A stretch of 64,000 nucleotides of DNA from Candidatus Micrarchaeia archaeon (GCA_049967695.1 JBMFSF010000001.1:925-64924); one strand, 5' to 3'; counted from the first letter of the stretch, positions 1 through 64,000 are shown. Made by a program: numbers and translations. The notes: a model not told the origin generated them from the letters alone.

Positions 1-183
1 TGGCTTAAGAACTCTAGATGATCTATATTGCATCTCCTTTCCTTCTTTCTCTTGGCAGATTTTATCATTACAAAGTTTCTATCTATTACTTTGGTGATGA
101 TTGCTCTGCTTCCTGCATCTCTGCCATATTTTTTAATGCATACTCTTCCTTCTTCAGCTAGCATTTTATCACTTTTTAAATTT

Positions 184-720
184 TTAAATATCAATCCTGC
201 TTTTAACTAATGCCTCTATAACCTTAGCAGATTCTTTTATGCTTACTTTTTCAGTATTTATCTCTATGTCAAAAATTGAATGATCCATTACGTCTATTTT
301 GTATACATCCATAAAAGCCGCCTTTGCTATCCTGTCTTTTTCCTCGACAATCTTCATAGCTTTTTCCTTGCTTATTCCTAGTGTACTGGCCCTCCTTTCC
401 GCCCTGGCTTCCAAGCTTGCATTGAGCCATACTCTTACGGTCGGGTTGCTAATTATCCATGGCGAAAGCCATGTAGAAATAACGCAATCGCTTTTGTTAG
501 ACATCTCCTCTATTTCCCTGTCAAAATCGTTCGCATATTTTGCATCTGCAGTCTCTGCTACCTTGCTTGTGTGTTCAAGGTATTCTTTGTCTTGCACAAA
601 TTTTTTATAGGTAGAAGTAGACGCTTTTGTTATATGCGCTATATGCATAGAATGCGCTATCTCTTCTCCTATTGCAGTTTTCCCGCTTCCGCTAAGTCCA
701 CTTAGGCATATCTTGATCAT
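184..720 (-). CDS. cmk: cytidylate kinase, archaeal type
   Basis: 178-aa ORF with N-terminal P-loop GLSGSGKT. Size and position directly downstream of eL34 and the DUF106 gene match the conserved archaeal cluster tail (secY-adk-DUF106-cmk/L34e). Confidence 0.8.
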   Translation of the reverse strand: MIKICLSGLSGSGKTAIGEEIAHSMHIAHITKASTSTYKKFVQDKEYLEHTSKVAETADAKYANDFDREIEEMSNKSDCVISTWLSPWIISNPTVRVWLNASLEARAERRASTLGISKEKAMKIVEEKDRIAKAAFMDVYKIDVMDHSIFDIEINTEKVSIKESAKVIEALVKSRIDI

Positions 721-735
721 GCCAATCCTACGCTA

Positions 736-1068
736 TCAGTGTGCAACAAGCTGAAGTACATAATTTTTGTATTTTGTGCTTATATCATCAAGCTTTATGT
801 AGCCTTCTTCCACTCTGCTGCCGAGCTTTACGACCTCCGCAGTGCAGTCAGCGCAGAGCACACCTCCGAAAAGCCTGCTGTTTGTCCTTCTGGACTTTCC
901 TCCTTTGGCCTCTGTCCTTATTCCGTTAAGCTCTGCTCCGCATATTGCGCAATGCGGCATGCCTGTCTTATGCTTTTCATAGTGTACTACATTTCTACCT
1001 TTTGGGGTAACTCTTTTGAGCTTTCTAAAGCTATGAGATCTGTGCATTGGTTTAGGCAAAACAAACAC
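736..1068 (-). CDS. rpl34e: 50S ribosomal protein eL34 (L34e)
   Basis: LPKPMHRSHSFRKLKRVTPKGRNVVHYEKHK plus a zinc-ribbon-like CAICGAEL...CADC, the typical eL34 N-terminus and Cys pairs. The start is GTG at 1068; an alternative ATG lies at 1047. Confidence 0.85.
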   Translation of the reverse strand: MFVLPKPMHRSHSFRKLKRVTPKGRNVVHYEKHKTGMPHCAICGAELNGIRTEAKGGKSRRTNSRLFGGVLCADCTAEVVKLGSRVEEGYIKLDDISTKYKNYVLQLVAH

Positions 1069-1192
1069 CTTTTTATCCTACTAACATTTTAATGCTTAAT
1101 ATGAAAACATTGTATAGTATTCCTAGATATTTTAATCGATAAAAGCTAAAAGTCTATGCTATATATAAAATTTGAATCAAAGAAATAAAAAG

Positions 1193-1693
1193 CTATTGCC
1201 CTGGTTCGGAAGCAGGCTTTTTGTAAGCATCAGGGAATTCCTGCTTCATTTTCCTCCTATCATAAACCATTATTATGCCTTGTGCAATCATCCCTATTAC
1301 AAGTATCAATATGAAAAAGAAGGATTGGTATACTGCAAAATTGGTTGTCTTTGTTGCAAAAGGCTTTATTACAGTAGGCAGCGCCAAATAAGCTATTGCA
1401 AGATACAAAGGCAATATGACAAGCATGGGCTTTAGCTGAGCTTTCATTGTTTCGCTCATGATAGGGAACATCTCCCTCTGCTTTGCGAGCAGCTCCTCGT
1501 TTGATGCCTTGGCTTTTGCCATCTCCTTTAGCTCTTTCGCAAGCATGCTGGATTTCATCTGAAGCTCTCTTAGTCTTTTAGTGTTTACAAGCTTGCGCTG
1601 TAATAGTATGGTAATTCCTATATAAGCCAGTGCAAAAGCAACCAGCACCAGCACTCCATCGAGTGGCAATCCTAATATTGTCATGATCATCAT
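1193..1693 (-). CDS. DUF106 / EMC3-TMCO1-like membrane protein (archaeal YidC/Oxa1-like insertase candidate)
   Basis: 166 aa. An N-terminal TM is followed by a charged coiled segment (KRLRELQMKSSMLAKELKEMAKAK) and two more TMs. Topology and conserved neighbourhood with cmk/eL34 fit the DUF106 family. Confidence 0.6.
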   Translation of the reverse strand: MMIMTILGLPLDGVLVLVAFALAYIGITILLQRKLVNTKRLRELQMKSSMLAKELKEMAKAKASNEELLAKQREMFPIMSETMKAQLKPMLVILPLYLAIAYLALPTVIKPFATKTTNFAVYQSFFFILILVIGMIAQGIIMVYDRRKMKQEFPDAYKKPASEPGQ

Positions 1694-2311
1694 TTATTAT
1701 CTTTATATATCTTTAAATATTTAAGCTATTGCATGCTTTATCCCTTTTATTATCCCTTTTAGGTACTAATTATGTGGCTTCCTATGGCGCATCCTATTAG
1801 ATAAGCCTTGTTTATGCAGCACAGATTTTAAAATCTCATATATAAGATGCTAAAATAGCAACCAGAACAAAAAGCCAAATTAAAATAAAAATGTATTAAA
1901 ATTATATCCTACTTGAAACGATGTTACCTGGCAGGATGCCTACTGCGGAGGTCTTGTTATTGCTTATGCTGATTAGGGATAATTGGACGTGCATTTGTGC
2001 TGATGGAACAAAATATATAGGTATCTTGTAAGTATTTGATACGCATACAGTGAAATTTATATGTTGCGAAGGAGATATTTGTAAATTTATTGCTTCCCAG
2101 GAGATCATGTCGCAAGGGCAGATTTCTTAAATACTTCTATGAATATAAATAGATACAAATAGAATGTCGGAAACAAATTGCGTAATGTACGTCAGCTTTA
2201 CATATGCCTTTTGCATGTAATAAAACGAGACAAGGAATAGAAACATAAGCATACAACGTAGATTTTAATTTATAGTTTGTTGCTATATTTATAATTTTAA
2301 CATTTGATTTT

Positions 2312-2337
2312 AATGATAATATTAAATGATAATATTA
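2312..2337. repeat. perfect tandem duplication of the 13-mer AATGATAATATTA upstream of the dsrE-like gene
   Basis: Read directly: aatgataatatta at 2312-2324 and again at 2325-2337, 35-60 nt upstream of the ATG at 2372. Confidence 0.7.
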
Positions 2338-2371
2338 AAAAATTTTATTAAAAATATAACGCAGTGGTAAT

Positions 2372-2773
2372 ATGGACAAGCTTTCAATAATAATGTACTC
2401 GGGCACTCTAGAAAAATTTATACCTTTGGGTGTGCTTTCCCAGGCAGCAGCAGCCCTGAACTTCCAAGTAAATATCTTCGTGGCTGGCTTCGGGCTGTTG
2501 GGATTTTTAAAACAGGAGCAGGCACTTCCTTTTGCTAAAGAGTTTGAAGGATTTGCCCCACAGCTTATTGCAGGCATGGCAAAAAACAATGTCCCAAGCT
2601 GGAAGGCTATGCTTCATGATGCAAAGGCACACGGCGCAAAGATTTATGTATGTTCTATGACTGCTTCTGCAATGAACCTGAAAAAGGAGGACTTCGATCC
2701 GCTTGTAGATGATGTGGTTGGTGCAGCCTCCTTTATTCTTGCGGCCGAAGATGGCGAGGTTATATTTATCTGA
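2372..2773 (+). CDS. DsrE/DsrF-like sulfur-relay family protein (COG2210-type)
   Basis: 133 aa. The pattern (LSIIMYSGTLEKF..., conserved Cys in IYVCSMTASAM) resembles DsrE-like proteins. Its stop overlaps the start of a TusA-like gene (TGATG). Confidence 0.6.
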   Translation: MDKLSIIMYSGTLEKFIPLGVLSQAAAALNFQVNIFVAGFGLLGFLKQEQALPFAKEFEGFAPQLIAGMAKNNVPSWKAMLHDAKAHGAKIYVCSMTASAMNLKKEDFDPLVDDVVGAASFILAAEDGEVIFI

Positions 2774-3018
2774 TGGGTGCTAATATGGCAGAAAACACGA
2801 TAGTCGATGCAAGGGGTGCAGCATGTCCTGGGCCTATTGTATCTCTTTCATCAGCGTACAGGAATTCCAAAGTCGGAGATGTGATTGAGCTTTGGGCTAC
2901 AGATCCTGGAGTTAAAAGCGACGTAACTGCCTGGGCAGCAAAAACAGGCAACCAGATTGTCTCAATATCAGAAGATGCAGATAAGATAATAATTGTGATA
3001 AAAATAGTCAAAAGGTAG
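2773..3018 (+). CDS. tusA: TusA/SirA-like sulfurtransferase
   Basis: 81 aa carrying the family signature DARGAACPGPIV (CPxP active-site Cys) and the typical ~75-80 aa size. An alternative ATG lies at 2785. Confidence 0.8.
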   Translation: MGANMAENTIVDARGAACPGPIVSLSSAYRNSKVGDVIELWATDPGVKSDVTAWAAKTGNQIVSISEDADKIIIVIKIVKR

Positions 3019-3023
3019 CTTTA

Positions 3024-4313
3024 ATGGCAAAGAAGAAACTGTTTATTGTAGGTGGCGGAGCAGGCGCAACAATCCTTGCAAACCATGTCTCTATGAAGGA
3101 TTTTGATATTACTGTTATTTCAAATTCAGAAATGCATGTTTTTCAACCAGCATTCCTCTATATAGCGTTTAAGGGCGCAAGCCAAAACGTTGCTAGGCCA
3201 GAGAGGGAGCTGCTTAAAAAAGGCATATCTCTTATAATAAACGAGGTAAAGAAGATAGATCTGGAAGCAAGGAAAATATACACTAATTCCGAAGTTTATT
3301 CTTATGACTATATAGCAATTGCTACAGGCACTTCTTCTGATGTTTCATTTATTCAGGGGCTGAAAGAGGTAAATGCAGAATTCGGTGATTATCATACCAG
3401 CGCAACACAGGCAGCCAAGCTATGGTCAAAAATAAACAACTTTTTTGGAGGCACGATTGCAATAGGGCAGGCCTCTCCGGTAATAAAATGCCCTCCTTCT
3501 CCATTGGAAGGCGCTTTTTTGATCGAGGAGCTGCTCGCAAAAAAACATCTGAAGTCCAAATCAAGGATTGTGTTCTTTACGCCGTATCCTAGGGCATATT
3601 CTGCTGAGCCAGTAGATGAGCAGGTTGCTCCACTGCTGAAGGAAAGGGGCATAGAGGTAATGACTTTTTTTGATATAGACAGAATAGACATTCAAAATAA
3701 AATCATCTACTCAATAGAGGGGGACAGTATAAAGTATGACCTTCCGATAATAATTCCAGGGTTTGTTGGTACGCCGATAGAATTTGTTCAATCTGGGGTA
3801 AAAGACTCCTCAAATTTCATAATCGTAGACAAAAACACAATGAAGATAAGGCCTTATGATAACGCCTTTGCAATAGGCGATTGCACAAATCTACCTACTT
3901 CTAAAGCTGGCGTTGGGGCAGAACTAGAAGCAAAGACTGTTGCCAAAATACTTAATGGAGAGGCAGCAGAATTCAACGGAAGGACAAACTGCCCATTCGA
4001 TGTGGGCTACAATAAAGCCACTTTCGTGATAAGCTCTTATACCGAGCCTGCATTGCAATACCCGATAACAAGGATGAACCATTTCATGAAGATGATGATG
4101 GAAAGAATATACTGGCACACCCTAAGCGGTAGGTTTGATTTTATCTTTGATTCCTTCTTCAAGCGTACAGACCCTTCAAAACTCAAGCAAAAGTACGGAA
4201 TGAAAAAGAAGGGGGAGCTCGCACCAGGATTGCAAGGCAATCCAAACGCGGCTAAAGTGCAGACACAGCCCTCCCAGCAAAGTCAGGACGACACCCAAGC
4301 AGATCAGAAATAA
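3024..4313 (+). CDS. sulfide:quinone oxidoreductase-like FAD-dependent pyridine nucleotide-disulfide oxidoreductase
   Basis: N-terminal Rossmann motif LFIVGGGAGATILA. Cys-containing segments VIKCPPSPLEG and GRTNCPFDVG, plus AFAIGDCTNLPTSKAG, are typical of SQR/NDH-2-type flavoproteins. A Q/K/P-rich low-complexity C-terminal tail follows. Confidence 0.6.
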   Translation: MAKKKLFIVGGGAGATILANHVSMKDFDITVISNSEMHVFQPAFLYIAFKGASQNVARPERELLKKGISLIINEVKKIDLEARKIYTNSEVYSYDYIAIATGTSSDVSFIQGLKEVNAEFGDYHTSATQAAKLWSKINNFFGGTIAIGQASPVIKCPPSPLEGAFLIEELLAKKHLKSKSRIVFFTPYPRAYSAEPVDEQVAPLLKERGIEVMTFFDIDRIDIQNKIIYSIEGDSIKYDLPIIIPGFVGTPIEFVQSGVKDSSNFIIVDKNTMKIRPYDNAFAIGDCTNLPTSKAGVGAELEAKTVAKILNGEAAEFNGRTNCPFDVGYNKATFVISSYTEPALQYPITRMNHFMKMMMERIYWHTLSGRFDFIFDSFFKRTDPSKLKQKYGMKKKGELAPGLQGNPNAAKVQTQPSQQSQDDTQADQK

Positions 4314-4328
4314 GCTTTATTTTATTTT

Positions 4329-5222
4329 TTATTCAAATTTGGCGAGGAATTCCCATTTGTCATTAATTTCCTTTTCTATTTCTTCAACATCTTCATCGCT
4401 TATTCCTGAGAATCTTCCCTGCAAGCTTAGATATTTCCTTATTGGTTGCCTTGCCTCTGGCTTTGCAAACTGCTTGCTTATTTGCGATATGAAAAGCTTC
4501 TTGTTTTCGTATTCGTAAAGTATCCAGATTCCTGTTTCAACAGCCAGTTTGCCGACTTCTACGGTTTTGCTTGCGTCCATCCTCCATCCTGGCGGGCATG
4601 GCGAATACAGTTGTATAAACTTGGTCCCTTTATGGCTCTGTGCCTTTTTCAGCTTTTCTATAAAGTCTGTAGGGTAAGAAACACTGGCTGTTGCCATATA
4701 CTCAAGCTGGTGCATCATCATTATCAGAGAGACATCTTTCTTGAACTCTCTTTTGCCCTCGGGTGTTGTGGTGGTCCACGCTCCGTGGGGCGTAGAGGAG
4801 GAGCGCTGTATGCCTGTATTCATATAAGCTTCATTGTCATACATTACATATATTATATTCTCCCCCCTTTCCGCAGCGCCGCTCAGTGACTGGAGCCCTA
4901 TGTCTGCAGTTCCTCCGTCTCCGGCCCATGCCACTACTGTTCCTTTCTTTCCAAGCTTTTCAAATGCTTCTGCTATGCCGCTTGCCGCAGCACCTGCACC
5001 AGCCATTGCTATATTAAGCAATGGAAAAGATGCAGAGCTTTTTGGCCAGCCACCTTGTACAACACTGGCGCAGCTTGCAGGTATTACTACTACAGGATCA
5101 TCTATGGCTTTTGCCATGAGCCTCATGCCTAGCGAAAGCCCGCATCCTGGGCACGATGAATTCCCAGGTATCCATTTTTCCTCGGTTTTTATATCCTTTA
5201 ATATCATTTTACTCACCTTCAA
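4329..5222 (-). CDS. porB: pyruvate:ferredoxin oxidoreductase, beta subunit (TPP-binding)
   Basis: CPGCG near the N-terminus, TPP motif AWAGDGGTADIG...NEAYMNTG, and last position in a porGDAB-ordered operon. Confidence 0.9.
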   Translation of the reverse strand: MKVSKMILKDIKTEEKWIPGNSSCPGCGLSLGMRLMAKAIDDPVVVIPASCASVVQGGWPKSSASFPLLNIAMAGAGAAASGIAEAFEKLGKKGTVVAWAGDGGTADIGLQSLSGAAERGENIIYVMYDNEAYMNTGIQRSSSTPHGAWTTTTPEGKREFKKDVSLIMMMHQLEYMATASVSYPTDFIEKLKKAQSHKGTKFIQLYSPCPPGWRMDASKTVEVGKLAVETGIWILYEYENKKLFISQISKQFAKPEARQPIRKYLSLQGRFSGISDEDVEEIEKEINDKWEFLAKFE

Positions 5223-6376
5223 GATCTAAGATTTACCCATTCATCCCCTACCTGCCTCTTCATTGTAGATTTTACTATTTTTGAATAATCTGCAGGAGTT
5301 ATGTCTCTTCCCCCAAGCCCAGCTATATAGCTTTTGATGAAAGGTTTGTAGCCGGAATCGTATACGAAAGACTTTATTTCATGTGCAAGGATGTTGCCTA
5401 TGCCAACGGAAAGCGCTCTTTCCACTATAGAGACATTTTTCACGTTTTTCATCATTTCCACAATCTCCTCATTTGGAAATGGTCTCATTACTCTTATCCT
5501 TAGTTCTCCTGCTTTTATACCTTCACTTCTCAGGCTGTCTACTGCCGCCTTCGCATCGCCGCTTGAAGCACCCATCGTTATTATTAGATTGTCTGCATCG
5601 TCGCATTTGTAGCAGTCTATAAGCCCGTAGCTTCTTCCGGATATTTTGGAATAGCCATCTGCGATCTCTTTTATGACCTTTTTTGCTTTCTGCATTGCCT
5701 GGAAGATTTTGTACCTGTGCTCCATCCACTCGTTCTGGTCTATGACATTTCCTACAGTCAATGGGCTGTCAATATCAAGAGCGTATGCGGGCATTCTCTT
5801 TCCCAAGAATTTTTGCACGTCATCTTTGCTTGGCTTGCTTACCGGCATGCTTGTGTGGGTAAGTATAAAGCCGTCAAGCCCAACCATTACTGGTAGCGAT
5901 AGCCTGCTGTCTTCTCCTATTTTGAAAGCTTGTATTGTGGTATCGAGCGCCTCCTGGTTGTCTTCCACCATTATCTGGATCCAGCCGCTGCTCTGCTGTA
6001 TCATGAAATCTGTGTGCTCGTTCAATATGCTCCAAGGAGCCGCCATTGCTCTTGTTGCTACTGCCATTACCATGGGCAGCCTTGCATGTGCAGCCCAGTA
6101 TACAGTTTCCGCCATATACATTAAGCCGTGGCTGGAGGTCGCAGTAAAAACCCTTGCGCCTGCAGCACTTGCGCCTATGCATGCACTCATCGCACTGTGT
6201 TCTGAATCTACTTTTATAAATTTGCTTTGCATTTCTTTTGCTGCAATGTAGGTTGAGAGGTCTTCCACAATCTCTGTTTGCGGGGTTATTGGAAATGCCG
6301 CGATTATGTCAGGATCTGCGAGTTTTACGCCCGTGGCCACGCTTCTGCTTCCGCTCATAACTTCTACATCTGCCAT
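5219..6376 (-). CDS. porA: pyruvate:ferredoxin oxidoreductase, alpha subunit
   Basis: 385 aa. AAFPITPQTEIVE and SEHSAMSACIGASAAGARVFTATSSHGL are characteristic of 2-oxoacid:ferredoxin oxidoreductase alpha subunits. A 4-nt overlap links it to porB. Confidence 0.9.
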   Translation of the reverse strand: MADVEVMSGSRSVATGVKLADPDIIAAFPITPQTEIVEDLSTYIAAKEMQSKFIKVDSEHSAMSACIGASAAGARVFTATSSHGLMYMAETVYWAAHARLPMVMAVATRAMAAPWSILNEHTDFMIQQSSGWIQIMVEDNQEALDTTIQAFKIGEDSRLSLPVMVGLDGFILTHTSMPVSKPSKDDVQKFLGKRMPAYALDIDSPLTVGNVIDQNEWMEHRYKIFQAMQKAKKVIKEIADGYSKISGRSYGLIDCYKCDDADNLIITMGASSGDAKAAVDSLRSEGIKAGELRIRVMRPFPNEEIVEMMKNVKNVSIVERALSVGIGNILAHEIKSFVYDSGYKPFIKSYIAGLGGRDITPADYSKIVKSTMKRQVGDEWVNLRS

Positions 6377-6377
6377 T

Positions 6378-6686
6378 TTACTCCTCCTTTTTCATATCTA
6401 TTGCCTTTACCGGGCACTCGTTTGCGCATATGCCACATCCCTTGCAGTAGTCGTAGTTTACCTCTACGCTGTTGTCCGCATGCCTTATTATAGTTGCCTC
6501 AGGGCACGCAGTCCAGCATATCAGGCATTTTATGCACTTATCATTGTTTACTACAGGCCTTTCAAGCCTCCATTCATTGGTTTTGCCCCCAGCTCCGAAA
6601 TCCGCCTTTGAAACTGGATACTCTTCTTTTATCTTGCTTATGTCATTGGTAGGCAGAACATATACCCCAATCTCTTTCATGCCCAT
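6378..6686 (-). CDS. porD: pyruvate:ferredoxin oxidoreductase, delta subunit (2x[4Fe-4S] ferredoxin)
   Basis: Two CxxCxxCxxxCP motifs: CIKCLICWTACPE and CKGCGICANECP. Size is 102 aa, and the gene lies between porG and porA. Confidence 0.9.
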   Translation of the reverse strand: MGMKEIGVYVLPTNDISKIKEEYPVSKADFGAGGKTNEWRLERPVVNNDKCIKCLICWTACPEATIIRHADNSVEVNYDYCKGCGICANECPVKAIDMKKEE

Positions 6687-6690
6687 TTGA

Positions 6691-7266
6691 TCATCTCAAA
6701 ACATTACAGTTTTCATATCCCTTCTCTGCTGCTGCTATGTTTTTATCAGCAAGCGGCTTGGGCCAATAATCTGCTATAGCTTTTTTTGCCGAATCTATGC
6801 TTATAACGTTAGACGCTTTGGCAAGCGCGCCAAGCATTGCCGTGTTAATTACCGGCCAGCCAGCTACAACAAGATTTAGCTCTTGTGCTATTGATATTGC
6901 GTCTACGTAAGCGAATTTTGCATCTGGCATTGCTTTTACATATTCTTCTATATCCGATTTGTCGCTGGCATTGAAAAGGATTGTCCCGTTCTTTTTTATC
7001 ATGTTTATGCTTATCTCTTCTTTTGCAAGCTTCAATAGCTCCTTATCCAGGACCATTATAATGTCCGCATTATAAATCTGGCTGTGCAGAGTTATTGGTT
7101 TGTCATCTATCCTTGCAAAAGATCTAACTGGTGCGCCTCTTCTTTCACCACCAAAAAAAGGAAATGCCTGTGAATATTTTCCTTCAAAATAACCTGCTCT
7201 GGCAATCAATTCAGAAGCGATGACAGCACCATGCCCTCCTCTTCCATAAAGTAGTATTTCCTGCAT
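6691..7266 (-). CDS. porG: pyruvate:ferredoxin oxidoreductase, gamma subunit
   Basis: 191 aa. GRGGHGAVIASELIA...FGGERRGAP is typical of the gamma subunit. It is the first gene of the operon. Confidence 0.9.
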   Translation of the reverse strand: MQEILLYGRGGHGAVIASELIARAGYFEGKYSQAFPFFGGERRGAPVRSFARIDDKPITLHSQIYNADIIMVLDKELLKLAKEEISINMIKKNGTILFNASDKSDIEEYVKAMPDAKFAYVDAISIAQELNLVVAGWPVINTAMLGALAKASNVISIDSAKKAIADYWPKPLADKNIAAAEKGYENCNVLR

Positions 7267-7407
7267 TTACCCACTTTATATTATTTTGTTTTAACTAATA
7301 AAAACCTGCCTATTTTTATCTTATCCTATTTAAATTTACGATAGAAATCCGTTTAAGCGCTTTTCACAAAATATATTAATCTTAATTGCGTAAAATGTAA
7401 TGAGAAC

Positions 7408-9564
7408 ATGTTCAATATAATGCTGGCAGCGTTGCATTTCATAATACTCAGCTTTGGGGCAATATACAGCCTAATACCTATTATTCTTATACTTCTTTTG
7501 ATAATAGCTGCCGCAGGCCTTGGCAGAGGTCTTGGCATTTTTGATCTGCTGGGTGTGGGCACGCTTCTGGGGTTGACTAAAGGTGCAGCAAAAGGAGGCA
7601 CAGGTAGGGGATTGACAAGAAGGTACGGTCTTTATGGGGATAGTAGCAATTATTCAAGGTTCAAATCTACTACTGCTTATGTAGGGCCTTGGTATAAGTC
7701 TGTTTCTAAAACCGCAAGCAGCACGCAGGCAGCAAAAAAGAACTTAGAAACAGTTGGCAAGCAGGTAGTGCCAGATTCTAATAAAGGTAAAGGGTTTTTT
7801 TTAACTCCTTCGGGCCGTAGGATTGGAGATATAAATCTGGCTGTTTTAGCTGCAGATCCACGTATAAAAAAGCTGCAATCTGGAATTGATCGTTTGAAGC
7901 AAAAGCAAACCAAGTCTCAGAACTTTTTCCTTAGTCATTTGTATTTTGGGGGCGATTCAAAGAACGCGCAATTTACGCTAAAAGGGCTTCAAGCATCAAG
8001 AAACGGCGTCGGTGCAAAAAATATTTATGATATAAGGAATGCCAAGATAGCAAAACTCGAAGAATCCCTTGAAAAGAGGAAAAACCTGCTTCTTGGAAAG
8101 CAGGCTTTAAAAGCATCCTTGCTTAAAAATGGCAGGCTTGATATGAAATCAAGGATGATCCTAGGGCTTTCTGGTATAATACCTGCGTATTTCTTCGTAA
8201 GAGACTTTAAACCCAACAATGACATAAGCAATCTGGCAGGAATGAATGGTTCAGTTTTCAAGCAGAGATTAAGCACTTTGGGTGCTGATAAAATAATAAA
8301 AAAAGCAAGCCAGCAGAATTTGCAAGACCTTATAAATGCAAGCCACACTAATCCAACTGCAAAAGCTAATCTAGACCTCCTTATTGGTTCAGCCACATTG
8401 GTGGGTTTTTCAAAGCTAGCTTCTATTATGCCATCAAAAGATCTGGCAGAATTCATAGACAAGTCCAATATAAATGCTTATTCAACCTCTTTAAAAAGAT
8501 ATTGGCTCGATAAAAATAAAGATAATCCACAAATTAAAAAAATAATCTCTCAGCTTAATTTGAATACAAATAATATCAAAAATTTTAATGATGCTCAAAT
8601 AAATGAGGTATTTGACCGCTTCTCAAAAAGCCCTATGATGGTAACTGGTAGCAATGCTGTTGCAATGAAAGAAGCAAATTCCATACAAGCTAAAACAAAC
8701 AAAATGCAGCTTTTGTACATGCACAGCAGAAATGAGCTCAGCAAAAGAGCTTTGAAATCAGGCTACGTAACGCCTCAGCAAGCAGATGAAGCAAGATCTA
8801 TATTGGAACAGCATGGCATAATTAACAAAGATTATATAATGGTTGGCGCAGCAGTTGCTGCTTCTGGGCAAGGGGCATTTATTAATAAAAAGCGCATAAC
8901 AGAGTCCTATTTGCGCCAGCTTGGCAAAGATAATTTTAGTAATGTAAGTGCAAACAATCACGCTATCCGACCTCCAACAGATTCTGCAGCCCTGCCTTTT
9001 GATACAAATGTCACTAGAGATACCAGCGACTGGCAAACATTTTTCAAACAGTACAGTGGTGCAGGGGCATGGAAGCCAAAAATAACAATCGGCAGCAAGA
9101 GTGTGATAGATTCTAGCCCGTCTACGTGGGAACGCCCAAACCCTTTTTTGGATCCCTACTGGCATAATTCTGGATCTACTCAACCAGTAATTATAAAACC
9201 CCCCGCTACCAATCCAACTAAAAATAACAATAGTGGTGATACAGCAGGAATAGGGAAGGATGAGGAAAGGGAGGCGTATGAAAAAAAGAGAGAAGAAGTA
9301 AGAAACGCACATCTGAAAAGTAGGCTTGATATACAGAATGAGTTATCAAAGCAGCAGTATGAAATGGAAACAGGCTTAACTAATTCTGCACCTCAACAAA
9401 ATGCAGTTATAGATCACACGTCTGCGCTTTACAACCAGCCAGAGCATAAGCCCAAAAGGCAGGATATACAGCCTCCGCCACAAACAGGGCATGAAAGCAC
9501 CGAAACACAGAACCCTTCTAAAGCACCTAAAACGCAGCAGCCATCGAAAAGGAAAAAGAAATAA
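7408..9564 (+). CDS. large orphan protein: N-terminal TM region, K/N/Q-rich body, proline/glutamine-rich basic tail
   Basis: 718-aa uninterrupted ORF; only shadow ORFs lie on the other strand. Hydrophobic N-terminus (LHFIILSFGAIYSLIPIILILLLIIAAAG). No recognisable catalytic motif. Confidence 0.5.
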   Translation: MFNIMLAALHFIILSFGAIYSLIPIILILLLIIAAAGLGRGLGIFDLLGVGTLLGLTKGAAKGGTGRGLTRRYGLYGDSSNYSRFKSTTAYVGPWYKSVSKTASSTQAAKKNLETVGKQVVPDSNKGKGFFLTPSGRRIGDINLAVLAADPRIKKLQSGIDRLKQKQTKSQNFFLSHLYFGGDSKNAQFTLKGLQASRNGVGAKNIYDIRNAKIAKLEESLEKRKNLLLGKQALKASLLKNGRLDMKSRMILGLSGIIPAYFFVRDFKPNNDISNLAGMNGSVFKQRLSTLGADKIIKKASQQNLQDLINASHTNPTAKANLDLLIGSATLVGFSKLASIMPSKDLAEFIDKSNINAYSTSLKRYWLDKNKDNPQIKKIISQLNLNTNNIKNFNDAQINEVFDRFSKSPMMVTGSNAVAMKEANSIQAKTNKMQLLYMHSRNELSKRALKSGYVTPQQADEARSILEQHGIINKDYIMVGAAVAASGQGAFINKKRITESYLRQLGKDNFSNVSANNHAIRPPTDSAALPFDTNVTRDTSDWQTFFKQYSGAGAWKPKITIGSKSVIDSSPSTWERPNPFLDPYWHNSGSTQPVIIKPPATNPTKNNNSGDTAGIGKDEEREAYEKKREEVRNAHLKSRLDIQNELSKQQYEMETGLTNSAPQQNAVIDHTSALYNQPEHKPKRQDIQPPPQTGHESTETQNPSKAPKTQQPSKRKKK

Positions 9565-9728
9565 AAGAAATAATAGGAAATATATGTAACAAACTACGCC
9601 CAAATATGGCCGCAATTGCATTAATATTAATATCTGGCTAACTAAATAATATATTAATTAATTTAGTAAAAAATATAATCTAGAACTTGCTTAATACCAG
9701 CTTCAATATAAAAGATGATAGTGTTAGG

Positions 9729-10436
9729 ATGGACGAAGATATAACTGGAATGATTCTTGCCGGAGGCTTTGGCAAGAGGCTAAGGCCTATAACAGATCAT
9801 ATCCCAAAGCCTTTGGTAGAAATAAAAGAGAACTATTGCATAATGGATAAGCAGCTTGAAGATTTCAGCAAAGCAGGAATAAAAAAAGTCATACTTCTTA
9901 CCGGTTATCTCCACAATAAAATCGAAGAAAGGTATGAAAACGAATGGAATGGTATAGAGATAAAATATTCTGTAGAAGTAGAACCTCTCGGTACGTGGGG
10001 CGCAATTAGAAAAGCATTAATAGAAAAGCATGTATCAGAAAGCGTTATAATAAGAAATGGAGATGTTGTTGCAGAAATTGATATAAACGATATAATAAGA
10101 AAAAGCAACCACCCCGTCACAATACTTGGAGCACCGATGCGTAGCCCATATGGTATATTGGATATAAATGGGGATAACAAGATAAGCGGCTTTAAGGAAA
10201 AGCCTATTCTCCCGTATTATATAAACGGGGGCTTATATTATGTGAAAAATGTTTCTGATATTTTTGAAGTAGGCAAAGAATTGCCAAACCCTTCAAGCAT
10301 AGAAAACCAGATATTCCCATTAATGGCTAATGAGGGAAAGCTTGGTATATACAAGATGCCCGAAAACGCTTTGTGGAAATCTATCGATACACAGAAAGAC
10401 CTGGAAGAGATATGGGATTTTTATAATAAAAAATAA
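9729..10436 (+). CDS. sugar-phosphate nucleotidyltransferase (glucose-1-P thymidylyl/uridylyl- or mannose-1-P guanylyl-transferase family)
   Basis: N-terminal signature GMILAGGFGKRLRPITDHIPKPLV. The ATG at 9729 is preferred over the TTG at 9687 used by the ORF track. Confidence 0.8.
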   Translation: MDEDITGMILAGGFGKRLRPITDHIPKPLVEIKENYCIMDKQLEDFSKAGIKKVILLTGYLHNKIEERYENEWNGIEIKYSVEVEPLGTWGAIRKALIEKHVSESVIIRNGDVVAEIDINDIIRKSNHPVTILGAPMRSPYGILDINGDNKISGFKEKPILPYYINGGLYYVKNVSDIFEVGKELPNPSSIENQIFPLMANEGKLGIYKMPENALWKSIDTQKDLEEIWDFYNKK

Positions 10437-10448
10437 CAAGTGTTTTGT

Positions 10449-10877
10449 ATGCACAAAGACCAATCTAAAAGCCCTAAAAACGCAAATTTAAGCTTTTATT
10501 CATATTTTGTCTACGCCATCTTTGTAGTTGTGGCATTTATCATAGTTTTTCTTGCATTTGCATATATTCATTCTGCCTACGAACCTAGCAACATCTCTTA
10601 TGTAAAATTATTAAGAATAAACGGTAGCACAGCTGTTGCATGTCCTATGTTGCCAGCGACCCCTAACAAAACCGAAGTAATGTCTGTAATATATAAAGCA
10701 GAAGAAAATCCAAATGCGTGCATTATTGCCGAACTAAATTCGTTTAATTCTAATAACTACCTTTCAAAATTCAATATAACTTACAAAGAAATGAACGGAA
10801 CTTATCTCATCAAGCTTTCAAATTCAACAATAATACTGGTTTACGGAGCAAATTCTTCAAGCTCTACTTATTCTTGA
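10449..10877 (+). CDS. small membrane-anchored extracellular protein with N-glycosylation sequons
   Basis: One N-terminal TM (FYSYFVYAIFVVVAFIIVFLAFAY) followed by several NxS/T sequons (NISY, NGST, NKTE, NITY, NGTY, NSTI, NSSS). Confidence 0.45.
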   Translation: MHKDQSKSPKNANLSFYSYFVYAIFVVVAFIIVFLAFAYIHSAYEPSNISYVKLLRINGSTAVACPMLPATPNKTEVMSVIYKAEENPNACIIAELNSFNSNNYLSKFNITYKEMNGTYLIKLSNSTIILVYGANSSSSTYS

Positions 10878-11013
10878 TATACACTTGCTATGCTCATAAA
10901 TATATGATAGCATTTATTTTTCTTGTTTTGCTTGATTAATTTCATTAAGTTGTACAGGGTATTAGCAATCTTCTCCTATATGGCTATGGCATGCTAGTTT
11001 TGCAGCTGTCAAA

Positions 11014-12171
11014 TTACAGCTTGAAATCTCTTCCCATGAAAAGAATGATTATGCCAGCAGATATCGATATGATTGCTGCATATGAATAAGAGTAAAAAGG
11101 GCTTATCATATAAAGCAGCCCCATGACAAGATTGCCTACGAACAAACCCAGACTTCTAGAAGCAGTTAACGCCCCCATTTTTCTTGACTGGCTCACTTTC
11201 GGGTTTACCAGAGATATTATTGTAGGCTCAAATGTTTCGACAACACCCAACGAAGCGCCAAGGGTTGCAACATCTATGTAATATACCCATACCGGCAGGC
11301 TTAACATGTAGGAAACCCCAAGCAGAAAAGTGCCAACACCTGAAAGCACATAGCCAAAAATTCCCAGCTTCTTGACAACGTTCTTTGCCCTTTTGCCTAT
11401 GAAGTATCCTATTAATGCGGAAACTGCAAGATAAAGCATGTAAGAGCCTATTCCTGTTATCTTTGTAGAAGCTTGTGCTATTGTAAGTATAGGAAAGCCC
11501 AGGCTATAATAGCTAAAGCCATAGAGTGCAGTTGCAATTATGACTCCTTTGTATGTGGTAGAATACTTAATTTTTATGTTTTTGGCAGCTTTTTTTATGT
11601 TTTTGGTGCCTACCTTGACAAGCGCAAGGCAGAGTGAAGATATAAGCAATGGTATTATAGTTATTATAAAAATCGTTCTGAGCGGAACATGAAGTGCCAC
11701 AAGTATTATAAGATATGTAGTCGCAACTATGCCTCCGCCTATATCTAAAGCATGCATAAATCCGAATGCCTTTCCCCTATTTTTCTTTGAAGAAGCTTCA
11801 GTAAGCATTGCCCTTCTTGCTGGAGATCTGAAGTTCCTAAACCACCATCCTATTGAAAATATGGATACTGCCTCGGCAGAGTTTGACGCCAATCCTGTAA
11901 ATGAGAGAAGAGGTATTAATAGATTGCCAAAAAGTGCAACCCTCTTTCTTCCATATCTATCTGCAGCTATGCCTCCAAAATAACCCATCAATGACCCTAT
12001 TCCATAAGATAATGCAGTAGCGATTCCGAATACATAGACTGGTGCATGCAAAACAAGGACAAGGAATATCGGGAAGCCTGCTATCAGGGCCTGGTATCCT
12101 GCATCAGCGAAGAATGCAGACAGAGATAATAAGACAACATCTTTTCCTAGTGCATCTGTTCTGCTGCTCAT
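11014..12171 (-). CDS. MFS transporter
   Basis: 385 aa with about 10-12 hydrophobic segments and MFS motif A-like GGIAADRYGRKRV between TM2 and TM3. Confidence 0.75.
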   Translation of the reverse strand: MSSRTDALGKDVVLLSLSAFFADAGYQALIAGFPIFLVLVLHAPVYVFGIATALSYGIGSLMGYFGGIAADRYGRKRVALFGNLLIPLLSFTGLASNSAEAVSIFSIGWWFRNFRSPARRAMLTEASSKKNRGKAFGFMHALDIGGGIVATTYLIILVALHVPLRTIFIITIIPLLISSLCLALVKVGTKNIKKAAKNIKIKYSTTYKGVIIATALYGFSYYSLGFPILTIAQASTKITGIGSYMLYLAVSALIGYFIGKRAKNVVKKLGIFGYVLSGVGTFLLGVSYMLSLPVWVYYIDVATLGASLGVVETFEPTIISLVNPKVSQSRKMGALTASRSLGLFVGNLVMGLLYMISPFYSYSYAAIISISAGIIILFMGRDFKL

Positions 12172-12213
12172 GCGAAAGCCGTCCTCAAATTAAAAACAAA
12201 AAAAAACAATTAA

Positions 12214-13785
12214 TTATACTGCAACCACGTTGGCAGTTGCAACTGCCCCTCTGTTGCCGCTTACTCTTACACTGTAAGTTTGGTTAACCAAAGGCACTAT
12301 TGTTATACCATGTTCGAATCTCTGTATAACTGTTCCAGCGCTGCTTGAGTTATTTGCGTTTTGCAATGGAATTATATGCTTTTCATTTCCGTACTGGATT
12401 GTCCCGTTGAACCAGAGTGTGACTGAAGAATTAGGTTTCAACATATACCCTGTGTCATTCTCCAGCTCCTCCATGTCAAAAGGCAAGTACATGCTTCCAT
12501 TTCCTGAGACTAGAAAGTTTAGTGTATTGTGGTTCCTGTTGTAGAAATTTTTTACATTTGCAAATATTCTCCAAACTTTGCCGCTGTCTCTTTCGCTGTA
12601 ATTTATGCTTGGCAATACATCTCTTGCAAACTTGCTGTTCATGAAATCAGCTATTGAAGTTTCGTAGGAGCCGTTTTCTGATGTTATGTTTAATTCATTT
12701 AAAATTGTACGGTTTTCTGTTGAATTAGTCAAGCTGCCGAACCTGAAATCACTTCCGTTAAAGATTATTCTGCTGTTTCCTTTAATACCTGCATTCCCTG
12801 TAATATTTTGAGATATCTGTTTCAGAGAGCTGTTTAAAACAGTATTAGCTCCAACAGTTATAATGTTAGTAGATATGTATCCGTTGGTTTTTATGCCAAG
12901 GCTAATGCTCTGCTGTATCGCATCTGGCATTATTGGAAACTTCATTTCCATGTAGCCATAAAGCAGTACATGCTTCAACCTTACATTTTTGTTTCCATTG
13001 TTTTTTATGCTCACTGCCAAATATGTCCTATTGCCAGAAACTTGTAATTCAACTCCAGAGATGGATATGTTAGCCATTTCCATTTTTAATGCTTTTTTGA
13101 CATTTACCGAAAGTTTTGTAACTGCTCCTAGGTGCATTACACTATTGTTGAATTCACTTCTTTCAAAGCCAGCAACTGCGACTGACGGCACCATTGTATA
13201 ATAAGTATTGTTTCCAGAAGTGTATATCTGCAATACTGTTGGGTGCATATCTAAAACTATTATCGTGTTATTCTTGCTTATGTTGCTTGCATTTATTTCA
13301 AGCACATTGCTAGGCAAGGTCAATTCATATGTGTTATTGTCTATTGTTATATTTGCACTTTTTAAATTGATTATTATTGCTTTAATTTTGAAGTTTTTTG
13401 ATATGTTTGCTACGCCAACTGTTTCAGCCATAGATGTGAGATTCATAAGGTTTATTGTGCCATTATTTAATATATCCTCTCCCAAAGTTGAATTAGTGCT
13501 GCTTATATTGCTGTCTGTGCCAGTTACAGTAATATAATTATACTTAACTATAAGTTTTTGCGTGCCGTTAGGAACTAGTGGCGGATCTGTAATCTGTACT
13601 ACCAACTGAGTAAAATTCGAACGGTTGAATATTGGTGTGCTATTAGAGGCACCAGTTTTGACTGTAGTAGTAATTCCTCCGTTTGTGCTCTGTAATGGCT
13701 TTGACGGTTTTAGTATTAATATAGCTAGCCCTACAACAACCAGTATTATAATCAACCCTGCTATAGCAGTTATTTTACTATTCAT
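12214..13785 (-). CDS. membrane-anchored extracellular glycoprotein candidate (possibly a DUF4382-like N-terminal domain)
   Basis: 523 aa. N-terminal TM anchor (AIAGLIIILVVVGLAILIL) followed by a very high density of NxS/T sequons. The segment VVQITDPPLVPNGTQKLIVKYNYITV resembles the DUF4382 start; this is a weak, from-memory match. Confidence 0.55.
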   Translation of the reverse strand: MNSKITAIAGLIIILVVVGLAILILKPSKPLQSTNGGITTTVKTGASNSTPIFNRSNFTQLVVQITDPPLVPNGTQKLIVKYNYITVTGTDSNISSTNSTLGEDILNNGTINLMNLTSMAETVGVANISKNFKIKAIIINLKSANITIDNNTYELTLPSNVLEINASNISKNNTIIVLDMHPTVLQIYTSGNNTYYTMVPSVAVAGFERSEFNNSVMHLGAVTKLSVNVKKALKMEMANISISGVELQVSGNRTYLAVSIKNNGNKNVRLKHVLLYGYMEMKFPIMPDAIQQSISLGIKTNGYISTNIITVGANTVLNSSLKQISQNITGNAGIKGNSRIIFNGSDFRFGSLTNSTENRTILNELNITSENGSYETSIADFMNSKFARDVLPSINYSERDSGKVWRIFANVKNFYNRNHNTLNFLVSGNGSMYLPFDMEELENDTGYMLKPNSSVTLWFNGTIQYGNEKHIIPLQNANNSSSAGTVIQRFEHGITIVPLVNQTYSVRVSGNRGAVATANVVAV

Positions 13786-13954
13786 ATCATTACCTCTAAT
13801 ATATTCTTTATATTGTATTGTTATTTAAACCATTGTTATTTAAACTTAATCTATTACTATTTTATTATAAAATTTAAATTTATAAAATTACTGATTACTG
13901 CAGCCCTTTTTAATTGAGAATTAAAATACGAAAATATATGCAAAACCTGCTGTG

Positions 13955-14329
13955 CTATTTAGAATCCCCAATGCATTTTATGGCTTCAACTTTTTCTATC
14001 CTACTTTCTATTGTGCCATCTTCTCCATATACAAAGAATATCGCTTTAACATCATATATTTCAGGAAAATTGTTTGGTATAGTATAAAATTTTATTTTCT
14101 TTTCTTTTGTCTCTTCTGGCTTCAATATTCCGATCCTTGCTATGCCCTTGCTCACCGCACCATCAGGGGATAAGCTTAAAGGAGATTTTGTAATTATCGC
14201 GCATTCGCACCAGTAAAGGCTGTTTGCATTATTCTTTATAGATAGCTTTAGTATGCCCTCGTTCCTAGAATATGCCTTCAGTTCCTTTGGCTCAAAATCA
14301 ATATCTATCTTTATATTCGAGGGGTCCAT
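13955..14329 (-). CDS. hypothetical protein (predicted beta-rich, cytoplasmic)
   Basis: 124-aa ORF with no signal sequence and no recognised motif. Lies downstream of a divergent AT-rich promoter region. Confidence 0.4.
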   Translation of the reverse strand: MDPSNIKIDIDFEPKELKAYSRNEGILKLSIKNNANSLYWCECAIITKSPLSLSPDGAVSKGIARIGILKPEETKEKKIKFYTIPNNFPEIYDVKAIFFVYGEDGTIESRIEKVEAIKCIGDSK

Positions 14330-14465
14330 AAAGATCCACTATATTTTTGTTCCTTTAATATTTATATTCATATAAGCAGCTGCTAAAGCAATATACTCTA
14401 TATTTATAATGCAACTGCATTTTAACACGCGAAATTGCTTCCAGTGGCTATTTCGTTATATCTTT

Positions 14466-14492
14466 TTATATTTTTATTATATTTTTATTATA
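14466..14492. repeat. 2.5 tandem copies of the 11-mer TTATATTTTTA in a divergent intergenic region
   Basis: Read directly: ttatattttta at 14466-14476 and 14477-14487, then ttata at 14488-14492. The sequence is TATA-box-like in composition. Confidence 0.6.
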
Positions 14493-14544
14493 GTAGGCAT
14501 ATCTTTTAATATGTTTAAAAAAAAATAATAATAGTGTATAGGCT

Positions 14545-15012
14545 ATGTTGAAAGAAGCTGAATTGGTCGAGAAGACAATAGTGCTTAGAAACCTAAGAGT
14601 TACGAAGGAGGTTACAGAGACCCGCAGGTCCTTGGTCAGGTGGCTTGCCCTTTCATTGGGGATAATAAATCCGGGAGAATCCAGATCTTGGTCTATACCT
14701 GTATTTGACGCTCTATTATATTTCCAATTTGAGCTTGCAAAAGATCCAACAATTGCTGAAATATCTGAATATATAGGGAAAAGATGGTCTCCAATAAATG
14801 AAAAGACCCTCAGGTACCATCTTCTTCAGCTTAAAAAAGCCTCTTTTGTACAGAATTCAAAAGGCAAATTCTTTTTCACTCTTCCGCCAAACGGCGAGAA
14901 ATATGATATACGCTCATGGATGGAAAATTATTTCAATTCCGAGATAAATCCTGTTAAAGAAAAGATAATAGAAACTGCAAAGTCAATTTCTAATAAAACT
15001 GTGATCCCTTGA
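14545..15012 (+). CDS. hypothetical protein, winged-helix-like (putative DNA-binding)
   Basis: 155 aa. The segment PTIAEISEYIGKRWSPINEKTLRYHLLQLKKASFVQNSKGKFFF looks like an HTH followed by a wing. Its stop overlaps the start of the downstream surface-protein gene. Confidence 0.45.
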   Translation: MLKEAELVEKTIVLRNLRVTKEVTETRRSLVRWLALSLGIINPGESRSWSIPVFDALLYFQFELAKDPTIAEISEYIGKRWSPINEKTLRYHLLQLKKASFVQNSKGKFFFTLPPNGEKYDIRSWMENYFNSEINPVKEKIIETAKSISNKTVIP

Positions 15013-16634
15013 ACAACAAAATTTTTTTTGCTGCATTAGCAGCAATATTGATAGCCCTATCAATAGTTTTGATTTTATACTTGTCAATGCCAAAAGCCTC
15101 CAAAGCAATAAGCATTGGCGTGTCTGTACGTTTTTTGAACAATACAAAGCCCTTATATCCATATTCTCTATCAAAGATGCAAATATACATTAAAAATAAC
15201 GGTGAAAACCCGATACTCAATCTGCCAATGATAATATACTTTAACCATGTGCCTTACTCGTTTTTTGTTTCTATTCCTGGAGATGGCTATGTAGTAAAAA
15301 ATTTCACCTACATGTATAATTCTTCAGGCACATATACATTTTCGATAAAGCCAGATCCTGCAATGCTTCTCCCTATAGCAAACAGAAGCAGTTTTAATAA
15401 AACATATATTGTGAATGTTTTAAGCAATTCAACCCTTGCCCCTTACGATTCGCTGCCACAGTCCAATGCCTCAAATTCCTCATATTTTTCAATATCTCCA
15501 AAAAGCCTCATATATCTAGGGATTACTGGCGCTTATGGCATATCTAATGAAAGGACAGCAGGAATTTCATACGCGCTAATTCCTATAATAAACTACACTA
15601 AATATGTAGGAATTGCATACAATGCTTACAAGAACGGTACTGAAGAATATGCGGTGTGGCTACAAGGCACCCTGAATCCTGCATCGTTAGAAGGGCTGCT
15701 TCTACAGGAGAATAGGAACTTTAGCGTTGAATCTGCTGGCAACGCATCGCTCCTGCTTACAAATAAAAGCTCTTTCTGCATTTTTTACAGCGGTGGCTGG
15801 ACAAAACTTGTTATTCTAAACAAGCCAATAAACGCTTCGTCATGCAGACAAATTTCTACTTTCTCTGCCAATACTAATTTCTCGTCAGGTTTAAATTTTA
15901 CTTACAAGCAAAAATTCCTGAATTTTGTTTATCTGAACTCAACACCTATGGGCCAGCTGCTATGGCATTCTTCATCAGGCGTATATCGTGCTGCAAATAT
16001 ATTTGGAAATTCTGCAGGAGTATTCCTTTCAGTAATTGTTTTCGGTCAGAATTTTTCTAAGCCTGCAAATCTCTCATGCAATGGCAGCTATTACCTCCAG
16101 GGAGCCACTAGCATATGTTCTAAGCAAGTCAATATCTCCCTTCCAAATAAATTTATAATGCTGAATCAAACAGAGGTAACCAACCATTCGATATTGACGC
16201 TATATTCATTGGTAAATAGCTCTTTATATGACAGTGCAGCATATTCTGGGATAAAGCTTATAAGCTATCTCAATCTTACGGGCCTGCATTGGAATATTTC
16301 AGAGTTCAATCCTTGCAATTTCAGCAACAAGAACCTCTCATGCAAGCTAGAGTTTTTCAATCCTTCTTCATCAATAGCAAGCCTGCTGATAGGAAACAGT
16401 TTCTCTAAATCCATAAAATTGGATGGCCTGTCTTGTGGAATACCTGGCCTTGGCCGTGTTGCAAACGAGAGCATAGAAATTCCTTCAGGATCTTCTTCAT
16501 TGGTAAATGTGAGTTGCCGTAATCTCCCCATACCTAGCACATACTCCTACATTGTAAATGCAAGCTACAGTATCAATAACAAGACATATTATACAAACGG
16601 CACCCTTAAGATAAATAGCAATTATTTCAAGTAG
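15009..16634 (+). CDS. membrane-anchored extracellular glycoprotein candidate
   Basis: 541 aa. N-terminal TM (FFAALAAILIALSIVLILYL) followed by dozens of NxS/T sequons by eye. TTG start overlaps the stop of the upstream gene. Confidence 0.55.
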   Translation: MNNKIFFAALAAILIALSIVLILYLSMPKASKAISIGVSVRFLNNTKPLYPYSLSKMQIYIKNNGENPILNLPMIIYFNHVPYSFFVSIPGDGYVVKNFTYMYNSSGTYTFSIKPDPAMLLPIANRSSFNKTYIVNVLSNSTLAPYDSLPQSNASNSSYFSISPKSLIYLGITGAYGISNERTAGISYALIPIINYTKYVGIAYNAYKNGTEEYAVWLQGTLNPASLEGLLLQENRNFSVESAGNASLLLTNKSSFCIFYSGGWTKLVILNKPINASSCRQISTFSANTNFSSGLNFTYKQKFLNFVYLNSTPMGQLLWHSSSGVYRAANIFGNSAGVFLSVIVFGQNFSKPANLSCNGSYYLQGATSICSKQVNISLPNKFIMLNQTEVTNHSILTLYSLVNSSLYDSAAYSGIKLISYLNLTGLHWNISEFNPCNFSNKNLSCKLEFFNPSSSIASLLIGNSFSKSIKLDGLSCGIPGLGRVANESIEIPSGSSSLVNVSCRNLPIPSTYSYIVNASYSINNKTYYTNGTLKINSNYFK

Positions 16635-16902
16635 TCTTAACTATGAAGTCTAAGGCAGTTTTTCCCTTTGGGAAAGCTCTTTTTCCGCCGGCTTCAACAG
16701 GCATTCCCATAAGGTCTGCTATTCTCTCTATTTCAGAAAGCTCTACAAGCCTTGGACTATAAAGCTCGTTATAATAGCTGTTTTCGATTTCGACTTTTTT
16801 TACCGAAAAGCTTAGCTGCTGAAGCATGCCTGCTCTTTTTACCCTTATTTTTACAAAGCCTCTTTTTATTATCTCGTCTTTGGAATACTCCAAAACAAGC
16901 AC
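16627..16902 (-). CDS. hypothetical 91-aa protein, probably co-transcribed with the single-repeat TBP gene
   Basis: Complete ORF starting 8 nt after the TBP-repeat gene stop on the same strand. No recognised motif. Confidence 0.4.
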   Translation of the reverse strand: MLVLEYSKDEIIKRGFVKIRVKRAGMLQQLSFSVKKVEIENSYYNELYSPRLVELSEIERIADLMGMPVEAGGKRAFPKGKTALDFIVKTT

Positions 16903-16910
16903 CTGACGGC

Positions 16911-17267
16911 TTATGCTTCGCTTATTTCTGGTGCCTTCTTTTCAGGTTTTTCATTTATTACATATTTTGAAACTACTTCTGCAACTTTTTTCAGTACTTT
17001 CTCTATGTCTGCTTTGCTTTTTGCCCCAGTGCATATCATCTTTCCATTTTTGAAAAGTATAATTGCAGCTTTTGGATCTGATACCCTATAAATAGCTCCG
17101 GGAAACTGTTCTGGCTCGTAATCTACGTCCTTCACATGTTTTGCAAGCTCATGAAGGTCTATGGTAGCATGTAAATCTCCATGTGCGACCATGTTCTGTA
17201 TCTCTATTTTTGGCTTTATTACACTGCCTGCCTCGTTTTTAACACTATTGGACATTTGCTCACTCAT
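16911..17267 (-). CDS. TATA-box-binding protein, single repeat only (half-TBP)
   Basis: 118 aa with one complete TBP repeat: IEIQNMVAHGDLHATIDL...YEPEQFPGAIYRVSDPKAAIILFKNGKMICTGAKSKADIEKV. Canonical TBPs carry two such repeats in about 180 aa. Confidence 0.8.
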   Translation of the reverse strand: MSEQMSNSVKNEAGSVIKPKIEIQNMVAHGDLHATIDLHELAKHVKDVDYEPEQFPGAIYRVSDPKAAIILFKNGKMICTGAKSKADIEKVLKKVAEVVSKYVINEKPEKKAPEISEA

Positions 17268-17457
17268 TATATTAGTTTTAAGAATAAAGAATTCTTAAAT
17301 ATTTCTATGCTAAAAATACTCTATGGTTTTTGAATAGCAAATCCCTTTTATAGGTTTTATAAATTTTGTATTGAATAAGATACTGCACAATGCTTGCAAA
17401 AAGCAGCAGACGTGCGCCTGCCAATGCTTATGAATAGAATCTATATTTCGGCTTTGC

Positions 17458-18606
17458 GTGCATAAAAACCATTTAAAACAATATGTTAAACTGAATATAG
17501 AAAAGGTGCTGGAAACGCGCACTGATTTGGAAGGAGTCATAATAGTGGGCGGAGGCCCTGCGGGTCTGATAGTTGCCAGAGAACTTGCAGGCATGGGCTT
17601 AGAAGTTGATGTTTATACCTCCGAGCAAGAGATAGGGGAAAGGGCAGCCTACGCTTCAGGAATACTCTCCGCAAAGGCAGTTTCAAATCTTGGCTTAGAT
17701 GTTTCAGCTTCTATAAAAAACAGCTTCAATGCAGCATCCTTTCATTTCTCTAATACTGATTTCACAGTAAAATCCGAATCTGCAAAAGCTTTTCTTCTTG
17801 ACAGGAAAAATCTTTCAAAGCAGCTTGCTTCTGCTGCTATGAAATCTGGCGCAAGAATATTTACAAATAGGAGAATGTCAAAAGAATTGCTTGTTGAGCT
17901 GTCTGCTAATCATATAATCGTGGGTGCTGATGGTGCAGTATCTACTGTAGCTAGCACTTTTGGTTTCCCTCCAATAGAAAGGTACGTGCTTACTTACAAG
18001 GCAGAATACAAGCTTAAAGAACCTCTACAGGATAAAAGCAAGGTGGAAATATTTTTTAGTAGGCATGCAAAAGGCTTTTTTGGATGGCTTGCTCCCCATT
18101 CATATAATAAAATAGAGGTAGGAATAGGAATAGATAGTGTTTTTAGGACCAGCAGCAAGTCTGCTTTTTCTAATTTAATTTCTGGTTTAGGCATTGACGG
18201 AGAGGTTTGTAGCGAATATGCCAGCCTTATTCCTCTGTCTTTCAGGCGCAAGACAGCAAAAGGCAATGTCCTTTTGGTAGGGGATGCAGCAGGGCAGACT
18301 AAAGCCTCTACTGGAGGAGGCATTGCTTTCAATACTGTAGCAGCAAGGCTTGCAGCAAGTTCAATTTACGAATTCCTGTCTGGTAAGAAAGACACAATAG
18401 AGTATGAGAAAAAATGGAAGCGCGCACTTCTTACAGATATGCGTATCCATTCTTTCATAAACAGGGCTTATTCTTCTCCGTCTTTTGAATTTATGGTGAA
18501 GCTTCTGAAAATAGCAGGCATGGAAAAAGCGCTGAGCAACTATGGCAATATGGATAGTCCCTCTGATACAATCAAGCGCATAATACTTAGGAGGAAGATG
18601 CAGTAG
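17458..18606 (+). CDS. geranylgeranyl reductase family FAD-dependent oxidoreductase
   Basis: FAD-binding VIIVGGGPAGLIVARELAGMGLEV, later VGADGAVSTVA and LLVGDAAGQTKASTGGGI, typical of the archaeal GGR family. GTG start in the ORF track; the exact start is uncertain. Confidence 0.75.
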   Translation: MHKNHLKQYVKLNIEKVLETRTDLEGVIIVGGGPAGLIVARELAGMGLEVDVYTSEQEIGERAAYASGILSAKAVSNLGLDVSASIKNSFNAASFHFSNTDFTVKSESAKAFLLDRKNLSKQLASAAMKSGARIFTNRRMSKELLVELSANHIIVGADGAVSTVASTFGFPPIERYVLTYKAEYKLKEPLQDKSKVEIFFSRHAKGFFGWLAPHSYNKIEVGIGIDSVFRTSSKSAFSNLISGLGIDGEVCSEYASLIPLSFRRKTAKGNVLLVGDAAGQTKASTGGGIAFNTVAARLAASSIYEFLSGKKDTIEYEKKWKRALLTDMRIHSFINRAYSSPSFEFMVKLLKIAGMEKALSNYGNMDSPSDTIKRIILRRKMQ

Positions 18607-18723
18607 GCCAAATTCCCTGTCCCTAGATTGTAAGACAACCTTTTTCGATTTCTTAAAACTACATAAAAGCCTATCTATAAATAAAGGTATAAAAATGTAA
18701 AATAACAAATATCAATGATATAA

Positions 18724-19761
18724 ATGGAAATAAGCTCTCCTGCAGTAGCGGGATATTATTATCATATATACAAAATAATATATCCATTCTTCGGAAGCAG
18801 CACCTCCCCATATATAGCACTCCTCCTCTCTCTTGTGGTTTTTGCTATACTTGTTTCTATAATACTGATAGGTTTCGCAGTTGTGGCTGGCTGGCTTGAA
18901 AGAAAAATAATGGCAAGGATACAAGCAAGGCACGGACCAACTTATTTGGGAAAGTTTGGGATACTCCAAAACCTTGCAGATGTCGTGAAGCTCCTTTCTA
19001 AAGAGGACATAAAATTCGATTACGCTGATCCTATCTATCCGTTTGTACTCCCTTTCATATTCGCTATATTCGTTATAGGTATAGTTATTATTCCTTTTAC
19101 TCCAAGCTTTGTTGGAATGTATTCCAGCTTGGCATTGCTTCTGGTTTTTGTAGTCCTTTCATTTTCTCCATTGCTCATATTCGTGGCGGCATGGGCAAGC
19201 GGCAACAAGTTTTCTTCTATAAGCGCCCAAAGATCTATAGGTGTTATGGCAAGCTATGAAATCCCTTTAATGCTTGTAATAGTTTCTGTAGGGCTGCTTG
19301 CAAACAGCTACAATTTTTCAAGTATAGTAAACTCGCAAGTTAGCATGTGGTTTGTGGCGTTGATGCCTATAGGCTTTTTTGTGTTTTTTGTAACTATGCT
19401 TGCAGAGCTTGAAAGGCCACCCTTTGATGTCAAAGAAGCAGACAATGAACTGGTAGCAGGCTGGCTTACAGATCTGAGCCCAAAATATTATGCGCTTGCT
19501 CTTATGCTCGATTATACAAGGCTGCTTTTTGGATCAATGCTTATAGCAATATTGTTCTTTGGAGGGTGGCTTGGCCCGAATTTCCTTCCGCCATATGCAT
19601 GGATGCTGGCAAAGGTATTCATAATAGTTGTTGTAATTATAGGGATAAGGGCAATGCTGAACAGGATGAGGATAGAGCGCATACTCCATCTGGGGTGGAA
19701 TGTAATGCTTCCCCTTGCAGTTATAAATCTGCTTGCAACATTTATATTTTTTATAAGATAA
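18724..19761 (+). CDS. nuoH: NADH:quinone oxidoreductase (complex I-like) subunit H
   Basis: 345 aa, polytopic. GWLERKIMARIQARHGPTYLGKFGILQNLADVVKLLSKED and ELERPPFDVKEADNELVAGW are hallmark NuoH/ND1 motifs. Confidence 0.9.
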   Translation: MEISSPAVAGYYYHIYKIIYPFFGSSTSPYIALLLSLVVFAILVSIILIGFAVVAGWLERKIMARIQARHGPTYLGKFGILQNLADVVKLLSKEDIKFDYADPIYPFVLPFIFAIFVIGIVIIPFTPSFVGMYSSLALLLVFVVLSFSPLLIFVAAWASGNKFSSISAQRSIGVMASYEIPLMLVIVSVGLLANSYNFSSIVNSQVSMWFVALMPIGFFVFFVTMLAELERPPFDVKEADNELVAGWLTDLSPKYYALALMLDYTRLLFGSMLIAILFFGGWLGPNFLPPYAWMLAKVFIIVVVIIGIRAMLNRMRIERILHLGWNVMLPLAVINLLATFIFFIR

Positions 19762-19819
19762 TGATAATGGATATTGTTGATATGGTTTAGGGTTGGAATA
19801 AAGGAAAAAGGTAAAAGCA

Positions 19820-20182
19820 ATGATAATAAAACCGTTGTTGGCGGGTGTTTCTCAATTGGTAAAGAAACCTATAACTGTAGAATACCCGGACGAGAAGGAG
19901 GAAAAACCTGACAATTATAGAGGCGTGCACAAGCTCGACATGCAAACTTGCATAAGTTGCGGCGCCTGTGCCAGGATTTGCCCTAACAATACTATAGATA
20001 TGGTTGATACAGAAACAGACAAAGGCATTAAGAAGATGCCTCAGATAGGGCTTGACAGGTGCCTTTTTTGCGGGCTTTGTGAAGAAGTCTGCCCTACTAA
20101 GTGCCTTGTGCTTACAAAAAGCACGGAATATGAAGCATATGACAGGAGGGTGTTGATAAAACGCCCCGAGGATCTTGAGTAA
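19820..20182 (+). CDS. nuoI: complex I subunit I (2x[4Fe-4S])
   Basis: CISCGACARICP and CLFCGLCEEVCP motifs. Position between nuoH and nuoJ. Confidence 0.85.
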   Translation: MIIKPLLAGVSQLVKKPITVEYPDEKEEKPDNYRGVHKLDMQTCISCGACARICPNNTIDMVDTETDKGIKKMPQIGLDRCLFCGLCEEVCPTKCLVLTKSTEYEAYDRRVLIKRPEDLE

Positions 20183-20198
20183 TTGGTAATTGGGTGCT

Positions 20199-20654
20199 AT
20201 GATGCTGATATTGCTGCTGGCGGCGCTTTTGGAGCTTGTTTTCGTACTTTACATATTCCAGCTCAAGAAAATGCTCTATGCAATACTTGCTCTGGTGCTT
20301 GTTTTTATAGCAAATGCAGCAATATTTGCCTTGGTTGGCATGGTATTTGTTGCTATTCTGCAACTGTTTGTGATAGTTGGGGGCATAGCAACATACCTGC
20401 TTGTGGGACTCTCTCCTTCGATGCCGATGGCAGTAAGCATATCAAAGCCCAAATTCGCACTTTCAGCAATCGTGCTTATGCTTGCATTTAGCTTTGCAAT
20501 TTCCAAGATGGGTTTTGCAAGCAGCAAAGCTACAAGCATAAACATCTATGCCATATTCGGAAACATATCTTTTCTTTACTTGCTTGTGCTGGCACTTTTT
20601 GCAATCTGCATAGCAGCAATAGTGGTAATTAAAAAAATTGGTGTTAAAAAATGA
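20199..20654 (+). CDS. nuoJ: complex I subunit J
   Basis: Small polytopic membrane protein in the canonical slot between nuoI and nuoK. The ATG at 20199 is preferred over the TTG at 20190. ATGA overlap with nuoK. Confidence 0.7.
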   Translation: MMLILLLAALLELVFVLYIFQLKKMLYAILALVLVFIANAAIFALVGMVFVAILQLFVIVGGIATYLLVGLSPSMPMAVSISKPKFALSAIVLMLAFSFAISKMGFASSKATSINIYAIFGNISFLYLLVLALFAICIAAIVVIKKIGVKK

Positions 20655-20950
20655 GCATCATGATAGTTGCAATTCTTTCATTTTTCATGCTCAGCTTCGG
20701 CATTGCAGGGGTAGTGTCATCAAAAAATATGATAATGATTATAATATCAGCAGAGCTTATACTGGTGGCTGCAAGCCTTGCGGTTGTTTCATTCGCTTTC
20801 GAGTCATTGTTTCTATCGGTAATGGAATTTTTGCTTACCATATGGTCTGTTATGGCGATGGAAATAATCGCGCTTGTAGCAGCATATAGATACATGCACA
20901 GAGAGGAGATAAGCTTCGATATAGATAAGCTTTCAAGTTTGAAAGGTTAG
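20651..20950 (+). CDS. nuoK: complex I subunit K
   Basis: 99 aa, three TMs, with the conserved membrane Glu context (IISAELILVAASLA). Canonical position in the operon. Confidence 0.8.
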   Translation: MSIMIVAILSFFMLSFGIAGVVSSKNMIMIIISAELILVAASLAVVSFAFESLFLSVMEFLLTIWSVMAMEIIALVAAYRYMHREEISFDIDKLSSLKG

Positions 20951-20956
20951 TTAAAA

Positions 20957-22753
20957 ATGCTAGCTATACTTGTAATAGTTCCGATGCTTTTGGCAGGCTT
21001 TGCGGCATTGGTAATGAGGCACAAGAGGTATATAAAATATACTGCTGTAGCGGCCAGCATATTCTCTTTGGCTATAGCTGTTGCGCTTATTTTCAATTCC
21101 TCAAAAGTGCAAGCACTAGGCTGGTTTTCAGTAGCTGGCGTATCTTTCGACCTGGTTACTTATACATATAGCATAAACCTGCTTCTCCTGCTTCTCGTAT
21201 GTTTTATAGCTCCATTTATATTCCTCTATTCTTTTGGCTTTATGTACAAGAGGAACGAGCAGGCTCGCTATTATTTTGAGATGAGCATGTTTTCTGCTTC
21301 TATGATGCTGTTTGCCATCTCCGGCAATTTTATAACTCTGTTCATAAGCTGGGAGATGCTTGGGCTTTTCAGCTATCTTTTGATAGGTTTTTGGACAGAT
21401 GAAGAAGAGGCAGTAAAATCTGCAAGGAAAGCGCTTACAATAATATCAATAGGAGACGTCAGCATGCTGATGGCTATAATTCTTATATGGAAAAGCTATG
21501 GCAGCTTTTCATTTTCTGCAATCCTTGCCGCACCTTTCCATTATGAGATCATGCTTGCATTGGGCTTGATGCTTGTTGCAGCATTTACTAAAGCCGCACA
21601 GTTTCCATTTCACGAATGGCTACCTGCAGCAATGGCTGGTCCAACTCCTGTTTCTGCATTCCTCCATTCCTCTACCATGGTCAAGGCAGGGGTATTTCTG
21701 CTCATTATTTTGTATCCTCTTTTTGCGGCTGCACATATGCTGTGGGTAATACTTGCCATAGGGCTGGCTAGTGTTTTCATAAGCATATCAAACGCCCTTG
21801 CGGAAAGCCACATAAAGAAGATTCTCGCTTATTCAACTATAGAAGATTTGGGCCTTATGCTTGTCGCAATAGGACTGCATGCGCTTTATGCTGCAATATT
21901 GCTGTTTTTCGTCCAGACCTTCTACAAGGCGCTTATATTTATGGTGGCAGGATCAGCCATGCGCGCAAATGATAATAGAGAAGACATATACAGGATATAT
22001 GCAATATACAAAAACAAGCTCCTATATGCAAGCGCTATAATAGGCGTAGCTGCAATAGCAGGAATATTTCCGCTTGCTGGTTTCTTCGGCAAATTTGCAA
22101 TAGATAGCGCCAGTACATGGGTCTTTCCTATACTGCTTGCTGCAGACCTTGGCACGTCTATATACATATTCCGCTGGCTTTTTGTAATATCCTCCAAGCC
22201 AAGATCCGTTCAGGATGAAATTCCGCTCAATATTTCATATGGGCTGCTTCCGAAGTCCATGCTATATGCAGGATTTGCGCTCGCCATAGCTTCTGCTGTC
22301 GCTGGTGCAATGTATTTTTATCTCCCCAAGATTATAACCCTTAGCTCATACGCAGGTTTACTTGCTTCTGGTTTGCATCTGCCTTTGGAAATAAATCTTG
22401 TAGAAGCGGAGCTTGCTACTGTCATAATAGCATTTGGCATATTTGTATCTTATAATATTTTCAAAGCTAGGATCTGGAGCATAGAAAAGTACAAGAAAAG
22501 CAGGCCATTATATCTTTTATTTTATTCCTCCGTGCCATTCAACATATTCTATAAATATTTTGCAATTGTATTTGACAAGGCCTCACTTGCATTGCTCGAT
22601 TTCGATCGGGCCTTGTTCTCTTCCGCTTCGAACTTTGCAAAGGGATTCATGTCTTTGGGAATGCTGCTGAGAAATTCGGTAAACGGCAAGATCTGGGCGT
22701 ACACAATGGCGCTTGCTTTAGGGATTGCCATACTTATATTTATATTCTTGTGA
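20957..22753 (+). CDS. nuoL: complex I subunit L (Mrp antiporter-like)
   Basis: 598 aa. ISWEMLGLFSYLLIGFW, KAAQFPFHEWLPAAMAGPTPVSAFLHSSTMVKAGVFL and a long C-terminal extension are typical of NuoL/ND5. Confidence 0.9.
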   Translation: MLAILVIVPMLLAGFAALVMRHKRYIKYTAVAASIFSLAIAVALIFNSSKVQALGWFSVAGVSFDLVTYTYSINLLLLLLVCFIAPFIFLYSFGFMYKRNEQARYYFEMSMFSASMMLFAISGNFITLFISWEMLGLFSYLLIGFWTDEEEAVKSARKALTIISIGDVSMLMAIILIWKSYGSFSFSAILAAPFHYEIMLALGLMLVAAFTKAAQFPFHEWLPAAMAGPTPVSAFLHSSTMVKAGVFLLIILYPLFAAAHMLWVILAIGLASVFISISNALAESHIKKILAYSTIEDLGLMLVAIGLHALYAAILLFFVQTFYKALIFMVAGSAMRANDNREDIYRIYAIYKNKLLYASAIIGVAAIAGIFPLAGFFGKFAIDSASTWVFPILLAADLGTSIYIFRWLFVISSKPRSVQDEIPLNISYGLLPKSMLYAGFALAIASAVAGAMYFYLPKIITLSSYAGLLASGLHLPLEINLVEAELATVIIAFGIFVSYNIFKARIWSIEKYKKSRPLYLLFYSSVPFNIFYKYFAIVFDKASLALLDFDRALFSSASNFAKGFMSLGMLLRNSVNGKIWAYTMALALGIAILIFIFL

Positions 22754-22757
22754 TTTA

Positions 22758-24122
22758 ATGTTGCTGCTAACATTTACATTGCTGATTCCGATAATCGCTC
22801 TGGCATTGGTTATTGCGCTTGAAAAAAGGTTTGCAAGGCAAATCACAATAGCTGCTACACTGGCCGAGTTGCTTCTTTCCATATTCCTAATTTACGAGAT
22901 GCATTTCTCTGGATTGTCATTCTCATATTCGTACCTTTACGGTAGCATAACAATACCTTTCTCGCTTTCATTGGTGCCAATATCCGCAATTCTGCTTTTT
23001 ATGTCTGTGGCTGTAATACTTTCAGTTGCTATATCAAGCAGCAACTCTTCTAAAGCGGTATACTCTCTTCTCCTGCTTCTGCAAGCTTCCGCAGCAGGGC
23101 TTTTCGAATCCTCTAACTTATTCTTCTTTTTCATATTTTGGGATGTTGGCGTAATCTCTGCATTTTTTATGATCTACCTTTTCGGCTCGCCACAGAGAGA
23201 ACAGGCAGCAATAAAATTTATAATATACGAAGCAGCAGCAAGCATAATGCTGCTTTTTGCCATAATCCTAATATATTATTCTACAGGGACTGCCGGGATC
23301 AAAAGCCTTTCACTTTATCACTCAAATTACTCCTTTGCAATATTTTTCTTGATGCTTTTCGCGTTTATGATAAACATGGGGATATTTCCATTCCACTTCT
23401 GGCTTCCAGATGCATATGGAGAAGCGTCTACCGAAGGCTCTATGGCAATCTCTGCAATAGTCTCTAAATTCGGCGCACTCGGCTCTTTCTATCTCTTGGC
23501 AATGTTTTCCAACTATAGCCATTACATAGCTGCAATTGCAATCTTCTCTGCTTTCTATGCCTCTTTCATGATGATAAGAGAGCGAGACATAAAAAGGATA
23601 GTTGCTTACGCAAGCATGCTTGACATGTCTCTTATACTGTTTGCGCTTACTCCAGGTAACGCCTTATCAAATGCTGGTGCCGCGTATTCAATGCTCTCCC
23701 ACGGGCTTGCAATTTCCCTTCTCTTCCTTGCGGCTGGCTCTATAGAATATGTTTCAGGCACTAGAAACATAAGGCTAATGGAGGGTATTGCAAAGCTTTC
23801 AAAATCCACTGCATACATATTTATAGCAGCCGTGCTACTGCTGTTTGGCCTTCCACTTGGCTCCGGCTTCATAGCAGATTTGCTCATATTTATGGGAGCG
23901 GTGCAGTCTTTTGGGGCTTATGGGCTTCTGCTGCTCCTGCCAATACTTATAGCAGAGGCATTTTTTTATTACGTAATAGCAAGAAGCATGTTTGTCGCGC
24001 ATGAAGAGCCGAAGCCTGTGAATTATCTTGATGCAGGCACTAAGCATGCATACGCTTTACTGCTTTCGTTAATACTGCTGTTTGGGCTTATGCCTTTCAT
24101 ATTCCTTAGTATTTTCAAGTGA
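22758..24122 (+). CDS. nuoM: complex I subunit M
   Basis: Antiporter-like motifs FIFWDVGVISAFFMI and FPFHFWLPDAYGEASTEGSMAISAIVSKFG. The ATG at 22758, just after the nuoL stop, is preferred to the upstream overlapping start in the ORF track. Confidence 0.85.
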   Translation: MLLLTFTLLIPIIALALVIALEKRFARQITIAATLAELLLSIFLIYEMHFSGLSFSYSYLYGSITIPFSLSLVPISAILLFMSVAVILSVAISSSNSSKAVYSLLLLLQASAAGLFESSNLFFFFIFWDVGVISAFFMIYLFGSPQREQAAIKFIIYEAAASIMLLFAIILIYYSTGTAGIKSLSLYHSNYSFAIFFLMLFAFMINMGIFPFHFWLPDAYGEASTEGSMAISAIVSKFGALGSFYLLAMFSNYSHYIAAIAIFSAFYASFMMIRERDIKRIVAYASMLDMSLILFALTPGNALSNAGAAYSMLSHGLAISLLFLAAGSIEYVSGTRNIRLMEGIAKLSKSTAYIFIAAVLLLFGLPLGSGFIADLLIFMGAVQSFGAYGLLLLLPILIAEAFFYYVIARSMFVAHEEPKPVNYLDAGTKHAYALLLSLILLFGLMPFIFLSIFK

Positions 24123-24127
24123 TAAAA

Positions 24128-25516
24128 ATGATTGCCATTTATGTGTATGCTGCATTGCTGGCGCTGCTCGCAGGAAGTTCATTCATATTCATAAAAAAAG
24201 AAAGCAAGAAGCAGGGCTTTGCAGTATCTGTTGCAATAATGCTCGCGCTTGAAGCGATTTCAGTATATTCATTTTCACTACTTAAAATGGGGCAAGCACA
24301 AAATTCTCTTGCCTTTGGCTTCCTTGTGCTATCGCCTTTTTCCTCTTTCATGCTTTCAGTTTTCATGTTTGTTGCAGTGCTTGTTATGCTTTTAGCCTAC
24401 AGGTACTCTTCAAACTATCCTGTTTTTTTATTCCTTTTTTCTATCAGCATTGTCGGAATGTCAATTGTTATAATGTCTTATTCCTTTATATCAATAATTA
24501 TAGGAATGGAGCTGCTTTCCCTGCCCACAATGCTTCTTATTCTTAGTTCAGGCAGGCAGCATGCAGAGTCATCAATAAAATTCTTTATTATGAGCTCCAT
24601 AGCAATAGGGTTGCTGGCTTTCAGCATAGCTTTGATTCTTCCTTACGATGGCAGTCTTACAGTAGGGGTCATGCCTTACAGTTTCAATTACCAGATCGGG
24701 CTTGCAATGCTGCTTTTTGCTGTCGCTTTGGGAATAGAAGCTTCAATATTTCCATTTAACCTCTGGATACCTGACGTATATCAGGGTTCCCCGGACTATA
24801 TTACTCCTATGCTTGCTTCGATAAACAAGAAGATAGCGTTCGTGGTGCTTCTCGAGGTTTTCTTTATTAGCATGTTTACTTTTTCCAAGGAGTTTTCACC
24901 GCTATGGGCGCTTCTTTCAATACTTACAATGTTCTTTGGTAATTTGGTCGCTCTGGTACAGGACAATGTAAAAAGGATGCTTGCATATTCATCAATTTCA
25001 CAGGCAGGGTATATAGCAATAGGAATTGCAGCGGCAACCTCTGCCGGTTTTACTGCCTCGGTTTTCCAGATAATAGCCCACATGTTTATGATACTGGTAG
25101 CGTTTACTTCCGTATTGATATTGAGCAAGCATGGAATAAACAATGTAAAAGAATATTCGGGACTTGCCTCCAAAAACCAGTTCATTGCCTTCTCCCTTAC
25201 CATATCATTTTTGTCAATGATAGGCGTGCCTCCGCTAATGGGCTTCTTCGGCAAGTTCCTTCTCTTTTCAAGCGCAATCTCATCCAATCTGTTTTATCTA
25301 GCATTCTTTGGCATAATAAACAGCATTATCTCTATATATTATTACTTCAGGGTAATAATGGCAATGTACTCTCCAAGCTTGCAGAAATACAAGCACATAT
25401 ACGTAAGCAAGGAAGCTTCAATAGTGCTCTCTGTTTCGACCTCTATCATAATACTCCTTGGCATATTCCCTCAGATCATCCTATACCCGATAGAGTTTAT
25501 AGCAAATAATCTTTGA
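24128..25516 (+). CDS. nuoN: complex I subunit N
   Basis: Antiporter-like motif FPFNLWIPDVYQGSPDYITPMLASINKK and RMLAYSSISQAGYI. Last gene of the run. A GTG at 24119 is an alternative start. Confidence 0.85.
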   Translation: MIAIYVYAALLALLAGSSFIFIKKESKKQGFAVSVAIMLALEAISVYSFSLLKMGQAQNSLAFGFLVLSPFSSFMLSVFMFVAVLVMLLAYRYSSNYPVFLFLFSISIVGMSIVIMSYSFISIIIGMELLSLPTMLLILSSGRQHAESSIKFFIMSSIAIGLLAFSIALILPYDGSLTVGVMPYSFNYQIGLAMLLFAVALGIEASIFPFNLWIPDVYQGSPDYITPMLASINKKIAFVVLLEVFFISMFTFSKEFSPLWALLSILTMFFGNLVALVQDNVKRMLAYSSISQAGYIAIGIAAATSAGFTASVFQIIAHMFMILVAFTSVLILSKHGINNVKEYSGLASKNQFIAFSLTISFLSMIGVPPLMGFFGKFLLFSSAISSNLFYLAFFGIINSIISIYYYFRVIMAMYSPSLQKYKHIYVSKEASIVLSVSTSIIILLGIFPQIILYPIEFIANNL

Positions 25517-25658
25517 TGCATTTATTAATTTTATATATTCTCTTTTGCTGCAATTAAAATAATATCTATTTAATTGCTGCTAATCCAATAAAAGCATAAA
25601 CAGATCTTCTTATGCTCCACTACTAATTATTTTTATATTTATACAAGAAAATAATAAT

Positions 25659-26954
25659 ATGGACCTAGGAGAAAGCATTAGGAAAGCAGTAGCAAAGCTT
25701 ACTAATACTACCATAATAGACGCACAAGCCATAAAGGACTTCAACAGGGATTTGCAGAAGGCTCTTATAAGCGCAGATGTAGACGTAGCGCTTGTTCTCA
25801 ATCTTACAAAGAATATAGAAGATAAAGCCTTGCATAGCAAGCCTCCGCCAGGTTTGAGCTCTAAAGATTATATTACAAATATTGTATATGACAGCCTTGT
25901 AGAGATAATGGGGAATACGTACATACCGGAAATCAAGCCAAAGAAAATACTGCTTATGGGGCTGTATGGTTCAGGAAAAACAACCACAGCAGTAAAGCTT
26001 GCAAAATTTTATCAGGATAGAGGGCTTGGCGCAGCAGTTGTTTGCTGCGATGTTTCAAGGCCTGCAGCATACGAACAGCTTGAAACTCTTGCAAAGCAGG
26101 CAGGAGTCTCATTTTTCGGAATAAAAGAATCAAAGGATCCTGTTGAGATAATTAAAAAGTCTGCATCTTATTTGAAGGACAAGGATGTGGTAATATGCGA
26201 TACAAGTGGTAGAAGCGCTTTGGACCAACAGCTCATAGCCGAGCTCAAAAATGTTTCTTCTGCATTCAGGCCCGATGAAAGCATGCTTGTAATAAGCGCT
26301 GATATCGGCAGAGTTGTCGGAAAGCAGGCCGAAGAATTCGACAATGCAGTGAAAATTACTGGCATTATAATAACAAAAATGGACGGCTCTTCAAAAGGGG
26401 GCGGAGCCTTGACTGCAGCTGCAGCTGCAAAAGCCTCAGTAAAATTCATAGGGAACGGGGAAAAAATCGACGATATTGAACCATATAATTCAAAGAAATT
26501 TGTAGAAAGGCTCCTTGGCTTGCCTGATATAGATGCATTGCTTAATAGAGTAAAGTTAGCAATCTCCGAAGCCGCAGTAAAACCGGAAGATTTGGAGCAG
26601 CAGGAGCTGAACTTCGAAACTTTTTATACCCAGCTAAAAGCACTAAACAAAATGGGTCCTTTGAAAAATGTACTTGGAATGCTTGGCGCTTATGATGTGC
26701 CAAAAGAGATTGTTAGCTCCAGTGAGGAAAAGCTTAACAAATACAAAGTAATAATATCTTCAATGACAATGGAGGAGCGCAAAGACGAAAAGCTGCTTCA
26801 CAACAGCAGCAGGATCAAAAGAATCGCGCTGGGCAGTGGAGTTGCAGAAACAGATGTGCACCAACTCATATCTGACTTTAACAAGATGAAAAAAATCTAT
26901 TCAACATTTGCAAACGACAGAAGCTTAAAGAAAAAGTTCAGCAAATTTTTCTAA
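25659..26954 (+). CDS. srp54: signal recognition particle protein SRP54
   Basis: NG domain motifs GLYGSGKTTT, DTSGR and TKMDGSSKGGGAL, followed by a Met-containing M domain (LKNVLGMLG, MTMEERK). Confidence 0.95.
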   Translation: MDLGESIRKAVAKLTNTTIIDAQAIKDFNRDLQKALISADVDVALVLNLTKNIEDKALHSKPPPGLSSKDYITNIVYDSLVEIMGNTYIPEIKPKKILLMGLYGSGKTTTAVKLAKFYQDRGLGAAVVCCDVSRPAAYEQLETLAKQAGVSFFGIKESKDPVEIIKKSASYLKDKDVVICDTSGRSALDQQLIAELKNVSSAFRPDESMLVISADIGRVVGKQAEEFDNAVKITGIIITKMDGSSKGGGALTAAAAAKASVKFIGNGEKIDDIEPYNSKKFVERLLGLPDIDALLNRVKLAISEAAVKPEDLEQQELNFETFYTQLKALNKMGPLKNVLGMLGAYDVPKEIVSSSEEKLNKYKVIISSMTMEERKDEKLLHNSSRIKRIALGSGVAETDVHQLISDFNKMKKIYSTFANDRSLKKKFSKFF

Positions 26955-27201
26955 AATAAAAAACAAAACAATCAAAAAAATAAAAAGACGCAGAAAATCA
27001 AAAGAAAATAATAAGTAAAAATCACTTAATTACTTCTTTTTCTTTCCTGCTGATGTCTTCTTTTTTGCTTTAGCCATTTTATTCACTTATATATTCTTAA
27101 TTGTAGTAAAATAATTTAAAGTATCTATTAATGATTATTTACTTATATATAAGATTGTATAAAATATATGCAATAAGCATAAAGAAATACGACGTGAAAA
27201 C

Positions 27202-28314
27202 ATGCCCTCCAACAAAGCTGCTGAAATAGAGTCAAAGCTTGCAGAACTTGAGGAAGAGAAGCATAAAATAACAAAAAACAAGGCAACTGAAAAAGGGCTA
27301 AAGCACCTAGTAAGAAGAATAATAAAAATAAAAGCAGAACTCGAAGAGGCAAAGAAAAAAAAGGAAGGCAGCGGTTTCTTCATAAAGAAGAGCGGAGACA
27401 GGACAGTCGCATTTTTGGGTTTTCCTAACGCAGGCAAATCCTCATTAATAAATGCGCTTGCCGATACTAATTCAAAAGTTGCGCCATACCAGTTTACCAC
27501 ACTTTCAATAGTGCCTGGCACGCTTACATATAACAACGTTCATATACAAATATTGGATCTTCCTGGGATAATAGAAAATGCCCACTCTGGCGTTGGCGAG
27601 GGAAAAAACGTGCTTACCGCTGTAAGAAATTCCGATCTGATAATATTTGTGCTTGATATTAATGATGTTGAAAAAATCGATGTCCTAATAAAAGAGCTAA
27701 ACCTTTTTGATATTTATATTAACAAAAATCTCCCAGATATTAAAATCGAAAAATCATTTAGCGGAGGAATTAAAATATTATACAACAATTCCTCCATGAA
27801 GGACGAAGAAATAAAATTGATCCTTAAAAATTTTGGAATATATAACGCAACTGTCTCTATAAATTCTGATATATCCCCTGAAGAATTTTTGGGCTTAATA
27901 TCAAAAAGATCAAGATACATAAAAGCAATAATAGCTTTGAACAAAATAGATACCAAAGAGAATTACAATGAAATCGCAAAGGCGCTATCAGAAAAATATA
28001 AAATGGAGGTTGTCCCAATCAGCGCGACCATGCTTTACAATCTGGACTCTCTAAAAGAAACGATATATAAAAACTTGGATGCGATTGTAATATATCTAAA
28101 GGCAAGGCTTGACAATGATCCACCAATGCCAATGGTGTTGAAAAAAGGGGATTCTGTGCAAGACGCAATAATAAAACTGCATACGGATCTGGCGGACAAG
28201 ATAAAGTATGCTTATGTTACTGGGCCAAGCACAAAATTTCCAAACCAAAGGGTAGGGCTTGATCATGTTCTAATGGATGGTGATGTTGTAACTTTCATAA
28301 GAAAACTGGGATAA
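27202..28314 (+). CDS. DRG/Obg-family GTPase with C-terminal TGS domain
   Basis: G1 GFPNAGKSSLINAL, G3 DLPGIIE, G4 LNKID. The C-terminal TGS-like end reads KGDSVQDAIIKLHTDL...GDVVTF. Confidence 0.85.
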   Translation: MPSNKAAEIESKLAELEEEKHKITKNKATEKGLKHLVRRIIKIKAELEEAKKKKEGSGFFIKKSGDRTVAFLGFPNAGKSSLINALADTNSKVAPYQFTTLSIVPGTLTYNNVHIQILDLPGIIENAHSGVGEGKNVLTAVRNSDLIIFVLDINDVEKIDVLIKELNLFDIYINKNLPDIKIEKSFSGGIKILYNNSSMKDEEIKLILKNFGIYNATVSINSDISPEEFLGLISKRSRYIKAIIALNKIDTKENYNEIAKALSEKYKMEVVPISATMLYNLDSLKETIYKNLDAIVIYLKARLDNDPPMPMVLKKGDSVQDAIIKLHTDLADKIKYAYVTGPSTKFPNQRVGLDHVLMDGDVVTFIRKLG

Positions 28315-28323
28315 GGTGTTATT

Positions 28324-28767
28324 GTGGAACTGAAATATTGGGAATACGAAGATGCACCAATTAAAGAAAAAATGAAAAATCCAACTATAAAAGATATTGC
28401 GAGGGTATTTTTCGACAATGATACAGAAGCGTATAGGTTTGCTGCTATCCTATTGCAGATTAAAAAAATGAAAGAAATCAAGCTTAAAGATGTGCCAAAG
28501 GACATACCTCTTGCTACTGCAAAAAGGTATTTGGAATTTGCAATAAAATTTGGTATGGTCAAGCACGAAAATGGCGTATATGTCCTTACTGACAGGTTTT
28601 CACAGCCTCTTAAAAATTTTGCTGCATACATAAAAGCGTGGTCTACTTCTGAGAATGAAGAAGATCTTTCAATAGAATTTCCGAATGCCAAAAAGGAGAA
28701 GCAAAAAAAGCGTGGAGGCAGGTTTTCGCCGGCTTACACAACCAGCCAAGAAAGTGATCAGAAGTAG
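28324..28767 (+). CDS. hypothetical protein, possible winged-helix domain with a basic tail
   Basis: 147-aa ORF with a GTG start, 9 nt after the DRG stop. LATAKRYLEFAIKFGMVKHENGVYVLTD is wHTH-like. Weak call. Confidence 0.4.
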   Translation: MELKYWEYEDAPIKEKMKNPTIKDIARVFFDNDTEAYRFAAILLQIKKMKEIKLKDVPKDIPLATAKRYLEFAIKFGMVKHENGVYVLTDRFSQPLKNFAAYIKAWSTSENEEDLSIEFPNAKKEKQKKRGGRFSPAYTTSQESDQK

Positions 28768-28785
28768 TAAGTTGCAAAATGAAAG

Positions 28786-28873
28786 CGGGCCCGGCGGGAT
28801 TTTCATGTTCATTTTGAACCCGCGACCATTAGCTTAGAAGGCTACCGCTCTGTCCAAGCTGAGCTACGGGCCC
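28786..28873 (-). tRNA. tRNA-Arg(TCT) with a 13-nt insertion (putative intron) in the T-loop
   Basis: Minus strand reads GGGCCCG TA GCTC AGCTTGGACA GAGC G GTAGC CTTCTAA GCTAA TGGTC GCGGG TTCAAAATGAACATGAAAAT CCCGC CGGGCCC G. The cloverleaf is perfect apart from one 27:43 mismatch and a 20-nt T-loop. Removing 13 nt gives the canonical TTCAAAT. CCA is not encoded. Confidence 0.8.
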
Positions 28874-28907
28874 GTTGCAATTAATTTTATCAAACTAATA
28901 TAAATAC

Positions 28908-29720
28908 CTAATTTAATAAAAAGAACCTCTTGGTATTTTTTGTAAGGATTCTTGCGGTTTCTGTATAATCCATCTCTTTTTCCCTTGCAATTATCTTTAC
29001 TGCTTCTTTCAAATCAGTAAGCTTTTTTGCTGCAGCTGGTGCATCCGTTTCAGCCATTATCATTTCGATATCTACCATTTTTATTATTTCGTTTCTCCTT
29101 TTGGATTCTAAAGGAGGTATTGAAACCATGCAATCAATACTTTTCAAAGCCTTTATGTCTTCCATATTTCCTTCGAAAAAATGAATGTGCGCTTTTTCAA
29201 TTTTTTCCTCATCTATTATCTTTATCACGCTTTTTATCGCATCGCGCGAATGTACAGATACTGGTTTGCCAAGCTCTTTTGCAAGCCTTAACATTTCTCT
29301 GAACGCCTCTTCCTGCTTTGCCATCTGTGCCTGTGTTCTGTTTTTGTAGTCTAAACCTATCTCTCCAATGCTTTTTATCCTGCTTGCATTTTCCCTTATA
29401 AGATCCAGGTTAAATTCAAGCTCGTTCTTTGTCATATTTTCAGCATTATCTGGATCTATGCCTATTGCAGGAAAAACATTGATTCCATCGGATATCTCCA
29501 AGGTTTTGGTATTAGATTTGGTACTGCCTCCATTGCTTATGAAAGTTTTTATCCCTAATTTAATCGCTTCATCTATCTCTGCCCTACTGACCATATCCAA
29601 GTGGCAATGTGCATCTGCAAGCTCCGTAATCTCTATTTCTTTTCTGTTGGATAATATTCTCAGCACTTCTGGCTTGCTGCTGTATTTTTCCTTATGCGTG
29701 CTGACAATTTTCGAAGGCAT
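28908..29720 (-). CDS. tatD: TatD-family metal-dependent hydrolase/DNase
   Basis: DAHCHLD, IGEIGLDY, SVHSRDA, HFFEG and AETDAP motifs. The ATG at 29720 is preferred because the longer ORF-track start would overlap the upstream gene. Confidence 0.85.
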   Translation of the reverse strand: MPSKIVSTHKEKYSSKPEVLRILSNRKEIEITELADAHCHLDMVSRAEIDEAIKLGIKTFISNGGSTKSNTKTLEISDGINVFPAIGIDPDNAENMTKNELEFNLDLIRENASRIKSIGEIGLDYKNRTQAQMAKQEEAFREMLRLAKELGKPVSVHSRDAIKSVIKIIDEEKIEKAHIHFFEGNMEDIKALKSIDCMVSIPPLESKRRNEIIKMVDIEMIMAETDAPAAAKKLTDLKEAVKIIAREKEMDYTETARILTKNTKRFFLLN

Positions 29721-29730
29721 GCTCCCGTGC

Positions 29731-30096
29731 CTAATGAGGATTAGTAAACGGCACCAACTTATTGCTTTTGTATTCCTCAATTATTTGATCAAGATCCTTG
29801 CTTTCCGGTTTCATTATTTTTATGCCTGCATCTTTTAAATAGTTGTATGCCATCTCTCCGATATTTGTAACAACCATAATATCTGGATCTTCCTTTATGA
29901 TCTTGTCTATAACATACTTGCCGTGGCCAGAGTGCTCTTCTTCGTTGCTATACTCATTCTCGATAAATCTTTTCTTTGGCTCAGATTTTTCATATATATC
30001 TATAATTGCAAATTCAGGAGCCTTCCCAAAATGAGGATAAACTACATATTTGTTTGGCTTTTCCAAATATATGACTGGAACTATAATCCTTGTCAT
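29731..30096 (-). CDS. NifB/NifX-like (dinitrogenase FeMo-cofactor-binding domain family) small protein
   Basis: 121 aa. HFGKAPEFAIIDI ... HGKYVIDKII...DIMVVTNIGEMAYNYLKDAGIKI matches the pattern of the PF02579-type family (recognised from memory). Confidence 0.7.
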   Translation of the reverse strand: MTRIIVPVIYLEKPNKYVVYPHFGKAPEFAIIDIYEKSEPKKRFIENEYSNEEEHSGHGKYVIDKIIKEDPDIMVVTNIGEMAYNYLKDAGIKIMKPESKDLDQIIEEYKSNKLVPFTNPH

Positions 30097-30211
30097 TTGA
30101 ATACCTATTTCTAATTCTCTATTTAAAAATTTAATCTTTTCGCTCCTTTTGTGCAGTAAAAAGCCAAAAAAAATATCAACAAATATAAATCTTAAATTAA
30201 AATAGGTATCT

Positions 30212-31360
30212 ATGATAACTATGGACGGAGTAGATTCTACAATACCTATTAAAAAACAAAATCAAAATCTTTCCACTATAATACTTGCCATTACTGTAAT
30301 AATAATGGTGGCACTATTATATGAAATATACGCCGTAAGCAGCTTGTCTTCTCAGGTAAAAGCCCTTAATTCTGAAGTAATAAATGCCAACAAGACTTCA
30401 AGCCTATATATGCGAGCGATATTTAGTCTGCTAGCTAATAAAACTTTGGCTCCTCTGCCAAGCTACAATATAAGCAGCAGCCTTATAACACCCAACATAA
30501 GCCTTGCAGGATTTCCTGTAATAACTCAGAATCAGCCTTTTGGCCATAGGCTTACTAATATCAACCAGCCATTTAATTCATCAGAACTTTCAATAATCAA
30601 CAATGCTCCAGATAGCTATTTCGAGAAGGCAGGGGAGATGCTTCTAAATGGCACTCTTAAAAATCCGGTTGGTTCAATGCCATTGAATGGTACATTGTTT
30701 ATTGTTAATGGTAAGCCTACAGTAATATACTTCGGGTCAATAACCTGCACGTATTGCTCGGAAAATAAATGGTCAATGGCGCTTGCGCTTTCAAGGTTTG
30801 GAAACTTTTCTGAATTGTTTAAGGGATATAGCTCTTTTGGCGATGCAGACCTACCAACATTGTATTTTGCACCATCGCATTATTCAGAATCCGCGGAGGA
30901 TCTTGGAAACTTTTACAATAGCAAGTATATAAACTTTATATCAATAGAAGATACCAATAACATAACAAGTGGTTTTAACCTGAATCCATTGCAGCTCGTA
31001 CAGCAAAGGATAAACGCCACAGGCAATCTTGCATACAAGGATGCGTTTAGCTTGCTTATGGCTTCGAATGACTTTTCTGGAACACCATTTACCTTGTGGG
31101 GTAAATACTTTGTCAATGGTGCAGATGCTGTAGCGTTTGGCAACTCTACTCCAACTAATAGAACCATACCTCTAGAATACATGACACATGCAGATGTACT
31201 CAACCAGATTGCTGCAGGGTCCAGCCAGTTCTCTATGACAGAATATGCAGGTGCGGACTTTTATATCGCTTTGCTTTGTAAATCTATAAACAATACTGCC
31301 CCTGCATGTACGGGCATTCCTGTAATAAGCAAGCTGGAATCAGCAATTAAATTATCATGA
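30212..31360 (+). CDS. DUF929-like membrane-anchored extracellular thioredoxin-fold protein (CxxC)
   Basis: N-terminal TM (LSTIILAITVIIMVALLY). The segment PTVIYFGSITCTYCSENKWSMALALSRFGNFSEL...LPTLYF matches the DUF929 signature as I recall it. Many NxS/T sequons. Confidence 0.6.
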   Translation: MITMDGVDSTIPIKKQNQNLSTIILAITVIIMVALLYEIYAVSSLSSQVKALNSEVINANKTSSLYMRAIFSLLANKTLAPLPSYNISSSLITPNISLAGFPVITQNQPFGHRLTNINQPFNSSELSIINNAPDSYFEKAGEMLLNGTLKNPVGSMPLNGTLFIVNGKPTVIYFGSITCTYCSENKWSMALALSRFGNFSELFKGYSSFGDADLPTLYFAPSHYSESAEDLGNFYNSKYINFISIEDTNNITSGFNLNPLQLVQQRINATGNLAYKDAFSLLMASNDFSGTPFTLWGKYFVNGADAVAFGNSTPTNRTIPLEYMTHADVLNQIAAGSSQFSMTEYAGADFYIALLCKSINNTAPACTGIPVISKLESAIKLS

Positions 31361-31881
31361 ATTTCAAATTTCCCCGGTTGCGATACCGGGCTTACGCTTT
31401 TTATAAAATATTTTCTAAGCCTGCATACATAATAGCATTTATATTATCTTCTATAGCATACTACTATCTATACCATTTTATCGTGTTCTCTTCTTCGAGC
31501 TTTTTTTATATTTCTACACTGCCCTATTACCTGATATATCTTGTTGTGATATCTTCTGCTTTGCTCTTATCGATAAGCGTGTATGCTATAAAGCTACATA
31601 TGAAATCCGGCATTGTAAATACAGCAGCAAGCGGCGTTGTGCCTGTAATAGCAGGAGTGGTATCTGGCTGCGGCTGTGAAATGCCTCTTCTTGCATCAAT
31701 TCTTTATTTTATAGGGCTTGGCACTTTTGCAGTTTCGAATGTAATGCTTTTTGTATCAAAGTACAATTCCATTATTTTGTATTTCCTTGTATTTATTAAT
31801 CTTGCAGTAATATATTATCAATTGGGCAAGATTCCTAACGTGCTGGTACCGAGTTTCAAGCTTGACAGGGTGAATAAATGA
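31357..31881 (+). CDS. polytopic membrane protein with an intramembrane GCGC motif
   Basis: 174 aa, about 4-5 TMs, with VVSGCGCEMPLLASILYF inside a hydrophobic segment. ATGA overlaps with both neighbours indicate translational coupling. Confidence 0.5.
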   Translation: MNFKFPRLRYRAYAFYKIFSKPAYIIAFILSSIAYYYLYHFIVFSSSSFFYISTLPYYLIYLVVISSALLLSISVYAIKLHMKSGIVNTAASGVVPVIAGVVSGCGCEMPLLASILYFIGLGTFAVSNVMLFVSKYNSIILYFLVFINLAVIYYQLGKIPNVLVPSFKLDRVNK

Positions 31882-33020
31882 AGCCCAAAAGCGATTCTGT
31901 TAAGAAGAAGAGTTTAAATAAAACCTCTTACCGCAGAATCAATAAGCCTACAGCTTTCAAAAAAGGCCAGGCTGAAATCGAAGCAGCGGAAATTCCTTCA
32001 GAAGAGGATATCTTTAAGTATTTTGGGAATTATGCTTCTGATTTTGATATGGAAACTGGCGATGCATACTTTGGCACGCTTCTCTCTGGCATACAAAAAT
32101 CAGGTACAGAACTGAATATAATGCCTGAGTCATTGTTACTAATAAATATGCTTTCCAATATAACTAAATCCATAAGGGAGGTAACTTATAAAAAAGGGAT
32201 TTCTATAGGAAGGCTGCTGAGCAGGATCATATCCAACGGTAAAAAATATATGGTTATAGAAGAAGCGCTTCTAGACCTTTCTCTTTTTTTCGAAAAATGC
32301 GGTTACAAAGCGGTAAGCTTTGCCGTACGCCCCTCTCATATCTGGCTTACTTTCCATTATCCTAAGGGGTACGCAGACCTAAAAAACGCTTCCTCTATAC
32401 ATACATTTGAGGCAGGTATTATCTCAGGCTTTTTGACCACCGCAATGCATAATCTTGTAGAAATGCAAGAAGAGGAATGCATTTATACTGGAAGCCCTCA
32501 GTGCGCTTTCGTCTATTCTTTAGACAGATCTGGAAAAAGGCAGGAATCAATTCAAAAACCTGTTGCTATAGAAGACATATCAAAATTCATAGTAGAAAGA
32601 GTAAAGAATAACGAATGCCAACAAACCTCATATTATATGAGCCCTCTTTATTTCAACATATCTGCGCTTTCTTTGTTTGAAGAGAGCTATTTTGAAAGCA
32701 TAAAAGAAATAGTAAAATACCTTGGCAGCAATATTGCATTGCTAATAGGATTTGATAAGGAAGGACTCGCCCAACCCGACAAGCAGCAAAAATTGAAATT
32801 ATTGTTCAAAATGCTCAATTTGGGAAACGTAACAATTAAAAGCATTTCAAAACTAAATATTAAGATAAGCCTTAATCCTCTTTCATCTATCAGGCAGATT
32901 GCTGAGATTTCAGCATCTTTTGCCTTGGGGATTTTCGAAAACTTGGATAAAAGCATTTATGCTTATATAAAACTGCAGGATGACGGGAGCTATGAAATAT
33001 CTATAGCAACCAAAAAATGA
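31878..33020 (+). CDS. V4R-domain-like protein with a basic N-terminal extension
   Basis: HTFEAGIISGFLTTAMHNLVEMQEEECIYTGSPQCAFVYSL resembles the C-terminal V4R (4-vinyl reductase) signature G..aG.l...v.v.E..C...G...C.F. A second, Cys-less, similar half lies at the C-terminus. Confidence 0.45.
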   Translation: MKPKSDSVKKKSLNKTSYRRINKPTAFKKGQAEIEAAEIPSEEDIFKYFGNYASDFDMETGDAYFGTLLSGIQKSGTELNIMPESLLLINMLSNITKSIREVTYKKGISIGRLLSRIISNGKKYMVIEEALLDLSLFFEKCGYKAVSFAVRPSHIWLTFHYPKGYADLKNASSIHTFEAGIISGFLTTAMHNLVEMQEEECIYTGSPQCAFVYSLDRSGKRQESIQKPVAIEDISKFIVERVKNNECQQTSYYMSPLYFNISALSLFEESYFESIKEIVKYLGSNIALLIGFDKEGLAQPDKQQKLKLLFKMLNLGNVTIKSISKLNIKISLNPLSSIRQIAEISASFALGIFENLDKSIYAYIKLQDDGSYEISIATKK

Positions 33021-33033
33021 AAATGGTGCTTTA

Positions 33034-34503
33034 ATGGCATTGGAATTTATGGATTCGATATCGAAGTACATACCATCGATTAAAGGTCCGAAAAGTCCTC
33101 TCTCATTAAGAGAGAAGTTTGTTTGGACAGGCATAGTTCTTTCAATATATTTTGTGCTGTACAATACTTATGCAATAGGTGTCAGCCAACAGGCAGTTTC
33201 ACAGCCTACGCTGCAGCTTATAAGCATAATTTTTGCAGCAAAGATCGGCAGCATAATAACCATAGGAATAGGCCCTATAGTGCTAGCAAGCATTGTCCTG
33301 CAGCTTGTTGTTGGTTCTGGAATAGTGAACATGGATCTTAATGATATGCAACAGAAGGCAAGGTTCCAAAGCCTCCAAAAACTTGCTGCAATAATCATAG
33401 GCGTAATAGAAGCCATCGTATACGTGAATTCAGGTTTTGTTCCGGTAGCTAGTGCCTCTTACGAAGGCATTGTAATATTGCAGCTGAGCCTTGGAGCGAT
33501 ATTCATAGTGTTTCTTGACGAAATAATGACCAAATACGGCATAAGCTCAGGAATAAACCTGTTTATAGCAGCAGGAGTATCATATGCAATTGTTGGTGGA
33601 ACTATAAGCATACTTCTTCCAGAAGCTGCGGCAGCGATATCTGCAGGAGGCGCCAGTGCCCTAGTAAATGCAATAGAAGCATTTGGGCCTCTATTTTTTG
33701 CAATCATAATATTCATTGTAAGCATATATTTCTTCGAGATGCAGGTTGAGCTTCCTCTTGCATTCGAGCAGTTCCGTGGCGTTGGGGGCCGGCTTCCAAT
33801 ACCTTTTCTGTACGTAAACGTTCTTCCAGTGATACTGGCAGAATCATTGACAATGAGCCTTACTTTTTGGTTTAAATTCCTTGCTGGAGTACATGGCAAC
33901 CTTGCAAATCTCGCCAAATTTTTTGCACTATACCAGATAATTCCTAGCTCTACCGGTGCATCAACTTCCGAATTGACTGGTGGCTTGCTGTATCTGATAT
34001 CTCCACAGTTCCCGATGCCTTATAGTTCCACATATGGTGGAGTTGGAGGTTATGGCCCTTACTTTACATATCTTGCGACTCATACCTCGCAGCTGTTCCT
34101 TCCTTGGGGCGGAGTAATTGCAGTCCCAGAATGGATCCATATAATAATTTATACGCTAGTGCTGGTTGTCCTTTGTGTTATATTCGGAAAGTTCTGGATA
34201 GAAATGACAGGGCAGAGTCCAAAGAAAATGGCCGAGCAGCTTGGCGGTATAGGCTGGCAGATACCAGGGTTTAGAAGAGATCCTAGAATTGTGGAAAACG
34301 TGCTTAACAAATATATACCGCAGCTCACAGTCCTTGGCAGCATATTTGTGGGATTGCTTGCAGCTTTGGCAACACTTTCCGGCGCAATAGGTTCAGGAAT
34401 AGGAATACTACTTACAGTGGGAATAGTGTACATGCTTTACCAGCAGCTCAAGCAGGAGCAGCTCTATGAGACATACCCATTCCTGCAAAAGATAGCAAGT
34501 TAG
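33034..34503 (+). CDS. secY: preprotein translocase subunit SecY
   Basis: 489 aa, 10 TMs. The N-terminus PSIKGPKSPLSLREKFVWTGIVLSIYFVL and the later GISSGINLFIAAGV, PKKMAEQLGGIGWQIPGFRRD are typical archaeal SecY/Sec61alpha motifs. Confidence 0.95.
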   Translation: MALEFMDSISKYIPSIKGPKSPLSLREKFVWTGIVLSIYFVLYNTYAIGVSQQAVSQPTLQLISIIFAAKIGSIITIGIGPIVLASIVLQLVVGSGIVNMDLNDMQQKARFQSLQKLAAIIIGVIEAIVYVNSGFVPVASASYEGIVILQLSLGAIFIVFLDEIMTKYGISSGINLFIAAGVSYAIVGGTISILLPEAAAAISAGGASALVNAIEAFGPLFFAIIIFIVSIYFFEMQVELPLAFEQFRGVGGRLPIPFLYVNVLPVILAESLTMSLTFWFKFLAGVHGNLANLAKFFALYQIIPSSTGASTSELTGGLLYLISPQFPMPYSSTYGGVGGYGPYFTYLATHTSQLFLPWGGVIAVPEWIHIIIYTLVLVVLCVIFGKFWIEMTGQSPKKMAEQLGGIGWQIPGFRRDPRIVENVLNKYIPQLTVLGSIFVGLLAALATLSGAIGSGIGILLTVGIVYMLYQQLKQEQLYETYPFLQKIAS

Positions 34504-34753
34504 CTCTTATTTTCTTTTTATTTTGGCTCTTTTTAGAAAATAATTTAATAAAATAAGTAGGTAAGGTTTGCCAGCAATATCCCTTATTCATATAAAAAAT
34601 CTATTTAGTTAACCCCTCAGCTTGCAATTGCTGCACTCTCAGCTTAATACTGCAAAATAAGTCAAGCAAGCGCTTGCCTTTGCCCTTTCCGATTAAAATA
34701 TCAAGCGAATATTTATATTTTATGTCTCACATATATTTAATGTGGTGGAATAT

Positions 34754-35392
34754 ATGGCTAAAACAAATAAAAATAATAAAAATGTTAAAAGCCAGGTTAA
34801 AGCCAAAGCGCCTGCTTCTTCACACAGTACTCAAATTGCGCATTCACATTACCATAAGTATTATATCGCCTTGGCAATTACTGTCATTGTTGCTTTTCTT
34901 ATTGCCTATTTCACATTGTCTCTATTGCACCTTGCCAGTTCCTATTCCTTAATTTCTAATGATTACTCGCATGCAGTATCTGCAATGTCTAATCCTCTTA
35001 TATTAAATCCTCCAATCATATTTTATACCAATACTACACACAATGTTTCTGCACTGCAAATTGGAGTGCCAGCCAATCAGACCTTCTGCCCTGAAAATTC
35101 AACTATTGTAGAAAGGGTAGGCAAGATGCTTTACATACCTTATTATACCAATCTATCTATAAGGGAAAATTTCACATATGCTGAAGTTTTAAACACCTCT
35201 CAAAATCTCAGTATAATTGGCGCATATGTATCAAAGCCTTTTGTATTGAAGAGCTATAAGATAGTAAGCTTGACGTCTGAGAAATGCGCAGGCTATTCTA
35301 ATGCATTGAAAGAAGTAGTATTCAACCTGCAGGGACCCTCGTATAATTATACCGGAAGACTTATAATAATAGCATATGTAACAAACCAATAA
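34754..35392 (+). CDS. membrane-anchored extracellular protein with N-glycosylation sequons
   Basis: K-rich N-terminus, one TM (YYIALAITVIVAFLIAYFTLSLL), then multiple NxS/T sequons. The ATG at 34754 is preferred to the upstream GTG. Confidence 0.45.
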   Translation: MAKTNKNNKNVKSQVKAKAPASSHSTQIAHSHYHKYYIALAITVIVAFLIAYFTLSLLHLASSYSLISNDYSHAVSAMSNPLILNPPIIFYTNTTHNVSALQIGVPANQTFCPENSTIVERVGKMLYIPYYTNLSIRENFTYAEVLNTSQNLSIIGAYVSKPFVLKSYKIVSLTSEKCAGYSNALKEVVFNLQGPSYNYTGRLIIIAYVTNQ

Positions 35393-35525
35393 TGTTTTGT
35401 TTTCTTTTTTTCGAAAATATTAGAAAATTAGCAAAAGCAGTGCGCTTTTCGTATATTGCAATAGAGGGTTAGAAATTCCAAGCACGTATTTAAATCATAA
35501 AAATAGATTAAAAAAGGAAATAAGC

Positions 35526-35542
35526 GCAGGCAAAAAGCCTGC
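35526..35542 (-). terminator. hairpin GCAGGC-AAAAA-GCCTGC followed on the minus strand by a T6 run
   Basis: Perfect 6-bp stem with a 5-nt loop, read directly. On the minus strand it is followed by CCTTTTTT. Lies downstream of the DUF763 gene and a 36-codon mini-ORF. Confidence 0.35.
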
Positions 35543-35821
35543 TTCAAGAAGCAAGCCTTTTCAAAGTTCGCCTACTCTTCTCTTCTGCAATCTTCTCAAG
35601 CGTTTTCTTCTCTTCTTTTTCCATTTCCAGCGCATTCTGTTTTTCTTTTTCCATTTTCTAGGTATGCTTCCCAATGAATCGCCTAATATCTGCTTATAGC
35701 TGATTTGAAATAAAAGTATAATTTTATTTTTTGGCAAAATATTTAAACCTGTAACTTAGCAAGTGATAAAATTCTCAAGGCTACAGTTTCTGAATACTCT
35801 GAAACTTATAATGCCTGTTAA

Positions 35822-36934
35822 TTATGTTGATTTTTTGGTGCTCATGCTGCTGCTTTCCTGCTTGTAGTTTTCCGAGAAACTCATGCTAAGCCTTTTCAAG
35901 GATTTGTACTTCTCAGTGCTTTCAGCATTGGAGTTTTCTATTATCTCTTTCAGGGAAGAGATTATGCTGTCATAGTGTGCCTTATTTATCTTGTATGGTA
36001 TGCCGTCCTTGCCACCAAGGTTATAAGAATAAAATACTGGATCCCTTTTGTATATTTCCTCGTTGTAAAGCAGGGAGGATATGAACGCTATGGATTTCAA
36101 AGTCTTGCCACCAAGCCCTTTTATTTCGAGAAGCTCTTGGTAACTTTCCGGCTGCATATCGTTTGCGTACTTTAGGAGAGCTCTTGCTCTTTCTGATAAG
36201 TCTATACTTTTTATTATTTCATGCCTGCTTGGCATTTCCTTGCTTTGCCTGAAAGATAGAAGCGAGCCCAGATCCTCGTTCACAAGTAGTAGACTCTTTT
36301 CTTTTATTGCCCGGTTCATCTGAAAGGTAAGGTCATAAACGTTTTCCTGTATGCTTGATACAACCCCATTATTAATTTCAGTAGTCAGGTCTGAAGGGTT
36401 TGCTCTGCTTCCGTCCACCTGGAACCTTATCGCTTTTGCGGATTTAAGCTCCATAGCTTGTTGCACTATACACCAGTCTTTGTCTTTAGAAAATACAAAC
36501 GTATGCTGATATATTGATATTCCATCATAAATTATGCTTCCATCCACTTTTGCAATTATCCTACTGTAATCAGAAAACTCTTTTGCCATGCTTCCTATGC
36601 CTATTACATCGGCCCCCCTTTCTATCTCTTCCGGCGTCCTAATCCCTTCTTTGCCCTTGCCTCCTGCGACAACTATGCCCAGGTTGCTTTCATCAAGAGC
36701 TTCTTTGAGCGCTGCCATTGTTACAGTTGTGGTGCCGCTGCTGTGCCAATCATATCCAAGGGCGCAAGCCAGTGCCTGGAACCAATCTGGGTCAGAGATT
36801 TTTTCTATGACCCATTTTGTTCCATACTCGTTTACTGCTATCTCCAATATGCATCTTGCAAGCTTTACCATTCTTGCAAAAAGCCATTTTGGCGCCTTGC
36901 CCCCATGCAGTGGCATCAAAGTAAGACTTTGCAT
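35822..36934 (-). CDS. DUF763 domain protein
   Basis: The N-terminus MPLHGGKAPKWLFARMVKLA...ISDPDWFQALACALGYDWHSSGTTTVTMAALKEAL matches the DUF763 signature as I recall it. Confidence 0.75.
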   Translation of the reverse strand: MQSLTLMPLHGGKAPKWLFARMVKLARCILEIAVNEYGTKWVIEKISDPDWFQALACALGYDWHSSGTTTVTMAALKEALDESNLGIVVAGGKGKEGIRTPEEIERGADVIGIGSMAKEFSDYSRIIAKVDGSIIYDGISIYQHTFVFSKDKDWCIVQQAMELKSAKAIRFQVDGSRANPSDLTTEINNGVVSSIQENVYDLTFQMNRAIKEKSLLLVNEDLGSLLSFRQSKEMPSRHEIIKSIDLSERARALLKYANDMQPESYQELLEIKGLGGKTLKSIAFISSLLYNEEIYKRDPVFYSYNLGGKDGIPYKINKAHYDSIISSLKEIIENSNAESTEKYKSLKRLSMSFSENYKQESSSMSTKKST

Positions 36935-37185
36935 TAGATAACCTTTTCAGCAAAAATTATATATCTTATTATTCTAATATATGCTGTATATTTATCAATA
37001 ATTTATGCGCATATTTGTCACATATGCTTTTAGGCGCATTTTACGGCAATGCTATAAATTTGCAAATAAATTATAATAACTAGTACTTTACAGTTATGCT
37101 TTTGATTTTGGCTTTTAGAACCAATGCATTATAAAAGAAAAGTATTATAAAAGATAAATTAAAATTCTAATAAACTGGTGAAAAT

Positions 37186-37881
37186 ATGATATATCCAAAT
37201 GCACAAGCTTATGATAGAGGTACAATGTTTAGCCCGGATGGCCAACTTTTCCAAGTAGAATATGCTAAAGCTGCAGTAAAAAAGGGAGCTACTGCTTTGG
37301 GTATGGTTGCTACAGATGGCGTTGTCATTATAGCAGACAAGAACCTGGAGCCTCTTGTAGTTCCAAAAGCATTCCAAAAAATCTACAAGATAGATTCCCT
37401 TATAGGTGCTACATACAGCGGAATAGTTTCTGATGGCTTGCATATTATAGGAAGCATGAGGAACAAGACACAGACCCACCGCATGCTTTATAATGAAACG
37501 GAGTCTGTTGAGACTCTTGCAAGAGAGATGTCAGATGAGATGCAAATTGCAACACAGTACGGCGGCGTAAGGCCTTATGCTGTTTCAATACTAATCGGTG
37601 GCATAAATACAGAGCCAATGCTCTTTGAGATAGATCCTGCAGCTACACCTGTAGGATATAAGGCAGATGCAATAGGCGCAGGCAAGAAAATAGTGACAGA
37701 TCTGCTCATCAAGGAATATAAGGACAGCTATAGTGTGGCTGATGCGCTGCCACTTGGAATAGACATGATAAAGAAAGTCCATGAAGGGAAAATGACAGCA
37801 GAGAGCGTAGAAGCCTCTGTGATAACAAAGAGCAAGGGCTTTTCAATGCTTTCTGTGGAAGAGATTGAAAAATACATTTGA
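37186..37881 (+). CDS. psmA: proteasome alpha subunit
   Basis: AYDRGTMFSPDGQLFQVEYA at the N-terminus, 231 aa. First gene of the conserved proteasome-exosome superoperon. A GGTGA Shine-Dalgarno-like motif lies upstream. Confidence 0.95.
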   Translation: MIYPNAQAYDRGTMFSPDGQLFQVEYAKAAVKKGATALGMVATDGVVIIADKNLEPLVVPKAFQKIYKIDSLIGATYSGIVSDGLHIIGSMRNKTQTHRMLYNETESVETLAREMSDEMQIATQYGGVRPYAVSILIGGINTEPMLFEIDPAATPVGYKADAIGAGKKIVTDLLIKEYKDSYSVADALPLGIDMIKKVHEGKMTAESVEASVITKSKGFSMLSVEEIEKYI

Positions 37882-37908
37882 TACTCTTTTCTGTTATGCT
37901 GTGATACA

Positions 37909-38601
37909 ATGGAAAAGATAATTACCGTTACATATACTCATGGTAAGGAAAATTTCGAAATACTGGTAAATGCAGACCTTGCATATGATTATATAAAAGG
38001 CAAGCAGATACCTCCTTTGACTATTTTAGAGGAGGAGTCTGTATTCAAAAGCGTAAAGACCGGGGAGTTGCAGAGCTCCAACAATCTAAAAGAAGCTTTT
38101 GGTACTACAGATCTTGCAAAGATTGTAGATATAATGCTCAAGAAGGGGCATGTTCCTCTTACTGCCGAAGTGAGGGACAAAATGCTCGAAGACAAGAAAA
38201 GGCAGATTATCGAGATAATATCTAAAAATTCTATAGATCCAAAGACAAATGCACCGAACCCCCCGCTCAGGATAGAAAATGCAATGAAGCAAGCAAAAGT
38301 CAATATAGATGTTTTTAAAGATGCAAATGAGCAGGTAGAAGATATTGTCAAAAAAATAAACATGATAATACCTATAAAGTTTGCTACCGTGTCTATAGAA
38401 ACAATTGTACCGCCAGGAATGAGCAATCGTTGCTATGGCATATTCAAGCACTATGGCATGAAATCGGAAAATGTTATGCCGGATGGTTCTTTAAAGGTTG
38501 TTGTGGAGCTGCCTGCTGGAATGCGTGATGAATTCATAGATAAGATTAGCAGCGCTACGCAAGGCGCTGCAATAATCAAGATATTGCAGGACAAGCAATA
38601 A
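37909..38601 (+). CDS. sdo1: ribosome maturation protein SDO1 (SBDS family)
   Basis: 230 aa. [16 protein letters not shown]...[30 protein letters not shown] is the FYSH-domain pattern. Conserved position after psmA. Confidence 0.9.
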
Positions 38602-38617
38602 TGCAAAAGGTAAATAT

Positions 38618-39226
38618 ATGCGAAAGATAGTTTTTCCAGGAACTGAGATAGATAGGAGCATAAATACAGAATATTCATATACGGAATTCAATAAGAAATA
38701 CATTTCTGTATTGAGCATGTATGATTCTGAGACAAATACCATAATACCCTTGGAAGGTTTTTGGCATCCAAATCTTGGGGAGAAGGTTGTAGGGGTTGTT
38801 GTAGATTACGACAGATCAAAGATATATGTTGAGCTTTCTAGCTTTGTGCAGGGAGTAATAGAACTGCCAAAGCATTTCGACAATCCTATAAAAATAGACA
38901 AAGGAGAGTTGGTTGAGGCTACGGTATCTGCTATACAAAGCAAAGTTGAAGTCTCACTTTTGTTTAACAAAATACTTGATAGTGATGGTATTGTAATAAG
39001 AATGCCTGTCGTAAAAATGCCAAGGGTAATAGGCAAAAACAATACAATGATAAGCCAGATTATTGAATATACAAAATCCAATATCATTGTTGGGATGAAT
39101 GGCGTGATATGGCTGAAAGGCGGAAATGCGGATCTTGCGCTTAAGGCCTTTGAAGAGATAAATAAAAATGCTCATATTCATGGATTGACAAACAAGATAA
39201 AAGAGATGTTAACATCTAGCAAGTAA
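38618..39226 (+). CDS. rrp4: exosome complex RNA-binding subunit Rrp4 (S1 + KH)
   Basis: VFPGTEI N-terminal domain, S1-like GEKVVGVVVDYDRSKIYVEL, and KH-like MPRVIGKNNTMISQIIEYTKSNIIVGMNGVIWLKG. Position upstream of rrp41. Confidence 0.8.
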   Translation: MRKIVFPGTEIDRSINTEYSYTEFNKKYISVLSMYDSETNTIIPLEGFWHPNLGEKVVGVVVDYDRSKIYVELSSFVQGVIELPKHFDNPIKIDKGELVEATVSAIQSKVEVSLLFNKILDSDGIVIRMPVVKMPRVIGKNNTMISQIIEYTKSNIIVGMNGVIWLKGGNADLALKAFEEINKNAHIHGLTNKIKEMLTSSK

Positions 39227-39239
39227 GAAGGTGATTTAA

Positions 39240-39959
39240 TTGTCAGGAAAAGATAAACCAGAGTTGATAATAAACGGTAAGAGAACGGATGGTCGCGATT
39301 TTAACGAACTTAGAAATATAAAGATAAAAGCGGGAGTTTTGAGTAATGCGGATGGCTCTGCTTATTTGGAATGGGGCAATAACAAAGTACTTGTTGCTGT
39401 TTTTGGTCCAAAAGAGGCTTTTCCAAAGCATTTATCTGACGACACAAAAGCTGTGATAAAGTGCAATTATGCCATGGCTCCTTTCTCCTCATTGTCTGAG
39501 CACAACAGAAGCGGCCCAAACAGGAGAGCAGTTGAAATATCAAAAGTAACTAGGGAAGTGTTCGAAAATGTTGTAATGCTTAACAAATTTCCCGGTGCCG
39601 AAATAGATATATTTATAGAAATACTTCAATCTGACGGCGGAACTCGTGCAGCAGGCATAACTGCAGCAGCTGTTGCCCTTGCAAATGCCGGTATACCAAT
39701 GAAGGATTTGGTGTATGCTGTAAGCGCTGGAAGAATAGGTGACAAGATAACTCTTGACTTCAACATGATAGAAGACAACTTTTCCGATAGTGACATGCCT
39801 GTAGCAGTTTCACCCAGAAACAAGGAAATCCTGTTGTTGCAGATGGACGGAGGGCTGACAAAAGAGCAGTTTAACCAATGCATAAGCTATATAATGGATG
39901 CAGGCAAAACGATAAGCGCAAAGCAGCAGGAGGCTCTTGCCGAGTTATATAAGCAGTAA
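39240..39959 (+). CDS. rrp41: exosome complex exonuclease Rrp41 (RNase PH family)
   Basis: RTDGRDFNELRNIKIKAGVLSNADGSAYLEWGNNKVLVAVFGP and LQSDGGTRAAGITAAAVALANAGIPM are RNase PH motifs. TTG start. Confidence 0.9.
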   Translation: MSGKDKPELIINGKRTDGRDFNELRNIKIKAGVLSNADGSAYLEWGNNKVLVAVFGPKEAFPKHLSDDTKAVIKCNYAMAPFSSLSEHNRSGPNRRAVEISKVTREVFENVVMLNKFPGAEIDIFIEILQSDGGTRAAGITAAAVALANAGIPMKDLVYAVSAGRIGDKITLDFNMIEDNFSDSDMPVAVSPRNKEILLLQMDGGLTKEQFNQCISYIMDAGKTISAKQQEALAELYKQ

Positions 39960-39973
39960 AAATAAGTGGTAAA

Positions 39974-40765
39974 ATGGAAGCATTTGATATTGTTTATGTA
40001 AAGAAAATAAAAGACCTTGTAAGCAAAGGCAAAAGGGATGACGGCCGCTCCTTCACAGATTTTAGGAGCATTAAGATAGAAAAGGAGGTAATACCTAACG
40101 CTGAAGGCTCAGCAGAGGTATTTTTAGGTTCTACTAGGGTTATTGCTGGAATAAAGCTGGAATTGGAGACGCCTATGGAAGACACTCCGGAAGAAGGCAA
40201 TATGGTAGTTTCTGCCGATTTGCTTCCTCTTGCGTCTTCATCATTCGAGCTTGGCCCCCCAAACGCAGACGCGATAGAACTTTCAAGAGTAGTGGATCGT
40301 GCAATTAGATCAGCGAATGTTGTCGATTCTTCTAGCCTTTTCATAGCCGAAGACAAGGTCTGGACAATATACATAGATATAAACATACTTGATGCGGATG
40401 GTAACCTGTTTGATGCAAGCCTTCTTGCTGCAATGGCAGCTCTCCAAAACACCAAAATACCAAAATACGAAAATGGCAAAATAATAAGGGAAGAGCGCAT
40501 CCATAAATTGAAGCTTGACAACATTGTAACTTCTACAACTTTTGCAAAGATAAATGGAGAGCTTGTGCTTGACCCAACTTCAAAGGAGGAATTGGCTTCA
40601 GACGCAAGGATAACAATAGCAACGGATGGTACTCAGATAAGGTCAATGCAAAAAGGGATGAGCGGGAGTTTTTCCTTAGAAGAGATAAATAAAGCAATAG
40701 ACATCTCTTTTTCAAAGCATGCGGAACTGGAGAAAGCGCTTCGTAATGCCGGGGCACATATTTAA
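39974..40765 (+). CDS. rrp42: exosome complex subunit Rrp42 (RNase PH-like, non-catalytic)
   Basis: RDDGRSFTDFRSIKIEKEVIPNAEGSAEVFLGSTRVIAGIK and DGNLFDASLLAAMAALQNTKIP. Position after rrp41. Confidence 0.9.
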   Translation: MEAFDIVYVKKIKDLVSKGKRDDGRSFTDFRSIKIEKEVIPNAEGSAEVFLGSTRVIAGIKLELETPMEDTPEEGNMVVSADLLPLASSSFELGPPNADAIELSRVVDRAIRSANVVDSSSLFIAEDKVWTIYIDINILDADGNLFDASLLAAMAALQNTKIPKYENGKIIREERIHKLKLDNIVTSTTFAKINGELVLDPTSKEELASDARITIATDGTQIRSMQKGMSGSFSLEEINKAIDISFSKHAELEKALRNAGAHI

Positions 40766-40810
40766 ATATGTAAAAAATAAATAAGATTGTTTTGATATAA
40801 AGTGATAGAT

Positions 40811-41086
40811 ATGGCAAATGCTTCTATAAGATACGGCGCAACCAATAGGAAAAGGTTTAATGTAATCAAGAATCAAAAAACTGCGAAGTATAAATGTGAA
40901 GTCTGCGGCAAGCTCTCTGTAGAAAGGGTTAGCACTAGCGTATGGCAATGCAAGCATTGCGGCGCAACCTATGCAGGTGGTGCATATACAATGACAACCT
41001 CAGCAGGCCAGCTGGCTAAGCAATTGATAGAAGGTCTGCAGAAGCACACTTCTGTCGCAAACCAGGCAGAGAGCCAAAGTGACTGA
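40811..41086 (+). CDS. rpl37ae: 50S ribosomal protein eL43 (L37Ae)
   Basis: RYGATNRKRF... plus the zinc ribbon CEVCGKLSVERVSTSVWQCKHCGATYAGGAY. The ATG at 40811 is preferred to the GTG at 40802. Confidence 0.9.
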   Translation: MANASIRYGATNRKRFNVIKNQKTAKYKCEVCGKLSVERVSTSVWQCKHCGATYAGGAYTMTTSAGQLAKQLIEGLQKHTSVANQAESQSD

Positions 41087-41088
41087 CT

Positions 41089-41601
41089 ATGAAAATCACA
41101 TATTCGCCGATAAAGGAGATAGTGATACATGATATAGCAAAAGTGGATTTTCGCGAGCTTATACAAAGCCGCATTACTCCCCAAGGAAATCTTCCTCTTT
41201 ACTGGTGTAATGGCATAATTTTCGGATTCGCCTCTATGCCATTCAATGATCAGCTTGTTGCAGACTACTTGAATGGAATATTGCATTGGATGGAGGTTCA
41301 GTATACCTATATGGAGAACTTTTCTCCGGAACTAAGCATAGATGATACACAGTATACAAAGGTAATGGTAATAAATACGAGCAATAACGCGCTGCACAAG
41401 GAGTTTATAGAATGGCTGAAGAAAATAGAACAAGGCAATATATCTTATACTGATGTGCCTTCATCAAACTCAGCTATGTCATCGATGTTGGAAAACATCT
41501 CATTGGCAAAGAAGCAACAACAGACGCAAGCAGCAAGCCGTAAGGCCTCCAAGAAAGAGGCAAAGAAGAAAAGCCTGAAAGATAAACTATTTAAAAGGTG
41601 A
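41089..41601 (+). CDS. hypothetical protein with a Lys-rich C-terminal tail, inserted between rpl37ae and rpoP
   Basis: 170-aa ORF starting 2 nt after the eL43 stop and ending 6 nt before rpoP. The tail reads ASRKASKKEAKKKSLKDKLFKR. No recognised family. Confidence 0.5.
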   Translation: MKITYSPIKEIVIHDIAKVDFRELIQSRITPQGNLPLYWCNGIIFGFASMPFNDQLVADYLNGILHWMEVQYTYMENFSPELSIDDTQYTKVMVINTSNNALHKEFIEWLKKIEQGNISYTDVPSSNSAMSSMLENISLAKKQQQTQAASRKASKKEAKKKSLKDKLFKR

Positions 41602-41607
41602 ATAATA

Positions 41608-41739
41608 ATGGCATATACTTGTGTAAAATGTGGCAAGGTTATAAATAAAATAGGCAATTTTGTAAGGTGCCCGTATTGTGGTGGCAAGATACTGGTAAAG
41701 TCAAGACCGCAGATACCCAGGGAAATAAAGACAGATTAA
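41608..41739 (+). CDS. rpoP: DNA-directed RNA polymerase subunit Rpo12 (RpoP)
   Basis: 43-codon ORF not in the supplied track: MAYTCVKCGKVINKIGNFVRCPYCGGKILVKSRPQIPREIKTD. CxxC...CPYCGG-ILxKxRP is the RpoP/RPABC4 zinc-ribbon signature. Conserved position after rpl37ae. Confidence 0.85.
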   Translation: MAYTCVKCGKVINKIGNFVRCPYCGGKILVKSRPQIPREIKTD

Positions 41740-41759
41740 ACTATACACTTTTGACGCTT

Positions 41760-43022
41760 TCAAAGTTTTATTTCTATGCTCTGCCCGAGTTTTGGCGCAT
41801 ATGTTTCGAATCCTTCATCTGCCAAATTTGACGCCAAGCTAACTGCATTGTTGCTGTCTCCATGCAGGCATATTATGATGTTAGGTGAGGATTCTCTTGC
41901 ATATCTGTAGAGATCGCTCATTCCTGCATGTGCTGAAAAATCGTAATACGATACTGGCTGCTTTATTTTTATGACTTTTTTGTCAACTACCATTTTATGC
42001 TGTTCAAGCAGCAGCCTTCCGTTAGTGTTTGGGGCCTGGAAGCCAGTAAGCATTATTTCGGAATTGCTGCTCATCTTTTGTACATAGTTCAGCACGGGCC
42101 CACCTTCAAGCATGCCTGCGGTTGTTAGTATTATGGAAGGCCCCTTTATAGCGTCAATCCTATCTTTTTTGCTTGCTACTCTTGTGGCCCTCCCGAACGC
42201 ATCAGAAAGAAGCCTGCTGTTGCTTATCAGGCTTGGATAGCTAAGAACTATGGCAGTAGCCGCCTGTGCCATTCCATCTAGATAGCAATAATCTATTAAG
42301 CTATTCTTATAAAGCATGCTCAGGATTTCTTGGCTCCTTCCTACGGCAAACGATGGGAGAAGGACTGTGCCATTGTTGTCAAGCACAGTTTTTATGCTTT
42401 CTATGAACTCCTTGACAAGCTCCTCCCTGTTCGGATGCTCTTTTAGCGCGTATGTTGATTCCATTACGAGTATGTCTCCTTTTATTATTTCTGCCCCTTT
42501 GTGAAGATACTGTTTTTCTAGCTTGAAATCCCCTGTATAAACAAGCTTTTGGCCATGCCAAGACCTCTTTTCAAGAAGGGTAACTGCGCTTCCGGAGATG
42601 TGCCCTGCGTCAAAAAGCTCTATTTCGTAATCTCTTATGCGAGTTTTCTGCTTGTATTGAACCTCTACAAAGTTCCTTGAAAAAGACCTTAAGTCCTCCT
42701 TTGCAAATCCTGCCTGCCTATGCTCTTTTTTGGCTATGCCTAAGGAATCTTCCAAAAGCAGTTCCGATAGCTTCATTGTGCTTGATGTTCCTATTATCGG
42801 AATATTTCTATGCTTCAGCAGCGCAGGAACAAAGCCTGAATGGTCCATATGCGCATGGCTTATTACTACGCCGTCTACGCTCGGTATCTCTATTGGAAAT
42901 CCAGGCTTCTTCCTGTCTATTTTTATTCCGTAGTCAAGCAAAAGTTTCGTCTTATCGTCGTCATAAACCATTATTGCTGATCTTCCTACTTCTCTTGCTC
43001 CTCCTAAAAATTTTATTTGCAT
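41760..43022 (-). CDS. beta-CASP family metallo-beta-lactamase ribonuclease (aCPSF2/RNase J-like size class)
   Basis: HAHMDHSG (HxHxDH), FDAGHISGSA, MESTYA (beta-CASP motif A) and CLHGD (motif C). 420 aa with no N-terminal KH domains. Confidence 0.85.
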   Translation of the reverse strand: MQIKFLGGAREVGRSAIMVYDDDKTKLLLDYGIKIDRKKPGFPIEIPSVDGVVISHAHMDHSGFVPALLKHRNIPIIGTSSTMKLSELLLEDSLGIAKKEHRQAGFAKEDLRSFSRNFVEVQYKQKTRIRDYEIELFDAGHISGSAVTLLEKRSWHGQKLVYTGDFKLEKQYLHKGAEIIKGDILVMESTYALKEHPNREELVKEFIESIKTVLDNNGTVLLPSFAVGRSQEILSMLYKNSLIDYCYLDGMAQAATAIVLSYPSLISNSRLLSDAFGRATRVASKKDRIDAIKGPSIILTTAGMLEGGPVLNYVQKMSSNSEIMLTGFQAPNTNGRLLLEQHKMVVDKKVIKIKQPVSYYDFSAHAGMSDLYRYARESSPNIIICLHGDSNNAVSLASNLADEGFETYAPKLGQSIEIKL

Positions 43023-43135
43023 TTGTTTACCTTGGTTTTAGAGATTGTTAAATATGCAAAAGCCTCTTGCGAATTTTGTCAAAACAATAAAATAATTTTT
43101 ATGTAAAGAATAAATATATTCACATTTAATAGAAT

Positions 43136-43804
43136 ATGATAGTTATGGTAGACGAACCTAATTTTGAAGATCTAGAAACAATATCTAGGATTACCCCAGA
43201 AACTAGCGTAGAAAAATTCAGCAGCATAATAAACGCTTCCTTTTTTGATGCCGCAAATACTCTAGGCACTTTGAAGCAGAAAGGGCTTATATCTTTTACA
43301 GAAATACTTGGCGGCGAAAACAAAATAGATCTCACAGACAGGGCAAAGGCTCTGATCGCAAATGCAGAAAGCAGATCTTCAGATCCTTTGGACAATTTGG
43401 ACAATGTGGTACTTGCGCAGATATACTCCGGAAAAAAGCATTTTTCGGAGCTGAGCGAAGCGATAAATCTGCAGGCAGGCGATCTTGCAGTACATCTTTT
43501 CAAGCTTTCCAGGCAAGGCTATATTAACGGCGAATTTCGGGGAGGAAAGCTCAATTTAAGCCTGACAGAAAAGGGCTTTATGACCATATCTCCTCCAAAC
43601 GCTGCAGAGAGCGTAATTGCAGGCAAAAAGCAGGCAGATATGGCAATGGCAAAAGCAGAGGATCAAAAGGTAATAGCAGACCTGAATTCATATCCACACA
43701 AAAAATCTGTTTTAAAATCAAAAACAGCAATCTTGGTTGCCTCTACTATTGCGATCATTTTGATATTAGTGCTTATATTTGTGGCATACGCGTATAAGCT
43801 ATGA
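43136..43804 (+). CDS. tail-anchored hypothetical protein (two wHTH-like halves plus a C-terminal TM)
   Basis: 222 aa with a C-terminal TM (AILVASTIAIILILVLIFVAYAY). The repeated pattern ...LGTLKQKGLISF... / ...LFKLSRQGYINGEF... suggests wHTH modules (weak). ATGA overlap with acdB. Confidence 0.45.
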   Translation: MIVMVDEPNFEDLETISRITPETSVEKFSSIINASFFDAANTLGTLKQKGLISFTEILGGENKIDLTDRAKALIANAESRSSDPLDNLDNVVLAQIYSGKKHFSELSEAINLQAGDLAVHLFKLSRQGYINGEFRGGKLNLSLTEKGFMTISPPNAAESVIAGKKQADMAMAKAEDQKVIADLNSYPHKKSVLKSKTAILVASTIAIILILVLIFVAYAYKL

Positions 43805-44448
43805 CGTTAATAAAAGGTGTAATAATGGTTTCTAAGCAATTGGATTATATGAGCGCAAAAAGCCTTTTGGAATCTTACAATATAGCAAGTGTGAGAAGTG
43901 CATATGTAAACAGCCCTGACGAGGCTGAAAAATTCGGGCAAGGCAAGCCTATAGTTTTAAAAGCAATACCTGAACAGCCTGTCCATAAAGCAAAAAGCAA
44001 TCTTATAATGCTCAACCTTAAAACTCCCGAATCTATAAGGAAGGCGTATATTGCGCTTGAGAAGAATGCTCAAAATTACAAGCCTTACAAAATACTTGCA
44101 CAGGAGATGATAAAAGGCACCGAGATAATAGTAGGTGGCAGAAAGGATTCCCAGTTTGGTAAGCTCATACTTGTAGGGCTTGGTGGCATATACGTTGAGG
44201 TATTCAAGGATTTTGCGGTAAGGATCTGTCCAATTACTTCGAAAGATGCGGATTCCATGATAAACCAGCTTAAGTCCAAGAGCATAATATGCCAAGATGC
44301 AGCCCAAGCAAAAATGCTTAGGGAACTGCTCTTGAAAGTTTCAAAAATGCTCATGGAAAACAATATCTCTGAGCTTGACCTTAATCCTGTAATAATCAGC
44401 GGAAGGAGCTATCATGCTGTGGATTTGAGGATAATTGTTGATGAATAA
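43801..44448 (+). CDS. acdB: acetyl-CoA synthetase (ADP-forming), beta subunit (ATP-grasp)
   Basis: 215 aa. EAEKFGQGKPIVLKA...HKAKSNLIMLNL and GTEIIVGGRKDSQFGKLILVGLGGIYVEVFKD are ATP-grasp_5-like. Immediately followed by the alpha subunit gene. Confidence 0.8.
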   Translation: MTLIKGVIMVSKQLDYMSAKSLLESYNIASVRSAYVNSPDEAEKFGQGKPIVLKAIPEQPVHKAKSNLIMLNLKTPESIRKAYIALEKNAQNYKPYKILAQEMIKGTEIIVGGRKDSQFGKLILVGLGGIYVEVFKDFAVRICPITSKDADSMINQLKSKSIICQDAAQAKMLRELLLKVSKMLMENNISELDLNPVIISGRSYHAVDLRIIVDE

Positions 44449-45855
44449 ATGGTGTTTCATATGGCAACGAAAAAAACCCCCAATTTTAAGGATTTGAGAT
44501 ATATAATAAACCCTAAAAGCGTAGCAATAATCGGCGCTTCTGACATACCAGATAAGATAGGGCATATAATACTTGAGAATTACATAGATGCAGGATATGG
44601 TGGTGCGCTTTATCCTGTCAATACAAAAGGAAGCCCTACGATAATGGGCTTGAAAGCTTATAAAAGCGTTTTAGACATCCACAAAAGTATAGACCTTGCA
44701 GTAATTGCGATACCTGCGCCTTATGTGCCTGAGGTTTTGGAAGAATGCGGCAAGGCCCACGTAAAGAGCACGATAGTAGTCAGCAGCGGCTTTGCCGAAG
44801 TAGGCAATACAGATTTGGAAAATCAGATAAAAGAGATATCTGAAAAGTACAACATGCCAATGCTTGGCCCTAATTGCCTTGGGGTAGTAAACTTGAAAGC
44901 AAGGACAAATACTATGTTCCTGCCATCGTTCAAGCTAGACATACCAAAAATAGGCGGGGTCAGCTTCGTATCTCAAAGCGGTGCGATTGGCAGCACGCTT
45001 CTTGATCTTATAGCCCATGAGGGCTTCGGGCTCTCCAAATTCATATCCTACGGAAATGCAACAGACATAGACGAGATTGACATACTAAATTATCTTATGC
45101 ATGACAAGGATACAAAGGTAATAGTGCTTTACATAGAAGGGGTAAAACGCGGTCCAGAAATAATAGAGCTTGGCAAAAAGATTACAAAAATCAAGCCAGT
45201 TATAGTTATAAAAGGAGGAATGACAGATGCTGGCGTGCAGGCTGCGCACTCTCATACCGCTTCGTTGACAAGCAGCTTCGAAGCCTACTCTGCGGCATTC
45301 AAGCAGGCAGGGTTCATAGTGGCTGAGGATATACAGGATCTGCTGGATCTTTCGAAAATATTCCAAATGAAGAAAAAAGTTGCAGGAGATAGAGTAGCAA
45401 TAATAACTGACGGAGGCGGTGCAGGGGTCCTCACTACAGATGCAATTTCAAATGCAGGACTTAAAATAGCTGAGTTGAGCGAAGATTCCAAGAAGCAACT
45501 GAGGGAAGCCATGCCTCCAATAGTAAACATAAGGTTGCCTTTGGATATAGGTGGAGATGCTGATGATTCTAGGTACTCAAAGGCTTTGGAAGTGCTTACC
45601 AAAGACAGCAACGTGGATGTCATATTAGTAATAGTCCTTTTCCAGACTCCTGGAGCAGACTCCAGGGTTGCAGCAACCGTTGTGCATTATGGCGTCGTTT
45701 CGGAAAAGCCCATTATTGCGATAAGCATAGGTGGAAATTACACCCTAGTGCATAAGACAATAATGGAGAGCTCCGGCATACCTGTATATGATTCTCCAAG
45801 GGCAGCGGCAAAGGCCATAAGTGCATTTGTGAAGTACTCTACTTTTAAGGTGTAA
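44449..45855 (+). CDS. acdA: acetyl-CoA synthetase (ADP-forming), alpha subunit (CoA-binding/ligase-CoA domains)
   Basis: INPKSVAIIGASD, GPNCLGV, SQSGAIG, and the phosphohistidine region AAHSHTASLTSS. 468 aa. Confidence 0.85.
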   Translation: MVFHMATKKTPNFKDLRYIINPKSVAIIGASDIPDKIGHIILENYIDAGYGGALYPVNTKGSPTIMGLKAYKSVLDIHKSIDLAVIAIPAPYVPEVLEECGKAHVKSTIVVSSGFAEVGNTDLENQIKEISEKYNMPMLGPNCLGVVNLKARTNTMFLPSFKLDIPKIGGVSFVSQSGAIGSTLLDLIAHEGFGLSKFISYGNATDIDEIDILNYLMHDKDTKVIVLYIEGVKRGPEIIELGKKITKIKPVIVIKGGMTDAGVQAAHSHTASLTSSFEAYSAAFKQAGFIVAEDIQDLLDLSKIFQMKKKVAGDRVAIITDGGGAGVLTTDAISNAGLKIAELSEDSKKQLREAMPPIVNIRLPLDIGGDADDSRYSKALEVLTKDSNVDVILVIVLFQTPGADSRVAATVVHYGVVSEKPIIAISIGGNYTLVHKTIMESSGIPVYDSPRAAAKAISAFVKYSTFKV

Positions 45856-45857
45856 AA

Positions 45858-47180
45858 ATGATAAAAATAGGGAGCAAGGCGAAAAAGATAATCGAAAGAG
45901 ACAAGAAAATTTTTCTTACTACTACAAGAGTTCCCTACTCTTTTGTATCAGATCATGCGGAAGGTGAATACGCTTATGATATAGAAGGCAACAAGTTTAT
46001 AGATTTTTCCAGCTATGTTGCAGTATACTCTTTCGGCCTTAATGAAACAAAAGAAATAAGGTCTGCTGTAAAAACCCAGATAGACAAGCTCATGCATTCG
46101 GCTTTTACTGACTACTACTCCGCCTTGCCTGTGGAATTTGGTGAGCAGCTTTTGACAATGTTTCCTAAAGGCTTTGGAAAACTTTTCCTTTCTAATTCTG
46201 GCACTGAAGCCAATGAAGCAGCAGCAAAATTTGCCCGCATATTTACAGGAAAGAACTATATAATGTCATTTTACAACTCTTTCCATGGAAGATCTCTTGG
46301 CTCCCTAGCTTTTACATCACATTCAACAGTGCAAAGAGAGCATTTTGGGCCTTTCCCATATGCGATGCATGTCCCATATCCATATTGCTATAGATGCCCT
46401 TTCCATATGGAATACCCGAGTTGCGGCTTTGCCTGCATAGATTATATAAAAGAATATCCTCTGCAGCGTGAAACCTCTTCTAAAGAGATTGCTGGATTCA
46501 TAGCAGAGCCCATACAAGGGGAAGGCGGATACATAGTGCCTCCAAAAGACTATTTTAAGAAATTGAAGAAACTGCTGGATAGCGAAGGCATACTGCTTAT
46601 AGATGATGAAATTCAGGCAGGATATATGCGCGCCGGCTCTTTTCTTGCGCTTGATAAGTTCGGCGTTACTGCAGATATATACACAATGGCGAAAGCAGCA
46701 GGCGGAGGGCTTCCTCTAGGTATTACAGTTGTGAGCAATGCTATTGGCGATATTCCTCCAGGATCCCATGCTACAACATTTGGGGGCAATCTCGCAAGCG
46801 TGGCTGCAGCGTATGCCTTATTAAAGCATTTGAAGTCAAACATGAAAAAGGTAGAAAGCGATATAGAGAAAAAGTCCTCTTTCATAATGAAAAGGCTAAA
46901 AGAGATGCAGGAAAATTACGAGCTTCTTGGAGATGTAAGAGGGATGGGCATGATGATAGGCATAGAGCTTGTAAAAAGTAAGAAGACCAAGGAGCCTGCC
47001 CCAGAAGAGGTAAAGGCTGTGCTTGTCGAGGCTTTCAACAACGGGCTTCTGCTGCTTCCTGCGGGAGATTCATCCATAAGAATTATTCCTCCGATTATTA
47101 TAAGCATGGAAAATCTTGCAAAAGGCCTTGATATACTAGAAGCAGCCATAAAGAGAGTAAATTCCACACTTAAAAAATGA
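45858..47180 (+). CDS. class III pyridoxal-phosphate aminotransferase (4-aminobutyrate/acetylornithine aminotransferase family)
   Basis: SNSGTEANEAAAKFAR, LLIDDEIQAGYMRAGSF and TMAKAAGGGLP (PLP-Lys context). 440 aa. Confidence 0.85.
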   Translation: MIKIGSKAKKIIERDKKIFLTTTRVPYSFVSDHAEGEYAYDIEGNKFIDFSSYVAVYSFGLNETKEIRSAVKTQIDKLMHSAFTDYYSALPVEFGEQLLTMFPKGFGKLFLSNSGTEANEAAAKFARIFTGKNYIMSFYNSFHGRSLGSLAFTSHSTVQREHFGPFPYAMHVPYPYCYRCPFHMEYPSCGFACIDYIKEYPLQRETSSKEIAGFIAEPIQGEGGYIVPPKDYFKKLKKLLDSEGILLIDDEIQAGYMRAGSFLALDKFGVTADIYTMAKAAGGGLPLGITVVSNAIGDIPPGSHATTFGGNLASVAAAYALLKHLKSNMKKVESDIEKKSSFIMKRLKEMQENYELLGDVRGMGMMIGIELVKSKKTKEPAPEEVKAVLVEAFNNGLLLLPAGDSSIRIIPPIIISMENLAKGLDILEAAIKRVNSTLKK

Positions 47181-47308
47181 AAGAATAAATAAAAGGGCTT
47201 TTCAAGCAAAAATTATTATTTTTGCTATCAAAATAGCTTATATCGTGATGAAAAAAAGGTCTGAGCCGCAAGCAGTGAAGAAGATCTTGAGTTCTGACAG
47301 GAGGTAAA

Positions 47309-47509
47309 ATGCTATCAAAAACCTACATTAAAAAATTTGTTTGGGAATCTTTTCATGTGAAAATAAGCGATCAGGCTGCAGGCGCGTTGGTTGATTTATT
47401 AAACAAAAAAGCTTCCTCTATAGCAAAATATGCAGTAAAAAGCGCAAAAAAAGACAAACGCACCACCATACTCGAAAAGGATATCAAGAAGTATTCATCA
47501 ATCGATTAG
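47309..47509 (+). CDS. small histone-fold-like protein (DUF1931-like)
   Basis: 66 aa. KISDQAAGALVDLLNKKASSIAKYAVKSAKKDKRTTILEKDIKKY follows the histone-fold helix-strand-helix pattern. A strong GGAGGT motif lies 5 nt upstream of the ATG. Confidence 0.55.
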   Translation: MLSKTYIKKFVWESFHVKISDQAAGALVDLLNKKASSIAKYAVKSAKKDKRTTILEKDIKKYSSID

Positions 47510-47546
47510 CATGTTTGCAAGTTTATGTTAAACAAAAGCTGTTGCG

Positions 47547-48077
47547 ATGTCAGATTTTAATATATCTTTTTCCGAATCGAAAGTGCAGATATCTGGAATT
47601 CAGCCATCTAGCGCTTCCACATTGAGGCTGCTTTTTGAGGTTTTCAATGGCAGCGTCCTGATTACCAAATTCAACTCCATAGGAGGGATAGTAGATCGCA
47701 AGCTTTTACCAAAAGAGGTAAGTCTCAGCGATGCAATAAACCACTCATTTTCAGAATATGGGATAACTCATGTAACCGAAATCCCTTATGAAGAGATAAA
47801 GCTTTTGAAGCGATGCCCTTCCTGCAATTCCGATTCGTTGGAGCTCTTTTATGACAATTCTGTGCCTGTGCTTCCGGTATACATATGCAAGCATTGCGGT
47901 GCAAAAAGCTATTATATGACAAATGAATATCTTCTCAATCTTATAAACGAGCACAGGGAGCTTTTTGACGAAGATACACTTTCCAAATTCGAGCAGGACA
48001 AGCCTCTTTTTATGAATGAGCTAAAGGAATACATAGCACGATTTTTTGCTGCAAAGAAAATTTTAAGAATACAGTAA
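47547..48077 (+). CDS. hypothetical protein with a CxxC...CxxC zinc ribbon
   Basis: 176 aa with CPSCNSDS...CKHCGAKS. No other recognisable motif. Confidence 0.45.
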   Translation: MSDFNISFSESKVQISGIQPSSASTLRLLFEVFNGSVLITKFNSIGGIVDRKLLPKEVSLSDAINHSFSEYGITHVTEIPYEEIKLLKRCPSCNSDSLELFYDNSVPVLPVYICKHCGAKSYYMTNEYLLNLINEHRELFDEDTLSKFEQDKPLFMNELKEYIARFFAAKKILRIQ

Positions 48078-48866
48078 TCATCCTTTGTCTTTTTTATCTT
48101 CATCTTTATTATCTATGCCGTTCTTGCTTTTCCTAAGCAATTTTGTACTCCATATGGCACTTTCCGTTGTACCTATGCTGCTCAAGGTCCATATGGTTAG
48201 TGCAGCAGCCTGGCTTACAAACGCTTCTACACTTGTCGGGTGCAAGCGCATGATGCTTTCTAGCTCTATGGCAGCAAGGGCTGCAGGGATAATATTTATT
48301 GCGCCACTTTTTATTCCATTAAATATTATGCTTTTTCTGTATGCCTTCTCTCTTATGAGCAGAATCTGATCGCGCGCGTTCTCATATAGCTCTTTATAAT
48401 AATTTTCAACGCTTTTCCTTATCTCTCTTGGCACTATCGCATCTTTAACGCTCCTCTCTACTACTATTGGCATTATTCCTTCTTCAAGCTCTTCTTTTTT
48501 CATATGCATATCCTTTGCCACTTCTTTTATAAGGGCATTGTTCTGGAATCTCCAATTTATGTAACCTTTTTTGATTATTTTAATATAGTTGGGGTTGTTT
48601 TCACTTCTTCTTATTATATCTTCTGCTATGCCCTCTATAATTCTTATGTCCAACTCCTTATCGCCAGTTATTGATTGCTCAACTTGTTTGAGGTCCTCAA
48701 CTATCTGCTCAGCAATCTGGTGTGCAGTGTACTCTTTTGGCAGGTTTTTTCTTGTATTCTCCCATCCTTTCAAAATCTCTTGTTTGTAATCAGATATAAT
48801 CTTTTCCAGGTCAGCATCCGAATATTCAAGCTTTTTATTTTCTTGCTTTTCCACTTTATGCACCAT
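48078..48866 (-). CDS. hypothetical protein (helical, hydrophobic C-terminal region)
   Basis: 262-aa ORF with a charged helical N-terminal two-thirds and hydrophobic segments near the C-terminus (GAINIIPAALAAIEL, AAALTIWTLSSIG). No recognised family. Confidence 0.4.
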   Translation of the reverse strand: MVHKVEKQENKKLEYSDADLEKIISDYKQEILKGWENTRKNLPKEYTAHQIAEQIVEDLKQVEQSITGDKELDIRIIEGIAEDIIRRSENNPNYIKIIKKGYINWRFQNNALIKEVAKDMHMKKEELEEGIMPIVVERSVKDAIVPREIRKSVENYYKELYENARDQILLIREKAYRKSIIFNGIKSGAINIIPAALAAIELESIMRLHPTSVEAFVSQAAALTIWTLSSIGTTESAIWSTKLLRKSKNGIDNKDEDKKDKG

Positions 48867-49074
48867 TTAGCATCTGCTTAATTTGATCAACCTTAAGTAA
48901 TAATGAAGATTAAACGCACATTATATATTAATTTTTTCATGCATCGTAAGAAGAATTTAAAGAATTTATAAAGAAATATATAAAGAAGTAGAATAGGTAA
49001 GCTCTTTGCACAGATAAGCTTTTAGAGGCTCCAATTTGATTCTGTGCAGGCTTTTGCCGCTGCCAATTTGCTGA

Positions 49075-50067
49075 TTATTGCTGCCTGCCTTCTATCAATA
49101 TGTCAATCGCATGTGTTAATGCTTCATTAGAAGTCGGGTACTTGAGCTTTACTCCAAAGTTTTTCATAAGCGCATTGCTAAGCCAGGTGTCTGCTAGATC
49201 CCCTGGCCAGCCCTGCTCGGTTCCTGTATACACTATTTGTGCATTGAGGTTCATTTTTCTTATGACCTCTTTTGCAATAAATTCCACTTCTGTCTGGCCA
49301 TCCGTTGCAAGGTTTATTGTTATGCCCTTTTTCTCTTTTTCGTATATGAAAAGCATTGCATTGATGCAGTCATCAACATCCATGTATGATTTTTTCTGCT
49401 TGCCATTGCCCAGGACTTCCAGCTTGCTTTTGTCTTTTTTGAGCTTGTTTATAAAATCTACTATAACCCCATGGGTTTGGTTATTTCCAACGATATTGGC
49501 AAATCTAAATATATATCCTCTGATTCCGAAAAGGCTTTCGTAGCTGCTTATCAATCCTTCACCCGCAAGTTTCGCCGCACCGTATAAAGAGATAGGCTTC
49601 AAGGGTCCGTAGCTCTCAGGCGTGGGCTTGATGCTTGCTTTGCCATACACAACGCTTGACGATGCAAATAATATAGAATTTGGGGTGCTCTGCCTCATTG
49701 CATCCAAAACATTATAAGTCGCAAGAGTTCCCTCTTTGAGGTCCAATGAGGTATCCTGCAAGCCCTTCCTTATATCTGCGTTTGCTGAGAGGTGTATTAC
49801 AATCTCCGGTTCTGCCTCCTTCATCGCAGCTTCAAGCTTTTCCTTGTTCAGCAGGTCTCCTTTTACAAATTTCAAATTTTTAAGCTTGCCAATCTTATTC
49901 ACAAAATTTATGGACGGCAAGGAGAGATTATCATATACTGTTACCTCGGAATTCCTGCTCAAAAGCTCCTCTGCCATGTTGCCTCCTATAAATCCTGCCC
50001 CTCCCGTAATGAACACTCTAGAACCTTCAAAAATTCCCATAAAACCACTTTGATGGCTCTCTGCCAA
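49075..50067 (-). CDS. NAD-dependent epimerase/dehydratase (UDP-glucose 4-epimerase-like SDR)
   Basis: VFITGGAGFIGGNMAEELL Rossmann motif and catalytic YGAAK (YxxxK). 330 aa. Confidence 0.85.
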   Translation of the reverse strand: MAESHQSGFMGIFEGSRVFITGGAGFIGGNMAEELLSRNSEVTVYDNLSLPSINFVNKIGKLKNLKFVKGDLLNKEKLEAAMKEAEPEIVIHLSANADIRKGLQDTSLDLKEGTLATYNVLDAMRQSTPNSILFASSSVVYGKASIKPTPESYGPLKPISLYGAAKLAGEGLISSYESLFGIRGYIFRFANIVGNNQTHGVIVDFINKLKKDKSKLEVLGNGKQKKSYMDVDDCINAMLFIYEKEKKGITINLATDGQTEVEFIAKEVIRKMNLNAQIVYTGTEQGWPGDLADTWLSNALMKNFGVKLKYPTSNEALTHAIDILIEGRQQ

Positions 50068-50214
50068 GCATTTAAGATATAAGATTTCTAATTATTAAAT
50101 GCTTTGTGTGTCATCTGCTCTTTGTAAATGAGGAAATGGAGTATAGCTATTTGTATATTTGAAGAAAAAGCTTAAATATAATAAAGCTTACTTTTATAGC
50201 TGTGGAATGAGAAT

Positions 50215-50607
50215 ATGAACGCAGCAAAAGCCAAAGAGAAAACGAACGAGAGTAATGCTGCTGTGCAGCTTATGCAAGCTGTCGAAGTATACTTAAGGCA
50301 GCTGCCTTCAAAGGTGCAGGAAGATTTGTACCCTGTAATGGGCTTTGTTAATACAGATTTTGACCGATTCCCCCGCGTTCTTATAGTTAGCAAAAGGCTT
50401 AAGCAGCATGACAATTCAGTATACCAGGATCCAAGAAAGTATGCTGTTGTTTCTGTTTCATTGAATAATGAAAACAGCGTAAGCGTTTCACTTTTGAATT
50501 TAGATAAGCTGCCTGAATGGGAAAGGCAGCAAATAAGCCAGCTTGCCAAAGCGCTTGATAATTATTTTAGCAAGCATAAGCAGCTAGCATTAATGCTAAG
50601 GCAATGA
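50215..50607 (+). CDS. hypothetical protein
   Basis: 130-aa ORF with no recognisable motif. The opposite-strand ORF 50172-50549 is Cys/Ser-rich and looks like a shadow. Confidence 0.35.
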   Translation: MNAAKAKEKTNESNAAVQLMQAVEVYLRQLPSKVQEDLYPVMGFVNTDFDRFPRVLIVSKRLKQHDNSVYQDPRKYAVVSVSLNNENSVSVSLLNLDKLPEWERQQISQLAKALDNYFSKHKQLALMLRQ

Positions 50608-50642
50608 ATTTCTTATATTCTTTTTTGTTAAGAAAATAGTAT

Positions 50643-50880
50643 AGTGGCGTGCCGTAGCCTCCTTTCTGTTTTAGATGGCATCAAACCTAAGCGGCATAAC
50701 GCCTTGCACGCTCATTGTATGCGCATCGGCCGTTTCATCCTCACCTACGCGCTCGTCGTGTCATAGCATATGCGCAGCAGAGGTGTCGTTTCTGATCCGA
50801 ATTAGGCCTTAAGCCATGCATACTCTGCGTGAGGAGAGCTTCCTCCGCACGAAGCGGTGTGCCATCCGCACGCCACTACT
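50643..50880 (-). ncRNA. rnpB: RNase P RNA, compact form (~235 nt)
   Basis: A GC-rich island in AT-rich DNA. The ends pair (AGTGGCGTGC at 50643-50652 with GCACGCCACT at 50868-50877), giving P1. The minus strand carries a CR-I-like GGAGGAAGCUCUCC (50833-50846) and a CR-V-like ACAGAAAGGAGGCUAC (50654-50669). These can form P4 (AGC-U-CUCC with GGAGGCU) with a single bulged U, as in known RNase P RNAs. Confidence 0.65.
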
Positions 50881-50884
50881 TGCA

Positions 50885-51082
50885 TTATTTTATAGCAAGC
50901 TTGACATCAGAACGGATAACTGTTTTCCTTTTTGCGTGCTTTGCCAGCAACACAGATTTTTTTGCTATTCCATAAATCTGGTTATCCATATAATCCTGTA
51001 GAAGTGATATCGCATCCTTGCTTACTCTTCCGCAACCTGCATCCTTTAGTGCTTTCCTTACCGAAGAGCTTGAAATATACAT
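50885..51082 (-). CDS. archaeal histone (HMf-type histone fold)
   Basis: 65 aa. RVSKDAISLLQDYMDNQIYGIAKKSVLLAKHAKRKTVIRSDVKLAIK carries the AKHAKRKTV...DVKLA signature of archaeal histones. Confidence 0.85.
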   Translation of the reverse strand: MYISSSSVRKALKDAGCGRVSKDAISLLQDYMDNQIYGIAKKSVLLAKHAKRKTVIRSDVKLAIK

Positions 51083-51216
51083 AATAACTATTCTTATTTA
51101 ATCTTTTAATATCTTTTGATGGCTTTGGCACAAATTTTTCAGCCAATTTCTATTTGCTACCATCAAAATATAGAAAGTGTATTATTTTTTTGCGCAACAT
51201 TAATTTTGGTGATTTG

Positions 51217-52455
51217 ATGGAAGTGCCTTCCAGCCCTGAGAATACTAATAAAATAATGAGCATAATAAACGAGCATCAGCAGATATCTTATAACGAGCTC
51301 GTTGAGTTTGCTTCTTCTAGCGGAATAGACGAAGCAACCCTTAAGAATATTTTGAAAGATCTTGAAAACATGAAAAATGTCGCATCAAGAAATATAGGCG
51401 GCATGCTCATATACTATCCTTTGGTGCAAGAGCCGCATCTTCAAAAAATACTAATAGTAGAGGACGATCCAAACATAAACAGGCTCATGGCCCTTTCGGT
51501 TAGCAAGGCTTTTGACATAAAGCAGATAACGCAAATTTATGATGGGGGCGAGGCACTTCCAAAAATTCGCGAAATAAAGCCTGATCTTATAATACTGGAT
51601 TTGATGCTTCCAAACAAAAGCGGGCTTGATATCTGCCAGACTGTTAAAAGCGATCCAGAGATAAAAAATGCAATAGTGATAATAGTAAGCGCAGTAGACC
51701 CTACAACAAACAGGCTTAAAAGCCTTCAGTATGGCGCAGACTATTACATTAAAAAGCCTTTTGATCCTATGGAGCTCAGAAGCCTTGTCACAATATTCCT
51801 GAAGAAAAAAGGCAAAAGGTTTGATCCCTTGATAGACCTCCCTGATGAGGAGCGTATATCTAAAGAGGTAGAAAAGGCAATCAACTCAGGAGAGCAATAT
51901 ACGATAGGAATGGTAAAAATAGAAAACCTTGGAAGCTATGCTCGCAGGTTTGGGGAGAAGTACGCATTTACTATATTGAGGCTTGTTTCGCAGCTTCTCC
52001 AGGACATAATCAATACCAGTGAGAAAAATACATTTATAGGATTCTTGAACAATGAGTCCTTTGTAATAGGGGGCCAGACAACCAGCGTGGAAGATGCCAT
52101 AACAAGACTCCGCAAGGAATTTAATGATGTACTTCCGTTTATACTTCAGGATGTAGGCTACAAGCAGCTGGACCTAGACATAGATAGCCTCTTTGAAACC
52201 AAAGAGATACCAAAGCTTGGCATTACTTATAGCCAGATAGAGAAAAATGAGATCAAGGAGCGCCGCGACGAGATACTTAAAACCAAGAAATCCTCTGAAA
52301 AGGACATAGGCTCATATACATACGATGAACTGCAAAAGCTTTTCGACAGCAATGATTTTGATATAAAAATAACTAGAGGGGCAAATGGAGTGGAGCTTCA
52401 TGTTGCGAAATCCCAAGAAGAAAAAAAATATGATTCTGACAATATGAACATATAA
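51217..52455 (+). CDS. response regulator: N-terminal wHTH-like domain, CheY-like receiver, degenerate GGDEF-like domain
   Basis: The receiver reads KILIVEDDPNINRLM...KPDLIILDLMLPNKSG...IIVSA...YIKKPF. The C-terminal half aligns to the GGDEF fold: DPLIDLPDEE..., IGMVKIENLGSYARRFGEKYAFTILRLV..., and FIGFLNNESFVIGG in place of RxGGDEFxxx. The ATG at 51217 is preferred to the TTG at 51154. Confidence 0.8.
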   Translation: MEVPSSPENTNKIMSIINEHQQISYNELVEFASSSGIDEATLKNILKDLENMKNVASRNIGGMLIYYPLVQEPHLQKILIVEDDPNINRLMALSVSKAFDIKQITQIYDGGEALPKIREIKPDLIILDLMLPNKSGLDICQTVKSDPEIKNAIVIIVSAVDPTTNRLKSLQYGADYYIKKPFDPMELRSLVTIFLKKKGKRFDPLIDLPDEERISKEVEKAINSGEQYTIGMVKIENLGSYARRFGEKYAFTILRLVSQLLQDIINTSEKNTFIGFLNNESFVIGGQTTSVEDAITRLRKEFNDVLPFILQDVGYKQLDLDIDSLFETKEIPKLGITYSQIEKNEIKERRDEILKTKKSSEKDIGSYTYDELQKLFDSNDFDIKITRGANGVELHVAKSQEEKKYDSDNMNI

Positions 52456-52469
52456 GACGGACGGAGCAA

Positions 52470-53015
52470 ATGCACCAAAAAAAAGAAATCAAATGCCAAT
52501 CATCAATAGATATGATTATGGCATATTCTTTCATAATCCTATTTATCAGTATCGTGATATACATATTTATGTCAGTGACTTCGAATAGCAGTTTTGTGTC
52601 TCCTTCGGGCTGCATCCTTTCTTCCCCTTTCTACTGCATAAAATACAAACTAAATACGAGTGGAAATCTCTCCATTCTGATTACGCAGACAAGCGGCTCT
52701 GCAATTAAAATAAACGGGATTGCCTGCTCATCGCAGATGAATTATACTGGCATCAATCCTGCATATGGTAATATTTATGTTTTGAACTCTTCTAGTGCAG
52801 GCTCAGCATATTATCCTAAAAATGTACTGCTTCCAAGCACGCTTTTGGATGGGGGCTATAAAAATTATTCATTATACTGTTATTCAAACTTCGGGCGTGC
52901 GTCTGGGTCCTTGGGCAGCATATTTAATGGTTATCTATGGATTAATTACTCTTATGGAGGGATTCCTGGAAATATTATACAGAATGTCGGATCTATAAGC
53001 GCCAAATACACATGA
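52470..53015 (+). CDS. class III signal peptide (archaeal type IV pilin-like) protein
   Basis: The N-terminus MHQKKEIKCQSSIDMIMAYSFIILFISIVIYIF has a short basic leader, the K-x-Q-S-x-I-D/E motif and a hydrophobic helix. The extracellular part has sequons. Paralog of the 61676-62164 product. Confidence 0.6.
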   Translation: MHQKKEIKCQSSIDMIMAYSFIILFISIVIYIFMSVTSNSSFVSPSGCILSSPFYCIKYKLNTSGNLSILITQTSGSAIKINGIACSSQMNYTGINPAYGNIYVLNSSSAGSAYYPKNVLLPSTLLDGGYKNYSLYCYSNFGRASGSLGSIFNGYLWINYSYGGIPGNIIQNVGSISAKYT

Positions 53016-53039
53016 TATTAATATGAAAACGGTGTAAAG

Positions 53040-53597
53040 ATGATATTATGCATTACTGGCATGCCAAACAGCGGCAAATCTACTGCAGCATCTATCCTTT
53101 CAAAGAAAGGTTTTAAAATAGTGGAGATGCGCAGCTTTATAGAAAAAGAGATGAAAAAGGAGCATATAAAAGTAGATCCTTTAAGCATAAGGGATTTCTC
53201 TACCAAAATAAGAGAGAGAATGGGGCAGGATGCTGTGGCCCAGCTCGCTATCAAACATATAAAAGCGATGAAAGGCAATATAATAATATCTGGTATAAGG
53301 AGCGTTTACGAGATAAATTATTTCAAATCCAAGATAAAAAACGATTTTTATGTTATTGCAATAACTGCGCCTGCCAGAATAAGATACAAGCGCGCGATAG
53401 CTGTAGAAAAGCCTGATGCCACAAAGACCTATAGCGAATTCATTAAGAGAGACAAGATAGAAAAAAGCTGGGGCCTTGCTGATGCCATAGATAATGCTGA
53501 TTTCATCATCAGCAATACCTCTACTCAAAAGGCGTTGGAATCCAGCCTAAGCAAGGTGCTTGACATAATAAATTCCACCCATGCAAATGCAAAGTAG
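53040..53597 (+). CDS. P-loop nucleotide kinase-like protein (UPF0200/dephospho-CoA-kinase-like fold)
   Basis: MILCITGMPNSGKST Walker A at the extreme N-terminus, 185 aa, and GIRSVYEINYF. The pattern resembles the archaeal UPF0200 family (from memory). Confidence 0.6.
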   Translation: MILCITGMPNSGKSTAASILSKKGFKIVEMRSFIEKEMKKEHIKVDPLSIRDFSTKIRERMGQDAVAQLAIKHIKAMKGNIIISGIRSVYEINYFKSKIKNDFYVIAITAPARIRYKRAIAVEKPDATKTYSEFIKRDKIEKSWGLADAIDNADFIISNTSTQKALESSLSKVLDIINSTHANAK

Positions 53598-53712
53598 AAT
53601 GCAAAAAATAAGCATAAAAGTAAGTCCTTTACTTAAAAGATTTGAGCAAACATGTCAATATTTAAAACAAATAGATAAAAATATTAAATATCAATTATTA
53701 AGCGGTAATAAA

Positions 53713-54525
53713 ATGAGAGCCATAACTGCGATATTTTTGTTTTTCGCATTTGCAATTGGTACTTCTACTGCTGCTTATGTTAATCTTGTGAATCCGTTAA
53801 ATGCCACTCTTTATACAAACCAGACTATATATATTGGTGAGGTTGCACCAGGCCAGTCGTTTTCTGTTGGTATCTTATCTAATACTACAAATTCCACAGG
53901 TTCGATGATCTTGTACGGGTGGAACAAGCTTGTAGCATTGGATTTGCCACCGAACTGGACTGCTTCTAGCACATCTTTTAATACGAGATATTTGCAAGTC
54001 CTTATAAAACCTTCTTCAAATTCAGAAATTGGAAAATACAGGCTTAAATTCGAGGCCATAAATGTAGGCAACTATACTCATTTGGGTGTTCTGCCTTTTT
54101 ATGCTACAATATCAATAAATCCTAGCGTCTTTTCAATTTCTGCTTATCCATCAAAGATAATCTCAACTCCTGGAGTGCCAGCAAATGTTACAATAGCAAT
54201 AAACAATAGCGGCGTATCAGACTGCCCTTTTATAATATCTTCTGCAGGGCTAATAAATTTTAACAATACAGAATCCATAATAGCTGTGCACCACCGCACG
54301 GTTCACGCTAACTACCCTGTAAGAGAGGGACAGGCAGGCTCATACAATTTCAGGCTTATGATAAATTCCACCCAAAGCTCTCTTGTAAATAAGACATTGA
54401 ATATAACTTTTATAGTCAAGCCTACAATGGGCTCGGAGTTTGCGTCTACAGGCCAGGGTATAGCTATTTTTCCAATTACCTATGCCCCAATATATGCAAT
54501 AGAGTACCTTTTGAGCAAGATATAA
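53713..54525 (+). CDS. secreted/anchored protein with repeated beta-sandwich-like (CARDB/adhesin-like) segments
   Basis: Sec-type signal peptide MRAITAIFLFFAFAIGTSTAAYV, many sequons, and a hydrophobic C-terminus (GIAIFPITYAPIYAIEYLL). The ATG at 53713 is preferred because the longer ORF-track start overlaps the kinase gene. Confidence 0.5.
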   Translation: MRAITAIFLFFAFAIGTSTAAYVNLVNPLNATLYTNQTIYIGEVAPGQSFSVGILSNTTNSTGSMILYGWNKLVALDLPPNWTASSTSFNTRYLQVLIKPSSNSEIGKYRLKFEAINVGNYTHLGVLPFYATISINPSVFSISAYPSKIISTPGVPANVTIAINNSGVSDCPFIISSAGLINFNNTESIIAVHHRTVHANYPVREGQAGSYNFRLMINSTQSSLVNKTLNITFIVKPTMGSEFASTGQGIAIFPITYAPIYAIEYLLSKI

Positions 54526-54670
54526 AAAGTGCAGATGCACTCTCAATGCATAAGCATAACACTATATAAATTTTTAGAATAAATGTATGAGCAATATTTT
54601 GTTGGGTTGAATTATTTTAGCTGTTGCAATTGCCTGATTTATAGAATATGAGTAATAGCAATAATGCCAA

Positions 54671-54742
54671 GCCCGAATAGCTCAGTGGTAGAGCGACTGG
54701 CTGTTAACCAGTAGGTCGCAGGTTCAATCCCTGCTTCGGGCG
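54671..54742 (+). tRNA. tRNA-Asn(GTT)
   Basis: GCCCGAA TA GCTC AGTGGTA GAGC G ACTGG CTGTTAA CCAGT AGGTC GCAGG TTCAATC CCTGC TTCGGGC G. Perfect cloverleaf, 72 nt, no insertion, followed by a T-run. Confidence 0.95.
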
Positions 54743-54750
54743 CTTTTTTA

Positions 54751-56994
54751 TTATTGTGGTGCAGTAGCTTCATCATTCTGTTTTTTTCTCTGCTTGGTGT
54801 CGGATCCATTTATTGGAAGTATGAAAAAGAATTTGCTTCCTTTTCCAAGCTCTGATTCTACTCCTATCTTGCCTTTATGAAGCAGAATTATCTTTTTAGC
54901 TATCGAAAGTCCGAGCCCAGTGCCAGATTTTGGAGGCGAGGTAAGGTCTTTTCTTGTGGTAGCTTGGTAGAACTCCCTAAACAGCTTCTTCTTGTCCTCT
55001 GGGCTTATTCCAACGCCTGTATCTATTACATCGCATTCTATGTACTTTTTCGTTTTCCTGAATGTATGTACAGTTATCCCTCCCTTATCTGTGAATTTGA
55101 TTGCGTTGCTTATCAAGTTTACAAGAACTTGTATTATCCTGTTCTGGTCTGCCATAATCTTAGGGACATTGTAATCTACTGTCCATTTGAAGAAAAGCCC
55201 TTTTGCTATAGCGTTTCCTTTTATTGCCTTAATGCTTGAAGTATCCTCAAGCTCCCTGAAGTCTATTTCGTTTATTTCAAGCTTTATCTTGTTAGCATCA
55301 AGTTTGGAAGCGTCTAGTACCTGCTGTATTATAAGCATCAGCCTGTTTGACTCGTCTATTATTGTTTTGATATATCCTTTTTGTTCATCGTTTAGCTCTC
55401 CAAACTCGCCGTTAATCAGAAATTTTGCATAACCTATTATGCTAGTGAGCGGGGATTTTAATTCGTGGGATATATTGTATATGAACTGCGACTTTAGATC
55501 GCTTATGCTTCTCAATCTGTTGCTTATGTTTGTCTGCCTTTTAAGCTCCAGTTCCATATCGTTAAGCCTGCGCTTTGTCTCCAATTCCTTTATCAAAAAC
55601 ATGTAATATGTTTGCGAGTTTACTTTTTCTATCTCTCTTATCGAGTAGATTGCAGAAAGCTTTGATTGGTCCTTTTTTATAAGGACTACGTAGCTGTTGT
55701 CTATCTTGTTGCCATTTTTAATATAGCCGAAATCCCTGTCCAATATATTAATATCTTCATAAATAGTCTTTATCTCTTTTCCAATAAGCTCGTCCTTAGG
55801 ATAGCCAAGTATATTTTCAACGGACATATTGCAGTATTTGATAAATCCAAGCTCGTCTACTATAAATATCGGATCAGAAGAGACATTTGCAAGGTCATAA
55901 AAATTGTTTACCAGCTTGCTCGTATTTACTGCCATGTCATTATTCTTCAATAACAGCAATATCTTCCCATAGCCTCTGCTCGCATATATATGCAGGTATC
56001 TTTTCTTGCCATTGGCGTTAATATAATACTCTCCTATGTCTTTTGTCCCATTTTCATAATCCAGGCTCTGGCTGAATTTCTGTCCTATACTTTCTTCCAT
56101 TAAATTTTCCAGTTTTCCTTCAGCAAGAAATTCGCTAGGTTGCCCAAGCACTTTGTCTACATTCGCGCTTGCGTATTCTATTTTGTGCGTTTTTTCATTT
56201 AGTATGAGGAGGCTTTCATCGCTTTCGGATTCAAACAGCGACAAAAGCCCATTTTTAAGTTTCGAATCTGTTGCTTTGTTAAAGAACAATATCTCAAGGT
56301 TCTCATTTATGTCATTGGCAGATATGTAGTATATGTTGTTTCCAATTGCTTTCTCCAAGCCGGACTTGAGAGCAGATTGTATCTCCTCTGCTTGCACATT
56401 TATCTCAGATATGCTTGCCCCTTCTTTAAGCACCTCAAACTCCCTTAATGTTGCTTCGTTTGTTTTCACAACTGTGCCGTTCTTGTTGGCAAGTATTGTA
56501 GGAATTCCGGAATCGAAAGCCGCAGAGAAATAGCTTGCCAATCTTGCACTCTTTTCGGTTTCTATCTTGTAGACTATAACATAGCCTGCGAAATACGAGG
56601 CTATCAAAGCCAGATTTACAATCTGGGTATTGAATTTGCTTTCGTATTTTGAAAGCATTTCGAATATTGCAACCACTCTTCCATTTGCTATAATAGGAAT
56701 TCCAACATAGCTCTTGTACCCTGAATTGAACGCTTCTATAAGCTCTGAAAATGTGGAGTAGCTGCTCAGCTGGTTATCTATATACGGCGTTTTTGTGTTT
56801 GTTATATATTCGTAAAGCTTGCTTTCTCCTTTTTCGTTTATGCTTACTATATCTGCTTTCTCAACCCCAAACACGTTGAGGGCAGTTTCCTTGAACTTCA
56901 ATATGAAATCGTCCTTGCTCATGCTGCTGTTTGCTAACGGGATTATATCATCAAACAGCTTGCCGATGAGAAGGTTGATTTCGGTCATGAGCAT
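54751..56994 (-). CDS. soluble sensor histidine kinase (GAF + multiple PAS-like domains + HisKA + HATPase_c)
   Basis: H-box ISHELKSPLTSIIGYAKFL, N-box LVNLISNAIKFT, G1 VIDTGVGI, G2 SGTGLGLSIAKKIILLHKG. A roughly 480-aa N-terminal sensory region has no TM segments. Confidence 0.9.
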   Translation of the reverse strand: MLMTEINLLIGKLFDDIIPLANSSMSKDDFILKFKETALNVFGVEKADIVSINEKGESKLYEYITNTKTPYIDNQLSSYSTFSELIEAFNSGYKSYVGIPIIANGRVVAIFEMLSKYESKFNTQIVNLALIASYFAGYVIVYKIETEKSARLASYFSAAFDSGIPTILANKNGTVVKTNEATLREFEVLKEGASISEINVQAEEIQSALKSGLEKAIGNNIYYISANDINENLEILFFNKATDSKLKNGLLSLFESESDESLLILNEKTHKIEYASANVDKVLGQPSEFLAEGKLENLMEESIGQKFSQSLDYENGTKDIGEYYINANGKKRYLHIYASRGYGKILLLLKNNDMAVNTSKLVNNFYDLANVSSDPIFIVDELGFIKYCNMSVENILGYPKDELIGKEIKTIYEDINILDRDFGYIKNGNKIDNSYVVLIKKDQSKLSAIYSIREIEKVNSQTYYMFLIKELETKRRLNDMELELKRQTNISNRLRSISDLKSQFIYNISHELKSPLTSIIGYAKFLINGEFGELNDEQKGYIKTIIDESNRLMLIIQQVLDASKLDANKIKLEINEIDFRELEDTSSIKAIKGNAIAKGLFFKWTVDYNVPKIMADQNRIIQVLVNLISNAIKFTDKGGITVHTFRKTKKYIECDVIDTGVGISPEDKKKLFREFYQATTRKDLTSPPKSGTGLGLSIAKKIILLHKGKIGVESELGKGSKFFFILPINGSDTKQRKKQNDEATAPQ

Positions 56995-57500
56995 CTTGCC
57001 ACTTACTTCATTTTTCTTTTATCTATTTATTCTTTCTTGTGCTTATAATACCACAACAAATTCCGAAAGCATCTGTGCATTTTTGCATTGCGTTTTTGCA
57101 TTTTATAAGATGTTTTAATATTTTTGAATATGGCATTTCCTCTTGCTCCTTTGGCTATGTTTAATAACGAATCCTCTTTAGCATGTAAAGCTCGCTTTCA
57201 TAGGGCGTATGCTGATGATAACTATAACTAATATATAATAATATGCTTTATATATTACTAGAAAAGGAATAGGCATATATAAGGAATCATTGCCCATTTT
57301 GCAGCTTACAAAATCAAATATAAAAGAAAATTGCTTGAAGAAAACTGTTCAAAAAATGGAGCTGTGCTTTAGCAAGAAAGCAAGCCCTAAACATAAACTA
57401 AAAATCTTTGATGCTTTGTCCAACATGCAATAAAGCATAATGCTGCTTGCAAGAGGGTAATGCTACAAGAATCATTAACATATAGTAGAAGGTTGCTTTG

Positions 57501-58160
57501 ATGGAGTTTGAAAAGATTTTTGAAGGCGTATATAAGATAGGAGGCAAGCTCGCCACCAAAAATCTTGTTCCTGGTTCTAAGGTGTATGGGGAAGAGCTTG
57601 TGGAATATGGTGGCGTAGAGTACCGTTTGTGGAATCCTTATAGAAGCAAGCTTTCTGCAGCCATAATAAACAACATGAAAAGTTTTAATATAAAAGAAAA
57701 CGACAGAGTTTTATATCTTGGTGGTGCAACTGGCACAACTTCTAGCCACATAAGCGATATAATTGGCTTGGGGGGGGCACTTTTTGCTGTAGAAATCTCT
57801 GAAAGAAACATGCGCCAGCTTATAGAAGTGTGCTCTATGAGAAAAAACATGGTCCCCCTGCTGGCAGATGCAAGAGACATAAGCACATATGCTTCTATAG
57901 TAAGGAAGTGTGATATATTATACCAAGATGTTTCATCGAAAGAACAAGCTTCTATACTGAATGCAAACTCAGCGCTTCTAAAACAGGGCGGCTACGCCTA
58001 TTTTGCAATAAAATCGCAGAGCATTGATGTGTCAAAGAATCCAGAAACCATCTTCCATGAGACCCTGTCCGAAGTATCGGAAAAATTCAAAATAATAGAA
58101 AAAATAAAAATAGAGCCGTTCGATAAAATGCATTTATTTGTAGTGCTTCAAAAGAGGTAA
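57501..58160 (+). CDS. flpA: fibrillarin (rRNA/tRNA 2'-O-methyltransferase)
   Basis: YRLWNPYRSKLSAAI, VLYLGGATGTTSSHISDI and DARDIS...DILYQDV are hallmark fibrillarin motifs. Confidence 0.95.
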   Translation: MEFEKIFEGVYKIGGKLATKNLVPGSKVYGEELVEYGGVEYRLWNPYRSKLSAAIINNMKSFNIKENDRVLYLGGATGTTSSHISDIIGLGGALFAVEISERNMRQLIEVCSMRKNMVPLLADARDISTYASIVRKCDILYQDVSSKEQASILNANSALLKQGGYAYFAIKSQSIDVSKNPETIFHETLSEVSEKFKIIEKIKIEPFDKMHLFVVLQKR

Positions 58161-58164
58161 TAGA

Positions 58165-58962
58165 TTGAATATTAAAGAGTATAATAATCTTTTTGGAAAG
58201 CTGGTCTCTGCTAATAACAAAGAGGCCCAGTGTCCCTACTGCGGTGCAGAAAATCATGCTTCTTCAGATATAACAATATGCTTCAATTGCGAGCTTCCAT
58301 TTAGCATATCAGAGCCTGCAAAATACCTTATACCTTTTGGCAGTAGCGAGGCAGAAGTAATGGCTGCTTATGAAAAGCTTTTGGAAGACTCAAAAGATCC
58401 GCTATTAGCATATGCCTATGGCGTTTACCTGCTCAATATTTCAAACAAGATAAAGGAAGGCATATCATACGAAAAAAAGGGTTTTATGGAAGACAACTCG
58501 GATATAGAAAATAGCTCTAAGCTGGCTTATGCAAAGGCTAGGCTATTTTTCAGCAAAGCTGCCTACCTTTCCGAATCCTATATAAAAGCCGGAGAAGCCA
58601 GCCCGCAACACATATACGCTATGCTCGTTTCATACCTCAAGCTTGGCAACATGCGTGCAGCAGCCTACGCTTACGAAAAGCTCAAGGGAATGAGCAACGC
58701 CCCCATGCTTGTTGATTATTCCTCTATGCTGATGTCTTCTGCAAATAAGAATGCCAAAGAGCTGGCTAAAAATTCAACGAGCGTTTTAAACAAATTCTTA
58801 ATTTTCAATTCTTTTTATTATCTGGCTTATGCAAGATATATAAGCAAAGACACAAAAACCGCAGAGCATCTGCTTGAAATGCTTTTGAGCATATATAAGG
58901 ATAACGCAACATTGCAGTCTTTGAAGAATGACATACACCTGCTAGAGCTTAGCTGGAAATAA
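58165..58962 (+). CDS. hypothetical protein: N-terminal zinc ribbon plus a helical (TPR-like) body
   Basis: CPYCGAEN...CFNCELPF, followed by about 200 aa of amphipathic helices rich in A/Y/L. TTG start 4 nt after the flpA stop. Confidence 0.45.
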   Translation: MNIKEYNNLFGKLVSANNKEAQCPYCGAENHASSDITICFNCELPFSISEPAKYLIPFGSSEAEVMAAYEKLLEDSKDPLLAYAYGVYLLNISNKIKEGISYEKKGFMEDNSDIENSSKLAYAKARLFFSKAAYLSESYIKAGEASPQHIYAMLVSYLKLGNMRAAAYAYEKLKGMSNAPMLVDYSSMLMSSANKNAKELAKNSTSVLNKFLIFNSFYYLAYARYISKDTKTAEHLLEMLLSIYKDNATLQSLKNDIHLLELSWK

Positions 58963-60664
58963 AGATAAGCTCATTTTTTTCTTTTTGGTGCATGATGCAA
59001 AAGCCAAATCTTTCAAACTGAATTATCTCATTTTCTTTAATTTCTTTCAGGTAAGGTTCTGCATAACCTTCCAGTATTTCTAGGCTGTTCTTGTCAAACT
59101 TGCCCTCTTTGATAGGATTTTTAGGCACCAGTACTTTGCATTTCAAAAAATCCTCAGGCAGCCACTGTACGGCCTTTATTTTTTCATCCGCGCTTTCGAG
59201 CATCCTAGCCTCATATGCCTCTCCATTTTTTTCTATTTCTATGTAGCACAGGTCTTTCAGCTTTAACTTATTGCTTTTTTCAATATCCTCCTTGCTTATG
59301 TAAATATACTGGTTCAGCTTGTAAGATCTGTATCCTAAATCGTTGGTTGGATGCAACGGAATCTTCACCTCTCTGTCCATACCGTTTATATGACATTTTA
59401 CGGGCTCCTTTACAAAAAATAGCCTTTTGCTTGTTGGGTCTATATACTTCTTGTTTTCCGCCATAAGCATAGAAATATCGACCTTGCTCTCTGTTTTGCT
59501 CATCCCAAATTTCAGAACGAAATCCCTTATGGCTTCTGGCAATATTCCTCTGTTCCTTAATGCAGCTATTGTAACAAGCCTTGGATCATCGTATCCTTCA
59601 AGCAGGCCTTCTTTTATCAGCTGGTTTATCTCTCTTTTATGAGTTATATTATCTTTTATTACAAGCCTTGAATCGCTGTGCATCCTGGGTTTCCTAAGGC
59701 CTGCTGCATCCAACACCTTATAATAGAGCTCGTCTCTTAATTCGTACTCCTTGCTTCTTATTGGGTCGGTTATGCCATGTATGGAATCATTGACCGGCGT
59801 ATTGAGGTCGTAAGTGGGCCACACTATGTACTTGGTCCCCTGCCTGTAATGCCTACTCTTTTTTACCCTCATCAATGTAGGATCCCTCATAACCGTGTTT
59901 GGTGATTGCATATCTCCTTTAAATCTTAAAACCGCCTCTCCCTCATTAAACTTGCCTGAAAGCATGCCTTCAAATTCCTTGAGATTTTCTTCTATTGTCT
60001 GTGTTCTATGCTCGCATTCTTTGCCTGCAAGCCTCATTTCTTTCATCTTTTCCCTGCTGCATTTGCATACATAAGCATTTCCTGTTTTTATCAGCTTCCT
60101 TGCCACTTCGTATATAAATTCTATGTTATCGCTAGCGTAATATTCTCCGTCAAATTTTACTCCAAGCCATTCGCAGTCTCTTTTAATCATATCTACATAT
60201 TTTTCAGAATCCTTTTCCGGATTTGTATCATCAAAATATAGGAAGATCTTCCCGTTGTAAATCTTTGCAAACTCGTTTGCCAAATTCAGCGTTTTCGCAT
60301 GACCTATATGCATGAACCCGTTGGGTGCAGGAGCGAACCTGGTGGCAAAGTTGCCATATTCTGCCCCTTCCAATACCATTCTTGGCTTAGAAGTTTCGTC
60401 AACCTTTTTCTTGTACTCCTCTTCGAAAAGAGGCTTGTATTTTGCATATGCGCTTTCCAAATCCTCTTTGGCCATGGAGTTAACTTCTTCAACAACCTCT
60501 TTTATGCTTTTAGATAGCCAAGTCATCTCATTTTTGGATTCCGGAAACTTCGAAAGAATCTTCCCAAGCACCGAATCATATCTGGCCTTTCCATACTCAT
60601 ATGCGTTTTTAATAGTATAAATTCGTATGCTTTCCAATACCTCTTTCATGATTTTTTCTTCCAT
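58949..60664 (-). CDS. gltX: glutamyl-tRNA synthetase, archaeal/eukaryal type
   Basis: RFAPAPNGFMHIGHAKT (HIGH), FDDTNPEK, VWPTYDLNTPVNDSIHGITDPIRSKEY and the KMSKS-like FGMSKT. 571 aa. Confidence 0.9.
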   Translation of the reverse strand: MEEKIMKEVLESIRIYTIKNAYEYGKARYDSVLGKILSKFPESKNEMTWLSKSIKEVVEEVNSMAKEDLESAYAKYKPLFEEEYKKKVDETSKPRMVLEGAEYGNFATRFAPAPNGFMHIGHAKTLNLANEFAKIYNGKIFLYFDDTNPEKDSEKYVDMIKRDCEWLGVKFDGEYYASDNIEFIYEVARKLIKTGNAYVCKCSREKMKEMRLAGKECEHRTQTIEENLKEFEGMLSGKFNEGEAVLRFKGDMQSPNTVMRDPTLMRVKKSRHYRQGTKYIVWPTYDLNTPVNDSIHGITDPIRSKEYELRDELYYKVLDAAGLRKPRMHSDSRLVIKDNITHKREINQLIKEGLLEGYDDPRLVTIAALRNRGILPEAIRDFVLKFGMSKTESKVDISMLMAENKKYIDPTSKRLFFVKEPVKCHINGMDREVKIPLHPTNDLGYRSYKLNQYIYISKEDIEKSNKLKLKDLCYIEIEKNGEAYEARMLESADEKIKAVQWLPEDFLKCKVLVPKNPIKEGKFDKNSLEILEGYAEPYLKEIKENEIIQFERFGFCIMHQKEKNELIFISS

Positions 60665-60674
60665 TATACCATCG

Positions 60675-61289
60675 CTACTTTGTGATCTGGTTTACGCTAC
60701 TGTTCAATTGTGATACATATATCTGGTTGTTTACTACGCTTCCGTTTTTACTTATCATAGCCGCAAACCACACTTCTACTTTGCTTCCTACTGGCATTAT
60801 ATTCATTGATATAGATGTAACATTATTTTTTATAAAAATAGGATAAATATTGCCGTATACACTTGCGTTTATTATATCTGGCAGGCTTATTGTAAGATTG
60901 CCTATCATGCTTGCGTTTTTATCTATGCCTTGCGCAAGAGCTTCTACAGATTCTATATTGCTGCTATTGCGGGTATATACTTTTATCGTGTTATTGCTTA
61001 TGTTTTCTATTTTGTAATTGGAGGAATTCAGCTTTTCTTCAATCTTTTTTATAGATAATGTATTTGCGCTTATTGTTATGCTGTTGCCATACCCTACAAC
61101 TGTGGCATTTACAATTGCTACTGCTCTGTAGCTTGACTGCGGTATGGTGGTTGTTGTAGATGATGGCGGGGAGCCGCTTCCTCCAACCATATAAGAAGAT
61201 ATAAACATCAAGAAAACAAAAATTGCTCCCAAAAAGTACAGCAACTTTTTCTTTTTGTCATCCATAATATTTCCTTTTATTTTATGCAA
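60675..61289 (-). CDS. membrane-anchored extracellular protein with N-glycosylation sequons
   Basis: The N-terminal TM is LLYFLGAIFVFLMFISSYMV. Sequons include NATV, NSSN, NISN, NSSN, NASM, NLTI, NASV, NVTS, NGSV and NSSV. Confidence 0.45.
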   Translation of the reverse strand: MHKIKGNIMDDKKKKLLYFLGAIFVFLMFISSYMVGGSGSPPSSTTTTIPQSSYRAVAIVNATVVGYGNSITISANTLSIKKIEEKLNSSNYKIENISNNTIKVYTRNSSNIESVEALAQGIDKNASMIGNLTISLPDIINASVYGNIYPIFIKNNVTSISMNIMPVGSKVEVWFAAMISKNGSVVNNQIYVSQLNSSVNQITK

Positions 61290-61424
61290 TACAAAGTATA
61301 TTTGCTTTTTGCTTTATTAAATTTTTGTATTTTTACATCAAATCTGACCTATATACCTTTTATGTAAACCTTTCCTATTAGAAAAATATATAAGGTATAA
61401 GAAAAAATATATGTTGCATAAAAC

Positions 61425-61536
61425 GCCAGGGTGGCGGAATCTGGTAACGCGTACGCCCGGAAAAAAATTCTCGTAAGCGTATGGCTTCTCGAAGCCTTTT
61501 GGGTTCAAAAGAAATCTGAAAATCCCAACCCTGGCG
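61425..61536 (+). tRNA. class II (long variable arm) tRNA, most likely tRNA-Ser(GGA), with two 13-nt insertions (anticodon loop 37/38 and T-loop 59/60)
   Basis: GCCAGGG TG GCG GAATCTGGTAA CGC G TACGC [CCGGAAAAAAATTCTCGTAA] GCGTA T-GGCTT-CTCG-AAGCC-TT TTGGG [TTCAAAAGAAATCTGAAAAT] CCCAA CCCTGGC G. The acceptor, anticodon and T stems are perfect. The 3-bp D stem, long variable hairpin and G73 fit Ser. Both loops are 20 nt instead of 7. Confidence 0.7.
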
Positions 61537-61675
61537 CATTTTATGTTATTTTTGTTCTACCTTTTACGGGCTCTTTGTATGAGGAAGATTTAGCAATGCA
61601 AGCAAGAATAAAGCTTTATATGTGCGATAAAAACCTTAAAGAAGAAAAGTGCATTCTTTTTAATTTAGAAAAGAG

Positions 61676-62164
61676 TTATGGGAGGGATAGAGCGCCCGGC
61701 ACATTTACCTTTGCTACAAGGCTTCCACTTACTGTTTTGTGCATTTTATTTTGTGTATAATTTACGGCAAGGTATCCATTGAAAACTGAGCCAACACTTC
61801 CTTTATACCCTTTATTGCCAGCATAGCAGTTTACTTTTACTGCGGTCGATTGGCCAGGCAGCAAGGTAATATGTGGGGTTATAGCATTCATTGTAGGTGT
61901 TGCATTGATGCCGCAGCCTATCGCAGTTATATTCATAACAGTTTCAGTGTTCTGCTGTAGATTTACTATAAGCGTTCCACTTTCATTGAATCTTATATTG
62001 CTGCATGAGAAAGAGCTTGCAGGCAATGCGCAAACACTATGCATGTAAACAACACTATTAAAGCCCCCAAGCTCATAAATCGCAGCTAAGACAACCGCAA
62101 TTAACAATATGGCCCAGCTGTATGTTACCAAATATTCTATTGCGCTTTGCAATCTGCTTTGCAT
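61676..62164 (-). CDS. class III signal peptide (archaeal type IV pilin-like) protein
   Basis: The N-terminus MQSRLQSAIEYLVTYSWAILLIAVVLAAIY carries the QxSxEY-type prepilin motif and a hydrophobic helix. It shares the C-terminal motif GSVFNGYLAVNY with the 52470-53015 product (GSIFNGYLWINY). Confidence 0.65.
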   Translation of the reverse strand: MQSRLQSAIEYLVTYSWAILLIAVVLAAIYELGGFNSVVYMHSVCALPASSFSCSNIRFNESGTLIVNLQQNTETVMNITAIGCGINATPTMNAITPHITLLPGQSTAVKVNCYAGNKGYKGSVGSVFNGYLAVNYTQNKMHKTVSGSLVAKVNVPGALSLP

Positions 62165-62175
62165 GCAAACACTAT

Positions 62176-63105
62176 CTATGATATATTTCCACTATCTATG
62201 GAAGCTATTATGCCATCTATTATGCCGTTTACACCTATGCCTCCGGTAGATCTTACTGCTATCCTGTGGCTTAGGACAGGCCTTGCCAAGAATTTTATAT
62301 CATCTATTGTTGCTTCATTCCTTTGGTGTATAAGCGCCCTTGCTTTTGCGCACTGCATAAAGCTTATCTCTGCCCTTGGGCTTCCTCCCATTACTACGTG
62401 TATGTCTTCTCTTGAAGCATCTACAACCTTTGTGATATAATCAAGTACTTCGTCGCTTATTGCAATCTTTTTTGCATCTGCCTGCAATGCCAATATATCG
62501 TCTATTCCAAGAACTTTTTTTACTTCTATTGTTTCTTCTCTGTCTTTTATCCTTAACATCTCTTTTTCTTCTTCTTGTGAAGGATATGTCACATTTATTT
62601 TCATTAGGAACCTGTCTGCAAGCACTTTCGGTAGTGCCACTGTCCCCTCTATGTTAAGGGGGTTTTGCGTTGCAAAAGCAGTAAACGGCTTTGGCAGAGG
62701 GAAAGTTTGATCTCCTATCGTCACCTGTTTTTCTTCCAGGGCTTCAAGCAGTGCAGACATTACCTTTGGCTGCATCCTATTTAGCTCATCTATAAGAAAC
62801 AAGTTTGTAAATATTGCCCCTTTTTTGATTTTTAAGCGGCCGCTTTGATCCTGGTAGACATAGCCTGCGATATCTGCTATTGAGAGGTCCGGAGTGCCTT
62901 GTACCCTGCCAAATCCTGCGTCTATGATCTGTGCCAGTGTTTTTGTCATTGTTGTTTTTGCGACTCCAGGAACTCCTTCAAGCATAACATTTCCTTGCGC
63001 AATAACCGAAATAAACATTAGCTCTATCACATCTTCTTTTCCTGCAATATGCTTTTTCATTTCCGTCAATACTTGTTCATATAGCTGGTTTAATGGCATT
63101 TGCAT
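62176..63105 (-). CDS. MoxR-like AAA+ ATPase
   Basis: Walker A LEGVPGVAKTTM, Walker B FLIDELNRMQPKV and ATQNPLNIEGTVALPKVLADRF are typical of MoxR/RavA-class ATPases. 309 aa. Confidence 0.9.
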   Translation of the reverse strand: MQMPLNQLYEQVLTEMKKHIAGKEDVIELMFISVIAQGNVMLEGVPGVAKTTMTKTLAQIIDAGFGRVQGTPDLSIADIAGYVYQDQSGRLKIKKGAIFTNLFLIDELNRMQPKVMSALLEALEEKQVTIGDQTFPLPKPFTAFATQNPLNIEGTVALPKVLADRFLMKINVTYPSQEEEKEMLRIKDREETIEVKKVLGIDDILALQADAKKIAISDEVLDYITKVVDASREDIHVVMGGSPRAEISFMQCAKARALIHQRNEATIDDIKFLARPVLSHRIAVRSTGGIGVNGIIDGIIASIDSGNIS

Positions 63106-63166
63106 AACCTTTATAAAATATAATTACATATATATTACTGGTAAAAATTATAAAGGTAGTGAGTAA

Positions 63167-63502
63167 GTGATTGGAAAAGAAATTGCAGAGCCAGAGGTAG
63201 TTCCATTGTATAAAGTGCTTGAAATACTTAACAAAATAGAAAAAAACCGAGAGCTTACTTATGAGCAAAAGGTTTCAAAAGAATATGCTGAATTGTTTAA
63301 GGTAGATGCTAGTAGAATGGAAAAGATAAGGCCAGAACTTGAAAAGCTGGGCATAAGCGAAGTATCAATATCTATTCTGCTTAGTTTTGCTCCAGAGAAT
63401 CCCGAAACAATAAGGCAGATTCTTTCATCTGAAAACAAGAACTTTAATGAAGAAGATATCAATAAAATATCCAAATTATTAAGTGGCAAGGAGAGCAAAT
63501 AA
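63167..63502 (+). CDS. rpoF: DNA-directed RNA polymerase subunit Rpo4 (RpoF)
   Basis: 111 aa. VPLYKVLEILNKIEKNRELTYEQKVSKEYAELF...ELEKLGISEVSISILLSFAPENPETIRQIL follows the Rpo4/RpoF pattern. GTG start. Followed by its usual DUF655 neighbour. Confidence 0.8.
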   Translation: MIGKEIAEPEVVPLYKVLEILNKIEKNRELTYEQKVSKEYAELFKVDASRMEKIRPELEKLGISEVSISILLSFAPENPETIRQILSSENKNFNEEDINKISKLLSGKESK

Positions 63503-63531
63503 AGTAATAAGTATAAGGGGAAGGTGGGTTC

Positions 63532-64000
63532 GTGGAAAGATCTGATAAGAAGGAAGAATACGCAAAGGTACTAGATTTTATGCTTACCGGCAAGCCTTTC
63601 TCAAACAAAGCAGAACCCCTATCCCAAGTTGTTGGCGAGCTTTGGTTTACACTTTTAGAAGTCATACCAAAAGATAACGTAACTTTAACTTTAAACGAAC
63701 GGGTTTATATAGGCATGGCTGAAAGGGACAAGATTGCAATGATAAAGGCAAGGATTCCGTATGAAAAGCTTACCCAAACTGCAAAGAACGAGCTGCCCAT
63801 AGCAGTGGAAGATATCATACGCTCAAACGAGCAGAGGTTTGTTGAATTCTTTAACAAGGCAGCCCCGCTTAACATAAGAGAGCATTCTTTGGCGCTGCTT
63901 CCTGGCATAGGCAAAAAGTATCTACAGCTTATACTTCAAGCGAGAAAGGAAAAGCCCTTTGAAAGTTTTGTAGATATCTCTGCTAGAATACCCTCTTTGC
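63532..64000 (+). CDS. DUF655-family putative RNA-binding protein (partial; runs off the window end)
   Basis: Hand translation from the GTG at 63532: VERSDKKEEYAKVLDFMLTGKP...VVGELWFTLLEV...RIPYEKLTQTAKNELPIAVEDIIRSNEQRFVEFFNKAAPLNIREHSLALLPGIGKKYLQLILQAR. This matches the DUF655 signature and the conserved rpoF-DUF655 gene pair. Not in the ORF track because no stop falls within the window. Confidence 0.8.
   Translation, partial: MERSDKKEEYAKVLDFMLTGKPFSNKAEPLSQVVGELWFTLLEVIPKDNVTLTLNERVYIGMAERDKIAMIKARIPYEKLTQTAKNELPIAVEDIIRSNEQRFVEFFNKAAPLNIREHSLALLPGIGKKYLQLILQARKEKPFESFVDISARIPSL

Follow-up and report, generated by a model that had tools for sequence, protein, structure and literature searches.

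The window analysed here is a stretch of 64,000 nt from a Candidatus Micrarchaeia archaeon (GCA_049967695.1 JBMFSF010000001.1:925-64924). The source genome, that of a tiny symbiotic archaeon, is a Micrarchaeales assembly (DPANN; Micrarchaeota) of 0.89 Mb in 65 contigs with 94.8% completeness, in agreement with the small archaeal genome presumed in the initial annotation. There, positions 51,217 to 56,994 were proposed to encode a sensory-controlled surface module, and all of the features listed were recovered where they had been placed. With the upstream promoter element, the locus contains the following features:

51172..51195, + strand, BRE/TATA-like promoter element of the response regulator gene, AGAAAGTGTATTATTTTTTTGCGC, 45 nt before the ATG
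51217..52455, + strand, response regulator (RR), 412 aa (Pfam)
51247-51444, + strand, winged helix-turn-helix (wHTH) of RR, Penicillinase_R-type, aa 11-76, 27.7 bits
51448-51789, + strand, REC domain of RR, aa 78-191, 77.6 bits
51823-52236, + strand, degenerate GGDEF palm domain of RR, about aa 203-340
RR aa 341-400, + strand, lineage-specific alpha/beta tail
52470..53015, + strand, type IV pilin-like protein, 181 aa, class III signal peptide
53040..53597, + strand, UPF0200-family (SSO1041/AdkA-like) P-loop nucleotide kinase-like protein, 185 aa, cytoplasmic (Pfam AAA_18/AAA_17)
53713..54525, + strand, Micrarchaeota core surface protein (Ig-like), 270 aa (AlphaFold2, orthologues)
54671..54743, + strand, tRNA-Asn (GTT) (ARAGORN)
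54751..56994, - strand, cytoplasmic sensor histidine kinase (HK), 747 aa (Pfam, NCBIfam)
56608-56835, - strand, GAF-like segment of HK, weak, aa 54-129, 17.7 bits against a cut-off of 28.6
HK aa 262-316, - strand, PAS-like segment, weak (sub-threshold)
55627-55878, - strand, PAS domain of HK (PAS_9), aa 373-456, above threshold
55294-55494, - strand, HisKA domain of HK, aa 501-567, 68.8 bits, above cut-off
54811-55149, - strand, HATPase_c domain of HK, aa 616-728, 89.8 bits, above cut-off

The REC residues E82-D83-D84 (acidic pocket), D128 (phospho-acceptor), S158, and K180 of RR are invariant in a 36-sequence alignment, and the full-length protein shows 50-62% identity across the order. Its C-terminal ~200 aa have no Pfam match above threshold; the GGDEF model (PF00990) scores 16.9 bits (E 0.0057), under the cut-off of 23.8. 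The C-terminus, initially described as GGDEF-like, is a real GGDEF fold by structure and remote sequence similarity. The best Foldseek matches of the AlphaFold2 model (pLDDT 82, pTM 0.81) were WspR (3i5a/3bre), DgcR, and PleD, covering REC plus GGDEF with E-values of 5e-12 to 1e-9. True GGDEF proteins were also matched in a library-wide phmmer search. The signature reads NNESF at aa 278-282 in place of GG[DE]EF (family consensus FLNSExF), and the I-site position reads EKNT. In a by-eye alignment to the PleD pattern, VKIE would replace the IDID metal site, which suggests that the metal-binding Asp and the guanine-binding residues are lost. Judged from its residues, the domain is catalytically degenerate, and the output of RR is probably DNA binding rather than c-di-GMP synthesis. 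The analogy with bacterial GGDEF regulators that act on pili via c-di-GMP does not transfer, since both the GG[DE]EF signature and the RxxD I-site are missing.

The H-box of HK includes H510 within SHELKSP, and the catalytic core is nearest to HK853-type kinases. HK was described as carrying GAF and several PAS-like domains; one PAS domain is above threshold, while the GAF and the second PAS are only sub-threshold. No 19-residue window exceeds the Kyte-Doolittle threshold of 1.6, and thus no transmembrane segment is evident, consistent with the soluble kinase originally proposed.

HK is the sole HisKA protein of the genome and RR, with its wHTH-REC-dead-GGDEF architecture, is the sole REC protein. 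A single HisKA and a single REC were also found per genome in ~90 Micrarchaeales genomes, that is, in every one sampled. Outside Micrarchaeales, the regulator family and strong HisKA matches coincide in the same 9 genomes, and the kinase gene adjoins the RR gene in seven of the eight loci examined, divergently in six. Because each is the only one of its kind per genome and the two co-occur and adjoin in deeper relatives, the kinase and the regulator almost certainly constitute a cognate pair, as judged from gene content and order. The pairing of this kinase with the receiver protein, as assumed at the outset, is supported.

The pilin-like protein starts with MHQKKEIKC/QSSIDMIMAYSFIILFISIVIYIF, where the slash indicates the predicted cleavage site; the context K-C/Q-S-S-I-D is followed by a hydrophobic helix. 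The predicted class III features are a short basic N-terminus, a small residue at -1, Q at +1, and an acidic residue at +5 (MHQKKEIKC/QSSID-MIMAYSFIILFISIVIYIF), and the hydrophobic peak spans 19 aa with a Kyte-Doolittle value of 2.59. Orthologues show [KR][AGS]/Q[AS]x[IL]DF..., and four Cys residues are conserved. No Pfam family was matched at E-values up to 10, including Class_IIIsignal (PF04021). The gene is a single-copy order-level orthologue, present in essentially all Micrarchaeales sampled, and its product differs from the canonical QSAxEYL pilins that the genome also encodes. Paralogues are the pilin at 61676-62164 and at least six other genomic copies.

The promoter element of RR is partly palindromic, and a Shine-Dalgarno-like element, GGTGAT, lies immediately 5' of the start codon. 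Across 25 upstream regions of RR orthologues, taken from two families, the promoter element recurs between -36 and -61 with the consensus gaAAagnATAATATttTTTT, and only 28 sites in the genome score 14 bits or more. The pilin-like gene starts 14 nt downstream from the RR stop codon, exactly as first annotated, and the corresponding gap ranges from -20 to +30 nt in six relatives with called genes; no promoter would fit before the pilin-like gene. Of the 55 genomes of this family, 54 have the pilin-like gene right after RR on the same strand, and the two stay together in genomes in which the kinase gene or the Ig-like protein gene was relocated. By gene layout, the regulator gene is in a predicted operon with the pilin-like gene, and co-expression of the two is plausible. 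A search for expression data returned no sequencing run that contains this stretch. In the sister family, this adjacency was observed in none of 33 genomes. The linkage expected among relatives is therefore borne out for RR and the pilin-like gene within one family and fails in the next.

Such conservation may also arise without any functional tie. Given the gap of ~10 nt, a rearrangement breakpoint between RR and the pilin-like gene is unlikely, and therefore the 54/55 conservation could be a frozen accident. Under that explanation, to which we give a low probability as a whole, one juxtaposition in the family ancestor was kept solely because no breakpoint fits the 10-nt gap, and the targets of the regulator are unrelated, for instance in metabolism, the stress response, or the cell cycle. 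The restriction of the adjacency to one family is consistent with it, as is the isolation of the kinase and regulator genes in deeper relatives, where the two, in most cases arranged head-to-head, have no adjacent pilin orthologue. In the two sister-family loci in which it was examined, the pilin orthologue lies 10-74 nt 3' of rps2 on the same strand, indicating that a housekeeping setting is compatible with it. The housekeeping genes nearby are just as syntenic: fibrillarin and GluRS are about as well conserved beside the kinase, which shows that synteny in this lineage is generally high. On the other hand, the order in which the regulator is near-universal is exactly the one in which the pilin orthologue is, and in the genus g15 the RR-pilin pair relocated together on its excision from the site between membrane protein X and the Ig-like protein gene. 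Co-transcription alone would also couple their expression.

The remaining genes of the locus have wider distributions. The P-loop kinase-like gene is present as annotated, and its product matches the SSO1041/AdkA-like UPF0200 proteins (PDB 3h0k, 3lw7) at full length (E 7e-28, aa 2-175; P-loop GMPNSGKS) with no apparent difference; it is thus an ordinary conserved archaeal protein and not a signalling kinase of a module. It is missing at this position in about half of the same family, and among the 10 sister-family loci examined, four have it immediately 5' of the Ig-like protein gene. This pan-archaeal housekeeping gene is a passenger.

The start of the Ig-like protein is most likely 53713 (MRAITAIFLFF...), because orthologues align from this position; an upstream ATG at 53581 was rejected. 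The AlphaFold2 model (pLDDT 84) includes a signal helix, two beta-sandwiches (aa 23-135 and 140-235), and a C-terminal helix (aa 259-269). The Ig/Fn3-like protein has 12 N-x-S/T sequons, and its conserved C-terminal segment, G-x-G..FP..Y.P.Y..YL, ends in the predicted helix, which is probably a membrane anchor in this model. Foldseek returned only generic tandem beta-sandwiches (RbmA, intimin D00-D0, and transglutaminase). All 350 members of the family are annotated as hypothetical and have no Pfam domain. The adhesin-like description is correct as to the signal peptide, the two sandwiches, and the C-terminal helix, but the gene belongs to the phylum-wide core, with one copy in each of 197 of the 201 genomes, while RR is present in 104 of 201.

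In this genome, the RR-pilin-UPF0200-Ig block appears to be inverted relative to the kinase and fibrillarin genes, with tRNA-Asn at the junction between the inverted block and the kinase. In the gene orders drawn up for the related loci examined, no tRNA appears between the Ig-like and kinase genes. The intervening membrane protein X, which was not found in this genome with an HMM search, was presumably lost, and the downstream gene Y would have moved to another contig (C4), where it lies beside rps13. In the sister family, Y follows the Ig-like protein gene in all 10 loci examined, and the pilin orthologue and the Ig-like protein gene sit among ribosomal and RNA polymerase genes where examined.

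These gene orders bear on the original proposal that the whole 5.8-kb stretch is a dedicated module for signal-controlled surface attachment, whose output is transcription of the pilin-like subunit and the Ig-like adhesin for host contact. Several observations agree with it. In most genomes of the family, RR, the pilin-like gene, UPF0200 (where present), the Ig-like protein gene, and Y form a compact same-strand array, and the kinase has remained a few kb away at most despite several independent local rearrangements, namely those in this genome, in G016/G163/G185, and in G105. The kinase is 1 kb from the pilin orthologue in one sister-family genome, and in G099 the pilin orthologue is grouped with further pilin paralogues, the Ig-like protein gene, and Y. 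The genome encodes two prepilin peptidases (Peptidase_A24) and two type IV pilus assembly ATPases (T2SSE; PilB/ArlI-type), all above cut-offs, and pili-like contacts between ARMAN cells and their hosts were reported (PMC5498576). Against these stand the location of all of the peptidases and ATPases outside the cluster, which encodes neither an assembly ATPase nor a platform protein (~36 kb separate it from the nearest PilB-like gene), and the housekeeping identity of the P-loop gene. A genome scan found no operator common to the RR promoter and other genes, which also weighs against the explanation favoured below. Furthermore, ~93 of the sampled genomes have the Ig-like protein without the regulator, and the sister family, besides lacking the RR-pilin adjacency, separates RR from the Ig-like protein gene by 15-212 kb where both share a contig. 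The proposed module is considered unlikely. Apart from the kinase/regulator pair and the pilin-like gene, its members belong to the core gene set of the whole lineage and adjoin the regulator in one family only, and a dedicated sensory surface module beyond family-level synteny is not supported. Signal-controlled attachment is possible.

The explanation we favour, with somewhat better than even confidence, is a single two-component system with a family-specific RR-pilin operon, in which the remaining genes are passengers. The soluble GAF/PAS kinase would sense an intracellular cue, autophosphorylate on H510, and transfer this phosphoryl group to the regulator at D128. The phosphorylated REC domain, together with the dead GGDEF domain, would then dimerise and place the N-terminal winged helices on DNA; all of these steps are predicted from the domain families. 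A family-specific rearrangement may have put the order-specific pilin-like gene right behind RR, under its conserved promoter, and the pilin-like protein and the regulator would therefore be co-expressed. Any autoregulation of the RR promoter would also set the pilin level. UPF0200, the two-Ig-domain protein, and tRNA-Asn are lineage-wide core genes that are probably neighbours through synteny and local inversions rather than as parts of a dedicated module.

Micrarchaeota regulators that are WspR-like (REC plus an inactivated GGDEF) or contain HTH were catalogued by Galperin et al. 2018 (PMC5847659), and Ca. Mancarchaeum acidiphilum Mia14 was reported to have a single two-component system of one HK and one RR with HTH (PMC5847659). 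The census covers the same lineage, protein family, and domain order, with a single two-component system per genome. The statement that no such system had been characterised needs qualification, as the RR architecture was already known; it was known in the catalogue sense only, the proteins being listed. Here, in contrast, RR is found to be single-copy and order-wide in an archaeal synteny with fibrillarin and GluRS, and in one family to be joined to a pilin-like gene in a predicted operon. LtrK/LtrR from Methanococcoides burtonii and the haloarchaeal HTH-REC regulators have an N-terminal (w)HTH followed by REC and a cytoplasmic or PAS-rich kinase (PMC5847659). They resemble the RR-HK pair in combining (w)HTH-REC with a kinase, but show neither a GGDEF-like domain nor pilin linkage, and belong to other lineages with many two-component systems per genome.

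WspR, PleD, and DgcR are bacterial REC-GGDEF diguanylate cyclases. As in RR, REC precedes a GGDEF palm fold in their structures (PDB 3i5a, 3bre, 1w25, 6zxb; ~300 aligned columns), and phosphorylation-driven oligomerisation is a likely shared principle. RR differs in its NNESF motif instead of GG[DE]EF, the absence of RxxD, the extra N-terminal wHTH, and the C-terminal tail of roughly 70 aa.

[quoted passage not shown] The kinase PilS is membrane-bound and detects pilin within the membrane; its partner PilR belongs to the NtrC-type sigma-54 activators. HK shows no evident transmembrane segment, and no AAA+ or sigma-54 domain was found in RR with Pfam. The present system is also distinct in its soluble kinase, its wHTH-REC-dead-GGDEF regulator, and a pilin gene that is downstream in the same operon and in one family only. 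It shares with PilS-PilR-PilA a kinase/regulator pair encoded beside a pilin gene, and a functional analogy between the two is plausible.

Six features were found at 51.2-57.0 kb of the window. The initial annotation had read the interval 51217-56994 as a candidate signal-controlled surface module, and all of the features that it listed there are present:

51217-52455, + strand: response regulator of 412 aa (RR), with a BlaI/Penicillinase_R-type winged helix at aa 11-76 and a receiver domain at aa 78-191 (Pfam/NCBIfam)
52470-53015, + strand: pilin-like protein of 181 aa, starting 14 nt past RR; no Pfam/NCBIfam match
53040-53597, + strand: P-loop protein of 185 aa; AAA_18/AAA_17 (Pfam)
53713 (most likely start) to 54525, + strand: secreted "adhesin-like" protein (Ig protein); no Pfam/NCBIfam match
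54671-54743, + strand: tRNA-Asn
54751-56994, - strand: histidine kinase of 747 aa (HK), convergent; HisKA, HATPase_c and one PAS domain above threshold

The description in that annotation is accurate, since both the Pfam/NCBIfam matches and the hydropathy of HK fit it. The GAF and the second PAS of HK are sub-threshold matches only (Pfam/NCBIfam), and hydropathy revealed no hydrophobic stretch in HK that fits a membrane span. The source organism is a DPANN archaeon, with an assembly of 0.89 Mb in 65 contigs and a completeness of 94.8%.

Profile searches recovered one REC and one HisKA domain from this genome; two further HATPase_c matches, in frames of 650 aa and 548 aa on other contigs, are without HisKA. 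A single above-threshold REC was found in each of 40 relatives from the same family and order, and exactly one HisKA in every Micrarchaeales genome among the 201 sampled genomes of the phylum. Outside the order, the RR family was found in nine sampled genomes from four families (identity 39-47%), and strong HisKA matches are confined to the same nine genomes. There the HK gene adjoins the RR gene in 7 of the 8 loci examined, divergently in six. HK also lies within a few kb of RR in most genomes of the same family (Micrarchaeaceae, 55 genomes) and of a sister family in the same order (33 genomes). HK and RR are almost certainly a cognate pair and the only two-component system of the genome, judging from these profile counts and neighborhoods. 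RR orthologs are 50-62% identical over their full length in 40 of 41 relatives, and the receiver catalytic residues E82, D83, D84, D128, S158 and K180 are invariant in an alignment of 36 sequences. The HisKA kinase and the receiver are both complete and apparently functional. From what is known of these protein families, the soluble GAF/PAS kinase would sense an intracellular signal and phosphorylate D128, and dimerization of RR would then enable DNA binding.

The C-terminal half of RR is, by structure and sequence, a dead GGDEF fold. In the PDB, the AlphaFold2 model built from 36 sequences (pLDDT 82, pTM 0.81) is closest to WspR (3i5a, 3bre), DgcR and PleD; the alignments cover about 300 columns across REC and GGDEF. 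The Pfam GGDEF score of the domain is 16.9 bits, below the cut-off of 23.8 bits. A sequence search of 1.8 billion representative proteins returned about 20 lineage-specific clusters, followed by true REC-GGDEF and GGDEF-EAL proteins with E-values of 1e-6 to 1e-4. At the signature position the sequence is NNESF (family consensus FLNSExF), EKNT stands where an RxxD inhibitory site would be, and the metal-binding IDID motif is replaced by VKIE in a by-eye alignment. A regulatory logic based on c-di-GMP is thus not supported for RR, whose GGDEF domain appears inactive at these sites. A "WspR-like (REC with inactivated GGDEF)" regulator of Ca. Micrarchaeum acidiphilum was listed previously, and contamination was queried (Galperin et al. 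2018, PMC5847659). RR is native and not a contaminant, because archaeal synteny (fibrillarin, GluRS) is conserved around it.

A canonical GGDEF protein of 226-229 aa is encoded elsewhere in the same genome, outside the window (contig C18, 574-1263, + strand; Pfam 116 bits). It retains RIGGDEF and, at the spacing of the inhibitory site, the RxxD motif REYD. The contig also bears an archaeal ribosomal protein cluster, and in a second assembly (GCA_049966055.1) the gene occupies the same locus. When representative genomes were scanned by pattern for its relatives, the only matches were GGDEF proteins of bacteria, at about 30% identity. It is a candidate for an active micrarchaeal diguanylate cyclase. 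DPANN MAGs were reported in 2026 to encode short proteins that consist of GGDEF only, and some of these have cyclase activity (PMC13725321).

Conservation of the linkage was the check that the initial annotation had put forward, and the coordinates of the RR, Ig protein, pilin ortholog and HK matches were combined by hand to count linkages. The usual order in the same family is GluRS(+), Zn-ribbon/TPR(-), fibrillarin(-), HK(+), X(-), RR(+), pilin-like(+), [UPF0200(+)], Ig protein(+), Y(+), where X and Y are neighbor genes and UPF0200 is the P-loop gene. RR is followed by the pilin ortholog in 54 of 55 genomes of the same family, but in none of 33 genomes of the sister family; for RR followed by the Ig protein gene, the counts are about 42/55 and 0/33. 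The gap between the called RR and pilin-like genes is -20 to +30 nt in the same family. In the sister family, the pilin ortholog follows rps2 in the two loci examined, and RR and the Ig protein gene are 15-212 kb apart where one contig holds both. Y, which encodes a cytoplasmic protein of about 225 aa with no Pfam domain, follows the Ig protein gene there in 10 of 10 loci examined, and UPF0200 precedes it in 4 of 10. Fibrillarin and GluRS are as syntenic with HK as the surface genes are with RR; since these housekeeping neighbors are equally syntenic, conserved order alone is weak evidence in this lineage.

Rearrangements separate the tight unit from its surroundings. The RR-pilin pair is intact in four genomes where the Ig protein gene has moved (G002, G016, G074, G191), and in genus g15 it has been excised as a pair from between X and the Ig protein gene. 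The present genome has this block, RR-pilin-UPF0200-Ig, inverted with respect to HK and fibrillarin, and Y has moved to another contig (C4), beside rps13. The RR-pilin pair is the tight unit.

Several other loci of relatives differ in arrangement. The sole exception in the family is locus L093 (G099, contig C13; locus coordinates 10622-14606), from which RR has departed and the pilin ortholog stays; two larger pilin paralogs precede it, and the Ig protein gene and Y follow. This arrangement suggests that pilin, Ig protein and Y are themselves a functional unit. In a genome of three contigs (G183:C3:419131-421505), RR has three stops, the pilin ortholog is split by one stop and the Ig protein is cut at profile position 187 of 274, and the HisKA frame of HK is intact; either joint operon decay or long-read indel errors would account for these disruptions. 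In one sister-family genome (G031), HK is convergent with the pilin ortholog at a distance of about 1 kb (L091, contig C3), an independent kinase-pilin juxtaposition. RR of that genome (L055, contig C4) lies downstream of an ATPase and two multi-span membrane proteins; the ATPase is HerA/DUF87/TraG-like and was rejected as a type IV pilus ATPase. X is a conserved divergent gene between HK and RR in both families (L027, L032, L035, L046, L051, L058, L067-L072). Its product of 330-360 aa belongs to no Pfam family; it carries a membrane anchor at the N-terminus, a linker rich in Thr/Ser, numerous N-x-S/T sequons and a GxACG motif at the C-terminus. Neither tblastn nor HMM search found X in the present genome, which leaves loss, excessive divergence or an assembly gap as explanations.

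A BRE/TATA-like element at 51172-51195, about 45 nt before the RR start, is partly palindromic (AAAG-N-TAATATTA-N-CTTT-like) and conserved in both families, with a GGTGA ribosome-binding site downstream. The element may also serve as an operator for autoregulation that overlaps the TATA box. A separate promoter would not fit before the pilin-like gene; the simplest reading is therefore co-transcription with RR, and the gene arrangement likewise suggests co-expression of the two proteins in the same family. A search for sequencing runs that hold this stretch, as a source of expression data, returned none. The genome was scanned with a 24-nt EM-derived motif from 25 orthologous RR promoters, and 28 sites of at least 14 bits were obtained, fewer than the crude upper bound of about 109 chance sites. 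No pilin or surface gene was assigned to these sites, and gene distances were unreliable as longest-ORF starts overran them. The scan gave no further convincing copies of the motif, and no regulon is proposed.

The pilin-like protein begins with MHQKKEIKC/QSSIDMIMAYSFIILFISIVIYIF, in line with the class III signal pattern of archaea; the Pfam class III signal model did not match it. Its orthologs share [KR][AGS]/Q[AS]x[IL]DF, a hydrophobic helix after it, and four conserved Cys residues. It is a diverged paralog of the canonical pilins of the genome, of which there are at least seven copies. One canonical class III pilin (MQSRLQSAIEYLVTYSW..., 61676-62164, - strand) is encoded 11 nt downstream of a MoxR-like AAA+ ATPase gene (62176-63105, - strand), and shares the C-terminal motif GS(L/V)GS(I/V)FNGYL with the RR-linked pilin. 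The two PilB/ArlI-type ATPases and two prepilin peptidases of the genome are all encoded outside the cluster. One relative (L035 of G006, locus coordinates 4243-6746) has an insertion of two large pilin-like genes between HK and X, encoding 389 and 412 aa (MPKAQSAMEYLLTYGW...).

Over its full length, the P-loop protein resembles the UPF0200 protein SSO1041 and an AdkA-like kinase (3h0k, 3lw7; E 7e-28) and is, by this similarity, an ordinary conserved archaeal protein. The Ig protein has a signal peptide, two Ig/Fn3-like sandwiches (AlphaFold2 pLDDT 84) and 12 N-glycosylation sequons, and a helix closes its conserved C-terminal segment. Structural comparison brought up tandem sandwiches of a generic kind (RbmA, intimin D00-D0, transglutaminase barrels). 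A word-based homology search with this protein as the sole query recovered only itself, and orthologs from the fetched loci were therefore aligned. The resulting family has 350 members, every one annotated as hypothetical and without a Pfam domain. The protein is single-copy in 197 of 201 phylum genomes, and RR is present in 104 of 201, so about 93 genomes keep the Ig protein without such a regulator. It is a phylum-wide signature surface protein and merits attention as a candidate core envelope component, such as an S-layer stalk or anchor. Both it and the X product were rejected as the S-layer protein itself, as the published one of Micrarchaeum has a mass of about 101 kDa and contains S-layer domains (bioRxiv 10.1101/2021.04.28.441871).

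A dedicated sensory module that includes the UPF0200 kinase and the Ig protein is thus not supported, both being lineage-wide core genes. What stands of the proposed surface module is the RR-pilin link, which is alone specific and is restricted to one family; this operon fusion is the only specific cell-surface link of the stretch. The Micrarchaeota, DPANN archaea that depend on a host, have genomes of about 1 Mb. Exactly one kinase/regulator pair is kept, and its target is therefore probably central to the lifestyle. A far-reaching and rather improbable scenario is that Micrarchaeaceae have wired this sole system to a dedicated, order-specific minor pilin. RR would autoregulate its own RR-pilin operon, possibly together with the Ig protein gene, and an intracellular cue sensed by HK, perhaps a host-derived metabolite, would switch a host-contact structure on or off. 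The dead GGDEF domain, which is strongly conserved, would serve as a module binding a ligand or partner; in the present genome, the stand-alone canonical C18 GGDEF protein, or the nucleotide that it makes, could be this partner.

The claim that no such system had been characterized holds for function, as the literature search found no functional study of this two-component system; the proteins themselves were already listed in a census. This system is thus catalogued and functionally unstudied. For Mia14 (Ca. Mancarchaeum), one kinase and one HTH-bearing regulator were counted (Galperin et al. 2018, PMC5847659), and two type IV pilus loci were reported with no signaling link described (Golyshina et al. 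2017, PMC5498576). Krause et al. 2022 (PMC8975820) are silent on both pili and the two-component system. The RR-pilin operon offers a concrete hypothesis, testable in the existing co-cultures of Ca. Micrarchaeum harzensis and Ca. Mancarchaeum.
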